This document shows positions 1 to 64,000 of a stretch of 64,000 bases of DNA, piece after piece. The first letter of the stretch is position 1. Every line of letters starts with the position of its first letter. The DNA is from an uncultured Pseudomonadales bacterium (GTDB taxonomy: Bacteria; Patescibacteriota; Microgenomatia; UBA1400; PJMF01). A model generated the notes under the pieces. It saw nothing but the letters and a program-made list of their open reading frames with translations, did not search any database and was not told where the DNA came from. The stretch spans positions 16,326 through 80,325 of the forward strand of contig CAZKVV010000005.1 of assembly GCA_964556485.1 (NCBI GenBank), in the 5' to 3' direction. A program made the translations under genes and the position numbers.

Positions 1-14
1 CATATCTCGTGCAT

Positions 15-53
15 AAAAAAGCTAGCATGCCATACGATCATTGCTAGCTTTTT
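15..53 (-). terminator. Rho-independent terminator after adk: stem gctagca/tgctagc flanked by an A-run and a T-run, so it can act in both directions
   Basis: Palindrome aaaaaagctagca-N14-tgctagcttttt directly 3' of the adk stop on the minus strand. Confidence 0.6.
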
Positions 54-63
54 GGTAGGTGCT

Positions 64-615
64 TTATTTGTTTTTTTTGAGAGCATCAATGCCAGCCAGA
101 ATGTCATTAAAAACCGTATCAACATCGTTCTCACCATTCACTGCAACCAGCTTTCCCTGCTTTTTATAGTATTGGACCACTGGTTCGGTTAGCTCGTGAA
201 ACAAGGCAATTCTTTTCCTAATAGCATGCAGAGTCTCATCTTCTCTGTCACTTGCTCTACCAGCAATACGCCAGAGCGCTTCTTTATCGGAAACATCTAA
301 GAAAATTACGACATCTACTCCGCCGTTAAAAGCTTCTGCTTGCACTTCAGTTCTTGGAAATCCATCGAGAATGTAGCCTCTACTATATTCATCTTTTTCT
401 AAATACGTAAGCACTATTTCAAGTACAGTCTCATCGGGTACCAGAGCCCCAGAATTAAGGGTCTCCTTTAGCCATCGACCTAGTTTCGACTTATCTTTAG
501 CCATACCTCTAAAGATATGACCAGAGGAAAGATAGGGAATATCAAACTTCTCTGACAAAAAGTTGCCCTGTGTTGATTTTCCTGCACCTTGAATACCAAT
601 TAGCACCATTTTCAT
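64..615 (-). CDS. adk: adenylate kinase
   Basis: P-loop GIQGAGKSTQ, an AMP-binding region and a lid. It is the last gene of the secY-adk block. Confidence 0.93.
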   Translation of the reverse strand: MKMVLIGIQGAGKSTQGNFLSEKFDIPYLSSGHIFRGMAKDKSKLGRWLKETLNSGALVPDETVLEIVLTYLEKDEYSRGYILDGFPRTEVQAEAFNGGVDVVIFLDVSDKEALWRIAGRASDREDETLHAIRKRIALFHELTEPVVQYYKKQGKLVAVNGENDVDTVFNDILAGIDALKKNK

Positions 616-660
616 TACAAACTCTCCATGATCATATTCGTGATCTCAACTACTATTATA

Positions 661-1947
661 CTAGAGATATTTATCATAATTCTGTTCCACAAGTGAGCTT
701 TCAGCTTGTTTATACGTTTCAATAATAACCGACACCACAATGAGCAAACTGGTGCCACTAACAGCTAATGAACCAATATCCGTGAATAATTGTGCAATGA
801 GTGGTAATAAAGCAATGGCGCTAAGGAATAATGCGCCAACTAAAGTGATACGTATTACTACAAACTCTAGGTATGACTTTGTTGCAGCGCCTGGACGTGT
901 CCCAGGAATAAATGCACCAGACTTCTTAAGTTCGGTGGAAATATCTTCAGCATTAAAGAACAACAGTGCAGAAACGAATGAAAAACCAAATACGATTAGA
1001 AAGTAGGTAATCATATACACTGGCGATGTTTGAGCAAACTGAATTGTAAGGAATTGACCAACTGAAATAAGTTGATCGATTTGACTTGCTAAGAGCAAGC
1101 GAGCTAAGAATGCAGGAACGAGCATGATTGAGACCGCAAAGATAATTGGCATAACACCAGAAACGTTTACCCTAATTGGCAAATGTGTTTGTTGCCCACC
1201 GTATACTTTGCTTCCTCGAACTCGTTTAGCGTACTGAATTGGGACTTTTCGTACCGCATCGTTCATAAATACGGTTAAACCAATCACAGCGATAAAAACG
1301 GCTACAAAGGACAAAAGTGTTATCCATTGACCGGAATTTGAACTCAGAGCTATCTGACTGAAAGTTGTTGGGGCCTGACTTAAAATACCACCTAACAGGA
1401 TCATGGAAATACCATTTCCCAATCCTGATTCTGAGATGAGTTCACCCAGCCAAGTAATCACCATGGCGCCTGCAACTAAGGTGAGAATCATAGCTACCAG
1501 TGAAAGAGGATCTGAGGATTCGAGAAGATTTTGTTGTCTGAGCAATGCTAACACAGATAAACTCTGGAAAACCGCGAGTGGTACTGACAAAAATCGAGTA
1601 TATTGGTTAATTTTTTCTCTACCAGCCTCACCATCCTTCTGCATTTCTTTGAGTGCCGGTACCACCATACCTGATAGTTGAATAATGATAGATGCAGTAA
1701 TAAATGGACTAATACCAACAGCCATGACAGAAAAGTTGGATAACGTACCACCAGAAAAAATATTGAGCAAACTAAGGAATTGGTTTCCGGCAAAAAGAGC
1801 CTGTAGCTGAGCTACATTAACACCAGGAACTGGAACATGTGCGAGAAATCTAAAAACAAGGAAAATGCTTGCAGTAAATAAGAGCTTCTTTCGTAACTCT
1901 GGATTTGAAACAACTTTTTGTAAAAATGTTGTGATCTTTTTCATCAA
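661..1947 (-). CDS. secY: preprotein translocase subunit SecY
   Basis: 428-aa polytopic membrane protein in the canonical position between rplO and adk. Confidence 0.93.
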
Positions 1948-1991
1948 TCCTCAAGTTATAAGTCTCAAGAGCACTACTGTACTACAAAAGA

Positions 1992-2429
1992 CTAAGCGAT
2001 ACTACCACCAGTTTTTTCGATAGCATCTTTTGCAGCGACACTTACAGTCACGCCTTGCACAGAGACTTTGCGTGAAAGAGTGCCAGTTGCAATAATTTTT
2101 GCTTTCTTAAAACGGACGTCAATTACTTTTTCAAGTTTAAGAGCATCAAGCGTAATCACTTCTGCTGTCATTTTTTCAATTTCAGAAAGAGTTACTTCAG
2201 CTGTTGGGCGAACTACATTGAAGCGGCCTTTACCACGAAGCATTGGTAATCTTTTGATGAGTGGAAGTTGACCACCTTCAAACCAAAGCGCAACTTTACT
2301 ACCCTGGCGAGATTTATATCCTTTCTGACCTCGGCTAGCAGTGTGGCCACCTTTGCCAGAACCATATCCTCTTCCAAGACGCTTTCCAGCAGTGGTAGTT
2401 GTTTTGATAAGTTGACTAAGTAATGACAT
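1992..2429 (-). CDS. rplO: 50S ribosomal protein L15
   Basis: GRGxGSGKGG motif. The ORF track begins at a GTG at 2453; the ATG at 2429 (MSLLSQL) fits the L15 N-terminus and has AGGGA upstream. Confidence 0.88.
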   Translation of the reverse strand: MSLLSQLIKTTTTAGKRLGRGYGSGKGGHTASRGQKGYKSRQGSKVALWFEGGQLPLIKRLPMLRGKGRFNVVRPTAEVTLSEIEKMTAEVITLDALKLEKVIDVRFKKAKIIATGTLSRKVSVQGVTVSVAAKDAIEKTGGSIA

Positions 2430-2460
2430 ACAATCCCTGTTGCTTTGCAGCACTATTTAT

Positions 2461-3105
2461 CTATTTGGCAGCTTGTTTAGCTGGCTTACGTGAAATCTTT
2501 TTTTCAGCTGGAGCGTTTTTTACTTCGCTTTTTGCTTGTACTGGAGCTGCAGGATCATGTGACTCTGCACGCTTCTTATGTTTTTCCTGCAATTCCTTTT
2601 CTTTTTGAGCTTCCTCGGCTTCAGAATCAGCAATCGACTTAAGTTTAACGCCTTTGAGTGTGACGATTCGCTCAATCTGCTTGAGTGCTTCGAAAGTAGC
2701 GTACACACTTGAAGCTTTATTTTCTGAACCAAGAATCTTGCTTGAAATGTCTCGCACACCTGCTGCTTCGACAACTGCTCTTACTGGGCCACCTGCGATA
2801 ACTCCTGATCCCTTAGGAGCTGGCTTAAGCAATACTCTACCTGCGCCCTTCTTAACTAAAATAGAAAAAGGGATTGTTGTACCGTTGAGTGGTACGGTAA
2901 TCATACGCTTACGAGCTTTTTTAATGCCTTTTTTGATAGCTGAAACAACGTCGGTTGCTTTACCAAGACCGACACCAACTTGGCCTTTTTTGTCACCAAC
3001 AACCATAAGCACAGAAAATCCTACGTTGTTTCCACCTTTTGTCTTCTTGGAAACACGAGAAATTTGGATAACCTTTTCATCAAATTCTTTTACTTCAGTC
3101 TTCAT
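2461..3105 (-). CDS. rpsE: 30S ribosomal protein S5 with a Lys/Ala/Glu-rich C-terminal extension of about 50 aa
   Basis: S5 core with GGR and VGDKKGQVGVG motifs. It sits directly upstream of rplO with no rpmD (L30) gene in between. Confidence 0.93.
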   Translation of the reverse strand: MKTEVKEFDEKVIQISRVSKKTKGGNNVGFSVLMVVGDKKGQVGVGLGKATDVVSAIKKGIKKARKRMITVPLNGTTIPFSILVKKGAGRVLLKPAPKGSGVIAGGPVRAVVEAAGVRDISSKILGSENKASSVYATFEALKQIERIVTLKGVKLKSIADSEAEEAQKEKELQEKHKKRAESHDPAAPVQAKSEVKNAPAEKKISRKPAKQAAK

Positions 3106-3119
3106 ATCTTTATTTCTGC

Positions 3120-3485
3120 TTATACTTCTATACCTTGAGCTCTGAGAGTCTCAGCAATCACACTTACTCTTCCATGATACTTATATTGACCACGGTCGAA
3201 CACAACTGCTGTAATTTTCTTAGCCTTCAGTCCTTTTGCCAATTCTGCAGCAGCAAGAGCTGCTAATTCTTTCTTAGTTGCAGTCGTTTTCTTGTCTTTT
3301 CTCGTAGAAAGATCACTTGTAGCGATAATTGTCTTTTGCGAATCGTCATCAACGGCTTGCATGTATGTGTATTTGTTTGATCTAAACACAGTCACTCTTG
3401 GGCGCTGTGCAGTACCACTCAACTTAGAGCGAACTCTTAATTTTCGTTTTTGTACTTTAGTTAGTGCGTGCTTAATAGTTGGCAT
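3120..3485 (-). CDS. rplR: 50S ribosomal protein L18
   Basis: Sequence similarity and synteny. Confidence 0.92.
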   Translation of the reverse strand: MPTIKHALTKVQKRKLRVRSKLSGTAQRPRVTVFRSNKYTYMQAVDDDSQKTIIATSDLSTRKDKKTTATKKELAALAAAELAKGLKAKKITAVVFDRGQYKYHGRVSVIAETLRAQGIEV

Positions 3486-3503
3486 AGTTCTTTCTTCTCA
3501 AAA

Positions 3504-4040
3504 CTAAGAGGCTGCTTTTCCTTGTTTTCTTCGGACAACTTCGTCTTCGTATCTGATTCCTTTACCTTTGTAAGGCTCTGGCGGTCTGATTCTGCGAATT
3601 TCCGCTGCCATCTGTCCCACTTGTTGCTTATCTGAACCTTCGATGTGGATGGTGTCAGTACCCTCAACCTTTAATGAAACTCCAGGTCTAGCTGCAACAT
3701 CAACTGGATGAGAATAGCCAACTGCTAATTGAACACCTTGACCTTGAGCCTTAGCTCTATATCCAGTTCCAATAAGCTTAAGTGTTTTCTTAAAACCATC
3801 AGTGACACCAATAATTGTGTTATTCACCAAACTGCGAACTAAGCCATGAAGAGCCTTAGTAGTTTTCTCATCATTACTACGTGAGACCAGCACAGCTCCT
3901 TCTGCAACTGTAACTGAAATTTTTGCTGGAACAGCAGTTACTAACTGACCTTTAGGTCCCTTAACAGTTACTTCAGTAGCTGTTGCTGTAACAGTAACTC
4001 CCTGTGGGATACTGATTGGTGTTCTTCCTATTCTAGACAT
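3504..4040 (-). CDS. rplF: 50S ribosomal protein L6
   Basis: Sequence similarity and synteny. Confidence 0.92.
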   Translation of the reverse strand: MSRIGRTPISIPQGVTVTATATEVTVKGPKGQLVTAVPAKISVTVAEGAVLVSRSNDEKTTKALHGLVRSLVNNTIIGVTDGFKKTLKLIGTGYRAKAQGQGVQLAVGYSHPVDVAARPGVSLKVEGTDTIHIEGSDKQQVGQMAAEIRRIRPPEPYKGKGIRYEDEVVRRKQGKAAS

Positions 4041-4063
4041 ATTGTTTTCTTTTCAAGTAGTGC

Positions 4064-4459
4064 CTACCAAATCTGGCACAATAACTCTCCACCGACATTT
4101 TCTTTTCTTGCTTGAGTATCGGTCATTATACCTTTACTTGTAGACAAAATAGTAATGCCATACCCTCCCAGTGTTTTTGGAATCGCACCAGAGGCTGTGT
4201 ATAATCTTCTTCCTGGTTTAGAAAGTCGTTTAACTTCACTAATAGCTGGTTGTTTACCAACATATTTTAGGGCAACTACAATTTTAGAAAAAGGCATATC
4301 GCCTTGAACTTTAACTGAGTTTATGTAACCCTCGTTTACCAAGATGTCTGCAATAGACTTCTTTAGGTTAGAAAATGGTGCTTCAACAACATTCAATCTA
4401 GCCATGTGAGCGTTCTTGATTCTGATGATAAAATCTGCAATTGGATCGGTCATACTCAC
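4064..4459 (-). CDS. rpsH: 30S ribosomal protein S8
   Basis: N-terminus M(V)SMTDPIAD matches the S8 start. The start is GTG at 4459 or ATG at 4453. Confidence 0.92.
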   Translation of the reverse strand: MSMTDPIADFIIRIKNAHMARLNVVEAPFSNLKKSIADILVNEGYINSVKVQGDMPFSKIVVALKYVGKQPAISEVKRLSKPGRRLYTASGAIPKTLGGYGITILSTSKGIMTDTQARKENVGGELLCQIW

Positions 4460-4464
4460 CTTGA

Positions 4465-4695
4465 TTACTTACTGGACTTAACTACACCAGGTAGTTCGCC
4501 TTTAACTGCTAATTCTCTAAATGTTATACGGCTTAACCCAAAGAATCTCATGTATCCTCTGGGACGGCCTGATATTTTACAACGGTTTACGCCTCTAGTC
4601 GAGAACTTGTTTACTTTTTTCTCGCCACTGAGTTCGTAAGCTGTTCTTTTTTCTAGTAGTTTCTTAGATTTTGCAATCTTAGATTGTTTAGCCAT
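4465..4695 (-). CDS. rpsN: 30S ribosomal protein S14 (short 76-aa form with a single Cys)
   Basis: Position between rplE and rpsH, and a conserved [12 protein letters not shown] region. Confidence 0.85.
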
Positions 4696-4707
4696 GGAGC
4701 GCTTCCT

Positions 4708-5268
4708 TTACTTCTGATCTTCTTTTTCAAATGGTACACCAAGCAATTCAAGAAGTCTGAATGCTTGTTCGTTTGATTTTGCTGAAGTTATAAAGTTAAT
4801 TTGTAACCCTCTAACACTTTCAATAGAATCATACTCTATTTCAGGAAAAATAATCTGTTCCTCAAGTCCCATACTGTAGTTACCTTGACCATCAAATGCT
4901 GTTCTTGAGACACCTCTAAAGTCTTTAACACGTGGAAGTGCAACAGAAATCAATTTAGTCAAGAAATCCCACATATACACACCTCTAAGCGTAACCATAA
5001 CGCCCATAGGGTCGCCAGCTCTAAGTTTGAATCCAGCGATAGACTTTTTTGCGAGAGTGATTTGAGGCTTTTGACCACTAATCACCTGCATCTGAGTAAG
5101 TACGTTATCAATAATTGGTTTACGAGCACGAGGATCTTGTGGATCAGTAATGCCGACATTAATAACAATTTTCTTTAGTTTTGGCACAGCCATAACATTA
5201 GCAATTTTAAACTCATCTTTGAGTTGTGCTGCAATAGTGGATGTGTATTGTTCTCTTATATTTGACAT
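4708..5268 (-). CDS. rplE: 50S ribosomal protein L5
   Basis: Sequence similarity and synteny. Confidence 0.92.
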   Translation of the reverse strand: MSNIREQYTSTIAAQLKDEFKIANVMAVPKLKKIVINVGITDPQDPRARKPIIDNVLTQMQVISGQKPQITLAKKSIAGFKLRAGDPMGVMVTLRGVYMWDFLTKLISVALPRVKDFRGVSRTAFDGQGNYSMGLEEQIIFPEIEYDSIESVRGLQINFITSAKSNEQAFRLLELLGVPFEKEDQK

Positions 5269-5270
5269 AG

Positions 5271-5597
5271 TTACTTCTTAGCTGGTGCCTTTTGTGGAAC
5301 TTCTGCGCCAGTCTTCTTAAACACTCTAGTTTTAGTGCCATCTTTGGCAACTTTATAGCCGATTCTATCTGGTTGACCTTTATCATTTAAGATAGCGATC
5401 TTTGCTGTTGATAACGCACGTTCAACTAAAACACGATCACCTGTTCGGCCACCAACTGGACGAATATGTTTCACGTATTTGTTTATACCTTCAACAACAA
5501 CAGTATCTTTAGCTGGTATAACACGTACTATTGTACCTGTTTTACCTTTGTCTTTACCTGTTGTTACTTTGACGTTGTCACCTGTTTTAAATTTCAT
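5271..5597 (-). CDS. rplX: 50S ribosomal protein L24
   Basis: KOW motif (KFKTGDNVKVTTGKDKGK) and synteny. Confidence 0.92.
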   Translation of the reverse strand: MKFKTGDNVKVTTGKDKGKTGTIVRVIPAKDTVVVEGINKYVKHIRPVGGRTGDRVLVERALSTAKIAILNDKGQPDRIGYKVAKDGTKTRVFKKTGAEVPQKAPAKK

Positions 5598-5610
5598 ATC
5601 TCATTTCAAA

Positions 5611-5985
5611 TTACAAGACTTCTGGAGCTAAACTAGCAATCTTACCAAATCCATTGTCTTTAACTTCACGAGCTACAGGGCCAAACACACGAGTTCCAAC
5701 TGGAACTGGATTTTTTCTTGACTCTACTATAACTGCTGCATTATCATCGAATCGAATGTATTCACCATTCTTTCTTCGTGATTCTTTTCTTGTTCTAACA
5801 ATAACTGCTTTTACTTTTTCACCTTTTTTAACAGTGCCATTGGCATCTGCTTGGATAACTGAAGCTGCAACCACATCTCCAACATATCCAAATCTGCGTC
5901 TAGAACCGCCATGAACTTGAATAACTCTCAGTTTCTTTGCGCCACTGTTATCGGCTACTTGTAGTACTGTACGTAATTGAATCAT
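5611..5985 (-). CDS. rplN: 50S ribosomal protein L14
   Basis: [18 protein letters not shown]-terminus. Confidence 0.94.
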
Positions 5986-5994
5986 AGCCGACTC

Positions 5995-6228
5995 CTACTT
6001 CCCAACCTTCTTAACAACAATAAAGCTCTTTGTTTTACTGATCGGTCTACAAGGCATTATTTCTACCACATCACCAACTTCTAAAGTTACGTCTGCATAA
6101 TGACATGCGAAGTTTTTGGTTCTCTTCACAGACTTTAAGTACATAGGGTGTTGCCACATACGCGCAACACTAACTTGTGCAGTTTGCGCTGTTTTTACTG
6201 ATTCGACTATACCTTGTATCGTTTTCAT
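5995..6228 (-). CDS. rpsQ: 30S ribosomal protein S17
   Basis: Sequence similarity and synteny. Confidence 0.9.
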   Translation of the reverse strand: MKTIQGIVESVKTAQTAQVSVARMWQHPMYLKSVKRTKNFACHYADVTLEVGDVVEIMPCRPISKTKSFIVVKKVGK

Positions 6229-6236
6229 ACGCGTCT

Positions 6237-6440
6237 TTATTTGCTAGCTAGCTCTTTCTTTTTGAGCACTGTTTTAACTCTGGCAATATCATCTGCAAGC
6301 AAAGCAATGTGAGTATTCTGTCTTCTACCTGCTTTTTTCTCCAAACGAGCTCCAGCAAACTCTTTAATGAGTTCTGCAACCTGAGCTTGCAACTCAGTTA
6401 CGCTCTTTTCATGTAGTGCTCTTATATCATTTCTTTTCAT
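6237..6440 (-). CDS. rpmC: 50S ribosomal protein L29
   Basis: The ATG at 6440 (MKRNDIRALHEKSV) is the likely start; the ORF track's 6452 is a TTG extension that overlaps rplP. Confidence 0.88.
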   Translation of the reverse strand: MKRNDIRALHEKSVTELQAQVAELIKEFAGARLEKKAGRRQNTHIALLADDIARVKTVLKKKELASK

Positions 6441-6441
6441 G

Positions 6442-6846
6442 TTATTTTCCAATTGTTGCAGTTTTAACTGACAATTTATGACCAGCTTTTCTGAAAGCTT
6501 CTTTGGCCATGGTTTCTGTTACACCTGCTATTTCGAATAAAACCATTCCCGGTCTTACTACTGCTACGTATGTATCTATAGCACCTTTACCTGAACCCAT
6601 TTTCACACCAACTGGCTTTTTAGTAATAGGCTTGTGAGGAAATACTCTGACCCAATACTTACCCGCACGCTTAGTCATAAACGTGATTTTTTTACGAGCT
6701 GCTTCAATTTCTCTCGTGCTCACCCAACCAGTAGTTGTAGCTTGCATTGCGAAATCACCGAAAGCAACAGCCGCACCACGTACAGCTACACCTCTTCGTT
6801 TACCTCTAAACTGTTTTCTATATTTACTCTTTTTAGGTTGTAACAT
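6442..6846 (-). CDS. rplP: 50S ribosomal protein L16
   Basis: Sequence similarity and synteny. Confidence 0.93.
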
Positions 6847-6867
6847 ATCTCGTTATTCAGGTATCGC

Positions 6868-7518
6868 TTATACTATTTCACCCCTGTTGATCCACACTTT
6901 AATACCAACATATCCAGATCTTGTTGCTGCTGGCATTTGATAGTAATCAATATCAGCACGAATTGTCTGTGTTGGCACACTACCCTCGAAGTATTTTTCG
7001 GTGCGACCAATTTCAGCACCACCAATTCTTCCTGCTAGAGAGATCTTCACGCCTTCTGCTCCAGCTTGCATTACCTTCTCGAGAGCTTGATTCACTGCTC
7101 TACGATGTGGAAAACGCTTCATAAGCTGTTGTGCAATTCTTTCAGCGACCAACTTAGCACTGAGGTCCGGCTTAGATACTTCTTCAACACGAAGATCAAT
7201 CTTAACCTTATCTTTCTTTTTCTTAGCTACATTAAGGATTCTTTCTATCTCACCTTTAACGACTTCAAGGTTTGCACCACCTCTACCAATTACCACACCT
7301 GGCCTAGAAACAAAAAGGACAACTCTGATTGCGGTCAAAGATCTTTCGATCTCGACTTTAACCAAACCGGCACTTTCTAACTTGTTCTTCAAGAATACTC
7401 TCAACGAATAATCTTCGAGAACTTTATTAGAATAGTCTGTCTTATCTGCGAACCACTTCGACTTCCAGGTATAAGTGTTGCCTAATCTAAAACCGATTGG
7501 ATTTACTTTTTGTCCCAT
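6868..7518 (-). CDS. rpsC: 30S ribosomal protein S3
   Basis: Sequence similarity and synteny. Confidence 0.93.
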   Translation of the reverse strand: MGQKVNPIGFRLGNTYTWKSKWFADKTDYSNKVLEDYSLRVFLKNKLESAGLVKVEIERSLTAIRVVLFVSRPGVVIGRGGANLEVVKGEIERILNVAKKKKDKVKIDLRVEEVSKPDLSAKLVAERIAQQLMKRFPHRRAVNQALEKVMQAGAEGVKISLAGRIGGAEIGRTEKYFEGSVPTQTIRADIDYYQMPAATRSGYVGIKVWINRGEIV

Positions 7519-7572
7519 ATGTTTTATGTTGTTTCTCTTTTACTCAAGAACTATGTATTTTACTACAAAACT

Positions 7573-8082
7573 TTACTTTTTACTCACTGACTTTTTAACA
7601 ACAGCTTTCTTCTTAGCTGATACCTTTGTTTCTTTTTTAGAAACGGCTGCTGGAGCTACCTTTGTTTCTGCTGCAACCTCAACTTTTTCTGCAACTTTAC
7701 TGCTCTCAGATTTCTTCGGCCCTTCACTCGTTTGAGCAATTGGAGCGACTACTCCCGCTTCTAACTCGACAGTAACATGACATGCTCTTTTCAAAATCGC
7801 ATGAGCTCTTCCACGACTTACTGCTCTAAATCTGCGATATCGAGGACCTTCACTGATAATAATGTTCTTCAAGTTGAGCTGCTCGAAAGTATATCCATGG
7901 TTGTGTACTGCGTTAGCAATTGCCTGCCTAACAACTTTAAGTACTACCAATGATGCTTTTTTCTCCAACACAGCAAGTTGCTTAATTGCTGTTTCAAGAT
8001 TCATTTTCTTGACGGCATTCGCAACTAAACGAACTTTACGTGCCGGTTGTCTGCTGTTGTTTTGTGTAGCTGATATTAACAT
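7573..8082 (-). CDS. rplV: 50S ribosomal protein L22 with a Lys/Ala-rich C-terminal tail of about 55 aa
   Basis: The L22 core begins at MLISATQNNSRQPARKVRL (ATG at 8080-8082). The longer track ORF overlaps rpsS and is not plausible. Confidence 0.88.
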   Translation of the reverse strand: MLISATQNNSRQPARKVRLVANAVKKMNLETAIKQLAVLEKKASLVVLKVVRQAIANAVHNHGYTFEQLNLKNIIISEGPRYRRFRAVSRGRAHAILKRACHVTVELEAGVVAPIAQTSEGPKKSESSKVAEKVEVAAETKVAPAAVSKKETKVSAKKKAVVKKSVSKK

Positions 8083-8110
8083 ACAATTTCTTACCTTTTT
8101 CCAGATATCT

Positions 8111-8395
8111 TTAAGTCTTAGTAAGTAAGCGTTTGACAATCTTACCGTGACCTCTGAAGGTTCTTGTTGGTGCAAACTCACCGAGCTTGTGGCCAACCAT
8201 TGCTTCAGAAACAAATACTTCGACAAAATTCTTACCTTGATGTACCATAAAAGTATGACCAACAAAGTCAGGAGAGATGACACACTCTCTACTCCAAGTT
8301 TTGATTGGCGTCTTTGTTCCACCTGCTTTCTGAACCATAACTTTTTTGAGAAGCTTTGGATCAATGAATGGACCTTTTTTACTTGAACGTGACAT
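8111..8395 (-). CDS. rpsS: 30S ribosomal protein S19
   Basis: Sequence similarity and synteny. Confidence 0.93.
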
Positions 8396-8446
8396 ATCTA
8401 TTATTCCTCTTGTTTATTTTGCTGATAAATCAGCACATTTTAACAA

Positions 8447-9280
8447 TTACTTAATTCTTCTATCTCTTACTATCAACTTGTCGGTTCTGTGATGCTTCTT
8501 ACGTGTCTTCTTACCTAAAGCATGTTTGCCCCATGGAGTCTTTGGATGCTTCATACCAACACCAGATCTGCCTTCACCACCACCGTGCGGATGTGAATCT
8601 GGATGTTGTGCAGTACCGCGAACTGTTGGGCGAATACCCATGAGTCGTTTTCTGCCAGCTTTTCCAATTTTTCTATTCTTCCATTCTTGGTTACCAACTT
8701 GACCGATTGTTGCATAACATTCAGCACTTACTAAACGTAATTCTTTTGAAGGAAGCTGAACGGTAACAAATTTTCCATCTTTAGACTGAACAATTGCGCC
8801 TGTACCAGCGCCACGCACCATCTGAGCACCTTTCCCTGCGCGAAGCTCAATGTTGTGAATGAACATACCAATTGGTATGTTCTTGAGTGGTAAAGCATTA
8901 CCAACTTTTGCATCAACTTTTTCACCAGAAACGATAACGTCACCTTCAGCTAGTCCTTGAGGAGCAACGATATAAGCTTTGTCACCATCTGCGTAATACA
9001 AAAGCGCAACGTTAGCACTGCGCATTGGATCGTACTCAATTCTTTTAACTGTAGCAGGTACACCAAACTTTGTGCGTTTCCACTCAATGACGCGCAACTT
9101 TTTCTTAACACCACCACCGCGATGTCTGACAGTTACACGGCCACCAAATCCTCGACCTTGTCTTTTGATGTGTCCAGAAGCCAATAATGCTCTCTCTGGT
9201 TTGCCTGACCAAATTTCACTGCGATCAACATCAACTTGATGTCTTCTGCCGGGGGTTGTGGGTTTACGAGTTAATAACAT
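8447..9280 (-). CDS. rplB: 50S ribosomal protein L2
   Basis: Sequence similarity and synteny. Confidence 0.94.
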   Translation of the reverse strand: MLLTRKPTTPGRRHQVDVDRSEIWSGKPERALLASGHIKRQGRGFGGRVTVRHRGGGVKKKLRVIEWKRTKFGVPATVKRIEYDPMRSANVALLYYADGDKAYIVAPQGLAEGDVIVSGEKVDAKVGNALPLKNIPIGMFIHNIELRAGKGAQMVRGAGTGAIVQSKDGKFVTVQLPSKELRLVSAECYATIGQVGNQEWKNRKIGKAGRKRLMGIRPTVRGTAQHPDSHPHGGGEGRSGVGMKHPKTPWGKHALGKKTRKKHHRTDKLIVRDRRIK

Positions 9281-9290
9281 ACCTAAATCC

Positions 9291-9596
9291 TTACGCCTTC
9301 GTGCTTTCTGAAATATCGAAAAGGTTTATCGAGTCACCTTTTTTTAAGGTAACAAGAGCTTTTTTGACTTTAGCTCCAGCAACTTGTAATCTTCTCTTAC
9401 CAGTTTTGTGGGCAACTGCTTGATTCATAACGGTACGAACAGCTAATACCTTAACAGGAAATAGTTTTTCCACTGCTTCTTTAATCTGGTTCTTAGTAGA
9501 ATCCTTGCTCACTGCAAAAGTATAGGTATTTTTTGCATTAGCAAGTCCGAGTGACTTTTCGGTAATAACTGGTTTAACGATACTGTATGCGTTCAT
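9291..9596 (-). CDS. rplW: 50S ribosomal protein L23
   Basis: Sequence similarity and synteny. Confidence 0.9.
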   Translation of the reverse strand: MNAYSIVKPVITEKSLGLANAKNTYTFAVSKDSTKNQIKEAVEKLFPVKVLAVRTVMNQAVAHKTGKRRLQVAGAKVKKALVTLKKGDSINLFDISESTKA

Positions 9597-9604
9597 GTCT
9601 ATTT

Positions 9605-10249
9605 TTATTCTTTACTTGTTTTCTTTTTTGTCTGCGCAGCAAGTCTGACTTCTAAGAGCTCAAGAGCCTTAGGTTCAAAAATGATTGATGCAACAGCGCT
9701 AATATCATGTGCATTAACCAATGCAGCTGTACTAAGGAGTACATTTGGAATGTTGGCGATTGATCTTTCAACCAATTCATTACGATCTGCCAAAACTATC
9801 AATACCTTTTTGTTACCAAGCTCAGATGCTAAAAGCTTTACAGCTTCCTTAGTTTTACCTGTAAGTGAAGTGAGTTCAGCGCAAACTTTTACGCTTTTAG
9901 CTTGAGCACTAAGTGCACATATTAATGCTTTTAATTTCATTGTTCGAGAAAGTGATAAATTCCAGTTTTCAATTCCCTTTGGACCGTGAGCCACACCACC
10001 ACCTACAAAAATTGGAGCACTTTGGGCACCATGCCGTGCATTGCCAGTACCTTTTTGCTTGTACATTTTTCGTTTTGTTAAGTTGACTTCAGATCTAGTC
10101 TTTACTTTACTAGTACCTTGGCGAGCATTCGAAAGATAGACTCTAATTGCTTGAGCGAGCAACACTTTGTTTACTGGCGCACCAAACAATGCGTCAGAAA
10201 CAGTTACTAAACTCTCTTTACCAGTGGCTGTGATGCTTGCTACTTTCAT
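9605..10249 (-). CDS. rplD: 50S ribosomal protein L4
   Basis: Sequence similarity and synteny. Its start overlaps the rplC stop by 1 nt. Confidence 0.92.
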   Translation of the reverse strand: MKVASITATGKESLVTVSDALFGAPVNKVLLAQAIRVYLSNARQGTSKVKTRSEVNLTKRKMYKQKGTGNARHGAQSAPIFVGGGVAHGPKGIENWNLSLSRTMKLKALICALSAQAKSVKVCAELTSLTGKTKEAVKLLASELGNKKVLIVLADRNELVERSIANIPNVLLSTAALVNAHDISAVASIIFEPKALELLEVRLAAQTKKKTSKE

Positions 10250-11013
10250 TATTCTGCACTTTCAGTTTCTGCAACTTCCTCAGCTATTTGAGCAACAGCT
10301 TGCTCAGGAAGACCTGATGCTTTTCTGTCGAGCTCAACGTGCTTCTTTTTACCTGATTTTGAAATCTTAATATCACTCATAATAGATCCAGGAATTGGAC
10401 CACTAAGCCAAATTTCACCAGTTGATTCTTCGATATGAAGAACTACTAAACCAGCAACTGACTTAGCAACGTTACCGTAATGACCAGGCATTTTCTTACC
10501 CATCCACACACGACCGGGAGTTGTGCCTGCACCAATTGAGCCTACAGCACGTGCTCTATCCGATTGACCATGAGTTGCTGGACCACCATGGAAACCATGT
10601 TTCTTCATTGCACCTGCAAACCCACGACCTTTGATAAAACCTTGAACTGAGACTACATCTCCTACTTCGAGAATTGAAGCTAGCGAAACTTGCTGACCAA
10701 CTTCATACAAACTAGCATCTCCAAATACTCTCGCACCCTTTATGTTCTTAAAACCAGAAGAAAAGCCACTCTTTTCTAATCTAGCTCTGAGTGGCTTAGT
10801 CATATTCTTAAGTTTTTTTGCACCAAATCCAACTTCGAGAATTGTACAAGAAAGTTGTTCTCTTGTCTTACTATTCTTATCAAGTACTAGGGTTTCTTTT
10901 TTTCCAACAATATTATTAACACCAGCTTGAACTCTAGTTACAGCCAAGCGCTTGCCGTTCTTGGTCCAGGCTTGTGTCATTCCGATCTTGGTCACAAAAA
11001 AATCTGTTAGCAT
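10249..11013 (-). CDS. rplC: 50S ribosomal protein L3 with an acidic C-terminal extension of about 40 aa
   Basis: L3 core, then a tail QAVAQIAEEVAETESAE. Confidence 0.92.
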   Translation of the reverse strand: MLTDFFVTKIGMTQAWTKNGKRLAVTRVQAGVNNIVGKKETLVLDKNSKTREQLSCTILEVGFGAKKLKNMTKPLRARLEKSGFSSGFKNIKGARVFGDASLYEVGQQVSLASILEVGDVVSVQGFIKGRGFAGAMKKHGFHGGPATHGQSDRARAVGSIGAGTTPGRVWMGKKMPGHYGNVAKSVAGLVVLHIEESTGEIWLSGPIPGSIMSDIKISKSGKKKHVELDRKASGLPEQAVAQIAEEVAETESAE

Positions 11014-11126
11014 AGCAATATGTTTCTAGTTTTCTAAAGTCCGTATTTTGGTTTAGGCTCCTTTTAGTTGGCAGAGCGACTCCTTCTATTATCACTTTTG
11101 ATGACAATATTCTTGATATCCATAAA

Positions 11127-11456
11127 CTACATTTTAATCTGAATTGATACACCTGCAGGCAACTCTAAATGCATGAGCGAATCAATTGTTTTACTGGTAG
11201 GATTAACAATATCAATTAATCTCTTGTGAGTTTTAATATGATAGTGTTCTTGAGCATTTTTATCAGTATGTGGTGAAACTAACACGGCAAATTCTTTTTT
11301 ATCTGTAGGAAGCGGAACAGGTCCAACAACTTTAGCACCAGTTGAAAGTGCAGTCTCAAGAATCTTTCTACTTGCTGTATCTACAACCCTATGGTCGTAT
11401 GATTTAAGTCTTACTCTGATTGAGTACGTAGTTTGATTTGTTTGTTTCTTAGTCAT
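11127..11456 (-). CDS. rpsJ: 30S ribosomal protein S10
   Basis: Sequence similarity; it is the first gene of the S10 block. Confidence 0.92.
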
Positions 11457-11542
11457 ACTGTTAAAGAATGTTACCTACTATTTATTTTTTGCCCAAGGCA
11501 ATTAACCATAGGGCGAAATTATATACTATCCTCCCCGAGAAG

Positions 11543-11603
11543 TAAACCCCGCTTTTGATAAGAAAAGCGGGGTTTACCTCCCATCTTCATTACTGAAGAT
11601 GGA
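11543..11603 (-). terminator. Two tandem hairpins between tuf and rpsJ (ccatcttca-ttac-tgaagatgg and aaccccgcttttg-N-caaaagcggggtt); candidate terminator or attenuator
   Basis: Perfect inverted repeats seen directly. The T-run on the minus strand is weak. Confidence 0.45.
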
Positions 11604-11616
11604 AGGCACCTGTTAC

Positions 11617-12813
11617 TTATTTAATAACTTTTGTTATTGCGCCAGCACCAATGGTGTGCCCACCCTCGCGGATGGCGAATCGCAACCCTTCGTGGAGAGC
11701 AACTGGAGCAATGAGCTTAGCTGACATCTTAGCGTTGTCACCTGGCATGACCATTTCGACACCAGCTGGAAGTTGAATTTCTCCGGTAACGTCCGTAGTT
11801 CTAATATAGAACTGTGGTCTGTAACCTGGGAAGAAAGGCTTGTGACGACCACCTTCTTCTTTGGTTAAGATATACACTTCAGCTTCGAATTCTGTGTGTG
11901 GTTGAGCTGTGCCAGTCTTAGCCAAGACTTGACCACGTTCGACACCTTCTTTATCAACACCACGAAGCAAGATGCCAACGTTGTCACCAGCTTCACCTCT
12001 GTCAAGAAGTTTGCGGAACATTTCAACACCAGTAACTGTTGTTTTAGCAGTTGGTCTAATACCAACCATTTCAACTTCTTCACCGACTTTAACAACACCT
12101 GATTCAATACGACCTGTAACAACAGTTCCTCTTCCTTTAATTGAGAAAACATCCTCAATAGGCATAAGGAATGGCTTATCAAGATCGCGAACTGGATCTG
12201 GGATGTATGCATCAACAGTATTCATGAGTTCCATGATCTGCTTTTGAGCTTCGCCATCACCTTCGAGTGCTTTGAGAGCACTGACTCTGATTACTGGAGT
12301 TTCATCACCGTCGAAACCATATTTGGTAAGAAGTTCACGAACTTCCATTTCAACGAGGTCGAGAAGTTCTGCATCATCAACCATGTCACACTTGTTTAGA
12401 GCAACAACGACTTTTGGAACGTTCACCTGTTTAGCAAGGAGAATGTGCTCGCGAGTCTGTGGCATTGGACCATCAGTAGCAGCAACAACTAAGATTGCAC
12501 CGTCCATTTGAGCAGCACCAGTGATCATATTCTTGATGTAGTCAGCGTGACCTGGAGCATCAATATGAGCGTAGTGTCTCTTTTCGGTTTCATACTCAAT
12601 GTGTGAAATGTTAATAGTCACACCACGAGCTGCTTCTTCTGGAGCATTATCAATGTCTCCATAGCCCATAGCTTTGTTAATAGTTGACTTCACATTTGCT
12701 GCGAGCGTTGTTGTAATTGCTGCAGAAAGTGTTGTCTTTCCATGGTCGACGTGACCAATTGTACCAATATTGACGTGCTTTTTATCACGTACAAATTTTG
12801 CTGCATCTGCCAT
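11617..12813 (-). CDS. tuf: elongation factor Tu
   Basis: [10 protein letters not shown], DxPGH and NKxD motifs; 398 aa. Confidence 0.97.
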
Positions 12814-12894
12814 ATATGCCTCCTACTTTATTTATTTCTAACTCTTACTAACGAGTCTTCATTGTACTATGTTTACTGTCCACATGTCATCTAG

Positions 12895-15027
12895 TTATCG
12901 AACTTTTTGTTCATCGATAATCTTTTGAGTAATATTCTGTGGAACAATATCGTAATGACTTGGAAGCATTACTGAAGAAGCTCTGCCCTTAGTCATACTT
13001 CGAAGAATTGTAACATAGCCTTGCATCTCAGCCAATGGGGCGAGTGCTTTAATTATGACTACATTACCTCTGTTTGTCGTTCCTTGAATTTGAGCTCTAC
13101 GTGAACCCAAGTCTCCAATAACATCACCCATGTATTCTTCGGGAGTGGTAACTTCTACCTGCATGATAGGCTCGAGTAGAACCATCCCTGCCTGAGCAGT
13201 TGCATCACGCATAGCCAAAGAACCGGCCATCTTAAATGCTAATTCGTTTGAGTCAACTTCATGGTATGAACCATCATACAAAGTAGCTTGAACGTCAACC
13301 ATTGGGTAACCAGCCAAGAATCCACGTTCGAGTGCTTCTTGCATACCTTTATCTGTTGGCGTAATGTACTCGCGTGGAACAGTACCACCAGTGATTTCAT
13401 TCACAAACTCATATCCCAAACCTCTATCTCTTGGAGCAATACGAATCATGACGTGACCATATTGACCTCGGCCACCACTCTGTTTGATGTACTTACCTTC
13501 ACCTTCAGCTGCTTTGGTAATTGCTTCACGATATGCAACCTGTGGCGCACCTATATTAGCTTCGACCTTAAATTCACGTTTCATACGGTCAACGAGTATT
13601 TCCAAGTGCAACTCGCCCATACCACCAATAATGGTTTGTCCAGTTTCTGGGTTAGATTTAATAGCAAAGGTTGGATCTTCTTCAGAAAGTTTTGCCAGTG
13701 CCATTCCCATTTTTTCTTGGTCTGACTTAGTTTTTGGCTCAATTGCCAGCGATATAACTGGTTCAGCAAAGGTAATACCTTCGAGAATAATTGGATTTTC
13801 TTGTTCACACAATGTATCACCAGTCTTAGTACTCTTTAAACCTACCAAGGCAACAATCTCGCCAGCTCGAGCTTCAGTGATTTCTTCACGTTCGTTAGCA
13901 TGCATGAGCAAGATACGACCTACGCGCTCTTTTTCACCACGAACTGAGTTATAGATGTAACTACCCGCCTTGATGACGCCAGAATAAACTCGTGTGTAGG
14001 TAAGCTTACCTACATGTGGATCAGTTTGGATCTTAAAAGATAAACCGCTCATTTTTTCTTCTGGACGAAGCGCTCTTGTTTCCTCTTCTTTTGTCTTTGG
14101 GTTCTCACCGGTGATGTGGTCAACGTCAACTGGAGAGGGCAAGTACTCAACAACTGCATCAAGCATTGGTTGAACACCAGTATTCTTTAGTGATGAACCT
14201 GCAAAAATAGGAACGAGTTGATAACTAATAACAGCTTTTCGTAGTGCTGCCTTCAGTTCATTAATACTCATCTCTTCACCTGCAAAATACTTTTCTAGCA
14301 ATGTGTCGTCAGTTTCAGCAATCGCTTCAACGAGCTGAGCGCGAAGTTCTTCAACTTTTTCTAAATACTCTGCGGGAATTTCACGAACTTCTGGTTCTGT
14401 GTCAGCAGCGTTATCTTTCCAGTACAATGCTTTCCTTTCGAGCAACTGAATGGTGCCTCTAAAATCGACCTCAGAACCCATCGGTAAAACCATAACAGCT
14501 GGAACAACTCCAAACTTTACTTTTACATCTTCAATGGTTGCAAAAAAGTCAGCACCTAATTTGTCCATCTTGTTGATAAACACAATGCGTGGCACTTTAT
14601 ACTTATCCGCCTGTCTCCAGACAGTCTCAGACTGAGACTGAACTCCTTCTGAAGCATCAAGCACAGTAACGCCGCCATCAAGTACGCGGAGGCTACGCTC
14701 AACTTCTGCAGTAAAGTCTACGTGTCCTGGAGTGTCAATAATGTTGAAACGATATTGAGCTTTTTCTAAGTGTGTATCGAAGTGAGGAGTCCAAAACGTG
14801 GTGGTGGCTGCAGAAACGATAGTAATACCACGTTCTTGCTCTTGCGCCATCCAGTCCATGGTTGCTGCACCCTCATGCACTTCACCAATTTTATACGTTC
14901 TGCCAGTAAAATAGAGAATACGCTCGGTTGTTGTTGTCTTACCAGCATCAATATGTGCAATAATTCCAATATTCCTAATTCTTTCGAGTGGAATCTTATT
15001 TCTATCTGCATTCTGATCTGTTGCCAT
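12895..15027 (-). CDS. fusA: elongation factor G
   Basis: [17 protein letters not shown]; 710 aa. Confidence 0.97.
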
Positions 15028-15065
15028 ATTACTCCTCAGTTAATACTGTTTTTGCTAAACCCAAG

Positions 15066-15087
15066 AAAAAGTCCCTAAGGACTTTTT
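15066..15087. terminator. Hairpin aaaaagtccc-taa-gggacttttt between rpsG and fusA, symmetric with an A-run and a T-run; possible attenuator
   Basis: Inverted repeat seen directly. Confidence 0.4.
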
Positions 15088-15139
15088 CTGTTGTGATAGC
15101 TTAGAAACTATCACTATACCAAACAAATACTGAACTTTC

Positions 15140-15616
15140 CTACCACCTAAAGTGTGAGAAAGCCTTGTTAGCCTCTGCCATACGATGTGAGGTGTTGCGC
15201 TTATTAATTGCGCCACCTTGCTCGCTAAGAACATCAATCATTTCAGCAACTAATTTCTCGGAAAAGGTGTGGTATTGTTTGCTTGAACGATTATTTGCTT
15301 CGATGATTAACCAACGAAGTGCTAGGGCGAAGCCTCTTCGAGGTCTGACTGGCATAGGAACTTGATAAGCAGCTCCACCCACTCTGCGTGAGCGAACTTC
15401 CATTTGTGGAGTCACAATGCGAAGAACTTCTTCGAATACATCGAGTGGTTTCTTATTAGTTGCTTCGGCAAGTGCTTCTAATGCCTGATATACCTGCTTT
15501 TGTGCAACTGATCGCTTACCATCCCTCATGGCATAGTTAACGAATTTTGCAACCTTTACCGAACCATATTTGCTGTCTGGCTCAACAATTCTGACTGGGG
15601 CTTTTTTAGTTCTCAT
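15140..15616 (-). CDS. rpsG: 30S ribosomal protein S7
   Basis: Sequence similarity and synteny. Confidence 0.94.
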   Translation of the reverse strand: MRTKKAPVRIVEPDSKYGSVKVAKFVNYAMRDGKRSVAQKQVYQALEALAEATNKKPLDVFEEVLRIVTPQMEVRSRRVGGAAYQVPMPVRPRRGFALALRWLIIEANNRSSKQYHTFSEKLVAEMIDVLSEQGGAINKRNTSHRMAEANKAFSHFRW

Positions 15617-15670
15617 GATAATTTCTTCTCCATTTGAATCAAATGAATACTTTCATGTGTGATGAAAGCG

Positions 15671-16081
15671 TTACGGACGCTTTACACCATACTTACTACG
15701 ACTTGTTTTTCTATTTGTTACACCGGCACAGTCATACTTGCCACGAACGATGTGATACTTCACACCAGGTAAGTCTTTGACTCTTCCGCCACGGACTAAA
15801 ACGACACTGTGTTCTGCTAAGTTGTGACCTTCACCTGAAATGTAGGCTGTAACTTCCATCTTATTTGAAAGACGAACGCGCGCAACCTTACGGAGCGCTG
15901 AGTTAGGTTTCTTAGGAGTCATGGTTTTAACCACAGTACACACACCTCTTTTTTGAGGATTACGCGTTGAGACAGACTGTGTTGTATTCGAGTTATAACT
16001 ACGACGAAGAGCCGTGGCTTTAATGCGTTTAGGATTCGATCTTCTTCCGCCTTTTCGAATAAGTTGATTAATTGTTGGCAT
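15671..16081 (-). CDS. rpsL: 30S ribosomal protein S12
   Basis: Sequence similarity and synteny. Confidence 0.95.
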
Positions 16082-16117
16082 GTACTACTATTTCCTTCTA
16101 CTTTTTCGTGAACGCCG

Positions 16118-16150
16118 ATTATATCACAAGCTTGAGGATAACTGACAGAG
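16118..16150 (-). promoter_or_regulatory. Candidate sigma70-type promoter for rpsL-rpsG-fusA with an extended -10 TGaTATAAT (minus strand); GAAGGAAA RBS 10 nt before the rpsL ATG
   Basis: Reverse complement of 16118-16128 reads tgtgatataat. The -35 is weak and overlaps the rpoC 3' hairpin (gaggataactg/cagttatcctc, 16135-16166). Confidence 0.5.
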
Positions 16151-16174
16151 CCAGTTATCCTCAGACTCGGCTTG

Positions 16175-19100
16175 TTACACTTCTATTTGAGCTCTTTCCT
16201 TACTAGTTGGGATTAAACGACCAATAATAACGTTTTCTTTTAGTCCTTCGAGGTAGTCAATTGCACCTGAAGCTGCTGCATCGGTCAACACATTTTTAGT
16301 GTGTTGGAATGATGCTGCAGACAACCATGAAGTAGTAAAGAGTGACGACCTGGTAATACCGAGGAATAACACTTTAGCTGTTGCTGGTTCACCACCGGCA
16401 GCCATTACTTCATCATTGACCTCGATAAACTTGTTGCGCTCTGTTACTTCACCTGTCAAGAAATCCGTATCACCAGAAGACTCAATCTGCACTTTGTCAC
16501 TCATCTTTCTTAAGATAACTTCAAAATGTTTGTCGTGAATAGGAATACCTTGAGACTCGTACACAGCCTGGACTTGATCAATCACATACTTTTGAGCTGT
16601 GAGTAAACCACCAACCTGCATAAGCTCTTTTATGTTGATAGATCCAATAGTTAATTGTTGACCTACGCTCACCAAATCACCTTCTGCAACTTCTAGGTGT
16701 GTATTCTCTGCAACTATGTAACTTACTTCCTCTACAGGCGTACTTGTAGAACGAACTCTGATTTCAAGCTTACCATCTTCATTGGTGATGGCAACCTTAC
16801 CAGCAACTTCAGAAATAATTGCTTGTGTTTTTGGAGTTCTAGCTTCAAGTAATTCTTCGACACGAGGTAAACCTTGAGTCACATCACCACCCACGATACC
16901 ACCTTTATGCTTAGTACGCATTGTAAGCTGTGTACCAGGTTCGCCAATTGACTGAGCGGCAACGATACCTACTGGCACACCAATCTCAATCTCTTTTCTG
17001 GTGCTAAAGTCCCATCCGTAACACTTGGCACACATTCCTTTTGGAGCTTCGCAAGTAAGCGGTGAGTACACTGCTATGTTGTCAACTTCTAAGGCTGCGA
17101 TCTCGTTTGAGAGTTCTGCTGTAATTACGTCACCAACTTTAGCTACAATCTTGTTACCATTTTTGACATCTTGTGCCAAGAAACGGCCAACAATTCTGGT
17201 TGCAAAGACTTCACTACGTCCAGCACGGGTAATCTCAATGTGTTTTTGTGTTCCACAGTCTTGGAGACGAATGATGACATCATGAGCAACGTCACAGAGT
17301 CTTCGAGTAAGGTATCCAGCGTCTGCAGTTTTAATAGCAGAGTCAGTAAGACCTTTTCTAGAACCACGAGCTGAAGTCACGTATTCAAAGATTGTCAGAC
17401 CTTCACGGAAGTTAGACTTTGTTGGCATTTCCACGATGTTACCAAGTGGATCAACAACGAGTCCTCTCATAGCAGCGAGCTGCTTAACCTGGTCTTTAGA
17501 GGCGCGAGTACCACCTGATTCGATGATGACTTTAACTGCATTGCTCTCATGGTAAGATTTCCATGTCTTTTCAGCAATTTCGTCGGTTGTAGCAATCCAG
17601 ACATCAAATGCTAACTTCTTACGTTCTTCACCAGAGATCATACCTTCAAAGTACTGTTCCTGAATGTTCTCGACCTGTTTGTTTGCTTTGACAATGATTT
17701 CAGCTTTTTCTTCAATCATTTCACAGTCTGAAACAGATACGGACAGACCAGAAACGGTTGCGGCTTTAAAACCAAGGTCTTTGATAGCGTCAATAAGTGG
17801 TGCGATGGTTTCATTGGCATCATTCTTGATTGCATCAGTAACAATAGTCTTAATCTTCTTAGCAGTGATTGCCTCATTCATGAAAGGTAATCCGGCTGGA
17901 AGCAGATCATTGAACTCTAAACGGCCTACTGTTGTCTCCACAATTTCACCGCTATCAAGTCTGACAGTAATTGGCTGTCTCAACTGGATCAGGCGAATTT
18001 GATATGCATGGTACGCTTCTTCTTTCGAAGAGAACACTGTTGGGAATTTTCCTAAAGCTGCATCAATGACAGTGTGATAGTAAGTACCCATAGCCATTTC
18101 CTTATTTGGAATGGTAATAGGTTCACCATTTGCTGGCTTGAGCAAGTTTTTGGTTGCCATCATCAAGTCGCAAGCTTCTTGTTGTGCTTCTTTGGTTAAA
18201 GGAACGTGAACAGCCATTTGGTCACCGTCAAAGTCAGCGTTATACCCTGAACAGACAGCAGGATGCAAACGAATAGCGTTTCCCTCAATAAGAATAGGGA
18301 AGAATGCCTGCATACCCAATTTGTGCAGTGTTGGTGCACGGTTAAGGATAACGGGATGATTTTGTGTAACTTCTTCAAGAATACCGTAAACAACTGGTTC
18401 TCTTCTATCAATAAGGTGACGAGCACTCTTAACGTTTGGAGCAGTTCCCTTGGTGATAAGTTCACGAAGGACATATGGCTTGAAGATCTCAAGCGCCATG
18501 TCTTTTGGCAAACCACACTCATTAAGTTTGAGCTCAGGACCCACAACGATAACTGAACGACCAGAATAGTCAACACGTTTACCCAACAAGTTTTGGCGGA
18601 AACGTCCTTGCTTTCCCTTCAACATCTCAGAGAGAGATTTGAGAGGTCTTCTGTTTGTCCTTCTTCTAGATTGTCGTGCGCCACTACTGTCGATTAAAGA
18701 GTCAACAGCTTCTTGGAGCATGCGCTTTTCATTACGTAAGATGATCTCTGGAGCACCTAAATCGATCAAATGCTTAAGACGGTTGTTACGGTTGATAACT
18801 CTTCGATAGAGGTCATTAAGGTCTGAAGTTGCAAATCTACCGCCTGACAACTGAACCATAGGTCGGAGGTCTGGAGGGATAACTGGCAATATTGACATGA
18901 ACATCCACTCAGCTTCAATTGCAGCCTTGCGAAGTCCTTCAACAACTCTGAGTCTCTTAACAGCCTTGAGCCTTTTTGCACCTTTGCTCTCCGCCATCTC
19001 GTCACGCAACTTGTCTACGAGAATATCCAGATCAATGAGTCTGACCATCTCTAAAATAGCTTCAGCACCCATACCAACTCGCAAGTGATCGATTGCATCA

Positions 19101-19861
19101 TACTCATCAAGCTTTAGGTATTCATCTTCAGTAAGAATAGTGCCACGACTAATTTTCTTGACCATCGATTTCACTTGCTTGTAGATTTCTTCTGTCTGGT
19201 CTAATTGAACTTCTAACTGTTGTTTTAAAGCAACGAGTTTGTTCTTTGCCTTAAGGTCAAGTTCTGTCACCTTAAGTTGCATAGTCTCTTTGTTAGTGAC
19301 CTTTTCCTTAAGATTTTCTTTTTCCTTAACCAAAACATCCTTGATGTCTTCCATCTGCTTTTTACTTGCAGCTTTAAGATCATCTTGTGCGGCTACCAAA
19401 TCGACGTCGAGTCTTTCAACAATCTCAACCTTTTCATCAGCTTCAACATCAAGTACTAAGTACTTTGAGAAGTAGATGATTGAGTTAAGGTTTCTTGGTG
19501 AAATGTCGAGCAATAAAGACAATTTAGATGGAGCACCCTTGAAGTACCAGATGTGAGCAACCGGAGCTGCGAGAGTGATGTGACCCATGCGTTCACGTCG
19601 AACTTTGGCTTGAGTTACCTCAACACCACACTTATCACAAATAATACCTTTATAACGAATACGTTTATACTTACCACAGTAACATTCGTAGTCTTTAATA
19701 GGACCAAAGATTTTTTCATCAAACAAACCATCTTTTTCTGCCTTCAGCGAGCGATAGTTGATTGTTTCAGGTTTTCTGACTTCTCCATGAGACCAAGACT
19801 TGATTGTATCTGGTGAAGCAATCCTAATTTCTAAAGCTGAAAAGTTTGTAATGTTTCCCAT
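16175..19861 (-). CDS. rpoC: DNA-directed RNA polymerase subunit beta'
   Basis: 1228 aa with a zinc finger CxxC...CxxC and an NADFDGD catalytic motif. Confidence 0.97.
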   Translation of the reverse strand: MGNITNFSALEIRIASPDTIKSWSHGEVRKPETINYRSLKAEKDGLFDEKIFGPIKDYECYCGKYKRIRYKGIICDKCGVEVTQAKVRRERMGHITLAAPVAHIWYFKGAPSKLSLLLDISPRNLNSIIYFSKYLVLDVEADEKVEIVERLDVDLVAAQDDLKAASKKQMEDIKDVLVKEKENLKEKVTNKETMQLKVTELDLKAKNKLVALKQQLEVQLDQTEEIYKQVKSMVKKISRGTILTEDEYLKLDEYDAIDHLRVGMGAEAILEMVRLIDLDILVDKLRDEMAESKGAKRLKAVKRLRVVEGLRKAAIEAEWMFMSILPVIPPDLRPMVQLSGGRFATSDLNDLYRRVINRNNRLKHLIDLGAPEIILRNEKRMLQEAVDSLIDSSGARQSRRRTNRRPLKSLSEMLKGKQGRFRQNLLGKRVDYSGRSVIVVGPELKLNECGLPKDMALEIFKPYVLRELITKGTAPNVKSARHLIDRREPVVYGILEEVTQNHPVILNRAPTLHKLGMQAFFPILIEGNAIRLHPAVCSGYNADFDGDQMAVHVPLTKEAQQEACDLMMATKNLLKPANGEPITIPNKEMAMGTYYHTVIDAALGKFPTVFSSKEEAYHAYQIRLIQLRQPITVRLDSGEIVETTVGRLEFNDLLPAGLPFMNEAITAKKIKTIVTDAIKNDANETIAPLIDAIKDLGFKAATVSGLSVSVSDCEMIEEKAEIIVKANKQVENIQEQYFEGMISGEERKKLAFDVWIATTDEIAEKTWKSYHESNAVKVIIESGGTRASKDQVKQLAAMRGLVVDPLGNIVEMPTKSNFREGLTIFEYVTSARGSRKGLTDSAIKTADAGYLTRRLCDVAHDVIIRLQDCGTQKHIEITRAGRSEVFATRIVGRFLAQDVKNGNKIVAKVGDVITAELSNEIAALEVDNIAVYSPLTCEAPKGMCAKCYGWDFSTRKEIEIGVPVGIVAAQSIGEPGTQLTMRTKHKGGIVGGDVTQGLPRVEELLEARTPKTQAIISEVAGKVAITNEDGKLEIRVRSTSTPVEEVSYIVAENTHLEVAEGDLVSVGQQLTIGSINIKELMQVGGLLTAQKYVIDQVQAVYESQGIPIHDKHFEVILRKMSDKVQIESSGDTDFLTGEVTERNKFIEVNDEVMAAGGEPATAKVLFLGITRSSLFTTSWLSAASFQHTKNVLTDAAASGAIDYLEGLKENVIIGRLIPTSKERAQIEV

Positions 19862-19873
19862 AATCAGTTCTCC

Positions 19874-22800
19874 TTATGCTTCGTCTTCCTCAGTAGTTTC
19901 TAACTCGTCAACTGAGATATCAGTGTCCTCTGCAGGAACAACTTCAATCTCATCGCCGTCTGGATCGATCGTTTCTTCAATTCCGGCTGCAGCTTCTAAT
20001 TCTGCCATTTCTTCTGGGGTAATCTCAACTTTTTCTTCGATTATTTCCTCAAGAACAGCTTCATGTGGAACAACATCGATACCAAGTGAGTTAAGCTCGC
20101 GCATCAGCACTCTAAATGATTCTGGAACTGTTGGAGCTGGAATATCCAAGCCCTTCACAATTGCTTCAAAAGCTTTCGCTCTGCCCATAACGTCGTCAGA
20201 CTTAATGGTAAGCATTTCCTGCAGAATGTGTGCTGCTCTATGTGCTTCAAGTGCCCAGACTTCCATTTCTCCCAAACGCTGTCCACCCATCTGGGCTTTA
20301 CCACCCAAAGGTTGTTGCGTAACTAAAGAGTATGGACCGGTTGAACGTGCGTGCATCTTATCTTCCACCATGTGTGAAAGTTTTAGGATGTACCCAATAC
20401 CAACGGTTGTCTCTTCACCAAACTGCTCTCCAGTTCGACCATCGAAAAGTTGTGCTTTACCAGAAACTGGCAAACCAGCTCTCTCGAGCTCATTCCAGAT
20501 TCTACTTTCTTCAAACTTCTCGAAAGCTGGAACAGCAATGTTGTATCCAAGCTTGGAAGCTGCCCAACCCGCATGAGCTTCGAACAACTGTCCAAGGTTC
20601 ATACGAGCGAGAACTGAAAGTGGTGAAATAACAATGTCGACTGGAGTACCATCTTCAAGATGTGGCATGTCAGCAGAAGGAACGATCTTAGAGATAACAC
20701 CCTTGTTACCATGACGTCCTGCCAACTTGTCACCTACAGTGATTTTTCTCAACTGAGCAACTTTGACGGTTACTTCTTTAAGCGTACCTGGATCGAGTTC
20801 GTCACCAAGATCGCTGTCAAGAATTTGCACATCAATAACAATTCCTTGCTCACCATGTGGCAAACGTACTGAAGTGTCACGAACTTCTCGAGATTTCTCA
20901 CCAAAGATAGCTCTGAGCAATCTCTCTTCTGGAGTTAGCTCTGTTTCACCTTTTGGAGCAATCTTACCAACAAGGATGTCGCCAGCGGTAACAACGCTAC
21001 CTACACGGATAATTCCGTCTGGAGTAAGGTTTGAAAGATACACTTCTGAAACATTTGGAATGTCATTAGTGAGCTCTTCTGGACCTAACTTAGTGTCCAT
21101 GACTTTGGCTTTGTGCTCGTTGATTTGGATAGAAGTGAGTGTGTCATCCTTAACCAAACGGTCAGAGATCACGATAGCGTCTTCATATCCAAGACCATCA
21201 AATGAAGCATACGCAATTAAAAGGTTAGTACCTAGTGAAAGTTCACCATGATCTGCTGAAGGACCGTCAATGATAACGTCACCCTTCTTGATTTCATCAC
21301 CGAGCGAAACGATTGGTGTTTGTGAGTAACAAGTACTTTGTGAAGTTCTTACAAATTTCTGCACAAAATAGGTTTCTTCGTTACCATCAATGAGTGAAAT
21401 TTCATCGCCAGCTGTATCAGCAAATTCTGTTGCATCTGCTTTTGATAATGTAATGACTACTTTGTTACCATCTACATATGAAACGGTACCAGCATGTCGA
21501 GCTTCAACGGTTCTTCCCATTGAAACTGCAACTGAACGCTCCATACCAGTTCCAACGATTGGAGCTTGTGGCTTTACAAGAGGCACTGCTTGACACTGCA
21601 TATGGGTACCCATCAAAGCACGGTTAGCTTCGTCATGAGCAATAAATGGAATAAGTGATGCTGAAGTACCAATCACCTGACGTGGAACAACGTCGATGTA
21701 TTGCGCATCTTTGACATTACCTTCAATAAAGGTGTTCATATAGCGCATTGGGATCCACTCGCTTTGAATCACACCCTTAGCGTCTATTTCAATACTTGCA
21801 TGAGTAATTCTGTAATCTTCTTCTTCATCAGCTGAAAGGTAAACTACTTCATCTTGAACAACCATCTCACCGTTAGCTTCTTTGACAGGTCGATATGGTG
21901 CTTCTAAGAATCCAAAGTCATTTACTCTAGCATAGAGTGAAAGATACGTCACCAAACCAATGTTTGGACCTTCTGGCGAACGAACTGGGTCAATTCTAGA
22001 ATATTGAGACGCATTGATGTCGCGCATCGAGAAAGATGCGCGCTCTCTGGTAACACCGCCTGTACCCATAACTGATAATCTACGAAGATTATCAATTTCT
22101 GAGAGAGGATTGGTTTGATCTAAAATAGTTGAAAGTCTATTTCTTCTAAAGAACTCTGAAATTGTTGCAATGAGTGGACGAGCATTGACCAAAGCAGCTG
22201 GAGTAAGGACTTCATCAGTCTTAGTAAGTGACATCTTTTCTCTGATTGATCGCTCTAATCTAATTAAACCAATTCTGAATGCCGAATCTTTAACCAACTC
22301 ACCAATTTGGCGAACTCGACGGTTACTCAAGTGGTCAATATCATCAAGTTTGCCAACTCCGTTTTGAAGTTTAATTAGGTAAGAAACAGTAGCTAAAATG
22401 TCTTCTTTTGTAAGGATCGTAGTGTTGAGGTCAACAGAGACGCCCAAGCGTCTGTTTAATTTGTAACGACCCACTCTGTCTAAGTTATAACGTCTGTCAT
22501 CGAAGAAAAGCTGCTTGAGGTACTCAAGTGCATTATCGAGCACTGCCGGTTCACCAGGGCGCATCTTTTCATAAATTTCGATGAGAGCTTCTTCTTTTGT
22601 TTTTGAAACGTCTTTTTGAATAGTGTTCTCAACAAGATTGAGTTGGTCAATACCAATTGCTTCTTTAAGAGCCTCACGAATTTCATCATCTGAACTGTAA
22701 CCAACTGCTCTAAGTAGAACAGTTACTGGCATTTTGCGTCTTCTGTCAATCTTAACAGTCATCACATCACGCTTACCTACAGTCATTTCAATCCATGAGC

Positions 22801-23293
22801 CACGCTTTGGTCTAAGTTCTGCTGTAAATAAATCTCTTCCAGTAGCAGTATCTGTTTCGGCACTAAAAGAAGCGCCTGGCGCTCTTACCAACTGAGTAAC
22901 CACTGCGCGTTCAATGCCATTTACCACAAAAGTACCAATTGGAGTCATCTTTGGAATATCACCTAAGAAAACTTCTTGCTTTTGTTCTTCGCCTGTTTTT
23001 TTATTGAGAAGTGAGGCTTCAACATAGAGTGGCATATCATAAGTCACCCCTTTTGCTTTTGCCTGCTCGATACTGTACTTTGGTTTTCCAAAACGATACT
23101 CACCAAATGCCAATCTCCAGTTTTTACCCGTGTAGTCAGAAATACCTTGCTCACCATTTACTTCGATAAGCGACTGCTTGATACCTTCAGAAAGAAATTG
23201 CTGGTAACTATCAAGCTGTAGCTTGACCAAGTCGAGCTCCGGAAGCACCTTATTTGTAAATCCCCAATTTTGGCGTGTAATGGTGTTAGACAT
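19874..23293 (-). CDS. rpoB: DNA-directed RNA polymerase subunit beta
   Basis: The ATG at 23293 (MSNTITRQNW) is preceded by AGAGGGAAGGG; the ORF track's 23341 is a GTG extension. Confidence 0.96.
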   Translation of the reverse strand: MSNTITRQNWGFTNKVLPELDLVKLQLDSYQQFLSEGIKQSLIEVNGEQGISDYTGKNWRLAFGEYRFGKPKYSIEQAKAKGVTYDMPLYVEASLLNKKTGEEQKQEVFLGDIPKMTPIGTFVVNGIERAVVTQLVRAPGASFSAETDTATGRDLFTAELRPKRGSWIEMTVGKRDVMTVKIDRRRKMPVTVLLRAVGYSSDDEIREALKEAIGIDQLNLVENTIQKDVSKTKEEALIEIYEKMRPGEPAVLDNALEYLKQLFFDDRRYNLDRVGRYKLNRRLGVSVDLNTTILTKEDILATVSYLIKLQNGVGKLDDIDHLSNRRVRQIGELVKDSAFRIGLIRLERSIREKMSLTKTDEVLTPAALVNARPLIATISEFFRRNRLSTILDQTNPLSEIDNLRRLSVMGTGGVTRERASFSMRDINASQYSRIDPVRSPEGPNIGLVTYLSLYARVNDFGFLEAPYRPVKEANGEMVVQDEVVYLSADEEEDYRITHASIEIDAKGVIQSEWIPMRYMNTFIEGNVKDAQYIDVVPRQVIGTSASLIPFIAHDEANRALMGTHMQCQAVPLVKPQAPIVGTGMERSVAVSMGRTVEARHAGTVSYVDGNKVVITLSKADATEFADTAGDEISLIDGNEETYFVQKFVRTSQSTCYSQTPIVSLGDEIKKGDVIIDGPSADHGELSLGTNLLIAYASFDGLGYEDAIVISDRLVKDDTLTSIQINEHKAKVMDTKLGPEELTNDIPNVSEVYLSNLTPDGIIRVGSVVTAGDILVGKIAPKGETELTPEERLLRAIFGEKSREVRDTSVRLPHGEQGIVIDVQILDSDLGDELDPGTLKEVTVKVAQLRKITVGDKLAGRHGNKGVISKIVPSADMPHLEDGTPVDIVISPLSVLARMNLGQLFEAHAGWAASKLGYNIAVPAFEKFEESRIWNELERAGLPVSGKAQLFDGRTGEQFGEETTVGIGYILKLSHMVEDKMHARSTGPYSLVTQQPLGGKAQMGGQRLGEMEVWALEAHRAAHILQEMLTIKSDDVMGRAKAFEAIVKGLDIPAPTVPESFRVLMRELNSLGIDVVPHEAVLEEIIEEKVEITPEEMAELEAAAGIEETIDPDGDEIEVVPAEDTDISVDELETTEEDEA

Positions 23294-23535
23294 GAAAACC
23301 CTTCCCTCTTTATTGACTCCTGACTTTATGTACCGTGTCACTAATCGTTATACTTACTATAAAGCGCTTGTGAGGCAGAAAACGTGGCACCAAGTTTAAA
23401 CCGTTAATTTGTGTGCCACGAAAAATACAGAGAGGCACTCTGTGCTCTCCCTTTGTTACTTATTTGAAACCGAAGTTCCGTGTTCTCTACTTCTCAAGAA
23501 ACAACCTCACGCTCTTTTTTGTACAACTGAAGATC

Positions 23536-23566
23536 CAATTATAGCACCACAAGTATGCTAACGCAA
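23536..23566 (-). promoter_or_regulatory. Candidate rpoBC promoter: -35 TTGCGT, 17-nt spacer, extended -10 TGcTATAAT (minus strand), followed by a 5'UTR of about 240 nt
   Basis: Reverse complement of 23536-23566 reads ttgcgttagcatacttgtggtgctataat. It overlaps the 3' end of mltG. Confidence 0.5.
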
Positions 23567-24541
23567 GTATCTGCTGATATTCGTGTTATGCTCATCCAAA
23601 GTTTTAGCATAATACATTTCGCCAGATGGAGCGTGTAAATAGAAAACATCGTCAACCTCAAAAGGATTGAGCGCTGCTGCAAGTGCATTACTGCCTGGGT
23701 TGCAGATAGGACTGGAAGGCAAACCTGCATTCATATACGTGTTAAACACACTATTTATTTGTTTGTCAGCTGCTAGTGGAACACCCCACCATTCACCTTT
23801 TGCATTTTTACCTTTTGCATACTGCAGTGTCGCATCTACTTGTAGCGCCATACCAATATCAATTCTATGCCAAAGAATGCCTGCAACATGTCGCATTTGT
23901 TCATAGTCTCGCGCTTCTCTTTGCACCAGCGAGGCCATGATCAAGACAGAATCCATTGGCCTGCTCTGAGCTGCAATATTTTTCTCGAGTGAATCAATTT
24001 CCAACTCATATTGAGAAGTCAGAAGATCATACAATTGCTCGGCCGTAGCTTCTCGGGGCACAAGATAGGTCTCAGGAAAGAGCTTTCCCTCACTATTTCC
24101 AGCCAGTTTCATAAATTGATCAACGTCAAACTCTATTAGCTCTTCTTGCGCATCTAAATACTCTGCGATTTCCTCCATTCGCCAACCCTCGAGCAAAGTA
24201 ATCCACATATCTTGCATGCCTTTAGTCAGAGCCTCCGCAATCTCTTGGGGTGTTGATGCTGCAGAAACTTCAAATGAGCCAGCCTGGATTTTAGGACCAA
24301 GTCCAGTTAATCGCACCACAGTTTTAAAGACAAGCGCGTTTTTTATAACTTTAGCTTCTTGTAGTCTGTTGGCAATAGAGCTGACCGATTCACCTTTTCG
24401 AACAATAAATTGTTGAGTAGATTCGTCAGTGGATGATGCGACTGGTTGCAGCAATGTGCACACATACAGAGCAGCACCAGCACTCAAAGTGAGCAATAGT
24501 ACGCAGAAACCTAGCAATAACTGATGTTTGGACACCTGCAT
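23558..24541 (-). CDS. mltG: endolytic murein transglycosylase MltG/YceG family
   Basis: N-terminal TM anchor plus a YceG-like domain. It lies near ruvX, a widely conserved neighbourhood. Confidence 0.8.
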   Translation of the reverse strand: MQVSKHQLLLGFCVLLLTLSAGAALYVCTLLQPVASSTDESTQQFIVRKGESVSSIANRLQEAKVIKNALVFKTVVRLTGLGPKIQAGSFEVSAASTPQEIAEALTKGMQDMWITLLEGWRMEEIAEYLDAQEELIEFDVDQFMKLAGNSEGKLFPETYLVPREATAEQLYDLLTSQYELEIDSLEKNIAAQSRPMDSVLIMASLVQREARDYEQMRHVAGILWHRIDIGMALQVDATLQYAKGKNAKGEWWGVPLAADKQINSVFNTYMNAGLPSSPICNPGSNALAAALNPFEVDDVFYLHAPSGEMYYAKTLDEHNTNISRYLR

Positions 24542-25116
24542 TAGCAGTCATTTCTATTATAGATCTCGTCAAAAATTGGTTCAGCAATAACACACTTATC
24601 TGCAGAATAAAGAAGACATCTAATTTCAGTTAGCAGTGATCCCGCAAACTGGGGATCAAAAAAATAACTACCAATCGCTCGCGCCATTATTTGTGATGCT
24701 TTATCCACCGGATATCTAGAAATACCTGTGGAAATGCAGGGAAACGAAATGCTGGTAAGCTGATACTGATCTGCGAGCCACAGGCAATTTCTATAGCAAG
24801 CGAAAAGCAGTTCTGCCTCATTGCCACCTTCTTGTCCAAAAATTGGACCCACGGTATGAATAACATACGGTGCTGCCAACCTATAACCCTTGGTTATAAT
24901 CACCTGAGATGTCTCAAGGCCACCATATTGTTTGCATTCTTCTTTGAGTTCTGGTCCTGCTGCGAGTGTGATTGCAGTATCAACGCCACCAGCCATTTCA
25001 AAATTTTTAGTAGTCGCATTCACAATAGCATCAGTATCCTGCGAGGCTATATCTCCCTCCAGCAAGATAACCATCGGCAAATTTTCAAATTGTTTCCAGT
25101 ATTCTTTTCTATGCAT
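24541..25116 (-). CDS. macro-domain protein (ADP-ribose / O-acetyl-ADP-ribose processing)
   Basis: LEGDIxxxxxDAIVNAT...GGVDTAI motif typical of macro domains. Confidence 0.7.
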   Translation of the reverse strand: MHRKEYWKQFENLPMVILLEGDIASQDTDAIVNATTKNFEMAGGVDTAITLAAGPELKEECKQYGGLETSQVIITKGYRLAAPYVIHTVGPIFGQEGGNEAELLFACYRNCLWLADQYQLTSISFPCISTGISRYPVDKASQIMARAIGSYFFDPQFAGSLLTEIRCLLYSADKCVIAEPIFDEIYNRNDC

Positions 25117-25154
25117 ATAGTTGTGCCAATACTACCATACTTTATATAAGCTCA

Positions 25155-25535
25155 CTACTCTTGTTCGTCTATCCATTCTTGTAAGAAGGTTGCTGCAGCA
25201 AAATGATCTATTGCTCCCTGTCGCTTTTTTTGTTTCGCAAACAACATTTTTTCATGGACAACTTTTGAACTTAAAGTTTCATCAGCATGCAGCACCGGAA
25301 TGGTCAGCTGTTTGCGCAATGTTTCTGCAAAAGCCTCACTTTTAAGGGCCATGACATTTTCTGAAATGCCCACAACCACCTGTTGCACCGCTTCTCTCTG
25401 CACTATGTTGAGAATCTGAGAATAGAGATCAGCATCGTTGGGTAAAATAATCAGCGGGTCTGCCAGTGTTCCTCTGCTCACTGCCACACCAACTCTAACG
25501 GTGCCGTAATCGAGTGCTAAGGTTTTTGGAATCAT
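25155..25535 (-). CDS. ruvX: Holliday-junction resolvase-like protein RuvX/YqgF
   Basis: LALDYGTVRVGVAVS N-terminus; 126 aa. Confidence 0.82.
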   Translation of the reverse strand: MIPKTLALDYGTVRVGVAVSRGTLADPLIILPNDADLYSQILNIVQREAVQQVVVGISENVMALKSEAFAETLRKQLTIPVLHADETLSSKVVHEKMLFAKQKKRQGAIDHFAAATFLQEWIDEQE

Positions 25536-25541
25536 ATCAAA

Positions 25542-26492
25542 CTATTGTACCAGCTGTGCGGTAACAACTCCTCGACGTAAATAAGTACCTTCAGGAGTAC
25601 AGGTCACTAACTTTAACTGCTTAGCATCATAATGTTGGGTAAGAATATAGACATCTTCCGGCTGAACTTCAGTTTTTTCTTGGACAATATATCGAAATTT
25701 CACGCCATCAGCAGTCACAAATATTTCATCTCCAGACTTCAGGGTCATAATAGTGCTAAAAATTGAGTTATATCTTCTAGGATTTTTTTCACTCGGATTA
25801 TAGAACTGTCGCAAGACAGAATGGCCAAATATCACTGGGGCACCTGGTTGTCCAGGCAACGCAGTTCCCTTGTAAGCAACTAGAGATTTATTTAGATCGG
25901 CACCACCCACAGTAACAACAGCATTCTTAATATTTAGTTTTGGAATATCCACCACATACTCTGCTATAGAAGCTGCATCTGAATCCCTCTGAAGGGGTAA
26001 TTCTGGCAATGTTGCAGCTGTAAACCAGTTATTAAGATTTGTGTAGTCAAGTTGTTCATCCACAATGATTGGTTCAATAGGTTCATCACTTAAGCCTGCT
26101 ACCGAGCCAGAAGTATCAATCACCAGTGGTGTTACATCCATCACTTGTTCTCGAGGAACTGGAGCCAGCAAATTTGCAGTTTGCAATACAGGAGCGGTTG
26201 ATACGTAGTAAGTAAGGATTGGAAAGACTGCACTACCTACTAAATAAATTCCAAATCCCAAAAATGAAACTGGAATAATAAATGCACCGACTCTCACAAT
26301 TTTTGGGACTCTTTTTTTGACTTTTTGCGCTCGCTCTTTTACGTATGTTTTTTCAATAGCGTCACTCACAGACATGCGTGCGATTTGCTTTTGAATTTTT
26401 GTCTCAAGTTCTTCAAGAGGCACACCACTAACAAGCGCCTTACGATACAACTCAACTAACTGAGAGTGGAGGGCAGACTGCTTGGTACTCAT
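25542..26492 (-). CDS. sortase-family transpeptidase (membrane-anchored)
   Basis: Internal TM helix, conserved His (IFGHS) and a catalytic LVTCTP (TLxTC) motif. Confidence 0.8.
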   Translation of the reverse strand: MSTKQSALHSQLVELYRKALVSGVPLEELETKIQKQIARMSVSDAIEKTYVKERAQKVKKRVPKIVRVGAFIIPVSFLGFGIYLVGSAVFPILTYYVSTAPVLQTANLLAPVPREQVMDVTPLVIDTSGSVAGLSDEPIEPIIVDEQLDYTNLNNWFTAATLPELPLQRDSDAASIAEYVVDIPKLNIKNAVVTVGGADLNKSLVAYKGTALPGQPGAPVIFGHSVLRQFYNPSEKNPRRYNSIFSTIMTLKSGDEIFVTADGVKFRYIVQEKTEVQPEDVYILTQHYDAKQLKLVTCTPEGTYLRRGVVTAQLVQ

Positions 26493-28702
26493 TATTCAGT
26501 TTCTTTTGTGAGTACTACTTCTACTCGACTTTCATTTTTTGGAACAGATCTTGTAAATGAAGGTGACAAGGTCATTTCAACGGACTTCACACCTTTCAAA
26601 CTCTGCAACTGTGACTTCGCTGTTTGAACAGATTGACCAAGAATCGATTTCTTTGCGTCATCTAAATTTAACTTAGGCACTGCAACGGAACTCAGGTTAG
26701 CTGAAAGTGTGACAACGCTAGCTGAACCGGATGCAGCTTTTGATTCTTCTGGTGCAGATAAAATTTGCGGCTTTTCTGGTGAAAGCTCGTAACCTTCAGG
26801 TATTTCGCTTTTAAGCACAGCTGCAGCAAGCGGCTGTAAATCTCCAATACTGTATGAAAGCAGTGAAACAGTCATTTCTAGTTTAGCTGTGACTTCATTT
26901 GCTTCGGTATCAACCTTGGCATCAAAGTCTGCCTTTTCTTTAGCCACAGTAGCATTTGGCAAAACATAGACACCCTCGGCAGCGTCGTCTTCTAATGCTT
27001 TAATAGCTTCTGCTATCAATTTTTGTTTTAATTCAGCAACAACTTCGATTTGGTCTGCAGCGGCAACAACCCGCACCTCTCTACTTGAACCACCAGTAAA
27101 GTCCTTTATTGAAACTGCTTCATAAGTAGTTGCCGCAAAAGATTCAATGACAAACTTTGTCTCTTTGCTAATATTACTTTCCGTACCAATCTCTTTAGCT
27201 GTAATAGATACTTCGGCTTTACCAAACTCTATTCCTTGCTCCTTAACACTTGCCGAAGCAACTATTACATCAGAATCAAGTGTAAAAACCAACGTTCCTG
27301 CCTTAAATGCTGTACCAGTTTTGAACTCTTTATCGGCAGTGGACTTGTTGTACAACGTAACAGATCCCTTTGCCTTCTCGCCAACAATTTTGATGCCTGT
27401 TGTTAAAATAGTATTTTCACCTGTCACTGTTTTAGTTAGGGTTGTTGCTGCCAACAGCAGCTTTTCCGCATCAGAGCTTGTAGCATTTGAATCTAGCTTA
27501 ATACTCACCTGTTTGGAAACCTGTTTTTTTTCAAGAAGTAATGAGAAACGAGCCGTAGCAAAAAGTGAGGTAGCAAATAACCCTAATGCTGCCACCGTTA
27601 GTATTCCCCCAACAATTCCTGCAAGTATAAATTTCTTGGTGTGTTTTGCATGAAACAGTGACGTTGTTGAAGACTTTTTCTCTGTTTTTGCAGCAGATTT
27701 TTCTGTTGGCTTTTCCTCATGCTTTACATGGGCTGTATGTGTCTCATGAGTGGTACTGTGCTCTGGCTTATGCAGTAATTTTTCAGTTGGAATAGGGATG
27801 CCAAATGAAGTTGGTTGATGCTCTGAAAAACCTAAATCTGCAGCGGCAACTTGAGGTCTAACGCGCTCCACTTCTGGGGCAACATCACTACTGTGAGAAG
27901 ATGCTATCTCTCGATCTGTTGAATCTGCAACCACTAGACCCTTGCTCGCGGCAATTGCTACGCCTGCTTCAACAGCTAGTAATTGCAAATACTCATGTTG
28001 TGGCAAAATTGAGATGGTAGGAGTTTGTAAAAACTCTGGATGTTCTGTCCAGTTTATTGCAAGTAAATGTTGTTGTGCCTCTTTGAGCACTTCGTCATTT
28101 TCATCACTAGAAGCTAACACTAATTGAGGGGGTAAATACCCAGCATTCTCAACTGCAGGATTAGCAAATCGAGCTAAACCCTCTGCTAAATCGCCAACTA
28201 GGTCCCCAGATCTACCAACTGGTACAGTACTAGTTACCGCGCCTCGTTCAACCAAAGACAATACCACATGCTCTACACCAACAATAACGAGAACTCCAGA
28301 ATAACGTGGATCTTTGGCAAGTTGCTTTTCGACCATAGCTTCAGAGGTAACAATAAAACCGAGTGGCTCAAGTGATAGCTCATCAGTGATTTTCTTAAGT
28401 AATGGTTTCTTTTCTTCAATCAGCTCACCTGCTTTTGCCCATGTGTAAGGTACGGCAAACAAAACTGAGCTTACTTGTTCTGAATCTGGACCAAGTTCTT
28501 GCAATACTTCATCAGTTCTACTTACTGCCGAAGCAGCATCTGTATATCTTTTCAGTTTTGAATGATGTTCTAACTCAACAGTTCCCTGCTCAATCTTGAG
28601 TAACAAGGACTGCACTGAACCACTCGTAACGATAAGACCTAAAAAACGATCCATTTTGTGTGTGGAATCTTTCGTTGTTGGAAATAGGTGTGGCAGTTCC
28701 AT
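26492..28702 (-). CDS. hypothetical 736-aa bitopic membrane protein: cytoplasmic N-domain of about 330 aa (possibly actin-like/FtsA-PilM-like, weak), one TM, and a large extracellular Thr/Ser/Ala-rich domain
   Basis: Hydrophobic stretch FILAGIVGGILTVAALGLFATSLFA. No LPXTG at the C-terminus. An alternative ATG at 28654 is possible. Confidence 0.5.
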   Translation of the reverse strand: MELPHLFPTTKDSTHKMDRFLGLIVTSGSVQSLLLKIEQGTVELEHHSKLKRYTDAASAVSRTDEVLQELGPDSEQVSSVLFAVPYTWAKAGELIEEKKPLLKKITDELSLEPLGFIVTSEAMVEKQLAKDPRYSGVLVIVGVEHVVLSLVERGAVTSTVPVGRSGDLVGDLAEGLARFANPAVENAGYLPPQLVLASSDENDEVLKEAQQHLLAINWTEHPEFLQTPTISILPQHEYLQLLAVEAGVAIAASKGLVVADSTDREIASSHSSDVAPEVERVRPQVAAADLGFSEHQPTSFGIPIPTEKLLHKPEHSTTHETHTAHVKHEEKPTEKSAAKTEKKSSTTSLFHAKHTKKFILAGIVGGILTVAALGLFATSLFATARFSLLLEKKQVSKQVSIKLDSNATSSDAEKLLLAATTLTKTVTGENTILTTGIKIVGEKAKGSVTLYNKSTADKEFKTGTAFKAGTLVFTLDSDVIVASASVKEQGIEFGKAEVSITAKEIGTESNISKETKFVIESFAATTYEAVSIKDFTGGSSREVRVVAAADQIEVVAELKQKLIAEAIKALEDDAAEGVYVLPNATVAKEKADFDAKVDTEANEVTAKLEMTVSLLSYSIGDLQPLAAAVLKSEIPEGYELSPEKPQILSAPEESKAASGSASVVTLSANLSSVAVPKLNLDDAKKSILGQSVQTAKSQLQSLKGVKSVEMTLSPSFTRSVPKNESRVEVVLTKETE

Positions 28703-28768
28703 AATGTACCCAACAGAAAAAAGAAGATTGTACTCTCAATCCTGTATACACTCATTAAAGCAAAAAAG

Positions 28769-30628
28769 TTACTCTAAGTAAACTCTCCGTATGCCGGCAG
28801 CTGCGGATTGTTCTTTGCTTATGGTCACTGCACCAATTTCTCCAGTATGAGTTACATGAGGTCCGCCACAGAATTCTTTAGATATCCAGTCAGTTTGAGC
28901 ATCTTTTCCGATGGTGTACACCGTAACCATATCTGGGTATTTTTCAACAAAAAATGCAACTGCACCTGATGCTAGCGCCTCTTGCTTTGGTAATGTCTGC
29001 ATGGTTACTGGCAAATCTTGCACGATCCACTCATTTATTTGGGCCTCAACTTGTTGTTTTTCTTGGTCAGTCAGAGGCTTGGTATGAGTAAAATCAAATC
29101 TCAACCGTTCTCCCGTAATATTTGAGCCCTTTTGCCGTACATGGGTACCTACAATTTTTCTGAGAGCTGCATGGAGTAGGTGAGTCGCGGTATGGTACTT
29201 TGTCGTTTGCTCAGAATGATCTGCGAGTCCACCTTTAAACATCGCTCCAGAAGCTTGACGAGATAATGAAGCATGAGCCTGTCTAGCAGTATCAAAGTCT
29301 TCTTGAGAAATTTGTTGACCACGCTCCGCGGCAATTTCAGCAGTAATCTCAAAAGGAAATCCATAGGTTTCGTAGACCTTAAATGCAACTGTTCCATCAA
29401 TCACTGCAACTTTTTCAAGTTCTGACAATCCTTTAGCTAATGCCTTTTGAAATTTTCCTTCCTCTGCCATAAAAACAGTCTTAATTGTCTCGAACTCTTT
29501 TTGCACTTCAGGATATGCATCTGCATAGAGTGTTCGAACTGCTTCTGCAACAGAAACAATGAATGGGCTCGATATGCCGATCAATTTTCCAAACCGTATT
29601 GCTCGACGAACCAACCTACGTGCAAAATAGCCTTGTGCTTTATTAGAAGGGTACACGCCGTCTGCAGCCAACAAGGTCGCAGCACGTACATGATCGGCAA
29701 TGACTCTAAAGGATCTATTGTCTTCTTCAGAAAAACCGTACTTTTTGCCTGATACACCTTCAATTACTTGCATTATTGGAGTAAATATGTCGGTAGCAAA
29801 TACATCTTGCTTACCCTGGCTTACAGCATAAATACGTTCAAATCCGCCACCAAAATCAACATTTTTTTGCGCTAACTCTGTAAAACTACCATCTACTTGC
29901 TTCTGGTACTGCATAAAAACCGAATTACCAATCTCTAAGAATCTACCGCAATCACAGTTCACGTGACAAGGTTCTTCACTAAACCGACTGGTCTCGTGTA
30001 AATGCAACTCTGCCCCAAAATCATAAAAAATCTCACTGTCTGGACCACCTGGTTCACCTGCAGGCATGTTATCTGGAACTCCTGCGCGAGACCACCAGTT
30101 TTTCTTCTCACCATAGTAAAAAATGCGCGACAATCCTAAACCATTTTTCTCAGGCTCCCTTTCTGCCGTAGCATCTATCCCCACTGTCTTAAAAATGTCT
30201 TGCCAAATCTGGACAGATTCATCATCAGGACCAATACCTAGTTTGTCATTACCAGCAAAAACAGTCACAAATATCTTAGCAGGTGCAAGTCCAACTTGCT
30301 TTGTGAGGAACTCGAAAAACCAGCTCAGCTGTTCTTTTTTGAAATAATCACCTAGGGACCAATTCCCCAGCATCTCAAAAAAAGTGATATGTCTGTTATC
30401 GCCAACTTCTTCAATATCCTGTGACCGAAAACATTTTTGGCTATCTACAATCCGCGCGCCTTTTGGATGTTTTTCCCCAAGTAAATACGGCACCATAGGT
30501 TGCATACCAGATCCAGTAAACAAGGTGGTTGGATCATTATCAGGCACAAGCGGCGCTGAAGGGATGATGGCGTGACCATTTTGTTCGAAAAATCGAAGAT
30601 ATTTTTGTCTTAATTCTGTAGGATTCAT
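28769..30628 (-). CDS. alaS: alanine--tRNA ligase, compact form of about 619 aa lacking a C-Ala domain
   Basis: Class II AlaRS N-terminus MNPTELRQKYLRFFEQNGH. Editing-domain motifs HxxxH (HTATHLLH) and CGGPHV. The ATG at 30628 is used instead of the upstream extension. Confidence 0.9.
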   Translation of the reverse strand: MNPTELRQKYLRFFEQNGHAIIPSAPLVPDNDPTTLFTGSGMQPMVPYLLGEKHPKGARIVDSQKCFRSQDIEEVGDNRHITFFEMLGNWSLGDYFKKEQLSWFFEFLTKQVGLAPAKIFVTVFAGNDKLGIGPDDESVQIWQDIFKTVGIDATAEREPEKNGLGLSRIFYYGEKKNWWSRAGVPDNMPAGEPGGPDSEIFYDFGAELHLHETSRFSEEPCHVNCDCGRFLEIGNSVFMQYQKQVDGSFTELAQKNVDFGGGFERIYAVSQGKQDVFATDIFTPIMQVIEGVSGKKYGFSEEDNRSFRVIADHVRAATLLAADGVYPSNKAQGYFARRLVRRAIRFGKLIGISSPFIVSVAEAVRTLYADAYPEVQKEFETIKTVFMAEEGKFQKALAKGLSELEKVAVIDGTVAFKVYETYGFPFEITAEIAAERGQQISQEDFDTARQAHASLSRQASGAMFKGGLADHSEQTTKYHTATHLLHAALRKIVGTHVRQKGSNITGERLRFDFTHTKPLTDQEKQQVEAQINEWIVQDLPVTMQTLPKQEALASGAVAFFVEKYPDMVTVYTIGKDAQTDWISKEFCGGPHVTHTGEIGAVTISKEQSAAAGIRRVYLE

Positions 30629-30915
30629 GGTTCCCCACTTTCTTTTTTGGCACAAAAAAACTCGTCTGCGCCGCATAGTATTACTAGTTACTACCGGCAA
30701 GGACGAGTATATCGTGGTACCACCTTGCTTTATTTAGCGAAATATTCACTAAAACTTGTTATTTCACTTTTACGGCGAATTCCCGGATTCTCTTAGGCGT
30801 AGCGTTCGAGAATCAGCTCATGGGTGGCCAAATGTGTTTGTATTACTCGTTTTCAGCTACCCGAGCTCTCTTATTAATACAATGCTGTTTAGTACAGCCA
30901 CATTATCTCCCAATC
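30629..30915 (-). ncRNA. putative T-box riboswitch leader of alaS
   Basis: Minus-strand sequence contains aaGCAAGGUGGUACCACGa, close to the T-box consensus AAUUAGGGUGGUACCGCG. It is immediately followed by a terminator hairpin CUCGUC...GACGAG plus U7 ending 24 nt before the alaS ATG. Upstream there is an AGAGAG motif, and GAAC-GCU-A is a candidate Ala specifier. A promoter-like TTGTTT-17-TGTATAAT lies at about 30925-30957. Confidence 0.55.
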
Positions 30916-30959
30916 GCAGCTTTTATTGACTTGTAAACCTATTATACAAAATAACTCGT

Positions 30960-30992
30960 TTGAAAACAACTTTTTCTCTATGCTATAGTTTA
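30960..30992 (+). promoter_or_regulatory. Candidate promoter TTGAAA-18 nt-TGcTATAGT ending 11 nt before the ATG at 30998; implies a leaderless or near-leaderless mRNA
   Basis: ttgaaaacaactttttctctatgctatagt seen directly. No SD before the ATG. Confidence 0.45.
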
Positions 30993-30997
30993 CTCAC

Positions 30998-31624
30998 ATG
31001 CAAGAAAATGTCGCACAAGCTGAAACCAACACCACTGCACCAAGCTCTCAAAAATCGGGTCGTCCACTCGTGCTAGCTATCGGTGCTGTTGCCGTGTTAG
31101 CACTCTGTTCTGCGGGAGGGTATGCTATATATCAGTATTTTTCCAGTCTAAGTCCCATCGTAATGCTCGAGTCAGCAACTTCATATGAAGAATGTATGCG
31201 GCTTGAAAAAAGTATCGTTACTGTAGGCAAACCAAGCACCTGTACCACAGAAAGTGGCGATATATATGAAGAATACATTCCACCAACAGTAATAGTGGAA
31301 ACTTCTGCAAATGGCATTGAATCATTTGAGACAACTAACACAGAAGTTCCCAATCCACAGCTTGCAAAAGTAAAAGAGTACTCACTAGATGTTCAAACCT
31401 GCGTAGTTGGAACAACGCTTAGCTCAGAACTAACTACTTCAAAATCTACAGAAACCATCGCAATTTTGTCAAACAATGACATCGATTGCGTGATTGCGTA
31501 TAAAAGGACAAATGAAGTTGATCAATCTGTCTGTACTGTCCCTAAAAATGTTGAAAAACTCACCTTCACAACTACACCGTTTGGTGGCTTTCATATTGCT
31601 CCTCTCAGTGCCTACTGCAAATAA
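30998..31624 (+). CDS. hypothetical membrane-anchored secreted protein (208 aa)
   Basis: N-terminal TM LVLAIGAVAVLALCSAGGYAIY followed by a Thr/Ser-rich soluble domain. Confidence 0.5.
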   Translation: MQENVAQAETNTTAPSSQKSGRPLVLAIGAVAVLALCSAGGYAIYQYFSSLSPIVMLESATSYEECMRLEKSIVTVGKPSTCTTESGDIYEEYIPPTVIVETSANGIESFETTNTEVPNPQLAKVKEYSLDVQTCVVGTTLSSELTTSKSTETIAILSNNDIDCVIAYKRTNEVDQSVCTVPKNVEKLTFTTTPFGGFHIAPLSAYCK

Positions 31625-31626
31625 GA

Positions 31627-31986
31627 TCAAGAGCCTTTAAATCTTTTCTGAGGTTTTTTTGACTGTTTCTGTCTTAGCAGCATTGATTGGTTCTTCTGCT
31701 TTTTCTCACTGTCTTTTTGGATGATTTCTTCAGGTTCGTCAGCAAGCATACTTGCCATACTCGTTGCCATGTGCGCAAAGATCTCAACTGCAGTCATGTT
31801 GCTACTTGGTATGAGTCCTTCAACAAACAGCGCCTCTTTGATTGTTTCAAACTCTTCAGAGAAATTTTTTTTAAGTTCTTCGCCATCTTTTGACTGCAAA
31901 AAATGAGCAAATCCCACTCCAGCAACAGCACCTAATCCAAAACCTGTAGCAAATGATCCCCCAACGTCCTGACTATTTTTTTCCAT
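31627..31986 (-). CDS. YtxH-like (DUF948-associated) small membrane/coiled-coil protein
   Basis: Gly-zipper FATGFGLGAVAGVGFA followed by a charged helix. The likely start is MEKNSQ (31986). Confidence 0.5.
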   Translation of the reverse strand: MEKNSQDVGGSFATGFGLGAVAGVGFAHFLQSKDGEELKKNFSEEFETIKEALFVEGLIPSSNMTAVEIFAHMATSMASMLADEPEEIIQKDSEKKQKNQSMLLRQKQSKKPQKRFKGS

Positions 31987-32245
31987 GCTTTCCTTGTTGC
32001 ATAGAACTGACAAATACTTCAAGAAATTTAGCCCCTGTCTTAAAAGCGGATGTTGCAGATGCAATAGATTGCAATGGTGACACAATGCTTTCAACTTTTA
32101 ATTCGACTGTATCGATAGTGGAGTTAATTTTTTTCAGCATTGTTCGTAGTTCAGAAAGTGTCAAAAATACCTGGACTCCCACAACTGTTAAAACGATAGT
32201 TAATATGCCTAAAACAATACTAAAAACGATTGGTACTACATCCAT
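31973..32245 (-). CDS. DUF948-family membrane protein
   Basis: N-terminal TM IVFSIVLGILTIVLTVVGVQVF followed by a helical region. The likely start is MDVVP (32245). Confidence 0.5.
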   Translation of the reverse strand: MDVVPIVFSIVLGILTIVLTVVGVQVFLTLSELRTMLKKINSTIDTVELKVESIVSPLQSIASATSAFKTGAKFLEVFVSSMQQGKHGKK

Positions 32246-32343
32246 GGGACTCCTTTTGGTAGCTCTTATCAAACTGCTGCCTACTAGTTATCATACTGCA
32301 TGTCATATCAGATTGCCAACCAACACGACATTTACTATCAACA

Positions 32344-32988
32344 TTAATAGCGCACATATACAGTCCGCTTCTCTGTACTGGTCTTACCTTTTCTATCAGT
32401 AGCATCAATCACGATTGAAGCAATACCCTCTGCAGAAAAAAATAATTCCGTAGAAAACGCGCCATCTGACTGCAAGGTCACCGGTTGCTCATTTACCATC
32501 ACAATGGCATCAGGTTCTGTTGTTCCAGCGACAACCACTTTTGAAGCAACTTGTGTTTGATTTTCAGGTTCAAAAATTTCCAGTGAAGGTGGTCTCGTTA
32601 ATGCGAACCACTGAACACCCACATATCCGAGCAAGCCAACAAAAATACCCACCAAAGCAACAAAAACGACAGTAACAGAACTAAACTGCAAACGAGGTCT
32701 AAGCACTGGAGTAATAAATTCTCGAGGAACTAGAACACCTTTTGCGCTTTCTTTATAATCACGGCGCAAGAGTGCAATTAGCGGCTGATAGTCAAAACCA
32801 AATATTTTGCCATAGGTTTTGATAAATCCTTTGACAAAAGTTGCTGAAGGAAGCAATGCAAAGTTATTTTCTTCAAGTGCGGTCAAATACTCAGCACGAA
32901 TGCGAGTTTTTTTAGCCAAGTCTTCAATGCGGTACCGACGGCTGACCCGCTCATCTCTGAGCATTTCTCCAACAGTGCGTGTTTTCAT
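32344..32988 (-). CDS. RodZ-like cytoskeleton/HTH membrane protein
   Basis: N-terminal XRE-type HTH (IEDLAKKTRIRAEYLTALEENNF), a central TM and a C-terminal periplasmic domain. Confidence 0.65.
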   Translation of the reverse strand: MKTRTVGEMLRDERVSRRYRIEDLAKKTRIRAEYLTALEENNFALLPSATFVKGFIKTYGKIFGFDYQPLIALLRRDYKESAKGVLVPREFITPVLRPRLQFSSVTVVFVALVGIFVGLLGYVGVQWFALTRPPSLEIFEPENQTQVASKVVVAGTTEPDAIVMVNEQPVTLQSDGAFSTELFFSAEGIASIVIDATDRKGKTSTEKRTVYVRY

Positions 32989-33004
32989 GTAAGTGTTGAA
33001 CTGA

Positions 33005-33436
33005 CTACTGAAGTGCAGCTTTTACCACACTTGAGATACGAGATCCATCTGCTTGACCAGCAGCCTTAGCTACCACCTGACCAATGATTTTGCCCATATT
33101 TTTGTCTTCTGAAGAAGCAACGACTTCTGCAACTAAGGCTTCAAGGGCTTCGTCACTCATTTGTTTTGGTAAATATTCTTCAAGAATAGCCATTTTTTGC
33201 ATTTCTTCTGCAACGACATCATCTTTGCCAGCTTTTTTGTACTCTTCAAGAGTTTCTTTCATTTGCTTTACTTGTCTGGCAATTAATTTGTGAATTTGCT
33301 CTTCTGATTGCTCGCCTTCATCAATTTCTACATTTTTAATTTCGGATAGCAAGAAACGAAGGGTGTTAAGTCGAACACTATCTCTTGCCTTCATGGCATC
33401 TTTAATTGACTGCATCAATGTGACTTTGAAATCCAT
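33005..33436 (-). CDS. yqeY: GatB/YqeY-domain protein
   Basis: 144 aa from MDFKVTLMQSIKDAMKARD, giving a YqeY-like profile. The ORF track's longer N-terminal extension is rejected. Confidence 0.7.
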   Translation of the reverse strand: MDFKVTLMQSIKDAMKARDSVRLNTLRFLLSEIKNVEIDEGEQSEEQIHKLIARQVKQMKETLEEYKKAGKDDVVAEEMQKMAILEEYLPKQMSDEALEALVAEVVASSEDKNMGKIIGQVVAKAAGQADGSRISSVVKAALQ

Positions 33437-33516
33437 AGTAGTACTCCTGCTAGCTGGTACGTAAACAATAGCTGCATTGTAACACGTTTCTGTCTTATAT
33501 TTGTTACAATAGCAAC

Positions 33517-34266
33517 GTGATACAACGAGATTTAACCCCTTACGAAGCAACTCAATTAGCACGACATAGCATGTCTGCAGAGATGGTTGTAGATCCATAC
33601 AAACCCATTGAGTACTATACTGGAGTCGTTGACTTCTTAGGCCTAGAGTTAAGTGTCACCCCAGATGTACTAATCCCCAGAATTGAAACTGAAGAGCTCG
33701 TAGAAAAGGTGCTCAGCATCATTGTAAAACAGCAGAAAAAAACACCACTGACGATTGCTGATGTTGGTACCGGTAGTGGTGCAATAGCAGTGACCCTCAG
33801 TTGGTTGCTTTCAGAAAAAGACATCACACACCGTATTACTGCTACCGATATTTCACCTGCTGCTCTGGCAGTTGCTCAAAAAAATGCTGCAAGTATCCTG
33901 GAAAACTCCCCAGCTATCATTTCATTTAGCCAAGAACATTTGCTATCACAAGAAACAAACCCATTTGATTACATCGTTGCTAACCTTCCGTACATTCCAT
34001 CAACAAGAATTGCTACATTACCCAAAAGCGTTATTGACTACGAACCGCATATGGCTCTCGATGGCGGCCCAGATGGCATGGCTTTAATCACAGAACTTAT
34101 TAATCAAGCTACACAGCTCTTGGTTTCAGATGGTACACTCTTCTTGGAGGTGGATGACACTCACACATCGCAGCTTTGGGAAACCCATCGTCAAAACTGG
34201 AATGTTGAAATCCTCACTGATATCTTTGGTAAAAATCGTTTTGCGCTACTAACAAAAAAACTATGA
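33517..34266 (+). CDS. prmC: HemK/PrmC-family protein-(glutamine-N5) methyltransferase
   Basis: SAM motif VGTGSGAI and an NLPY (NPPY-like) motif. Confidence 0.65.
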   Translation: MIQRDLTPYEATQLARHSMSAEMVVDPYKPIEYYTGVVDFLGLELSVTPDVLIPRIETEELVEKVLSIIVKQQKKTPLTIADVGTGSGAIAVTLSWLLSEKDITHRITATDISPAALAVAQKNAASILENSPAIISFSQEHLLSQETNPFDYIVANLPYIPSTRIATLPKSVIDYEPHMALDGGPDGMALITELINQATQLLVSDGTLFLEVDDTHTSQLWETHRQNWNVEILTDIFGKNRFALLTKKL

Positions 34267-35324
34267 CAGCAACTCAAATACCCACAACAATCATTACTGG
34301 ATTTCTAGGTGCCGGCAAAACAACTATCATCACTAATCTTATAGATGAGTTACAACAATCCGGAGTAAAAGTTGCATATATCAAGAATGAAATTGGCGCA
34401 GTCGATATTGATACCAAGATATTCAAAGGAAAAGACATTAAAACAACAGAATTGCTTAACGGGTGTATCTGCTGCACTTTGGTTGGCCCTTTTGCCTCAG
34501 CAGTTGATGAACTGGTGGCAACTTTTTCACCTACACGTATTATTATTGAGGCTTCTGGAGCAGCAGACCCAGCTGCATTAGCACTGATGGTTTCTAGTCA
34601 TCCAAAACTGTTTCGAGATGGCGTAATCAGCATCATTGACGTGACACAGTTTGAAGGTTTCCTTGATTTAAGCATCACAGCTCAAAGACAGACGCAATTT
34701 ACAGATTTGATTATTTTTAACAAAGTTGAACAAGCAGATTTAGAGCGTAAAAAAATCGTTGTGGGATATGTTCGAGAACTCAACGCACATTCACCTATTA
34801 TTGAGGCAGTTGGAGGTAAAGTTTCTAGCAAATTGTTGTTTGGATTAAGTCCAACAACCGTTGATGCACTTCTCACTGAACTTAATAAACTAGAAGATGA
34901 AACAATACATGATCATGTGCATGAAGATGAGTTTGAAAGTTTCAGTATCAGTACCGAAAAGAGCTATAGTCCAGAAACAATTCTACAATTCTTTCAAGAA
35001 ATACCCAAAAATATCTTTAGAACTAAAGGTCTCTTTAAAACTGCCGACTCGAAGTGGTTTATTCAAAATGGCGTGGGAGGAAAAGTAACAACTGATCCAA
35101 TTGATCAAGAACTAACTGAAACAAAATCAACCTTTGTGTTTATTGGTAAACACTGTGAAGATCAAAAAGCAACTATTCAGAAAAGTTTGTTAGAAATTGC
35201 ATTGTTACTACTTATATCCATTTCTATTGCCGGCTGTACACAGAAAAAATATGAACCACTCATTGGTCGTTCCCAAACAGACGACCCAAATGTGCACATC
35301 ATTGATGATGCTACTAACAACTAA
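34263..35324 (+). CDS. COG0523 (CobW/YciC/ZigA-like) G3E-family metallochaperone GTPase
   Basis: GFLGAGKTT P-loop, GCICC metal-binding motif and a CobW C-terminal-like domain. Confidence 0.8.
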   Translation: MTATQIPTTIITGFLGAGKTTIITNLIDELQQSGVKVAYIKNEIGAVDIDTKIFKGKDIKTTELLNGCICCTLVGPFASAVDELVATFSPTRIIIEASGAADPAALALMVSSHPKLFRDGVISIIDVTQFEGFLDLSITAQRQTQFTDLIIFNKVEQADLERKKIVVGYVRELNAHSPIIEAVGGKVSSKLLFGLSPTTVDALLTELNKLEDETIHDHVHEDEFESFSISTEKSYSPETILQFFQEIPKNIFRTKGLFKTADSKWFIQNGVGGKVTTDPIDQELTETKSTFVFIGKHCEDQKATIQKSLLEIALLLLISISIAGCTQKKYEPLIGRSQTDDPNVHIIDDATNN

Positions 35325-35328
35325 TCCC

Positions 35329-36093
35329 CTACTCGTTCGAACTTTGATTGTGATACCGACAGAGCTCTGGAGGGAGCCGACGAACACCAACGAAATTTGC
35401 TTGCTCTTCAACAATGTGAGCAATGCTTCCCGCAGCCTTAGCTACTGCAAATAAAGCATTTCCAACTGCTGGTGGTAATTTCAGGGTTAGCAGCAGTGCC
35501 GCCATAGCTCCATCAATATTCAGCACTCTCAGAGTGCCCGTCTGCTCCTCAAGTATGAGTTCAACTTGCTTTGCAATATTAAGATACTCAATGTCGATCT
35601 CTTCATTTCGCGCTACTGCAAACATCTGGCGTGCTCGTGGATCACTTTTTGTATATACCGCATGACCAAAACCTGGCACACGCTCCCCAGCTGCTAACTT
35701 TTTTAGTATCGTTTCTCTTGCAGCTTTTTCTACGTCATCTTGGCTTGAAATAGCCACAAACAGTTCCATGGCGGCTGACACCGCACCTCCATGCATCGGA
35801 CCTAAAGTAAGTAGTCCTGCAGCTATTGCAGTAGTCGGCTCAACCCCTGACGAAGCGGCAACTCTTGGGACAAAACCACTGGCAGGACTCAAACCCTGAT
35901 CAAGGGCAGCAGTAAGCACTGCATTAAAAATGCACAACTCAGATTGGCTTGCGCGCCTACCCGACAATGACAAAAAAAAGGCACTACAAAAATTTGCTTC
36001 AGAAATGAGTGTGGAAATTGTTGCACCGCGTATGACAATTTCACCATCCGCAACTCCACTTACATTTGTATCAAAAGTGAGATCTCCAGCCAT
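35329..36093 (-). CDS. short citrate-synthase-family protein (citryl-CoA lyase-like, 254 aa)
   Basis: RVPGFGHAVYTKSDPR matches the citrate-synthase active-site region. It lacks the N-terminal half of canonical citrate synthases. Confidence 0.6.
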   Translation of the reverse strand: MAGDLTFDTNVSGVADGEIVIRGATISTLISEANFCSAFFLSLSGRRASQSELCIFNAVLTAALDQGLSPASGFVPRVAASSGVEPTTAIAAGLLTLGPMHGGAVSAAMELFVAISSQDDVEKAARETILKKLAAGERVPGFGHAVYTKSDPRARQMFAVARNEEIDIEYLNIAKQVELILEEQTGTLRVLNIDGAMAALLLTLKLPPAVGNALFAVAKAAGSIAHIVEEQANFVGVRRLPPELCRYHNQSSNE

Positions 36094-36345
36094 ACAGACA
36101 TAGTATCACAACCAACAGCAATTATTCTGCATCGTGGTCTGAATTAGAACTTTGTGAAGCCATCGGTCTTAAATTTTCGGTGGCAAAATAGTGATACTTC
36201 CTTAACAAGTTGAAGTACTGTCGCTCCTCTGGAGTGTTTGCAAAGTATTGAAATAACTTAGGGTGTAAAACTTGAATCATACTACTTGTGATTCTACAGT
36301 TACTTGAGCATTTTCACAAAGTGTAGCGGATGTGTACAGAAGAAA

Positions 36346-36690
36346 TTACTCGAGCTGATGTTGCAATTCTGATAATTTTTGCAACAAGTGTTTTGCTTGC
36401 TCAGACTCAAAAACAGTATTAATAACCGGAATGTAATTAACAGTCTTAAGTGTCTCAAGAGTTAGACTAACCACTATCCAAGCAACCAGAGTACCACCAA
36501 TAACCACACTAAATCCTTGCAACATGCCATTCATAAGTCTGTTTTTGAATGAAGTCAGCTTTACCATTTCTTTAGTTAGCTTTGCTACCTCGAGGCGCAA
36601 CAATACTAACTCACTCAACTCCTGTTCTTCTATTTCAACTAATAACGGAGTAGTTTCAGACATTGCTGATTGGGTACTTTTTTCGCTCAT
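36346..36690 (-). CDS. hypothetical small membrane protein (114 aa, coiled-coil N-terminus plus one TM)
   Basis: ORF with a TM VIGGTLVAWIVVSLTL. Confidence 0.4.
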   Translation of the reverse strand: MSEKSTQSAMSETTPLLVEIEEQELSELVLLRLEVAKLTKEMVKLTSFKNRLMNGMLQGFSVVIGGTLVAWIVVSLTLETLKTVNYIPVINTVFESEQAKHLLQKLSELQHQLE

Positions 36691-36732
36691 AGCTTCAGTA
36701 TACGTTGTATCGATAACTAAATCAGCAACCAG

Positions 36733-38784
36733 CTATTTTTGTACAAGCACATTGTCTGTCAAACCTAATACTCGCAAACCTTGCCATAAGAGCAATGCTT
36801 CATGCAAATACTTAGTTTCCTCAGGATTTGATGTCGGAAATACCATATAATCAGCAACCGACTCGCCCGGCATTAAGATGACAGACTGCCCTGGCATAGA
36901 GCCTGGTCGTGTATTTCGTTTACCTTGAGAATCCGCTGTAGCAGCCCACCAACCTGGAGCTACAAATACAGGTACTGAAGTTTCGGGGTTACTAGCATCT
37001 GGTTTGATACTAAAACCTGAGGTCGGCATATGACCACCAACCACTATTCCAGGCTTTGTTTGCGAGTATAAATCATACACTCTGGTATGTCCAAAAGTTG
37101 GTCTAAATTGAGATCCATGCTTATCTAAACCATCCAAAGCTAGCATGGTATAGTTTGGTCTCAAACTTGAGAAATTTCTTGGTCCAACAGAAAGCTGTAT
37201 GGTTGAATGGTGAGCAATGAGTGGCGCATGCAGTTTGTCAGACAAATATGTGCCAGCAGGTATTGGTCCTTGTCCAATTTCTTTACCAGCACTACTCTTC
37301 CAAGCTTTCTGTCGCAGATTACCATCATGCATAATAGCAAGTATTTGTTCTGGATACTCGGCCCCTAAACGAATTACTTTATCCAATATTTCTTTTCTTT
37401 TGGAATCCGCAGCAACTTCTTGATCGACAATGTTACGAAGTAATGCAACCAATGCATGTGGATTATTTTTCAACCTATCAGTAAAGTAGTGTTCCAAAGC
37501 ACTCAATCCTTCGGAATTTGATCCAGCTCTCACATTTTGTATCAACTCAACGGCAACAGGCAATTTGCTTTCGACGTCAAAGTGAGCTCTTGAGTATTGA
37601 GGCGACAAGTCTTCATGCCATCTGTCATAGATCGTTCCATCTTTTGAAACACTTGGTGTTTCATCGTAGGGAACTGAAACTCGTTTCGATTTTCTCTTAT
37701 TGAAAGTTACTATTGGTTTTTCTTCTACCTCTTGGTGAATTTTCTCAATCATTTCTGCCGTCATGCCTTGAGTTTCAAGATCGTTCAGCAATTGCATGGC
37801 AGAAAATGCCATTAATCCATGCTCATAGGTTGCAAATGGATAATTTTGTTCCAATTTTCTTGAGTTTCGCTTCTTTCTTGGAGAAAAAATAACACCTTGA
37901 CCAACAGTATCCGTTGGAGGTGCACCAAGTTTTGTGCCAAAGCGATCGGAAGGCAGATTGGGGTTTGACCCTTTAATGGTTCCTGATTGCACCATTACCA
38001 TAGCTTGTTGCACTGAATCAGTGTTCGTGTCTTTAGCCATATATTCTTTAGCAACACCCGAACGATGCAGATGAGCGCCTGTCGATACATTTGGTCTACC
38101 TGGCAAAGATTCATGCACCAAGGCTTTTCGTAAACCAAAAACCCTATCAAAATCACTCTTTCCAGGTGGATTGTGAAAAATACGTAAAGATTGCTTATGT
38201 CCATTCTTAAACGCCAATTCAATTTGACCGCCATTTTTGATGAGTGGAATTTCGTAGCCTTCAACCATATCTTTCCAAGGATTAATTGTTGAGGAATCTT
38301 GAGCCCAACCCGGATGTCCCCAATAACCTACAACCATACCTATCACTTTTCCCGATTCGGCAAGTGGTCCTAAAAATACCTCCCTAAATAACTCGATTTG
38401 CTGACGAACATCTATGGGCGTGCGTGCTGTATTAGTATCCAAATATGGAGCCTTCAGACCTTCAATTTCATCTCCTAAGAGCACCACGCATGTATCGGGC
38501 TGGGAAAGAATCATGTCTCTGATTTCAATCATTTTGTCATGATCAGTCGCAATACTACCTACGTGAAGATCGCCCAATGTTAGCACCATTACTGGCCTGT
38601 CATGAGGAATTTCTATCTGTACAAAATCTAAACCTTGATCAGCCCGTTCTGCGATCTGAAGTCCGCGAATGGCATCTAGCTGAGCTTTGGCAATAACTGC
38701 TTGAGAAGGAATGGCAGGTTCTACTTTTTTTACTTTAAAGCGTGCTGCTTGCTCACCTTTACCAGTTTTTTCTTTTCCAGCCAT
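36733..38784 (-). CDS. calcineurin-like metallophosphoesterase-domain protein with about 450 aa of uncharacterised C-terminal sequence
   Basis: Motifs VLTLGDLHVGS (GDxHxG, Mre11/SbcD-like), VVLLGDEIEG and GYWGHPGW in the first about 200 aa. The start is taken at MAGKEK (38784). Confidence 0.55.
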   Translation of the reverse strand: MAGKEKTGKGEQAARFKVKKVEPAIPSQAVIAKAQLDAIRGLQIAERADQGLDFVQIEIPHDRPVMVLTLGDLHVGSIATDHDKMIEIRDMILSQPDTCVVLLGDEIEGLKAPYLDTNTARTPIDVRQQIELFREVFLGPLAESGKVIGMVVGYWGHPGWAQDSSTINPWKDMVEGYEIPLIKNGGQIELAFKNGHKQSLRIFHNPPGKSDFDRVFGLRKALVHESLPGRPNVSTGAHLHRSGVAKEYMAKDTNTDSVQQAMVMVQSGTIKGSNPNLPSDRFGTKLGAPPTDTVGQGVIFSPRKKRNSRKLEQNYPFATYEHGLMAFSAMQLLNDLETQGMTAEMIEKIHQEVEEKPIVTFNKRKSKRVSVPYDETPSVSKDGTIYDRWHEDLSPQYSRAHFDVESKLPVAVELIQNVRAGSNSEGLSALEHYFTDRLKNNPHALVALLRNIVDQEVAADSKRKEILDKVIRLGAEYPEQILAIMHDGNLRQKAWKSSAGKEIGQGPIPAGTYLSDKLHAPLIAHHSTIQLSVGPRNFSSLRPNYTMLALDGLDKHGSQFRPTFGHTRVYDLYSQTKPGIVVGGHMPTSGFSIKPDASNPETSVPVFVAPGWWAATADSQGKRNTRPGSMPGQSVILMPGESVADYMVFPTSNPEETKYLHEALLLWQGLRVLGLTDNVLVQK

Positions 38785-38902
38785 GAAGTTCCTCCTACAT
38801 CTTGTAGCTATTACTGCTACAAGACACAATACCTATACTCTTACTAGGTGTCAATACATCACTGCTGTGTTACTAAAAAAAGGAAGGATCAGAAAAGCAA
38901 AA

Positions 38903-39769
38903 CTACAAAATATCACTTTCTTTACTGACAGAACTTGCTTGTGGGAGAACATAAACATCTTGCTTGTAGTCATTTTCGCCAACGTATTCAGCTTCACCTG
39001 TTAAGATTTTTTCCAATGGTTTACATGCCTGACAACCCATGCCATTTGGACATTTATAATTTTGCAACTTTCTTACCAGCTTAATTTGCTTTGCAACTTG
39101 CAGAACCTTTTGATGCGCGTCTTCTAAATTTGGCAACTCTTTAGGAGTTAATTCATCTCTCAACCGAAGATACCAGTAACTAGCCTTAGCCACGGTTCTG
39201 TTTTGAGTGTTATGAACCAATAAATGATAGATGGGCAACTGTAAAGATGACTCATCTTCTTCAGTCTTACTTGTCTTGAAATCAATGATGTGCACGCTAT
39301 CTAAATCTGGCAAATATTCAAGCCAATCAACTTTTCCGCATAAAATGATATTTTCCTCTTCGGACAACCAGTAATGTGGCAAATCTTGTTTAATCTTTAC
39401 TGAAAGTTGCGCCAATGGGCCAGGATTCTGCATGATTCTACGAAGCATTTCTCGACCTTGTTCCTTATATTGCTCTTCATGATCTGCAGAAAAAAATCCA
39501 CCTCGCTTGCCACTAATTTTTTTCCAGGCATTTTCAAACGAAACAAGCAATGATGTCTTAAATCTATCTCTCGTTGGCAATAATGAGAGCGCTTCAACAA
39601 CCTCATGCACAGCAGAACCCAATGCCAAAGGTGCAGACATGAGTTGCACTTTATGACCAGTTTTGGGATCTTTATATACATTCTTGAGATAATATGAGCG
39701 AGGACACTTCAAAAAATCACTCATAGAAGAATGAGATACCCAAACTGCTGAAAACTTATCACCTGGCAT
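38903..39769 (-). CDS. Cas4-like/DUF83 PD-(D/E)XK exonuclease with a 4-Cys Fe-S cluster signature
   Basis: N-terminal Cys in FLKCPRSYYL, motif II ILCGKVDWL, motif III IIDFKTSK, QhxxY QLPIYHLL, and C-terminal CPNGMGCQAC. Confidence 0.65.
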   Translation of the reverse strand: MPGDKFSAVWVSHSSMSDFLKCPRSYYLKNVYKDPKTGHKVQLMSAPLALGSAVHEVVEALSLLPTRDRFKTSLLVSFENAWKKISGKRGGFFSADHEEQYKEQGREMLRRIMQNPGPLAQLSVKIKQDLPHYWLSEEENIILCGKVDWLEYLPDLDSVHIIDFKTSKTEEDESSLQLPIYHLLVHNTQNRTVAKASYWYLRLRDELTPKELPNLEDAHQKVLQVAKQIKLVRKLQNYKCPNGMGCQACKPLEKILTGEAEYVGENDYKQDVYVLPQASSVSKESDIL

Positions 39770-39859
39770 GTACTCCTTTACGCTGCTGATTCACTTCCCA
39801 ATAGTACCATGAAAATGTAACGCGCACTGTTACGCTTGCACAGCAACTTACCAATACTT

Positions 39860-40666
39860 TTACAAAGAAACTTCACCGGCTGCAGTAGCTTCTGAAGCAT
39901 CATCTCGTGGAGCAGTCTCAATAATTAAGGCTGGCAATACCACTTCAGTCACTACTGGATTTCCCAGATCTCCTGAAAGGAGCAAAAATGTTTCCGTTGT
40001 CACAGGTATCTGTACTGGCACAAACAACTTTTTTCTTTCTCCAGGGTTTATTTGCAACTGCTCAAAGAATGGTGGTGCGGGATAATCTACTGTTTTATGT
40101 CTCGCGCTCAAGTAAGTGTGTGCTTGTATCTGCTGCGCAGCTCCGGTGAGTCTCGTATCTGTCACTTCAAGTTGCAACACAAACAATGGTTTAGATGGAT
40201 CAATCAATGGATCGACTTCAATCTCAACTATGCTCAAATTTGGAATATAAAATAAATAGGAAAGATCAAATGCCAGTCCTCGGTCTTGCCACTGGGAATC
40301 AAGCGCATAGCCTAACGGGTCGAAAGTTGAAACAAAACTACCATCCTCTAACAAGGTTCTCATCACCAGTGACGCAGCTTGCGCAGCCACTGTAGCAACC
40401 TCTGAAGGTACCGGAGATTCAACTAAAACTGGAGGAGATACTGGAGGTGTAGTCGCGGCATTTCTGCCAACTATTACACCCACTGCACCAACAATACAAC
40501 CAATCACAAATAACCCAGAACCTATCAACACAACTTTGGGAATCTTCCCTGAAGAAGAACTCCTAGCACTGTTTGCAGTAGCAGCCGCTGCAGCTAATTC
40601 ATCAACACTTGGCTGCTGTAGAATTTCTCCTGTCTTGGGAGGGAGTGTGGACAATTCTTCTTGCAT
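39860..40666 (-). CDS. hypothetical membrane-anchored protein (268 aa) with a Pro-rich linker
   Basis: TM VVLIGSGLFVIGCIVGAVGVIV then PPVSPPVLVESPVPS and a globular domain. Confidence 0.45.
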   Translation of the reverse strand: MQEELSTLPPKTGEILQQPSVDELAAAAATANSARSSSSGKIPKVVLIGSGLFVIGCIVGAVGVIVGRNAATTPPVSPPVLVESPVPSEVATVAAQAASLVMRTLLEDGSFVSTFDPLGYALDSQWQDRGLAFDLSYLFYIPNLSIVEIEVDPLIDPSKPLFVLQLEVTDTRLTGAAQQIQAHTYLSARHKTVDYPAPPFFEQLQINPGERKKLFVPVQIPVTTETFLLLSGDLGNPVVTEVVLPALIIETAPRDDASEATAAGEVSL

Positions 40667-40667
40667 A

Positions 40668-40898
40668 TTATTCTAGATTTGAGAGATCCTCATCTACAAA
40701 TACTGTGGAGTCTACTTCCATTTCAAGTGTTTCGATGTCGTCTTGATCTGATAAGTCCTGGAGTTTCAACTCATCGGTGTTTAACTTAACTTCATCACGT
40801 GTTGTAGTTTGAGTGTCTTGAGTGGTAGGTTTTGCCACACAACCAGTTAAACCTAACGCTGCAAAAAACACCAGCATGCTCAAAAGTCTTTTTTTCAT
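40668..40898 (-). CDS. small acidic lipoprotein
   Basis: Signal peptide MKKRLLSMLVFFAALGLTGC with a lipobox LTGC. The start is at 40898 or 40916. Confidence 0.5.
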   Translation of the reverse strand: MKKRLLSMLVFFAALGLTGCVAKPTTQDTQTTTRDEVKLNTDELKLQDLSDQDDIETLEMEVDSTVFVDEDLSNLE

Positions 40899-40925
40899 AA
40901 ATGCAACCCAACTCATCTACTCAAT

Positions 40926-41585
40926 TTAATCTTGATATAACTGCTTAAGTAATACAATACTCTCTTTGATAAGTGCTGTTACTCCTTTAAAAGAATCGTG
41001 TGCTGATTTGATTAATTCTGCTGCTTTTGCTCGCAGATCTTCAACAGACATGTTAGTATCTTGGCCTAAAACTTTCAACTGTTCTACAACATCTGCTGCA
41101 ACAACTTGCGAATCTTGATACGCATCAGACGCTTCATCCAATTTTGCTTGAGCTGCCGCAATATCTTTACCTTCTTTCGCAGATGTATCAATTCGTGCTT
41201 GCAACTTAACAATCAACTTCTCTAGACGGTCGGTATAGACCTCAAATCGAGCTTCAACCCTGTTAGCATGAACCATTACTCGTTCAGCTCTTCTAGATTG
41301 CCTTCTTTCTTCCACTGCTTCCTTGCCAGCCATTTTCTTCTCATCAAGCACAACTCGCTTTTCATCTCGAACTAGTTCTTTGTTCTCAACAAACTCTTCC
41401 CGGCTTTCTTCCTTCTCAAGTCGTAACTCTTCTTTGTACGTGGTTTTCTCAACTTGATATTCTTCTCGCAATCGTGTTTTATCTGCTAAAATTTCTTCTG
41501 GGGTTTTTGCTGCCTGGACAGGTACAACGGTCATAGCAAAAAGAGTGAGCAACATAACAATAACTGACCATTTTGTTTTCATCAT
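40926..41585 (-). CDS. secreted coiled-coil protein (219 aa)
   Basis: Signal peptide ...VPVQAAKTP, then Glu/Lys/Arg-rich helical repeats. Confidence 0.45.
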   Translation of the reverse strand: MMKTKWSVIVMLLTLFAMTVVPVQAAKTPEEILADKTRLREEYQVEKTTYKEELRLEKEESREEFVENKELVRDEKRVVLDEKKMAGKEAVEERRQSRRAERVMVHANRVEARFEVYTDRLEKLIVKLQARIDTSAKEGKDIAAAQAKLDEASDAYQDSQVVAADVVEQLKVLGQDTNMSVEDLRAKAAELIKSAHDSFKGVTALIKESIVLLKQLYQD

Positions 41586-44167
41586 GCTCCTTTTTGTTTT
41601 TTGAAAAAAAACTTTATAGCTTCAATAACAACTATAACACACAAGCATTGTGCCAAAATAATGCCCCACATCCAGAGCGGTAAAGAAACAAATCCAAAAA
41701 AGTTTTGTAACGTTTTTGAGTACATAGGAATGACCGTTGCCAAAAAAGACAGGATCACAGCTATAACTAAATATTTATTAGTCAGCAATGACTCTTCCCA
41801 AATATTTTTATTAATTGTTCTGCAGGAAAATACATAGAGCAGCGAATCAACAGAGAGCAATGCAAAACTCAAGGTTTGAGCAACTGCTAAACCATATAAT
41901 GGATACACAACTGTAAAAGCAGTCAAAGTTAATAGACCAGAAACAAGACTTACTGCAGCAAGCGAAATGAGTAACTGACGAGATAAAATGGGTTCAGTGC
42001 TACTGAGAGGTTTATGAGTGAGTATTTCTTTTTCCTTCGGATCAAACGTTAAGGCCAAGTTTGGAAATGAATCATTCACAATATTTATCCAAAGCACTTG
42101 TGCTGCAGTTATTGGAAGTGGCAGATGTAACAATATACTACCTAAGACTAAGAGTACTTCAGAAAAGGTATCACTCAGTAGATATAACACCATTTTTCTC
42201 AGATTAGAAAAAATGCCACGGCCTTCCTCGACAGCAGCTAAAATCGTGGTAAAGTTTGAATCAAGAAGTACAATATCAGCTGACTCTCTGGCAATGTCAG
42301 TCGCATCCCCAACCACCAGACCAATATCAGCTGCCGCTAAAGCTGGTGCATCATTAACACCATCTCCCATCATCGCCACAACCTCACCACGCTTTTGCAG
42401 CGCTTTCACAATACGAAGTTTTTGAGAAGGCTTGGTACGTGCAAACAAAACAATCTCTTTTACTCTTGCTACTAACTGGGCATCACTCACATGTGCCAGC
42501 TCTTGACCATCCATAATTTGATCATCAGTCAAAGTAATACCAATCTCACGTAATACCGATCGAGCTGTTTCACGATAGTCACCCGTAATGACAGTCAGGG
42601 AAATACCAGCTTGTGCTGCCTGCTCAAGTGCGGGTTTTACACTCGCTCTCACTGGATCAGTAAATGCAAATAACCCAACGCAGACTGCTCCCTCAAACAC
42701 ACCCTCAAGGTCCTTTTGTTTAAGTTTGTAAAAAAGAGCAGTTGCTTCCGCAATAGTGTCATACTTTTGATATCCAACACCAATCACGCGCTTACCAAGC
42801 TGCGCCCATTCTTTCACTTGCTGCAGTATGCCTAGTTTCTTTGACTGGGCTTTGTCACAAAATGCCTCAACAACTTCTGGTGCACCAACGACAAACACTT
42901 CTTTTCCTGTTCGAACAGCCATAAACCGGCGTTCACTTGAGAAAGTTAATGTATCGCTAACAGAAGTACGCTCGCGAAGTTGCTCAGGACCTAAGGTGCC
43001 TGGATTTTCAGCTGCATACGCTTCTGCCCATTTCCACCTAGCAAAATCAAGCGGATCTCTGAGTTCATTTGCTAATACTGCAGATCGATACGTAAGTTCA
43101 GGGTTTCGATAAATGGCATCGGTCACTTGGAGTTTACCTTCAGTGAGCGTGCCCGTTTTATCTACACAAACTCTGGTCACAGTTCCCAACGTTTCAGTGG
43201 CAACTAAATTACGGACCAACGCCTTTCGTTTGAGAATGCGATGCATGCCTAAGGCTAAAATTGCAGTCAACCCAACAACTAATCCTTCTGGAATTGCAGA
43301 TACCGCTAATGCAACCGAGACAATAAACATCTCCTGCATGCTTCTGCCATTCAACGTACCAAAAGTGAAAATAAACACTGCTGATACAACGACAACAATA
43401 GTAATGTATTTAGCAAGTTGGTTCAGTCTTTTCTCTAGTGGTGTTTCTTTGTGAGATTGTTCATCAATGGTTTCTGCAATGCTGCCCATTTCTGTCTGTT
43501 TTCCAATTGCAGTCGCTACCATTGTGGCAGTACCACCCATGACGACAGTACCTAAGTACCCACTGTGCTCACGATCAACATCTTTTGCTTTGGTCAAAAA
43601 ACTCACTAGTTCTTGCAGAGACGAAAAATCATTGTGAATAACATATGGCTTTTTTGAGACAGCCATACTTTCACCAGTTAAAACCGCTTCGTTAATAACG
43701 ACATCACTGGCAGCTAAAATCAAACCATCAGCTGGAACTTTATCACCTTCGTACAGAAATACCACATCACCAACAACTAATTCTTGCGAATGGATTCGAA
43801 CTTTTTTACCATCACGAACTACCCATGCTTCTTGAGTTACAACCGACTTCAATGCCTGCAGTGATTTGAATGCTTTTCGTTCCTGATAAAACCCAAGCAG
43901 TGTATTAACCAGCACAGCAAAGAAAATAACGACGGTATCTTTAGCAGCACCAATTGCAGCAGTAATAATGCCTGCAACAAGTAACACAAAAATGAGAGGG
44001 CTTTTAAGTTGAGCTAAAAAAAAATGCAAATCAGATGGAATTGGTTTGCCTGCAATTGTGTTTGTTACACCTTTGCGCTTTTCTGCGGCCAGAACATCAG
44101 AAGGAATTCCTCGTTTGATGTACTCAAGAACAAGTCTTGTTGATGACTGATGGGCAGTAGAAGTCAT
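41582..44167 (-). CDS. P-type cation-transporting ATPase (P2-type, Ca/Mg-like)
   Basis: DKTGTLT phosphorylation site, TGES, GDGVNDAPAL; 861 aa with about 10 TM. Confidence 0.9.
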   Translation of the reverse strand: MTSTAHQSSTRLVLEYIKRGIPSDVLAAEKRKGVTNTIAGKPIPSDLHFFLAQLKSPLIFVLLVAGIITAAIGAAKDTVVIFFAVLVNTLLGFYQERKAFKSLQALKSVVTQEAWVVRDGKKVRIHSQELVVGDVVFLYEGDKVPADGLILAASDVVINEAVLTGESMAVSKKPYVIHNDFSSLQELVSFLTKAKDVDREHSGYLGTVVMGGTATMVATAIGKQTEMGSIAETIDEQSHKETPLEKRLNQLAKYITIVVVVSAVFIFTFGTLNGRSMQEMFIVSVALAVSAIPEGLVVGLTAILALGMHRILKRKALVRNLVATETLGTVTRVCVDKTGTLTEGKLQVTDAIYRNPELTYRSAVLANELRDPLDFARWKWAEAYAAENPGTLGPEQLRERTSVSDTLTFSSERRFMAVRTGKEVFVVGAPEVVEAFCDKAQSKKLGILQQVKEWAQLGKRVIGVGYQKYDTIAEATALFYKLKQKDLEGVFEGAVCVGLFAFTDPVRASVKPALEQAAQAGISLTVITGDYRETARSVLREIGITLTDDQIMDGQELAHVSDAQLVARVKEIVLFARTKPSQKLRIVKALQKRGEVVAMMGDGVNDAPALAAADIGLVVGDATDIARESADIVLLDSNFTTILAAVEEGRGIFSNLRKMVLYLLSDTFSEVLLVLGSILLHLPLPITAAQVLWINIVNDSFPNLALTFDPKEKEILTHKPLSSTEPILSRQLLISLAAVSLVSGLLTLTAFTVVYPLYGLAVAQTLSFALLSVDSLLYVFSCRTINKNIWEESLLTNKYLVIAVILSFLATVIPMYSKTLQNFFGFVSLPLWMWGIILAQCLCVIVVIEAIKFFFKKQKGA

Positions 44168-44173
44168 GTAGAA

Positions 44174-45067
44174 CTATCGCAGTCTGTCAGTGAATACCTG
44201 TATATTTCCAGTCTGTACCTCTTGGTACAACTGAGTTTCTTTTCCTGTACGAACAGACTGTCTCTCCATAAACGGAATGCTTGCAGCATCCTGATACAGG
44301 ATTCCTACTGCAACTTTTTCGTCAAGATCCTCCGCAGCTGCTAATGCGGCAGCTCTATTTGTTGGATCATACCCTTCAGTATTAACGTTATACACACGTT
44401 GTTGATACCATTCGTGAGGCGTAGTCTTGTTGTATGTGGGACAATTTTGCATAATTTCCACAAAACTAAACCCCTTATGCTTGATTGCCGCTGTAAACAC
44501 TTCTGACATCATCCTGATATCTCCTGAAAAGACTCTTGCAGAAAAAGTAACTCCCAGAGATAGTGCGAACCGTTGTGGATGCAGTACTTCTGTAGTAACT
44601 CCATCAGGTGTAGAGTTCATCTTTACACCTTTTCTGGTTGTGGCAGAAGCTTGACCAGTGGTCAAGCCGTAGTTCTCGTTGTTATGCAGTAACAAAGTCA
44701 TGTCAAAGTTGGCTCTGATCGCATGGACTAAATGATTCACACCTTCGCCCAAAAGTGCGCCATCGCCACCTTCTGCAACAACAGTAAGACCAGTGTTTGC
44801 ACAATTAATGCCAGCAGCAAGGGGAATGACTCTACCATGAAGACCATGATATCGATACCCACCAATTTTATCTGATCCATTGCCATTACAACCAATATCA
44901 AAACACAACATTGCTTGGTGTGGTGTCACACCACAAGCAACTAATGCTTGTTTTACCGCAACTTGAATACCAAAGTTTCCACATCCTGGACACCAGGTTA
45001 ATGCATTAGCTGAAGTGTAATCACCTAAAGAGACTTGAGAAGTAGTGCAAGATCCGCATGCTGACAT
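44174..45067 (-). CDS. 2-oxoacid:ferredoxin oxidoreductase beta subunit (TPP-binding)
   Basis: WCPGCG motif and a TPP-binding fold. Confidence 0.85.
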   Translation of the reverse strand: MSACGSCTTSQVSLGDYTSANALTWCPGCGNFGIQVAVKQALVACGVTPHQAMLCFDIGCNGNGSDKIGGYRYHGLHGRVIPLAAGINCANTGLTVVAEGGDGALLGEGVNHLVHAIRANFDMTLLLHNNENYGLTTGQASATTRKGVKMNSTPDGVTTEVLHPQRFALSLGVTFSARVFSGDIRMMSEVFTAAIKHKGFSFVEIMQNCPTYNKTTPHEWYQQRVYNVNTEGYDPTNRAAALAAAEDLDEKVAVGILYQDAASIPFMERQSVRTGKETQLYQEVQTGNIQVFTDRLR

Positions 45068-45068
45068 A

Positions 45069-46817
45069 TTAGATTTGCTCCTTTATAAACTCAACAAGTT
45101 CTAAGACAAAAAATGGACGTCCATTATTTTTGAGATACACTTGTTTTGCTTTATAGCCAGATTCCATTGCAACTAACTTTGCAAACTGACCGGTTCCATT
45201 ATTTTCTACAAAGGCTACATGTTGTGCAGTTTCAACCAACTTGAGTAATTTTTCAGTTTTAAGTGGGAACATATAATCATAGTGCAAATATGAAACATTT
45301 CCCGTATATCCATCTTTTTTCAGTATATCGAAGGCATCTAGTACTGTATTCTTGACACTTCCCCAGCCAATCAATAACAAATCACTGACTTCTGGACCAA
45401 ATAATTCTGGCTCTGGTAGGGTAGCAAGTAATGTTTCCTGCTTCTTCATGCGTTTTTCAAACATGATTCGAGAAGGCTCAGCATCTTCTGTCAATGAACC
45501 ATCACCAATATGCTCATCACTATTTGCATCAAAGGTTGGAGCGCACTGTCCTGGTAACCATCGAGGTGAAATACCAGTGGAAGTATCCTTGAATCTATCC
45601 ATTTTTTCTAACGTTGCTAGCTGATCTTCTGGAACTAATCCACGACATATTTCAATCGGTGCTGGCAAGCCGCTAATCTGAAACTGAGATTCAGCAATTT
45701 GTTTTTCAGTAAGCAAGATGACCGGGATTTGGTACTGTTCAGCAATATTTAAGGCTACTTGAGTCAAGGTGAAACATGATTCTGGATCACTTGCGGAAAG
45801 TACACATTTTGCATATTCACCATGACCAGAGAAAATGGTCATTAATAAATCACCCGCATTTGTCCAAGTAGGTAAACCGGTTCCCGGACCTGGCCGCTGT
45901 GCAACAACGCACACAAATGGTGTTTCAGTAATGCCCGCTAATGATACTGATTCTGTCATCAAATCAAAGCCACCACCAGATGTACCACAGAGTGCTCTGG
46001 CTCCAGCAAACATAGACCCGATGGTCATTTGAGCAACCGAAATTTCATCTTCAATTTGCTTAACTAACATACCTGTCTCGGAGGAAATGCTTGCTAAGTA
46101 ACCCAGAATTGAACTAGAAGGTGTCATTGGGTAGGCATAGTAGGCTCGAACTCCTGCAGCAACTGCACCCAGTCCAATTGCTTGGTTGCCAGAAATAATC
46201 ATTTCCGACTCTAATTTTGGAGCAATAGCAAATGGCAATGTGTAAGGTTCTAAACCTTCAAGTTTGTAGACACGTCCTTGTTCAAAAATGCGGATGTTAT
46301 CATCGATAACCTGTGGCTTTTTGACAAATGCTTTCTTGAGAATTTCATGAATTGGCTCAGGGATAAGGGTAATCAATTGCCAAAGCACACCCAATAAAAA
46401 GGTGTTGACCATCAATGGGTGCACGCCAGCTTCTTTAATAATTTGCTGTGCTGGAATGTAAATTATTTTAATATTACGTTTAGCCACCAATTCTTGTTCT
46501 GACTGAGTTAACTGCAGACCAATCACAGAATGCACCACTTGCCCATCCTGAGCGACTGTATCGATGTATGCATGGAACGCGCTGTTACTCAAGATAAGCA
46601 ATAAATCGCACAGGGCTGCTGAAGATCTGAGAGGCACATCTGAAAAATCAATTTGAAAACATGCGTATCCACCTCTAATGAGGGAAGGATATTCTCGATA
46701 ACCAAATGAGTACAGACCACACTCTTTTACACCTTTAGAAATTGCATCACCAATCGAATTAATACCTTGCCCCGAAGCTCCACCAATTTTTACGATAAAT
46801 CTGTTAGAAATATGCAT
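45069..46817 (-). CDS. 2-oxoacid:ferredoxin oxidoreductase alpha subunit with a fused N-terminal gamma domain
   Basis: Gamma-like IGGASGQGINSIGD followed by an alpha domain. It is adjacent to the beta subunit, separated by 1 nt. Confidence 0.85.
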   Translation of the reverse strand: MHISNRFIVKIGGASGQGINSIGDAISKGVKECGLYSFGYREYPSLIRGGYACFQIDFSDVPLRSSAALCDLLLILSNSAFHAYIDTVAQDGQVVHSVIGLQLTQSEQELVAKRNIKIIYIPAQQIIKEAGVHPLMVNTFLLGVLWQLITLIPEPIHEILKKAFVKKPQVIDDNIRIFEQGRVYKLEGLEPYTLPFAIAPKLESEMIISGNQAIGLGAVAAGVRAYYAYPMTPSSSILGYLASISSETGMLVKQIEDEISVAQMTIGSMFAGARALCGTSGGGFDLMTESVSLAGITETPFVCVVAQRPGPGTGLPTWTNAGDLLMTIFSGHGEYAKCVLSASDPESCFTLTQVALNIAEQYQIPVILLTEKQIAESQFQISGLPAPIEICRGLVPEDQLATLEKMDRFKDTSTGISPRWLPGQCAPTFDANSDEHIGDGSLTEDAEPSRIMFEKRMKKQETLLATLPEPELFGPEVSDLLLIGWGSVKNTVLDAFDILKKDGYTGNVSYLHYDYMFPLKTEKLLKLVETAQHVAFVENNGTGQFAKLVAMESGYKAKQVYLKNNGRPFFVLELVEFIKEQI

Positions 46818-46846
46818 AGTTTTTTAGTACTGTATCAAACACACCT

Positions 46847-49009
46847 TCACACATCAATGAGTATCACCTTGCCATCCACCGCATATGCTTCACGTTTGGT
46901 CACAATCACGGGGTTAATCTCGATCTCAGCAAAGTATGGGACCGTCTCAACCAAATTACACATTTGTGCAATCAGATGATACAGCCGATCAACGGCAAAT
47001 GCTGACTCACCGCGATATCCTTTCAGTAAAGTATATATCTTCGATTGTTCAACTAATGCTTTAACTTCATTTTTAGTAGCTGGAAGCACTAATAAATTGC
47101 GATCATTAATCAGTTCAACCAAAGTACCGCCCGCACCCACCATCAAGACATTACCAAACTGCGCATTTTTCTTGACTCCCACTACTACTTCTATACCACC
47201 AGAGATTTGAGACTGGATCTGAATTTTTGCAGTTTTGCGCACCTTAGGTGATAAATCGGTTAATTTATCAATCAATTCCTGTGATGCCTTTTCCAATTGT
47301 TTTACGCTGGCAACACCAGTAATCACGCCACCGGCTTCGGTTTTATGTAACAGTTCGGGCGCAATCAGCTTAAGCACAACTGGAAATCCAGCATCTTTGA
47401 CAAATTTTTTAGCTTGGTCTAAATTCTCCACCAGTGCAGAGGCTGGTGTAGGTATATCCCAGTGGTCAAAAATGGCGCTTACAGCCATACCATCTATATA
47501 TTTTTCTTCTTTATTAAGTGCGGTCTCCAAATGATCCATCACCCATTTTTTTGAAGATGTTGGAACAGGCACAACTTCTTGTGGAACTGGAGCTTTAAGT
47601 GCATTTTTTTGCCAAGATCGCCACCACCATAATGAGCCCATTACCTTTATTGCGCGTTCTGGATAGCGAAAAGAAGGAATCTTGTATTTATTTAAAATTG
47701 TTTCACCTTTACTAATACTAGTACCGCCCATGAATGAACAAAAAATAGGTTTCTTGTACTTTTGGGACAGTCTGCCAATGACTTGCGCAGTTTCTTCAAT
47801 TTCTGTCATTACTTGTGGAGTAAGAATTACCAAGATTGAGTCAACTTTATTTTCTTCGAATACCACTCTAATGGCCTGCTCATATCTATCTGCCAGCGCG
47901 TCGCCGAGTACATCAATAGGATTTACCAGACTGGATGCTCGAGGTAACTGTTTTGAGAGTTGCGCAATCGTGTCCTCTGACAATGTCGCCATTGAAAGTC
48001 CTTCTGCCACCACCGCGTCACTGCTAAACACTGCTGGACCACCGGCATTTGAGATAATTGCCACTTCGGGTCCCTGTGGAATGGTGCTCCAAGACAAAGC
48101 TCGGGACAAATCAAACATGTCTTCAATCCCATCACAGCGAATCACACCAGCTTGCAACAAGGCTTTATCCAAAACGGCATCATCACCAGCAATTGCACCG
48201 GTATGAGACTGCATAGCTTTTTTAGCTGCATCTGTTTTACCTGGTTTTAACATAAAGAGTGGTGTTCTTTTTGCCAGCGTTTTTGCTATTTCAATGAATC
48301 TTGTTCCATCTACAATCGACTCCAGGTACAACCCAATGGGGTTATATCCAGATCTATCAAATCGAGATGCACCGGTGTGTTCTGTATCTGTTTCTTGGCT
48401 TGCCCAGTATTCAAGGATTTCGTTTTCAGTTAAAGAAGTTTTATTACCTAATGTCACAAAGTCGGAAAAACCCAGCTGAGCATAGGATGCCCAATCAAAA
48501 ATGCTCGATGCAATGGCACCAGACTGTGAAAGAAAACGCATGCTCCCCGTTTGCTGAACACCTTGACCAAACGTTGCGTTCAGCTTATGAAAGGTGTTAA
48601 CAAAACCAAGACAGTTGGGACCAAGTAAATGAATGCCACTCTCTGCAACCATACGTTGCAAATCTGCTTCTCGAGAAGCACCTTCCCCACCCATTTCTTT
48701 AAAACCAGCCGAAATAATCACCACACTTTTGGTGCCTTTAAGGATAATCTGTTGTAAAACAACTAACACAATTTCTGCTGGCACCACAATAATTGCTAGA
48801 TCTGGCACCTCAGGAATTTGGGCATATTCAGCATATACTTTACAGCCCTCAATTGTTGTTGAACTAGGGTTAATTGGAAACAACTCACCAGAGAATCCGC
48901 CCGCAATAATGTTGCGAAACAAAATATTACCTAGCTTTGTTTTATCACTCGATGCACCTACAACTGCTATTGATCGTGGCTGAAATAATGTGTGTAGATC
49001 CGCAACCAT
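46847..49009 (-). CDS. acetyl-CoA synthetase (ADP-forming), fused alpha-beta
   Basis: CoA-binding SIAVVGASSDKTKLG, succinyl-CoA-synthetase-like domains and ATP-grasp. The ATG at 49009 is taken as the start. Confidence 0.8.
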   Translation of the reverse strand: MVADLHTLFQPRSIAVVGASSDKTKLGNILFRNIIAGGFSGELFPINPSSTTIEGCKVYAEYAQIPEVPDLAIIVVPAEIVLVVLQQIILKGTKSVVIISAGFKEMGGEGASREADLQRMVAESGIHLLGPNCLGFVNTFHKLNATFGQGVQQTGSMRFLSQSGAIASSIFDWASYAQLGFSDFVTLGNKTSLTENEILEYWASQETDTEHTGASRFDRSGYNPIGLYLESIVDGTRFIEIAKTLAKRTPLFMLKPGKTDAAKKAMQSHTGAIAGDDAVLDKALLQAGVIRCDGIEDMFDLSRALSWSTIPQGPEVAIISNAGGPAVFSSDAVVAEGLSMATLSEDTIAQLSKQLPRASSLVNPIDVLGDALADRYEQAIRVVFEENKVDSILVILTPQVMTEIEETAQVIGRLSQKYKKPIFCSFMGGTSISKGETILNKYKIPSFRYPERAIKVMGSLWWWRSWQKNALKAPVPQEVVPVPTSSKKWVMDHLETALNKEEKYIDGMAVSAIFDHWDIPTPASALVENLDQAKKFVKDAGFPVVLKLIAPELLHKTEAGGVITGVASVKQLEKASQELIDKLTDLSPKVRKTAKIQIQSQISGGIEVVVGVKKNAQFGNVLMVGAGGTLVELINDRNLLVLPATKNEVKALVEQSKIYTLLKGYRGESAFAVDRLYHLIAQMCNLVETVPYFAEIEINPVIVTKREAYAVDGKVILIDV

Positions 49010-49128
49010 ACTTTTTCTGTTCCTTACAGCAGTATACGGGAGAATAGAAACTACTGTAAAGTTACGCTTTCCTTGACACCATGCTTGCCAACAGTTCAGA
49101 ATAGGCATGAACAACTAAAGGAATAAAG

Positions 49129-50046
49129 ATGAACAGAGCAACAACCGTTTCAATTATTGGCTGTGGAAATGTAGGCATGACTGCTGCTTACTCAATTTTA
49201 CATCGAGGCGATGTAGACCACTTAGTACTGGTTGGACGTGATTCTTCACAACTGATTGGTGAAGAACTCGATCTCGAACATGGTCTAAACTTCATGCACA
49301 CCGCAACCATTAGCTCTACAGATGACTACGCAGATATTGCTCATAGTGATGTTGTTGTTGTCACAGCTGGCGCTGCACAAAAACCTGGAGAAACAAGACT
49401 TGATCTAGCAAAGAAAAACATTGCAATCATTGAGGATATTGTTCCTAAAATTGTCCGCCACGCACCACAAGCTGTCATTCTAGTGGTCAGCAATCCTGTG
49501 GATATATTGACATACAAAGCACACCATATTTCTGGGTTGCCCAAAGGTCGCGTGTTTGGCTCTGGAACGACTCTCGACACCGCTCGATTCCGCTTTCACC
49601 TCGCTGAACACCTTGATGTGCACCCACGCAGCATTCATGCCTACGTCTTGGGAGAACATGGCGACAACTCTTTTCCAACGCTTTCGAGTGCAAACATTGG
49701 CGGACAAAATTTAAAAGATTTCCCTGGATTCACCGAGGAAAAAGCACTTAAGGCCTACCAAAAAGCCAGAGATGCTGCCTACACCATCATTCAGTCAAAA
49801 GGTGCTACCTACTATGCTATTGGCGCTGTGGTCTCACATATTGTTTCAACCATTTTGAAAGATAAGAAAACAGTCTTACCAGTATCAATTCCACTCCACA
49901 ATTACTATGGACATAGTGGCGTTGCCCTTAGTGTTCCTTGTATTGTTGGCCGCTCTGGGGTTGAGAGGGTGTTGACTACCCATTTATCCGCACATGAACA
50001 AATGCAACTACGCCAAACGGTGGAAGCACTCAAAGAGTTTTTATAA
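49129..50046 (+). CDS. ldh: L-lactate dehydrogenase
   Basis: IGCGNVG NAD-binding motif, GEHGD, and Gln at the substrate-specificity position (AGAAQKPGETR), which indicates LDH rather than MDH. Confidence 0.8.
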   Translation: MNRATTVSIIGCGNVGMTAAYSILHRGDVDHLVLVGRDSSQLIGEELDLEHGLNFMHTATISSTDDYADIAHSDVVVVTAGAAQKPGETRLDLAKKNIAIIEDIVPKIVRHAPQAVILVVSNPVDILTYKAHHISGLPKGRVFGSGTTLDTARFRFHLAEHLDVHPRSIHAYVLGEHGDNSFPTLSSANIGGQNLKDFPGFTEEKALKAYQKARDAAYTIIQSKGATYYAIGAVVSHIVSTILKDKKTVLPVSIPLHNYYGHSGVALSVPCIVGRSGVERVLTTHLSAHEQMQLRQTVEALKEFL

Positions 50047-51036
50047 ATTCTCAAATACATTTGCTCGGTATTGTGACCGAATTAACCCATCTATTACTGC
50101 TTGTTTATTATCTGGTATTGTATTTACCAATGCCTTAATATCCTCAAGATAATCAGGGGTATATCTTTTCGCTGGACGCAAAAGTGCCCAGTTGCCGTTG
50201 CTAATATCAATTTTTGTAATTCCAGCATCAAATGCATCTTCAAGTGTATTATTTAGTTCGAATCCTGTAGGAGAATACCAATGGCCCTCAAAAAATGTCT
50301 GACCAGATGCAGAAGTAAAAGTCTTTAAACATAATCCTGCACGCTTGCCAATAAATTTAACTGCCACATATTCATTTACAACAACTACCGCATCATTATT
50401 TAACGCTTGCAATAATCTTGGCTCAGATTCATCACATAACCACCAATTCCCATTGCTGACCTGAATGCTCATATCCATTTCTATAAGTTGTGGCCTTATC
50501 TCGGCGCGTAAAGCTTCGGGCAAATCGTATATTTTTAGTTGCGAAAGAATGATTGCTATCTGAAACTGATACGTTAAAACATCATCAAGTAGTATATCCA
50601 AAAGCGTAAGGATGAAATCGTTATTTAATTCTTTAACTATCTTAAAAAAATTGTCTTTATTTTGATATCTAAAGCCCTTGTAAATTTCATCTGTTTCAGC
50701 TTGAGAAAACATCAACTCTAAGAGAAACAGTAAGTCATCATTTTTGACCGTTAGCACTAATGCTTTTTTTAATTTTTCTTGATTGTCTTTAGAAAACGAG
50801 TTAATTACAGCATTCAGCACCTCATACCTACTTAAGCATCCTTGAGCTTTGGTTTCAACATACGACAAGGTAGGACCCTGGAAAGCACTTGTTGTTTTTG
50901 CTGCATAAAGAGTAAATTTGGGAAATACATGTCTAATTTGCAAACCAGACTCTCCATTTTTTGGGGGGGGATTATACTCTAGACCTTGAGTTGTAGCATC
51001 TCCATGATGTTTTTGGTCAGTGATATTTTCGCTCAT
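50041..51036 (-). CDS. hypothetical protein (331 aa) with an internal duplicated SNGNW-containing segment
   Basis: Repeats ...QVSNGNWWLCDESEPRLL... and ...DISNGNWALLRPAKRY... seen directly. Confidence 0.4.
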   Translation of the reverse strand: MSENITDQKHHGDATTQGLEYNPPPKNGESGLQIRHVFPKFTLYAAKTTSAFQGPTLSYVETKAQGCLSRYEVLNAVINSFSKDNQEKLKKALVLTVKNDDLLFLLELMFSQAETDEIYKGFRYQNKDNFFKIVKELNNDFILTLLDILLDDVLTYQFQIAIILSQLKIYDLPEALRAEIRPQLIEMDMSIQVSNGNWWLCDESEPRLLQALNNDAVVVVNEYVAVKFIGKRAGLCLKTFTSASGQTFFEGHWYSPTGFELNNTLEDAFDAGITKIDISNGNWALLRPAKRYTPDYLEDIKALVNTIPDNKQAVIDGLIRSQYRANVFENL

Positions 51037-51129
51037 AGTACAACAGCAAGTCTGATGATAAAGTAGCCATGAAATTCATCATATTCTGAGTTAAATTTAG
51101 AATCAAGAACATTTTTTTGCACCAACTAA

Positions 51130-51711
51130 CTAAATAACGGGAATTTCACCATTAAAGAAATTTGATTGAATTAATTCTTCACAACTAAGCAACAAATCAT
51201 CTAGAGAACCGGTATTGTGAATAGTGTGGTCGACTAACTCTAAGCAGGCTTCAACTTGTTGACCGCTTTCTTCCTCACCGACACCTTTTTCTCGTTGATT
51301 TGCCCGTAAAAATGATACTTTGGTAACGCCATCTTCACCACGATCGCTTGCGCGCTCTAAATAGCGCTGCATCCGCACATATTGTGGTGCAACTACGCCT
51401 AAAATAAATGCCTCAGAATGCTGACGTAAATACTCAACTTCCTCAGGATTTCGCACACCATCTATCACAACTTGGTCGTTATTTTTTGCTAGTTCGAGCA
51501 CGCGCTGGGCCAACACGGCTCCACCATGCTTCTCTCGTAATTCATTTCCTACATTTTGCAGATTCACTCGAGTAATTGGCAAGTCACGGTCAAGACATTC
51601 TTCTCTAATTGCATCAGAAAGTTTGTAGTACACAAAACCACGATCGACAAAGTGGGTAGAAATAGTACTTTTACCACTCGCAATGTATCCGACTAAGCCA
51701 ACAACTTGCAT
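51130..51711 (-). CDS. P-loop nucleotide/nucleoside-monophosphate kinase-like protein
   Basis: Walker A GYIASGKST, then VIDGVRNPEEV. Confidence 0.5.
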   Translation of the reverse strand: MQVVGLVGYIASGKSTISTHFVDRGFVYYKLSDAIREECLDRDLPITRVNLQNVGNELREKHGGAVLAQRVLELAKNNDQVVIDGVRNPEEVEYLRQHSEAFILGVVAPQYVRMQRYLERASDRGEDGVTKVSFLRANQREKGVGEEESGQQVEACLELVDHTIHNTGSLDDLLLSCEELIQSNFFNGEIPVI

Positions 51712-51732
51712 GAGGGTTGTTATACACTGAAA

Positions 51733-52812
51733 TTACGCTTGTTGAGTAGAGGGAATTGCAGGAGTGCCAGTTTGTTGCTGTTTGGCTTGGTATTCTTTGA
51801 ACAATACATCGGTTAATGCCCAGACTTCTTCTGTGGAAAAATGAGAACGTTTATACTGTATTTGAGTCTCATCACAAAGTAACGCAATGAAATCTTGGTA
51901 GGTTGCAAACTTATATCCATTTCCAATAAAAATATAACGAAATTTCTTGTCCATACTTTGTTGCTCAAACTTTTTTGTATTTATGAGAGAAAATGCGAGG
52001 TCTGGAGTAATGGCGCCTTGTCTTTCATGAACTCTTCTATTTGCTGGCACAACGAGATGTACTAACATAGTTTCGCTCATGCTTACTGTCTCAACTTTTG
52101 AAAGATTATACAAGCCTTTGTCTGCAAGCACGGATCGATGATTCTTTCCGGCATCACTGTTTAGCCAATTAATGAGTGTACGAAGCGCCTCTTTAAATCC
52201 GCTATCGAGTAACTGTGCGTACGCTCTATAATCAAGCATTCCTAATTTTGCCTCACCCAATACCTCGAATCGTACATTTCCAGCACCACTTATCAGGACA
52301 TAGGCAAGATCTGGGTTTTTTAGTCTTAATGGCACACCGTACTTTATCGGATTTTGCCAAAGCAAAAGCAGTTCTTCAGCAACTTTCAACCGGTATTCCA
52401 ATGCCTCCCGTTTTTCTTCCTTTTCGGCAGCATCTTCTAAACTGTCCAGCGCATCTAACTTCTCTAAACGAAACTCCGCTGCTGCAAATAATTCAAACAG
52501 TTTACCTGAGATCATTCCACGCTTATATTCATCTCCTTGTTCAAAAAATTCTTTTTCCACAATATTGACTACTGCTGTCAAAATATCAGGATGAGAATGA
52601 AACAGATTAACCAAAATTCGCAACTGTTTATGTCTATCTACTTTGTTCTCATAATGTCTTCCTCTTGATTCCAAAATTGTGAGAAAAAAGCTGGCAATTT
52701 GAGGTTGCTCATCAGAAATGATACGCAAGGTGTTTTTCAAATCCTGATCTTGATTCCCAAGAAGTTTGGTCATGCGAAGATACATTTGTGTTCCATTTTC
52801 ATTTTCAGCCAT
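51733..52812 (-). CDS. hypothetical protein (359 aa)
   Basis: Long ORF with no recognisable motif. Confidence 0.4.
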   Translation of the reverse strand: MAENENGTQMYLRMTKLLGNQDQDLKNTLRIISDEQPQIASFFLTILESRGRHYENKVDRHKQLRILVNLFHSHPDILTAVVNIVEKEFFEQGDEYKRGMISGKLFELFAAAEFRLEKLDALDSLEDAAEKEEKREALEYRLKVAEELLLLWQNPIKYGVPLRLKNPDLAYVLISGAGNVRFEVLGEAKLGMLDYRAYAQLLDSGFKEALRTLINWLNSDAGKNHRSVLADKGLYNLSKVETVSMSETMLVHLVVPANRRVHERQGAITPDLAFSLINTKKFEQQSMDKKFRYIFIGNGYKFATYQDFIALLCDETQIQYKRSHFSTEEVWALTDVLFKEYQAKQQQTGTPAIPSTQQA

Positions 52813-52876
52813 ACTATTACTCTACATCGTAAACATAGAGGGCACAAGAGAGTTACACCTGCTACACTAGCAATAT

Positions 52877-53146
52877 ATGCAACGAGGCGTCATAACATTT
52901 ACCACCCAAGAACAAAAAATTATTTACCAAATACTGCATGACTTTGTACCGGACCTTACCCAGCTTCAACAAAAATTTTTAGTTACTCAAACAGACGGTG
53001 AACTGGAACATTTGGATAGTATTGAACTCAGTCGCGATGAAGTCGAACTCATTTTGGATCAAATGCCTATTCCTTCAGGTGAAGAACCAGAAGAAGTCTC
53101 GCATATAAGATCGTTGTTATCAAGCTTTTTAAACCCAGTCAAGTAA
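52877..53146 (+). CDS. hypothetical small acidic protein (89 aa)
   Basis: ORF divergent from 52812. Confidence 0.3.
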   Translation: MQRGVITFTTQEQKIIYQILHDFVPDLTQLQQKFLVTQTDGELEHLDSIELSRDEVELILDQMPIPSGEEPEEVSHIRSLLSSFLNPVK

Positions 53147-53247
53147 ACAAAATGTACTTAACTGATACTTCTGCTACACAGCTTGACCATTCTATGCTTT
53201 AATGGCCTTTACGTACTAACAGGTAATCAATTGTAAGGAGATTAAAC

Positions 53248-54024
53248 ATGGCAAAATCTGAAAATCAGTACTCACTGAGTTCACTCATTGAGTTTCTTAA
53301 TAATAATTTCGTACTCATACTCATTGTGTTATTCTTTTTCGCAGGTGGATTTGTGCTCGGTTCTCTCTGGACTGAGAATCAATTACTTAAATCTGGTGGT
53401 ACAGCAGGTGCTGGCGCCGCAGCGGGTGCAGCAGCAGCTCCAGCTGGTCCAACCGGCCCAACTGAAGAACAACTCGCTTCTTTACCAGAAGTAAGCAATG
53501 ATGATCACATTCGTGGAAACAAAAATGCAAAAATTGTACTCGTAGAATATTCCGACTTTGAGTGTCCATACTGTCAGAAATTCACCCCAACTCTGGATGA
53601 AGTGTTAAAAGCATATGGTAAAGATGTAGCACTCGTGTTTAGACATTATCCACTCCCTTTCCATGCTAATGCTCAAAAAGCTGCTGAAGCTTCAGAGTGT
53701 GTAGCCAAACTTGGTGGTAACGAAAAGTTCTGGGAATATCATGACCTTTACTTTGAAAAGACCCCAGCTACTGGCACAGGTATCGCTGTTGCAGACATGG
53801 GTAAATTAGCAGGCGAAATTGGTCTTAACGCTACTGCTGTACAAACTTGTATCGATTCTGGTGAAATGGCTGAAAAAGTCACTAAGCAGATGGAAGCTGG
53901 TGCAGCTGCAGGTGTTAGTGGTACTCCAGGTACTTATATCGTCACTAAAGATGGTGCCAAAGCAATGATCCCAGGAGCACTTCCATTAGATCAAATTAAG
54001 ACTCAAATCGACATGTATCTGTAA
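53248..54024 (+). CDS. DsbA/BdbD-like thiol:disulfide oxidoreductase, membrane-anchored
   Basis: CPYC active site, N-terminal TM, and AAGGAG RBS 8 nt upstream. Confidence 0.8.
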   Translation: MAKSENQYSLSSLIEFLNNNFVLILIVLFFFAGGFVLGSLWTENQLLKSGGTAGAGAAAGAAAAPAGPTGPTEEQLASLPEVSNDDHIRGNKNAKIVLVEYSDFECPYCQKFTPTLDEVLKAYGKDVALVFRHYPLPFHANAQKAAEASECVAKLGGNEKFWEYHDLYFEKTPATGTGIAVADMGKLAGEIGLNATAVQTCIDSGEMAEKVTKQMEAGAAAGVSGTPGTYIVTKDGAKAMIPGALPLDQIKTQIDMYL

Positions 54025-54062
54025 GGTTTGCAGATAAGAGTTGAAAAATGACTTGAATATAA

Positions 54063-54096
54063 GATGCGGCGCCAACAGGCGCCGCATCTTTATTGT
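54063..54096. terminator. bidirectional rho-independent terminator gatgcggcgcc-aaca-ggcgccgcatc followed by TTTATT
   Basis: Perfect 11-bp GC-rich stem between convergent genes (DsbA-like and ferredoxin). Confidence 0.75.
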
Positions 54097-54329
54097 ACTT
54101 TGATAACCCGCACCGGACACGCATCCGCTGCTTCTTTATTTTCTGCGATATCTTCCGCAACCACTTTTCGCAAAAACATCCCTTTTTTTTCAACAGCACC
54201 TTCGAGATCCGACTTGCCATCTTCAGCCGACATTGTCCAATACTGAGGACTAATCAGGGCACACAATCCACACCCAATACAGTTTTTTCTGTCGTGGCTT
54301 ACGGTTGCTTTTACTATTGGTTCATCCAT
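54090..54329 (-). CDS. small ferredoxin (single [4Fe-4S]/[3Fe-4S] cluster type)
   Basis: CIGCGLC...CP motif; 79 aa. Confidence 0.7.
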   Translation of the reverse strand: MDEPIVKATVSHDRKNCIGCGLCALISPQYWTMSAEDGKSDLEGAVEKKGMFLRKVVAEDIAENKEAADACPVRVIKVQ

Positions 54330-54346
54330 AGTTTTATTGAAAGTAC

Positions 54347-55615
54347 TTAAAACCCATTATTCACAGTGACCACTTTATACAGTCTGTCTCCACGGCGAAC
54401 TTTTTGTGAAATACTGAATGTCACAACACTACCCTTTGGTGCTAGCTCTACTTCCTTTTCCTCAATAATTAACTTTGGAGCGGTACCTCTCACAACACCT
54501 GTCGTTTCACCAGTAATCAGGTACTCATCGGTGTTGGCAATAGTATTTTCTTGCGCAGTCACCTCTACCACCCCAATTTTTGAAAAGTAATTCGTTACTA
54601 CTCCCACCAATTCTCGTTTTTGGGTTGCTCTATTTCCATAGGCACCACTCCAAGCGACAAACGGTTTACCCAAGTAGAATCCACCACTCATGCCTCGGTT
54701 GTAGACAGTTCCCAGGCGCTTATTCCACTCCACAATCTTCTCTTGAGTGTACGTGCCAGCATTTAATGCATCCAGTGCTTCTCTATACACTCTAATCACT
54801 TTGTCGACATAATCTGCTGATCTACCTCTTCCCTCAATTTTGAGAACGGCAATACCGGTATCCACAAGTTCATCAAGCAGTCCTACCGTACACAAGTCTT
54901 CTGGACTGAGCACGTAATCATTTTCAACTTTTAATTGGGTATTTGTCTGTTCATCAATAATTTTGTAGCTACGTCTGCAGTTCTGTCTACACGCGCCACG
55001 GTTGGCCGAAGAATTATCAGTGAGCAAACTCATTCCGCATCGTCCAGAGATCGCCACACACATTGCTCCATGACCAAACACTTCAATCTCGAGTGGCCGG
55101 CCACTTCTACCAGTAATACCTTGCGCTTTAATTTCATCACATACGTGCTTAATCATGGGAACAGTCAGTTCGCGAGCTAACACAATGGTGTCTGAAAGCT
55201 GGGCAAAATACTTGACTGTTTCGACATTAGCAATTGAAAGCTGGGTGGAAATATGGACCTCTACACCAATCTCATTTGCATAGGCAATAGCTGCCATATC
55301 GGCAACAATAATTGCATCAATGCCATTGGCTTTAACTGCGTCAATAATGGCATATGCCAACTTCATATCATGATCGTATAAGAGCGTGTTGAGTGTTAGG
55401 TATGTTCTAACCTTGTGTTTTTGAGCAATTTTGGCAATTTTAGCTAGATCGTTAAAGTCGAAATTATTTGCCGCTCTGGCACGCATATTAAGTTGTGTAA
55501 TGCCAAAAAAAACTGAGTCACAACCCGCATTAATAGCTGCCTGCAAACTTTCAAATGATCCCACTGGGGCCATTAGTTCAACACTGTGTGTGACTTTTTT
55601 TCCTGATTTTTCCAT
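54347..55615 (-). CDS. peptidase U32-family protein (RlhA/TrhP/UbiU-like putative Fe-S hydroxylase)
   Basis: Conserved EIEVFGHGAMCVAISGRCGMS and CRQNC cysteines. Confidence 0.8.
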   Translation of the reverse strand: MEKSGKKVTHSVELMAPVGSFESLQAAINAGCDSVFFGITQLNMRARAANNFDFNDLAKIAKIAQKHKVRTYLTLNTLLYDHDMKLAYAIIDAVKANGIDAIIVADMAAIAYANEIGVEVHISTQLSIANVETVKYFAQLSDTIVLARELTVPMIKHVCDEIKAQGITGRSGRPLEIEVFGHGAMCVAISGRCGMSLLTDNSSANRGACRQNCRRSYKIIDEQTNTQLKVENDYVLSPEDLCTVGLLDELVDTGIAVLKIEGRGRSADYVDKVIRVYREALDALNAGTYTQEKIVEWNKRLGTVYNRGMSGGFYLGKPFVAWSGAYGNRATQKRELVGVVTNYFSKIGVVEVTAQENTIANTDEYLITGETTGVVRGTAPKLIIEEKEVELAPKGSVVTFSISQKVRRGDRLYKVVTVNNGF

Positions 55616-55713
55616 ACATTTTCCTAACTATAAGAAACTGTATTGTACTTTTTTACGTGCCAAAGCACAAATGTAGCTCCTGTCCACTGGTTCTAGTACG
55701 ATACAATACCGCT

Positions 55714-56649
55714 ATGAAGCAAAAAGAAATTGGCAGAACAGCATTTGAAACCTACTACACAGGTCTCTTTGCTGATGAACAACAAGCTGCCGCATTTTTT
55801 GCCGCACTTAACACTAAAAAACAGCCCGTGTTGCTTGTTGATCCCAAAAACCTGCCAAAACTGCAAAAACTCTGGCAAGAACAAGGCATAACTCTAACGC
55901 CTCTTGATTGGTACCCGCATGCGTACCTTTGGCCAAAGGAAGTGCCTATCAATACACCTTTACCAGGATATAACGAACATCTGTTTTACCCGCTCAATGC
56001 TTCTTCGCTCATTCCGGTGCAAGCACTCAGTCCCAAACCAGGTGACTATATCCTAGATGCCTGCGCTGCCCCCGGTGGTAAATCCCTAGCCATTGCCAAC
56101 CTACTAGGCGACTCCCATACTCTAGTAGCCAACGACCTCTCGCGCAGCAGGCGAGATCGAATGAAATCCATTTTTACCTCGCATTCAAAAGAAATTGCAG
56201 TCTGGGGCATGATGGCAGAACTTATTTGCAAACGATCACCTGAAGCATTTGACAAAATTTTGCTTGACGCACCATGCAGTTCGGAAGCACACATCTACAC
56301 CACCCCCGAAGAACTTACTAAATGGTCGCACAACCGTGTGATTTCACTCAAAAAGCGACAAGTTGGGTTACTGAGTGGACTTTGGCATGCACTCAAACCA
56401 GGAGGCATCTTGGTCTACTCAACCTGTGCGGTCACACCAGAAGAAAATGAGTGGGTTATTGCCACCTTTCTCAAGAAGAGAAAGGGTGAAGCAATCCTGA
56501 TACCTTGGACTGCCCAAACCCCTGGACAACTAGGCATAGCTGGAGACTACCCTGCTATGCTAGATCTAAACAGTGTGCGCAGAATTGCAGTCACTGAGGG
56601 TGAACTGGGACCAATGTTTGTTGCTGTACTACAAAAAAGCGGAGCTTGA
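55714..56649 (+). CDS. RsmB/NOP2/Sun-family RNA m5C methyltransferase
   Basis: SAM motif DACAAPGGKS, catalytic DAPCS and TC motif YSTCA. Start taken at MKQKEIG. Confidence 0.75.
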   Translation: MKQKEIGRTAFETYYTGLFADEQQAAAFFAALNTKKQPVLLVDPKNLPKLQKLWQEQGITLTPLDWYPHAYLWPKEVPINTPLPGYNEHLFYPLNASSLIPVQALSPKPGDYILDACAAPGGKSLAIANLLGDSHTLVANDLSRSRRDRMKSIFTSHSKEIAVWGMMAELICKRSPEAFDKILLDAPCSSEAHIYTTPEELTKWSHNRVISLKKRQVGLLSGLWHALKPGGILVYSTCAVTPEENEWVIATFLKKRKGEAILIPWTAQTPGQLGIAGDYPAMLDLNSVRRIAVTEGELGPMFVAVLQKSGA

Positions 56650-56668
56650 GAGCTCCGCTTTCTTCGTG
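56637..56668. terminator. bidirectional terminator aagcggagc-ttga-gagctccgctt with flanking T-runs on both strands
   Basis: Inverted repeat seen directly between convergent genes. Confidence 0.7.
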
Positions 56669-56709
56669 TCTGACCGACACGGCAATGAGATTTTTTCTGA
56701 GAAAAAAAG

Positions 56710-57198
56710 CTACCTGTGCATTTTCCGTGCAGACCTTCCAGGCTGTAATTCGCCCATAATGGTTTGCCAATCAATGCCTTGAGACTCCGCCCAAGCTTTC
56801 AATTCATCGCGTTCTGTCTTGAAATGCTCTTGGCGTTCCTCGCGATTCATATCTTGCAGAGCAGCGTGTTCTGTCCGTAGCTCCTCATGCTTAGCAATGA
56901 TTGCTGCCTTTTGTGCCTCTGAGATCTTCCCAGCGGTAACGAGTGCAGAGAGTTTTTCTGTAAACTGAGCATTCATGTCTTCATGACGCTCTTCCCGATA
57001 TTCATCGAATACCGCTTCGACCTCCGACTGTTGTAAGCCAAACCGCTCAGCAATCCTCTGAGTTAGACCCTGAGCTGGGCTGGTATCCGTAACAGCCTGC
57101 ACCGCTTGTGCAGAAGCTGCTACGACACCAGTACCTATTACAATCGCCAAGGCTGGAAGCAGTATGTTTTTATTAATGTGCATATCTAGTCCTTTCAC
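56710..57198 (-). CDS. secreted helical protein, possibly LTxxQ/Spy-CpxP-like
   Basis: Signal peptide ...ASAQAVQA, then LTQRIAERFG and ISEAQKAAII motifs. It lies downstream of the two-component system in the same orientation. Confidence 0.35.
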   Translation of the reverse strand: MKGLDMHINKNILLPALAIVIGTGVVAASAQAVQAVTDTSPAQGLTQRIAERFGLQQSEVEAVFDEYREERHEDMNAQFTEKLSALVTAGKISEAQKAAIIAKHEELRTEHAALQDMNREERQEHFKTERDELKAWAESQGIDWQTIMGELQPGRSARKMHR

Positions 57199-57257
57199 TA
57201 CTAGCTCTTTTCTACTAAGTGCTAGTGTAAAGATCGTTTCTGAGAATACCCTGAAAA

Positions 57258-58316
57258 TTAAGAAACAGCTGTTCTTGGAAGGTTGACCACAAAGGCAGCT
57301 CCACCAAGTTTGCTCTCTTGTGCCGAAATAGTACCGCCATGTAGTTCAACAATTTCTTTGGCTACTGAAAGGCCCAGTCCAAAGCCACCAGCCCTTCTCG
57401 AACGCGCAACATCAGCCCTAAAAAATCGATCAAATAATCGCTCTCTATCTTTTCCTGAAATACCACTGCCAGAGTCAGCAACCATAATTTGCACGTCTCG
57501 CAAACGCTTTTGAATAGTCAATTCAACCGTTCCTTTTTGTGGAGTATATTTACTGGCATTATCAAGCAAAATCGTAATCAATTCCTTAATTTTGTCAGCA
57601 TCAAACTGAGCTTTTGTGAGTGTTATTTTAGTGCTGAAGGTAATTTCCTTTTCAGTAAAGACAGCATTAAATTTCTTAGTTGTTTTCTCGACAAAATCGG
57701 CAAGCACAACCGTAGACAAATGCAGTTGTTTCCGCGAGCTTTGATAGGTTGCTAACTCAAGCAATTTAGTCACCAACCGCTCTAAATTTTTGACTTCATC
57801 TAAGTTATCTTCAATCAGCTCCTGAGCTTCCTTTAAACTTGGTTTTTTTGAGAGCCCAAATACTTCAAGTGATGTTTTGAGAGCAGTAATGGGAGTCCGC
57901 AGTTCGTGAGAAGCATCAGCAACAAACCGACGCTGCTCTTCCATCGCAATCTGAATTGGTCGAAGTGTCTTTCCAGCCAATAAATATCCAGCGCCTGCGC
58001 TAAAAACTAAAATAATGCCATTAATAACAAGTAGGTGAAACTTAATCGTGTGTTTTGCTTCCTTGAGTTCTTGATCTAAAATTTGACGTTTCAGTGCTTG
58101 TTGTAAACCTGGATCCAGCTTCTCCAACCGTTCAGACAAATACTCTGGCAGCACAATGCCACGCTCTTGAGCCAATACTCTCAGCTGCGTTCGTGACAAG
58201 CCACGTTCTAATTCGCGCACAAACGAAAAATACAGCGCGGTACTAAATAAGGTACTGACACAAAAAATAATGAGAACATACCAATAGGTTAATTTTACTC
58301 TGGCAGAACGAAACAT
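57258..58316 (-). CDS. sensor histidine kinase (HisKA plus HATPase_c)
   Basis: H-box ADASHELRTPITAL and G-boxes DSGSGI / GGFGLGLS; two TM. Confidence 0.85.
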   Translation of the reverse strand: MFRSARVKLTYWYVLIIFCVSTLFSTALYFSFVRELERGLSRTQLRVLAQERGIVLPEYLSERLEKLDPGLQQALKRQILDQELKEAKHTIKFHLLVINGIILVFSAGAGYLLAGKTLRPIQIAMEEQRRFVADASHELRTPITALKTSLEVFGLSKKPSLKEAQELIEDNLDEVKNLERLVTKLLELATYQSSRKQLHLSTVVLADFVEKTTKKFNAVFTEKEITFSTKITLTKAQFDADKIKELITILLDNASKYTPQKGTVELTIQKRLRDVQIMVADSGSGISGKDRERLFDRFFRADVARSRRAGGFGLGLSVAKEIVELHGGTISAQESKLGGAAFVVNLPRTAVS

Positions 58317-58993
58317 TACGCCTTCCCAAGCGAGTAACCAAATCCTCGCACTGTATAGATGAGTGTAGGCAACTGAGGAAACGGTTTCTCCAGTTTACTG
58401 CGCAAATACCCTAAGTATACTTCGGCGGTGTTTGGCAACACATCTGCATCAAACTCCCAAACATGTGACAACAACTGTTCTTTAGACAACACCGTTTCTT
58501 TATTTTGCAGTAAATACGCAAGCAGCGCAAACTCACGCTTGGTAAGGGAAATACTGGTGCCTGCCCTGGTAACTGAGGCTTTGGCAGTATCAAGTTCTAC
58601 ATCCTGATACTTGAGTATTGCTCCCATCAACTGCTGTGGTCTTCTAGCAAGTGCTTTGACCCGCGCAACTAACTCTTCAAAAGCAAATGGCTTGGGTAAA
58701 TAGTCATCAGCACCAATAGTTAAACCAGCCACTCGATCATCCACCTCACCCTTGGCAGTAAGCATCAAAATGGGAGTGGTGATATTCTCGGCACGAAGTT
58801 CGCGACAAATCGTTAATCCATCCATACTTGGCAACATCAAATCAAGAATAATCACGCTGTATGGCTCAGTTGCAGCTAAATCGTAGCCCTGTTGGCCGTC
58901 CAATGCGATATCTACAGAATACCCATGGGCGGTTAAACCTTTCTGTATTGCTTGTGCAATCCGCTGTGTATCTTCGATAACAAGTATTCGCAT
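58316..58993 (-). CDS. OmpR-family response regulator
   Basis: MRILVIEDTQ receiver domain plus a winged-helix C-terminal domain. Start taken at 58993. Confidence 0.85.
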   Translation of the reverse strand: MRILVIEDTQRIAQAIQKGLTAHGYSVDIALDGQQGYDLAATEPYSVIILDLMLPSMDGLTICRELRAENITTPILMLTAKGEVDDRVAGLTIGADDYLPKPFAFEELVARVKALARRPQQLMGAILKYQDVELDTAKASVTRAGTSISLTKREFALLAYLLQNKETVLSKEQLLSHVWEFDADVLPNTAEVYLGYLRSKLEKPFPQLPTLIYTVRGFGYSLGKA

Positions 58994-59055
58994 GGTCACA
59001 CTAGAGTATAACAAAATGCTGAGAGTTTGCTGAAAATGACTCAATCCCACTTTGC

Positions 59056-59085
59056 TTGCTTTCTGTTCCCTGTCTGTGGTATACT
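59056..59085 (+). promoter_or_regulatory. Candidate promoter TTGCTT-18 nt-TGgTATACT upstream of typA
   Basis: ttgcttgctttctgttccctgtctgtggtatact seen directly. Confidence 0.45.
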
Positions 59086-59148
59086 ATAGGTTCTGCCTTA
59101 AAGCCGTCATTAGAGCCTTAGGCTCTACTTTTTTTGAAACACACCTTT

Positions 59149-60966
59149 ATGTCAAAACACATTAGGAATATTGCCGTTATCGCCCACGTTGACCATGGGA
59201 AAACTACCCTGGTAGATGCGCTTCTCAAACAGACTCACACTTTCCGTGACAACCAACGCGAAATGCATGAAGAGCGCATTATGGATAGTAATGACCTCGA
59301 GCGAGAGCGCGGTATTACCATTTTGGCAAAAAACTGTGCAATTGAATACAAAGGTACGACTGTCAACATTATTGATACTCCAGGACACGCCGATTTTTCT
59401 GGCGAAGTTGAACGCACACTTTCTATGGCGAGTGGTGCTCTCCTTATCATTGATGCTCAAGAGGGACCAATGCCTCAGTCACGTTTTGTGCTCAAAAAAG
59501 CTTTAGCACTTGGCTTAAAAGTGATTGTGGTTATCAACAAAATTGATAAACCATTTGCTCGTGTTGAAACAGTCATGACCAAAATCGATGACTTGTTCTT
59601 AGAGCTCGCCCACGACGAAGAACAGCTTAAATTTATTACCATGTTTGCAATTGCGCGTACTGGAAAAGTATTTGCAACCATGCCAGATGATTTTGAAGCT
59701 CCGGGAACTGTTGAACCACTCCTTGAAACCATCCTTAGAGAAATTCCAGCTCCTGATGCAGACGTAACTTCTCCATTCAAAATGGTGGTATCTACTCTCG
59801 ACTATGATGCTCACAAAGGCAGAATCGTTATCGGTAAAATTCATCAAGGAACCATCAAACCAAAAAGCAGTGTTATCATGACCGATGCTCCTACCAAAAA
59901 ACTCCAAATTGAGAGTGTAATGCTTTCACAGGGTCTTGGTAGACGTCAGGTTGAAGAAGCCTCAGCGGGCGACATCGTTGCCCTCACCGGCATCACTGAT
60001 GTCAGCATTGGTGCGACGCTTTCTGACCCAAGTGACACTACTAGTCTTAATAGTATTGAAATTTCTGAACCAACTCTTCACATGAACATGGGATCTAATA
60101 CATCTCCATTCACCGGTAAAGAGGGTGAGTTTAGCACCAGTCGACAACTAGAGGAGCGCTTGGACCGTGAGCTTGAAAGTAATCTCTCTCTCCGCGTGGA
60201 AAAACTCCCCAATGCTCAATTTAAGCTTTCTGGTCGTGGTGAACTTCATCTTTCCATTTTGCTTGAAAACATGCGCCGTGAAGGGTACGAAATGGAAGTG
60301 AGTAAACCTCAGGTTATTACTAAATCTATTAACGGTGTAACTTCAGAACCTATCGAAGAAGTGAGTGTCATTGTTCCAACAGAATATACCGGAACAATCA
60401 ACCAAGAACTAGGAAAACGTTTTGGCGAGATGCTCAAAATGGAGCCTATTTCTGATACTGAAGTTGAGTTCCAATATAAAATGACAAGTCGATCACTCAT
60501 TGGTCTACGTAGTACACTGCTTACCTTAACCAAAGGAACCGTGTTGCTTAGTAGTCAACTCATTGGCTACGCTCCTGTTGGCAGAGATTTGCCACAGCTT
60601 CGCAATGGTGCCTTGCTTGCTTCAGAAACTGGTGTCGTTTCAGGATATGGACTGAATGCGGCCCAAGAACGTGGCATTACGTTTGTTAACCCTGGTGATG
60701 CCATCTACGAAGGTCAAGTCATTGGCTTAAATGCTAAAAAAGAGGATATCGAAGTCAACGTCTGTAAAGGCAAAAAACTCACTAATGTGCGTTCCAAAGC
60801 TTCGGACGGTATTCTTCACATCGTACCTCCAATTGTCATGAGTCTCGAGCAATCATTAGAGTTTATTAATGACGAAGAATTACTTGAAATAACACCAAAA
60901 TCACTGCGCGTTCGCAAACGATTCTTAACCGAAAACGATCGCAAGCGCAACCGCCGCAGAGACTAA
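59149..60966 (+). CDS. typA: translational GTPase TypA/BipA
   Basis: [25 protein letters not shown]. The ATG at 59149 is preferred over the TTG at 59134. Confidence 0.92.
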   Translation: MSKHIRNIAVIAHVDHGKTTLVDALLKQTHTFRDNQREMHEERIMDSNDLERERGITILAKNCAIEYKGTTVNIIDTPGHADFSGEVERTLSMASGALLIIDAQEGPMPQSRFVLKKALALGLKVIVVINKIDKPFARVETVMTKIDDLFLELAHDEEQLKFITMFAIARTGKVFATMPDDFEAPGTVEPLLETILREIPAPDADVTSPFKMVVSTLDYDAHKGRIVIGKIHQGTIKPKSSVIMTDAPTKKLQIESVMLSQGLGRRQVEEASAGDIVALTGITDVSIGATLSDPSDTTSLNSIEISEPTLHMNMGSNTSPFTGKEGEFSTSRQLEERLDRELESNLSLRVEKLPNAQFKLSGRGELHLSILLENMRREGYEMEVSKPQVITKSINGVTSEPIEEVSVIVPTEYTGTINQELGKRFGEMLKMEPISDTEVEFQYKMTSRSLIGLRSTLLTLTKGTVLLSSQLIGYAPVGRDLPQLRNGALLASETGVVSGYGLNAAQERGITFVNPGDAIYEGQVIGLNAKKEDIEVNVCKGKKLTNVRSKASDGILHIVPPIVMSLEQSLEFINDEELLEITPKSLRVRKRFLTENDRKRNRRRD

Positions 60967-60995
60967 CCAAGTAACCGTGGTATAGTGAGTTCACT

Positions 60996-61469
60996 ATGCT
61001 TACTATCAACTCTCTAGCACCCCTCGATGTGCCTGTTCTTACTTCTGAAGGTGTATCCACATCTCTACGTGACTACCTTGGTTCTTACCTGGTTCTCTAT
61101 TTTTACCCAAAAGATGCCACTCCTGGATGTACTCTCGAAGCCTGCAACTTTCGTGATGCTAACTCTGAGCTACAAAAAAGTGGTGTTACGGTGATCGGCA
61201 TTAGTGCAGATTCAGTCAAATCTCACCAAAAATTTGCTGAAAAACACTCGCTGCCTTTTCCACTGTTTTCTGACGAAAAAAAGGAATTAATTTCGGCATT
61301 TGGCGTTTTAGTGGAAAAATCTATGTTTGGCAAAAAATACATGGGAATTGAACGCAGTACCTTTGTCATTGATCCAAAGGGAAAAATTGTGCATGTTTGG
61401 CCAAAAGTGAATCCACTTGGCCATAGTGATGCAGTACTAACCTTCTTTCGGGACAAACTTAAGCGATAG
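60996..61469 (+). CDS. bcp: peroxiredoxin Bcp (thiol peroxidase)
   Basis: YFYPKDATPGCTLEAC active site. Confidence 0.85.
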   Translation: MLTINSLAPLDVPVLTSEGVSTSLRDYLGSYLVLYFYPKDATPGCTLEACNFRDANSELQKSGVTVIGISADSVKSHQKFAEKHSLPFPLFSDEKKELISAFGVLVEKSMFGKKYMGIERSTFVIDPKGKIVHVWPKVNPLGHSDAVLTFFRDKLKR

Positions 61470-61491
61470 CGAATTGACGCAACACCTATTG

Positions 61492-61525
61492 ACAGCTTCG
61501 GGTTTGGTTAGTGTAGTATGAGTGC
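61492..61525 (+). promoter_or_regulatory. Candidate promoter TTGACA ... TAGTAT upstream of the small-ORF/dinB pair
   Basis: ttgacagcttcgggtttggttagtgtagtat. No Cheo/LexA box recognisable. Confidence 0.35.
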
Positions 61526-61771
61526 ATGTACCAAATAATAGGCGAAACCATTTGGGTTGCTGGCGTATACAAAAGTTCCCAGTTTATTCCCAAAAAATTT
61601 AAGTGGCGAGACAAAGAGCTTCCCATTTCTACCATTACCCTTATTTCTGATGCCAAGGATGGAGCGATAAAAAAACGCTTCTACAGCGTTGTTTCTGGCA
61701 ATGAGGTGTATCGCCTAGAGTTTAATCGTGAATCCGAACAATGGTATTTACAAGAGTTATGGGTGGAGTAA
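61526..61771 (+). CDS. hypothetical 81-aa protein translationally coupled to dinB
   Basis: ORF ends 4 nt before the dinB ATG. Confidence 0.4.
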   Translation: MYQIIGETIWVAGVYKSSQFIPKKFKWRDKELPISTITLISDAKDGAIKKRFYSVVSGNEVYRLEFNRESEQWYLQELWVE

Positions 61772-61774
61772 GGT

Positions 61775-63001
61775 ATGCAAAAATCAATTCTGCACGTAGA
61801 TATTAACTCGTACTTTGCCACCCTGCTGCAACAAGAAAACCCGCATTTGCGGGGTAAACCTATTGGCGTCATAAAAGATGTAGGTCGCAGTTGCCTGATT
61901 GCTGCCAGTAAAGAAGCCAAAACGTATGGAGTTGCCACCGGCTGTCGCCTGCGAGATGCGCAAGTGCTGTGTCCTCAAATCCAGGCTATTCCTGCTACTT
62001 TCGAGCGATACTTAGATGCCACTAAAAGACTACAAAAAGTGTTTCAAGCTATTGCACCTTCCGTACACATCTATTCACTGGATGAAGCCTTTATTGACAT
62101 CACCGACTGCCGACACTACCTCTACCCAGACGCTCAACAGCTGGGAGTGGCAATTCAGAATCATATAAAAAATGAACTTGGCGAATGGGTAACCTGTAAT
62201 GTAGGTATTGCTGAAAATAGATTGCTGGCAAAAATAGCTTCAGAAACGACTGCCAAAGGCACCGTGTTGGAAATTACCAGCGAAAACAAAGATGCGCTGC
62301 TTGCCCGCACCACCTTTGATCAAGTGTGTGGCATTGGCTACCGCTTATCAAAAAAGTTGGCCCTACTTAACGTTACCGTTCCGTACCAGATTAGGTTTAT
62401 TGCGCGCGAAGACCTAGAAGCACTAGTGGGAACCTTTTGGACTAATGAACTGTACAAAATTGCGTATGGCCAAGAAACACATATGCTTAAACAAATTGAT
62501 CGGTACCAAGAACACATGAAAAGTGTTGGACGTTCTATTACTGGATATCGTTTGTACACCAAGGATAAGGAAATACAAAGTATTTTAGCCAATCTTTGCC
62601 TGGAAATTATCGACAAGATCCGTACCATGCACCTTGCCGGCAGACATATCGCCATTGGACTGTATGGCCAACAAACCAGTTGGCATACGCACCTTACCAC
62701 GCACTGTTCTGTCCTCCATGCCTCAGAACTTATTGCTAAGGTCCTTGATTTATATACGCAGTGGCCAAAAAACTTTAAAGTTATTAAGTTTGCGGTTCGT
62801 CTTTCTTTGCTCGAACCACATCGACAACCTCAGTTGCTACCGCAGTGGCAAACGCACGAAGCAGTACAAACAGCCCTCGATGCTATCAACAAAAAATATG
62901 GATTATTTACCACGCATCCCGCATCTATCGAAAAAAATGACTTAATTAGACCAGAAGTGACTGGCTTTTTGGGAGATAGAATGTACCAGTTGAGGGAGTA
63001 G
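61775..63001 (+). CDS. dinB: Y-family DNA polymerase IV
   Basis: ILHVDINSYFAT and SLDEAFIDIT motifs; 408 aa. Confidence 0.85.
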   Translation: MQKSILHVDINSYFATLLQQENPHLRGKPIGVIKDVGRSCLIAASKEAKTYGVATGCRLRDAQVLCPQIQAIPATFERYLDATKRLQKVFQAIAPSVHIYSLDEAFIDITDCRHYLYPDAQQLGVAIQNHIKNELGEWVTCNVGIAENRLLAKIASETTAKGTVLEITSENKDALLARTTFDQVCGIGYRLSKKLALLNVTVPYQIRFIAREDLEALVGTFWTNELYKIAYGQETHMLKQIDRYQEHMKSVGRSITGYRLYTKDKEIQSILANLCLEIIDKIRTMHLAGRHIAIGLYGQQTSWHTHLTTHCSVLHASELIAKVLDLYTQWPKNFKVIKFAVRLSLLEPHRQPQLLPQWQTHEAVQTALDAINKKYGLFTTHPASIEKNDLIRPEVTGFLGDRMYQLRE

Positions 63002-63030
63002 CAATGGAGAAACGCTAGTCTGGAGACGCA

Positions 63031-63060
63031 AAAAGACCCAGTGTAAAACTGGGTCTTTTG
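63031..63060. terminator. bidirectional terminator aaaagacccagt-gtaaa-actgggtctttt
   Basis: Perfect 9-bp stem with an A-run and a T-run between the convergent dinB and 63078-63608 genes. Confidence 0.75.
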
Positions 63061-63077
63061 TTAAACAGGGGTATCTA

Positions 63078-63608
63078 TTAGGCTTCGATCTCTTTCGAGA
63101 CCTCGGCCAAGGCCTCCATCAGGGGAGCCGGAGCCTTAGGGGCTTCGAACATGGTGACGACGGGTTTCCCGCCGACGTTAGCCATTTCGGCCAACAGACG
63201 GACTCGTTCGCCATCCTTATTGGTGATCCAGACCTTCACGGCAGAACCGTAAGGCAGGACGAACAACCCTTCCACCGAGTGCAGTTTGTTGGCGGGTTTT
63301 GCAATCCGTTCAAAAAACTTGTGCTCGATATTCAGACGCGACTTTTTCATCGCGCCCGCAATTGTTTCCACTTCAAAGCCCACGAACTGCCCCTTGGGGG
63401 CAACATGCGTGACGCGCCACCACACTGTGGGGGCGGTCTTTTCTTTGTTCGATTTGACAATTTTCCCCTGGATAAACCAGGGGTTAGGAACCAAATTGCC
63501 TTGTGAATCAACGGCGTCGGAAGAAATCTCCCCAACAAGTTGACGGAAGGTGGTTCCAGCAAAAATACCAGAATTGACTTTGTTATTATTTGCAGAAAAA
63601 GTAGCCAT
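63078..63608 (-). CDS. hypothetical 176-aa protein in a locally GC-rich (about 55%) segment; candidate horizontally acquired gene
   Basis: GC counted at 50-63% per 60-nt line against about 42% for the window, with GCC/GGC/CCG-rich codons. No motif recognised. Confidence 0.5.
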   Translation of the reverse strand: MATFSANNNKVNSGIFAGTTFRQLVGEISSDAVDSQGNLVPNPWFIQGKIVKSNKEKTAPTVWWRVTHVAPKGQFVGFEVETIAGAMKKSRLNIEHKFFERIAKPANKLHSVEGLFVLPYGSAVKVWITNKDGERVRLLAEMANVGGKPVVTMFEAPKAPAPLMEALAEVSKEIEA

Positions 63609-63650
63609 TGTTTTCTCCTTAAGAAAAAATGAAATCAGAATTTGTAGGCT

Positions 63651-63747
63651 GCCTCAAGGCCTACGAAATGAGTGAGGCAAGCTACAGTCGAGTTAACTTC
63701 GTTAGAAGTGAAAAAATCAACTGTACTTTGCCTCACTATTCAAGGCC
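63651..63747. repeat. approximately 97-nt imperfect palindromic element in a divergent promoter region
   Basis: gcctcaaggcc...agtgaggcaa (63651-63680) and ttgcctcact...tcaaggccg (63728-63748) are inverted copies around a GTTAAC centre. Confidence 0.5.
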
Positions 63748-63934
63748 GTATATATAGATATCCTGTTAACGAACATGTGTGTGTCGCAGTGCTGTTTGCT
63801 AGAAACAGAAGCGGCACAACAACGACTATTATAGCCTATAACTATTAGTTTGTCAAGCTATTGGAAATAATTGCTGCTCCATAAAGGCTATTCCTCGAGG
63901 AAAAAAGTGTGGTAGTATAGTTGCAAAGGAACCT

Positions 63935-64000
63935 ATGAAACACCTACTCAGCCTCACCACACTCGCTACCACATCCCTCTTACTAGCAGCTTGTTTGCCA
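63935..64000 (+). CDS. lipoprotein (N-terminal fragment, continues beyond the window)
   Basis: MKHLLSLTTLATTSLLLAAC signal peptide with a lipobox. AAAGGA RBS and TGgTAGTAT -10 upstream. Confidence 0.45.
   Translation, partial: MKHLLSLTTLATTSLLLAACLP

Follow-up and report, generated by a model that had tools for sequence, protein, structure and literature searches.

A Probable Class I T-box Riboswitch Upstream of alaS in a Patescibacterial Genome

Introduction

T-boxes are well-known RNA switches that read the charging state of tRNA. The locus described here lies in a 64-kb stretch of DNA (the window) and raises the question of whether the alanyl-tRNA synthetase gene alaS is preceded by such a switch. 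T-box control of a compact alaS in an organism with an apparently reduced genome had been proposed in an original prediction made from the sequence. The genome is indeed patescibacterial, belonging to the small-genome Candidate Phyla Radiation (CPR), and the proposed reading is supported by a match to the Rfam T-box model (RF00230), by a predicted antiterminator and terminator, and by the position of alaS downstream. The leader 5' of alaS is very probably a genuine and complete class I (transcription-attenuating) T-box riboswitch. Its mechanism is already known from textbooks, and the element is a further member of the T-box family. According to the TBDB preprint, this family is dominated by Firmicutes and may have arisen in an ancestor shared by Firmicutes, Actinobacteria, Chloroflexi, and Deinococcus-Thermus. 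No T-box was described for the lineage of this leader in the literature searched, and its phylogenetic interest is modest.

The features of the locus are listed below. A3 denotes an alignment of seven leaders from closer relatives.

30969-30941, minus strand: probable promoter, read from the sequence, with TTGTTT (30969-30964), a 17-nt spacer, and TATAAT (30946-30941)
30926-30654, minus strand: predicted complete T-box leader, preceding the alaS ATG at 30628
30920-30816, minus strand: Stem I, from the Rfam alignment, the MFE fold, and covariation in helices 1-4 of A3
30899-30884, minus strand: extra 16-nt Stem I hairpin, GGCUGUACUAAACAGC, an insertion in the Rfam alignment that folds as a hairpin
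30871-30846, minus strand: AG bulge, then the distal helix and its loop; the counterpart in the Rfam consensus alignment is AGAGA...GgUUGGUGaaA, and the helix covaries (helix 4)
30828-30826 and 30825, minus strand: putative specifier codon GCC and conserved purine A, from the position in the Rfam alignment and invariance in 12 leaders
30814-30786, minus strand: Stem II, GAUUCUC/GAGAAUC, from the Rfam alignment, with compensatory changes in five of seven pairs (helix 5)
30785-30762, minus strand: Stem IIA and IIB pseudoknot, CGG (30785-30783) with CCG (30775-30773) and UUC (30779-30777) with GAA (30765-30763)
30753-30733, minus strand: Stem III, UUUAGUG/CGCUAAA, from the Rfam alignment, with compensatory changes in nine of nine pairs (helix 8)
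30728-30697, minus strand: antiterminator, with helix A1 (GCAAGG/CCUUGC), bulge UGGUACC (30722-30716), and helix A2 (ACGA/UCGU)
30708-30654, minus strand: intrinsic terminator, ACUCGUC...GACGAGU with inner stem GCCGGUAGUA/UACUAUGCGGC, then U7 (30660-30654)
28769-30628, minus strand: alaS, the regulated gene, encoding 619 aa with PF01411 and PF07973 (catalytic and editing domains)

Match to the Rfam T-box Model

A full-length match to RF00230, covering model positions 1-219 of 219, was found at 30926-30696 on the minus strand. It scored 80.8 bits, with an E-value of 6.4e-18 for the 601 nt searched and of 6.8e-16 for the whole 64-kb window, and it was the sole Rfam match in the window at E ≤0.01. 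The Rfam gathering score for this family is 93 bits. A default scan of the whole window at the gathering threshold therefore returned no match, which is an effect of the threshold and not of absence; the window copy was found with an E-value threshold instead. Compared with the Rfam family, all helices are aligned over positions 1-219, and the difference lies in the score. The 12 bits by which the window copy falls short of the curated threshold count against the T-box reading, and the reduction is probably due to a 16-nt insertion in Stem I together with the deletion of GAA in the specifier loop. Three leaders of close relatives (L081, L083, and L209) scored 97.5-99.9 bits, so that the orthologous element satisfies Rfam's own criterion in these relatives. 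Nine of the 12 leaders scored were below 93 bits, including six of the ten patescibacterial ones and the window copy, and leaders of this kind would be missed by threshold-based annotation pipelines.

The match also extends the element in the 5' direction. The predicted range, 30629-30915, is too short, given that the base of Stem I lies at 30920 and the Rfam match begins at 30926, ~11 nt further upstream. The sequence strings named in the original prediction are all present on the minus strand. What had to be corrected were the start of the element, two distances, and the assignment of the specifier.

Architecture of the Leader

The strong -10 element noted upstream of the leader is found as TGTATAAT at 30948-30941 (minus strand) and is better read as part of a promoter in which TTGTTT is followed, after the spacer, by TATAAT. 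A consensus promoter scan missed this pair because the -35 element matches at just three of six positions. In relatives, a -10 box lies at an equal distance upstream of Stem I. Transcription would be expected to start near 30934.

The base of Stem I consists of a GC/GC helix with a GA (K-turn-like) motif (GCUGCGAUUGGG / CCCAUGAGC), and further helices are formed by AAUGUG/CACAUU and by UUGUAUUA/UAAUACAA. The predicted AGAGAG element is present at 30871-30866 (minus strand), where it was aligned as the Stem I AG bulge, and the distal hairpin reads CUCG-GGUAGCUGAAAA-CGAG. The AG bulge and the distal loop are expected to form a platform that stacks on the tRNA elbow. Stem I thus has its class I features, with the GA/K-turn motif at the base and the AG bulge and distal loop at the tip. 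The extra hairpin GGCUGUACUAAACAGC interrupts the 5' strand of Stem I where the specifier-proximal helix meets the distal one, and a three-way junction results. It is absent from all 11 related leaders and is private to the window copy. Such an inserted hairpin is unusual and could disturb tRNA docking, which counts against a working T-box.

Stem I is followed by Stem II, the Stem IIA and IIB pseudoknot, and Stem III. Stem IIA is invariant across relatives. The pseudoknot shows changes on both sides in four of four pairs, with UUC/GAA, ACCC/GGGU, and UCA/UGA among the leaders compared (helix 7).

The near-consensus T-box sequence of the original prediction, AGGUGGUACCACG (AGGTGGTACCACG in the DNA), was located at 30725-30713 (minus strand). 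The window has no second match, and at ≤1 mismatch 0.04 would be expected by chance. The antiterminator built on this sequence has a calculated energy of -9.3 kcal/mol with its bulge kept open, and the terminator has one of -22.8 kcal/mol (-24.6 kcal/mol in a longer segment). In the DNA, the arms of the terminator hairpin are ACTCGTC (30708-30702) and GACGAGT (30666-30660), and the T7 run after them occupies 30660-30654. The hairpin CUCGUC/GACGAG with U7 is thus present as predicted, and its distance to the ATG is 25 nt rather than 24. Moreover, the two structures overlap: nucleotides 30708-30697 belong to both, and the antiterminator CAAGG-UGGUACC-ACGA...UCGU-CCUUG takes up the 5' arm of the terminator, which makes the folds mutually exclusive. 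Neither of the two results named as refuting in the original prediction, the lack of a significant covariance-model match and the lack of an antiterminator that sequesters the 5' half of the terminator, was obtained. In all relatives a terminator and U tract were found, the 5' arm again overlapping the 3' strand of the antiterminator. As modeled, this is the canonical design, in which termination would occur by default and uncharged tRNA would be needed to stabilize the antiterminator. The bulge contains UGGU in 12 of 12 leaders, and its U is complementary to A73 of tRNAAla. A73 has been reported for tRNAAla isoacceptors, and characterized alaS T-boxes carry the matching bulge U (PMC4695836).

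The alaS Gene and Its Neighborhood

The regulated gene is compact, as had been predicted, and its 619-aa product is without the C-Ala domain. Matches to AlaRS structures in the PDB cover residues 2-456 (catalytic) and 472-617 (editing) only; none of the matches to solved AlaRS structures corresponded to C-Ala, and the protein ends with the editing-domain core. The 120 AlaRS homologs listed are 605-650 aa long. Matches of similar length in Chloroflexi- and Spirochaete-labeled loci (L072, L074, L078, and L080) suggest the same short AlaRS there. An upstream in-frame TTG start at 30700, which would give a 643-aa ORF, was rejected because it lies inside the antiterminator/terminator.

Downstream of alaS, the same strand encodes a 736-aa ORF, a sortase, ruvX, a macro-domain protein, and yceG (mltG). 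The 736-aa ORF (26492-28702, minus strand) lies directly downstream of alaS and gave no Pfam match; a counterpart of 753-776 aa occupies the same position in most of the relatives fetched. No terminator-like site was found downstream of alaS before ~23430. The leader may therefore control a transcript that extends past alaS. No other aminoacyl-tRNA synthetase gene was found among the window ORFs scanned. Elsewhere in the window, a 254-aa ORF (35329-36093, minus strand) has a citrate synthase match that is confined to the C-terminal part (positions 148-350 of the 357-position profile) and may be a truncated or divergent gene.

Conservation and Covariation Among Relatives

The AlaRS is itself patescibacterial. 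Among the matches listed, its nearest named homologs belong to 'Candidatus Pacebacteria' (72% identity), and other listed matches are labeled Patescibacteria, Woesebacteria, or Cerribacteria. Many MAGs with CPR-type AlaRS and gene order are titled 'uncultured Gammaproteobacteria' or 'Pseudomonadales' (L001, L002, L004, L006, L010-L012, and others), and these labels look unreliable.

Contigs were fetched for eight AlaRS homologs of 67-73% identity. Seven of these close homologs (L081, L083, L085, L207, L208, L209, and L211) have a T-box at the same place before alaS, and in several of the seven the flanking genes are alike. The orthologous leaders scored 44.5-99.9 bits with the Rfam model; the three already named pass 93, and the others lie at 44-81 bits. 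The remaining close relative, L210, has no T-box; the region upstream of its alaS (~1170-1400) is G+C-rich and carries a long inverted repeat (...CCGTTGGTACGGAGTTGAACCGGATCCGATA ... TATCGGATCCGGTCCCGTACCAACGG...). In L211 (1207-1421) the T-box has a shortened Stem I with no recognizable AG bulge/distal-loop platform, and this is the copy that scored 44.5 bits. It retains GCC-A, Stem II, the pseudoknot region, the antiterminator, and the terminator, and its short Stem I recalls that of actinobacterial T-boxes. In L085 (~1300-1500) and L208 (~1370-1500), alaS begins ~190-230 nt beyond the T-box terminator. The intervening spacer contains repeated ~45-nt units (TTTCGGACCCGACCTTTTCAAAGAAAAGTCG.AGGTACGAAATATG) and may be a small inserted repeat element.

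Covariation was examined in A3, given that Stem I was misaligned by MAFFT when the more distant leaders L034, L056, and L078 were added. RNAalifold applied to A3 independently yielded Stem I, Stem II, Stem IIA, Stem III, and the antiterminator. Pairs were then counted on the RNAalifold structure with the IIA/B pseudoknot added, the controls being the same helices with their 3' partners slid by 1-3 columns. Paired cells made up 90.9% in A3 compared with 40-47% with slid partners, and changes on both sides were found in 35 of 57 pairs compared with 8-17 in the slid controls. None of 500 shuffles reached the pairing values observed. The covariation supports Stem I, Stem II, the IIA/B pseudoknot, and Stem III as conserved structures. 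All structural elements, their conservation, their covariation, and the mutually exclusive helices are directly supported.

The Specifier Codon and Alternative Readings

The specifier codon is placed by the Rfam alignment at UUUG-GCC-A-CCCA, where the specifier loop ends on its 3' side. All 12 alaS leaders have GCC at this position, with variable flanks and with covariation in the adjoining closing helix (UGGG/CCCA, CAAG/CUUG, CAGG/CCUG, and CAAA/UUUG). Directly 3' of GCC, A was found in eight leaders, G in three, and C in one, giving a purine in 11 of 12. GCC is an alanine codon, in agreement with alaS as the regulated gene, and Watson-Crick pairing with tRNAAla(GGC) is predicted from it. Certain observations at this site speak against a T-box. 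The specifier loop has AGAU on its 5' side and UUUG on its 3' side, the Rfam alignment deletes the GAA positions, and the lack of a clear GAA/AGUA S-turn is a point against the reading; in L034 the loop retains AGUA/CGA. GCC is also a minor alanine codon in the window genes (117 of 842), and an ARAGORN search of the 64-kb window found no tRNA gene, both of which count on the same side. The window is without tRNA genes despite encoding SecY, EF-Tu, EF-G, and other core gene products. When the search for tRNAAla genes was widened to the window and 23 loci, the sole tRNA was a tRNAVal in L002, and the T-box-bearing loci contained no tRNA gene.

The original prediction had taken GCU, within GAAC-GCU-A, as the specifier. 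This string (GAACGCUA, or GAACGCTA at 30807-30800 on the minus strand) is present and resembles the pattern GAA-N-codon-A. Moreover, GCU is the specifier of the characterized alaS T-boxes of Bacillus subtilis and Clostridium acetobutylicum (PMC4695836), and Ala T-boxes favor specifiers with a 3' U (PMC7778990). Against these points, Stem I is already closed 5' of the string, which sits within the apical loop of Stem II, and the sequence of that loop is unconserved. The string is missing from every relative, including the leaders that pass the Rfam threshold, and it is GCC that is invariant in the canonical position, 3'-terminal in the specifier loop, with a purine next to it in nearly all leaders. 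The GCU string also lies ~80 nt upstream of the T-box sequence and not the predicted 150 nt or so. GCU was rejected on account of its Stem II position and its lack of conservation, and it is almost certainly not the specifier. Two further readings accept GCC and question what the leader does. One is that the element is a decayed T-box, a constitutive attenuator or plain 5' UTR structure in which tRNA sensing has been lost. The score under the gathering threshold, the degenerate S-turn, the additional Stem I hairpin, and the many related CPR alaS loci at which T-boxes were lost or never present would all fit such a relic. Yet GCC with its purine, the AG bulge, the distal loop, UGGUACC, and the A1 and A2 helices are all intact, and the compensatory changes across relatives indicate continuing selection on structure. 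In addition, a constitutive terminator of -22.8 kcal/mol before an essential single-copy aminoacyl-tRNA synthetase gene would be harmful without a route to antitermination. Decay is thus very unlikely. The other is a translational (class II-like) or dual-acting T-box, which would control ribosome access instead of, or besides, termination. Translational T-boxes exist in Actinobacteria, and many CPR genes look nearly leaderless, which makes control at the level of translation conceivable. The alternative helix in this leader, however, is a classic G+C-rich hairpin with U7 that ends short of the ATG, and the purine-rich region preceding the ATG is outside the hairpin. Translational ileS T-boxes have a short Stem I, and the one in this leader is of full length and has its platform; U tracts are also present in all relatives. 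These features make translational control extremely unlikely.

Proposed Mechanism

The transcription-attenuating reading preferred here would operate as follows. Transcription would begin near 30934, and Stem I would present GCC in the specifier loop to the anticodon of tRNAAla, most likely the GGC isoacceptor. The AG-bulge/distal-loop platform would touch the tRNA elbow, with Stem II and the IIA/B pseudoknot supporting the complex. If the tRNA is uncharged, its 3' ACCA would pair with the UGGU of the bulge and stabilize the otherwise weak antiterminator, and RNA polymerase would continue into alaS and perhaps as far as yceG. With a charged tRNA, the far more stable terminator would form and transcription would end at U7. 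We infer from the architecture of the leader that tRNA binds, which isoacceptor does so, and how transcription responds.

Distribution of the Element

Stem III together with the antiterminator was made into a covariance model (R1), which was run over 90 sources. Among the 80 species-representative loci listed, which are a sample and not a census and have AlaRS 46-64% identical to that of the window, R1 gave four matches: the Saccharibacteria-labeled L034 and L056 and the Chloroflexi L074 and L078. Among the AlaRS relatives sampled, the element is found in the clade of the window itself, in two loci labeled Saccharibacteria, and in two from Chloroflexi. When AlaRS was placed in a rough NJ tree, the T-box-bearing genes fell into three separate clades, each nested among relatives without a T-box. 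Either an ancestral T-box that was lost repeatedly or several acquisitions would account for this patchy pattern.

CPR alaS genes without a T-box (L069, L058, L064, L055, and L002; ~2970-3003) start ~10-20 nt past a TAnAAT -10 box, and their mRNAs are nearly leaderless, compared with a leader of about 300 nt in the window. A pattern scan of metagenome DNA with GCCACNNNNGAGCTGATN{15,45}ATCCGG gave 120 listed matches, all by chance and mostly G+C-rich, with no credible T-box among them.

Comparison With Known T-boxes and Significance

The closest experimentally characterized counterparts are the alaS T-box leaders of B. subtilis and C. acetobutylicum (PMC4695836), which regulate the same gene and have the UGGU bulge matching A73. 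Also shared are the GA motif, the specifier loop, the AG bulge and distal loop, Stem II, the IIA/B pseudoknot, Stem III, and the antiterminator/terminator. In contrast to these leaders, the window copy has GCC in place of GCU (PMC4695836), an extra hairpin in Stem I, and no recognizable S-turn; its host is a patescibacterium and not a Firmicute, and its AlaRS is without C-Ala. The choice of GCC also departs from the general preference of Ala T-boxes for specifiers ending in U (PMC7778990). The alaS T-boxes of Chloroflexi (L074, Chloroflexia, and L078, Anaerolineaceae) resemble the window copy in GCC, the UGGU bulge, a terminator with U tract, and a short AlaRS. They differ in being G+C-rich and in their AlaRS, which is ~47% identical and forms a separate clade. 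The actinobacterial ileS T-boxes, which are translational (class II), have in common with the window copy the sensing of tRNA through a specifier and a UGGN bulge. In those T-boxes Stem I is ultrashort and the Shine-Dalgarno sequence is sequestered; the window copy, in contrast, combines a complete Stem I with an intrinsic terminator.

A limited literature search found no paper linking T-boxes with Patescibacteria, the Candidate Phyla Radiation, Saccharibacteria, or Parcubacteria. It is tentatively suggested, at somewhat less than even confidence, that T-box sensing is an unreported native system of Patescibacteria, conserved at alaS in a Microgenomates/'Pacebacteria'-like clade, sporadic in Saccharibacteria, and with a Chloroflexi-like GCC specifier. 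If true, this would be consistent with descent from a common Terrabacterial ancestor and with repeated later losses that left alaS nearly leaderless, and many copies would lie below the gathering score and hence be missed by standard annotation.

The value of the finding is mainly phylogenetic and practical. At least some ultrasmall Patescibacteria would still devote about 270 nt of RNA to monitoring tRNAAla charging and tuning AlaRS. The patchy distribution, and the GCC specifier found in Chloroflexi as well, are relevant to how T-boxes arose and spread within Terrabacteria. As genetic methods for Patescibacteria emerge, a native tRNA-responsive leader could also be used in them as a regulatory part.

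Follow-up and report, generated by a model that had tools for sequence, protein, structure and literature searches.

A putative orphan gene cassette with a predicted compact, end-paired mRNA in a Patescibacteria chromosome segment

Bacterial mRNAs can be stabilised by a stem-loop at the 5' terminus, as in the leader of E. coli ompA and in the 5' hairpins of the aprE/ermC type in B. subtilis. Pairing between the two ends of an mRNA has so far been documented mainly in tiny type I toxin mRNAs. In the hok and aapA mRNAs it takes the form of long-distance base pairing between the 5' and 3' regions (PMC6733600).

The locus analysed here lies in a stretch of 64,000 nucleotides (the window), a segment of a Patescibacteria (CPR) chromosome with 41.5% GC that contains the S10-spc ribosomal protein cluster, tuf, fusA, rpoBC and other housekeeping genes. 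The relatives of its DinB protein (41-68% identity) belong nearly all to 'Pacebacteria', Paceibacterota or Patescibacteria MAGs. The explanation that we favour, with moderate confidence, is that this is a self-contained orphan cassette (approximately 63856-63031, minus strand), most likely acquired horizontally by a 'Pacebacteria'-like chromosome, and that its mRNA has a compact and stable design. If this is true, the leader of a bacterial mRNA for a protein of 150-176 aa would pair with the stop codon and 3' UTR of the same message, and the coding region would be as folded as a structured RNA.

The gene, its homologue and its surroundings

A preliminary description of this DNA had pointed to a 176-aa ORF at 63078-63608, and the ORF was recovered on the minus strand with an ATG start and an AAGGAG ribosome-binding site. 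An exhaustive phmmer search (1.84 billion cluster representatives, ~15 billion proteins) gave one credible homologue, P0003; the matches P0002 and P0004-6 were discarded as repeat-protein noise, and a word-seeded search of 5.8 billion clusters returned only the 176-aa protein itself. P0003 aligns with the ORF protein colinearly over the full length at 29% identity (E = 3e-6; about 1e-12 in tblastn between the loci), with a nucleotide identity of the two ORFs of only 45%. The P0003 locus, L003, is a contig of 3.2 kb in which the homologue adjoins lgt and lspA, and it has no neighbour in common with the window. Scans with the two-sequence alignment of GTDB species representatives, JGI metagenome contigs and IMG/VR viral contigs gave no further family member, and neither did tblastn against phage and plasmid records. 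A DNA pattern over the -10 box and transcript start had no match in metagenome and viral collections, and a looser promoter pattern, tried as a family finder, matched unrelated strong phage promoters only.

The cassette is surrounded by housekeeping genes (typA, bcp and the DUF6504-dinB pair) and a lipoprotein gene. Both junctions with the host genes, together with the cassette itself, were found at 100% identity in two further public assemblies, which shows that the cassette is not an assembly chimera. The preliminary description had suggested recent horizontal acquisition and a comparison with the same locus in relatives. When this was done, no ORF homologue was found within ~6 kb of dinB in any of 53 related Patescibacteria genomes (0/53), nearly all of which retain the upstream DUF6504-dinB pair. 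In the closest relative (L021) dinB is followed by 200 nt and then by a lipoprotein gene. Given that relatives at that evolutionary distance do not share the synteny 3' of dinB, no strict empty site can be demonstrated. As marks of insertion at the cassette, a tRNA gene, an integrase, other mobility genes and flanking repeats were looked for and none was found.

The composition of the ORF also agrees with acquisition. It had been given as about 55% GC against 42% for everything else; the ORF is indeed a strong outlier relative to the window, but its overall GC content is 51.6% and 55-56% is reached only in the 3' two-thirds. GC3 of the ORF is 0.599, as compared with 0.18-0.44 in the 61 other ORFs of the window, and it rises along the gene from a host-like 0.30 in the first 30 codons to 0.57-0.77 thereafter. 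For codons 41-176 the value of 0.684 may be set against a maximum of 0.456 (mean 0.327, sd 0.048) among 591 windows of equal length inside other genes. The order GC3 > GC1 > GC2 is that of a coding sequence. In the codon-adaptation test that had been proposed, the CAI relative to the ribosomal-protein, tuf and fusA genes of the window was 0.416, below that of every other gene (at least 0.51; z = -3.7), and relative to all genes z was -5.2. Since the ribosomal genes here have a low GC3 and prefer A/T-ending codons, the codon usage of the ORF is not of the native high-expression type, and, with the dinB loci of the relatives, this supports the claim of acquisition. A donor of higher GC content is the probable source of the GC3 excess. 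The homologue in L003 is not compositionally anomalous (GC3 0.46 versus 0.37-0.44), and it has a 5'-to-3' GC3 gradient too, although a weaker one.

Promoter, leader and predicted folding of the mRNA

The coordinates of the cassette, of its predicted elements and of the adjoining genes are collected in Table 1. The preliminary description contains no mention of the perfect promoter, of the predicted end pairing of the mRNA or of the folding of its coding region.

Table 1. Features of the cassette and of its flanks, in window coordinates.
Feature	Position	Strand	Remarks
dinB	61775-63001	+	convergent with the 176-aa ORF, right-hand end of the window
Bidirectional intrinsic terminator	63031-63059	both	arms 63031-63042/63048-63059; perfect 12-bp stem, 5-nt loop; shared with convergent dinB
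3' arm of predicted end pairing	63078-63060	-	begins within the stop codon, ends beside the terminator stem
GC3-rich, strongly folding coding part (codons 41-176)	63488-63081	-	GC3 0.684
ORF, 176 aa	63608-63078	-	ATG at 63608; ribosome-binding site AAGGAG 63620-63615
Translation start region	63634-63606	-	U-rich tract, AAGGAG 63620-63615, 6 nt, AUG 63608-63606
Long imperfect 5' UTR hairpin ('palindrome')	63748-63652	-	core arms 63737-63714/63694-63671; apical loop near 63703
5' arm of predicted end pairing, GUUAACAGGAUAUCUAU	63770-63754	-	holds the conserved motif UUAACAGG
5'-terminal hairpin	63821-63776	-	predicted fold; begins UGUUGUG, 6 nt past the -10 box
Sigma-70-type promoter, TTGACA-17 nt-TATAAT	63856-63828 (-35 63856-63851, -10 63833-63828)	-	12/12 consensus
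Lipoprotein gene	starts 63937		divergent from the 176-aa ORF; other neighbour of the cassette

In a consensus scan the promoter was the only one with 12/12 agreement within 44001-64000, and only three perfect promoters were present in 654 kb of CPR DNA scanned, two of these in the two cassettes. The promoter string TTGACAAA-N7-TTATAGGCTATAAT is identical in L003 (1836-1864), non-consensus spacer bases included. Transcription is predicted to start near 63821, and an mRNA of ~790 nt would result. The sequence holds both elements of a putative monocistronic unit, the 12/12 sigma-70 promoter, with 17 nt between its boxes, and a GC-rich stem next to a U run. This terminator had been described as strong, bidirectional and bracketing the gene. 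Its stem is perfect, and given the A and T runs on both flanks it can work bidirectionally, but it is located at the 3' end only. An automatic consensus terminator scan missed it, probably since the T run is taken up into the stem.

The two predicted transcripts share one order of parts: a 5' hairpin, the UUAACAGG spacer, a long hairpin, AAGGAGAAAA, AUG, the ORF and a strong terminator. In L003 the 5' hairpin occurs at the same register and begins UGUUAUU; when the two folds of the two sequences are compared, two of seven basal pairs show two-sided changes (G-C to A-U and G-C to U-A). The palindrome of about 97 nt that had been reported upstream of the start was found at 63652-63748. Its core arms of 24 nt are 83% complementary, 97 nt being reached when the arms are extended by folding, and it is the longest inverted repeat in 64 kb, where it has a single copy. 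The arms and the centre quoted for it needed correction: AGTGAGGCAA pairs with TTGCCTCACT, while TCAAGGCC is a direct repeat (63654, 63740), and the true centre is near 63703 (CTTCGTTAGAAG) rather than at GTTAAC, which lies at 63692-63697. From the layout of promoter and leader, the palindrome falls at about +73 to +169 of a predicted 5' UTR of ~210 nt. Together with the hairpin in the equivalent place in L003 (1991-2036), this favours a structured RNA among the roles suggested for it. The leader folds with z = -5.7 to -5.8 in the window, no shuffle folding as well, and with z = -6.8 in L003. The hairpins of the two leaders were not alignable with MAFFT/RNAalifold, and the 64 kb gave no Rfam match at gathering level, the leaders yielding sub-threshold noise alone. 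The ribosome-binding site context AAGGAGAAAA, as AAGGAGAAAA-N-AUG, is common to the window and L003, and the translation start region of the window lies partly within a weak AU-rich local hairpin. Two other candidates in the leader were rejected. Riboswitch-like switching among three UGAGGCA/UGCCUCA copies is not kept in L003 and its alternative stem has no adjacent U tract, and a 19-codon ORF, considered as a leader peptide, has no ribosome-binding site and is by inspection not conserved.

Downstream of the 5' hairpin, the leader is predicted to pair with the 3' end of the transcript. In the window 63770-63754 pairs with 63078-63060 (16 bp, -15.4 kcal/mol, span ~700 nt), and in L003 1928-1945 pairs with 2528-2547, stop codon included (17 bp, -19.3 kcal/mol, span ~600 nt). 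The pairing probabilities are 0.62-1.00 in the full-length ensemble of the window and mostly at least 0.9 in both transcripts. In both, the best partner of the UUAACAGG leader segment along the whole RNA is the 3' UTR, with an energy reached by 0.05% of shuffles; background windows attain the pairing energy in 0.43% (window) and 0.02% (L003) of cases. The arm sequences are unlike between the loci yet complementary in each. With its leader joined to the stop codon and 3' UTR right next to the terminator stem, the predicted mRNA appears clamped end to end. The 5' arm is located ~135 nt upstream of the ribosome-binding site, and conserved gating of this site by the end pairing is not supported: in the window its unpaired probability is alike (~0.45-0.49) in nascent, truncated and full-length transcripts, and the effect in L003 is opposite, the site being freer in the full-length form with paired ends than in the truncated form.

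The coding region itself is predicted to fold strongly, relative to dinucleotide and to synonymous-codon shuffles alike. For 63078-63490 z was -5.7 in the sense and -3.4 in the antisense strand, and the better folding of the sense strand suggests selection on RNA. Over the whole ORF z was -4.55 in the window and -7.6 in L003, as compared with a mean of -0.41 and a minimum of -3.12 in 48 control genes. When synonymous codons were shuffled with protein and codon counts kept, z was -4.55 in the window and -6.43 in L003, and 0/100 shuffles were as stable. One of 16 control genes (56710-57183) reached z = -6.2 in the same test, so strong folding is not unique to the ORF in this genome. The codon-aligned consensus fold of the two ORFs gave z = -3.1 only, and the helices within them show no clear conservation of position. 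Strong folding as such is thus what has been conserved in the coding regions, and not a demonstrable shared architecture.

A 5'-end hairpin, an end-to-end helix stacked beside the terminator and a folded body together suggest a compact, end-protected mRNA; the RNA features are thermodynamic predictions and the arguments from conservation compare two sequences. The perfect promoter would start the ~790-nt mRNA near 63821, and the palindrome would be the central hairpin of its 5' UTR and not a DNA site, with a further hairpin at the extreme 5' end and a strong ribosome-binding site. The leader would clamp to the stop codon and 3' UTR next to the terminator hairpin, and the coding region would be folded well past what composition or protein sequence lead one to expect. 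Such a compact mRNA may resist RNases and be long-lived, giving an abundant product, and a ribosome arriving at the stop codon could open the end-to-end helix. It seems likely that the message of the cassette is long-lived and abundant. The GC3-rich codons could come from a GC-richer donor and also provide G:C pairs for the fold.

In this last respect acquisition has to be weighed against a native, lineage-specific origin, in which the GC3-rich codons were selected for a stable mRNA fold and the rarity of the gene is a result of the fast evolution of a small gene. We consider this unlikely, although it survives best among the alternatives. In its favour, the coding RNA beats its synonymous-codon shuffles in both family members, the GC3 gradient recurs more weakly in L003, the GC content of the promoter, of the leader and of the first 30 codons resembles that of the host, and no mobility genes or insertion scars were found. 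However, L003 folds even more strongly (z = -6.4 to -7.6) at a nearly host-like GC3, and structure alone therefore needs no GC3 of 0.68. A native gene would also have to be reconciled with its absence near dinB in the 53 relatives and from all GTDB species representatives scanned, and with two members in unrelated contexts. The G:C-ending codons of the ORF contribute to the predicted mRNA fold, and some of the GC3 excess may be there for RNA structure and not be a mark of foreign origin.

The protein and the flanking repeats

The 176-aa protein is basic (pI 9.5; GRAVY -0.12) with no signal peptide and no membrane segment, and P0003 is similarly a hydrophilic protein (149 aa, pI 9.1, GRAVY -0.48) with no membrane segment. 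Sequence searches of Pfam, NCBIfam, PHROGs, PADLOC and PDB, with the single sequence and with the two-sequence profile, found no relative. AlphaFold gave a pLDDT of 47 for the single-sequence model and 53 for the model from the two-sequence alignment; in the latter, residues 61-153 form a beta core of seven strands (pLDDT ~70-80) and the remainder is weak. Foldseek searches of PDB and BFVD with the model returned no significant fold, only generic Ig-like beta-sandwich noise (E > 0.005, TM ~0.3). We conclude that the protein is small, basic, beta-rich and cytoplasmic. As a low-confidence guess, it could bind nucleic acids as an accessory protein typical of mobile elements, and might act in defence or in a toxin-like way.

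A toxin-type module resembling type I systems (hok, aapA) was considered on account of the conserved long-distance 5'-3' pairing, the strong constitutive promoter (predicted), the highly structured mRNA and the stand-alone, sporadic, orphan distribution. The stable transcript would be locked by the 5'-3' pairing and activated by processing, and an antisense RNA or other antidote would have escaped detection. We give this explanation little credence: the ribosome-binding site lies outside the pairing, with an accessibility that is independent of it in the window and changes in the opposite direction in L003, and the product is a hydrophilic protein of 149-176 aa and not a short membrane peptide. 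In a consensus scan, which weak or non-canonical promoters could escape, no promoter-like site of at least 9/12 was present on the plus strand in 62800-64000, and no toxin profile of Pfam or PADLOC matched. The type III toxin-antitoxin systems (ToxIN/CptIN/TenpIN) were rejected separately, since neither leader contains tandem repeats (TRF minimum score 30; self-alignment) and no ToxN/AbiQ-type profile of Pfam or PADLOC matched with E up to 1-10.

The repeats could alternatively act at the DNA level, with the palindrome as an operator or recombination site, as the preliminary description had proposed besides a structured RNA, or with the 16-19-bp repeats (63060-63079, 63754-63770) as the ends of a non-autonomous mobile element. 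Both loci do have imperfect inverted repeats with a common core, TTAACAGG, on either side of the ORF and hairpin, and the gene is distributed patchily. Outside the 5' repeat, however, the two loci are still homologous, in the promoter, in bases of its spacer and in the 5' hairpin, which is unexpected for transposon flanks and makes a DNA-level role of the flanking repeats unlikely; the sense strands also out-fold the antisense strands. A search for repeats or att-like duplications of the palindrome, as had been suggested, yielded no second copy in 64 kb, and the absence of flanking repeats, attC core sites and extra copies speaks against the recombination site. An integron attC site was rejected, given that no RYYYAAC...GTTRRRY cores occur on either strand in 63000-63900 (neither R'' nor R' sites) and that the palindrome lies 5' of the ORF, downstream of the promoter. 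A MITE or other TIR-bounded element was likewise rejected: the inverted repeats are present, but neither a target-site duplication nor a flanking repeat of at least 8 nt was found, nor a further repeat copy in 64 kb, nor a transposase or integrase neighbour. Taken as a whole we therefore hold the DNA-level explanation to be highly improbable; that the palindrome acts as an operator is conceivable. A transcript that serves mainly as a large structured RNA, non-coding or dual-function, and whose ORF is secondary or spurious, would agree with the extreme fold z over ~790 nt and the paired ends in both members and with a GC content above that of the host, as in structured RNAs of AT-rich genomes, but it is scarcely credible in view of open frames of 176 and 149 codons, each with AAGGAG at ideal spacing, of a protein alignment that is colinear over the full length (tblastn E ~1e-12) despite 45% nucleotide identity, of the GC3 > GC1 > GC2 pattern, and of the lack of an Rfam match and of internal helices conserved in position.

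Comparison with known systems

A bolder form of the favoured explanation, which we think quite doubtful, is that the cassette represents a new class of gene unit, a mid-sized protein encoded on a conserved, end-clamped, globally folded mRNA. Such a unit could work as a dual-function RNA, or as a transcript that stays locked until processing or the ribosome at the stop codon frees it, and its role in CPR bacteria might lie in toxicity, defence or dormancy. If the predicted architecture of the acquired cassette is right, it offers a concrete, testable case of mRNA architecture steering stability or translation in CPR/Patescibacteria, a group whose post-transcriptional control has hardly been studied, and the orphan protein family gains a recognisable RNA signature that can be used for finding members. 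If the predictions fail, the cassette is one more horizontally acquired orphan gene with a leader hairpin.

Among known RNAs, Rfam freshwater-2 (RF02980) gave a weak match at the same place in both leaders. This is explained by the common start context, U-rich...AAGGAGAAAAcAAAUG, and a small upstream hairpin, and membership was rejected at 18.0 bits in both the window and L003 against a gathering threshold of 49.9, most of the middle of the model being absent. Like phage 'morons' and other orphan accessory cassettes, the unit has its own promoter and terminator, a deviant composition and a sporadic distribution, and its function is not known; unlike phage morons, it is located among housekeeping genes outside a recognisable prophage and has no match in PHROGs, phage records or IMG/VR. 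With the ompA, aprE and ermC-type stabilisers it shares a hairpin at the extreme 5' end of a long leader, a strong ribosome-binding site and a single, strongly expressed gene (expression being predicted here), to which the cassette adds, all by prediction, a long hairpin in the middle of the leader, the pairing of the mRNA ends and the folding of the coding region.

Compared with hok and aapA, the pairing in the cassette leaves the ribosome-binding site unmasked, the ORF has 3-6 times the length, its product being a hydrophilic basic protein instead of a small (< ~60 aa) hydrophobic toxin, and no antisense RNA gene is evident at the cassette. What it has in common with the type I toxin mRNAs (hok/Sok; Helicobacter pylori aapA/IsoA) is a strong promoter, a structured and probably very stable transcript, pairing of the leader with the 3' end and a fold that is kept among homologues (PMC6733600).

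RNA genes and structured elements outside the cassette

A search for RNA genes over the 64 kb of the window (1-64000), which carry the complete S10-spc ribosomal cluster together with tuf, fusA and rpoBC, turned up no tRNA gene. None of the Rfam families reached its gathering score, those for ribosomal-protein leaders included. The strong inverted repeat between tuf and S10 is probably a terminator or attenuator that divides tuf from the S10 operon. The gene for the secreted protein, which lies immediately downstream of a two-component system, has the second-highest GC content of the window (48.9%), and its mRNA fold was far more stable than those of synonymous-codon shuffles (z -6.2), although z was only about -3 against dinucleotide shuffles. 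Besides that of the cassette, this may be another mRNA in the genome with an unusual degree of structure.

Features discussed in the text, with coordinates (L003 is the locus with the sole known homologue of the cassette ORF)
Feature	Sequence	Coordinates	Strand	Details
Inverted repeat	window	11539-11580		18 bp, 94% complementary; tuf/S10 intergenic, minus strand
Secreted, helix-rich protein gene	window	56710-57183	-	157 aa
DUF6504 gene and dinB	window	61526-63001	+	
Repeated 7-mer region of leader	window	63643-63748	-	
Weak Rfam freshwater-2 match	window	63606-63664	-	18 bits
Weak Rfam freshwater-2 match	L003	2042-2083	+	18 bits

The DUF6504-dinB pair

The gene directly 5' of dinB encodes an 81-aa protein assigned to DUF6504 by a weak Pfam match (E 0.0012). 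Given that the pair was retained in 52/53 related Patescibacteria dinB loci and that the two frames often abut or overlap in these loci, a conserved two-gene translesion-synthesis module is suggested.

The cassette and its leader

The cassette (the orphan 176-aa ORF with its predicted promoter, folded leader and terminator) was present in two independent assemblies, in both cases on a very short contig (742 bp, window 62998-63739; 1412 bp, window 62706-64117). One of these ends inside the long central hairpin of the leader and at the dinB stop codon. Low coverage is one possible cause of such short contigs; another is that strains vary at the borders of the cassette.

Three 7-mer copies (UGAGGCA, UGCCUCA and UGAGGCA) and a duplicated GGCCUUGA occur in the window leader, which gives the long hairpin's 3' arm a possible alternative partner in a downstream copy (63686-63673 against 63656-63643; 86% complementarity over 14 nt). 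The alternative pairing was not conserved in the L003 leader. The equally weak freshwater-2 matches in the two leaders, both at the translation start region, are due to the U-rich...AAGGAGAAAAcAAUG string that both leaders share. In freshwater CPR or phage genes this string may be a widespread, strong context for translation initiation.
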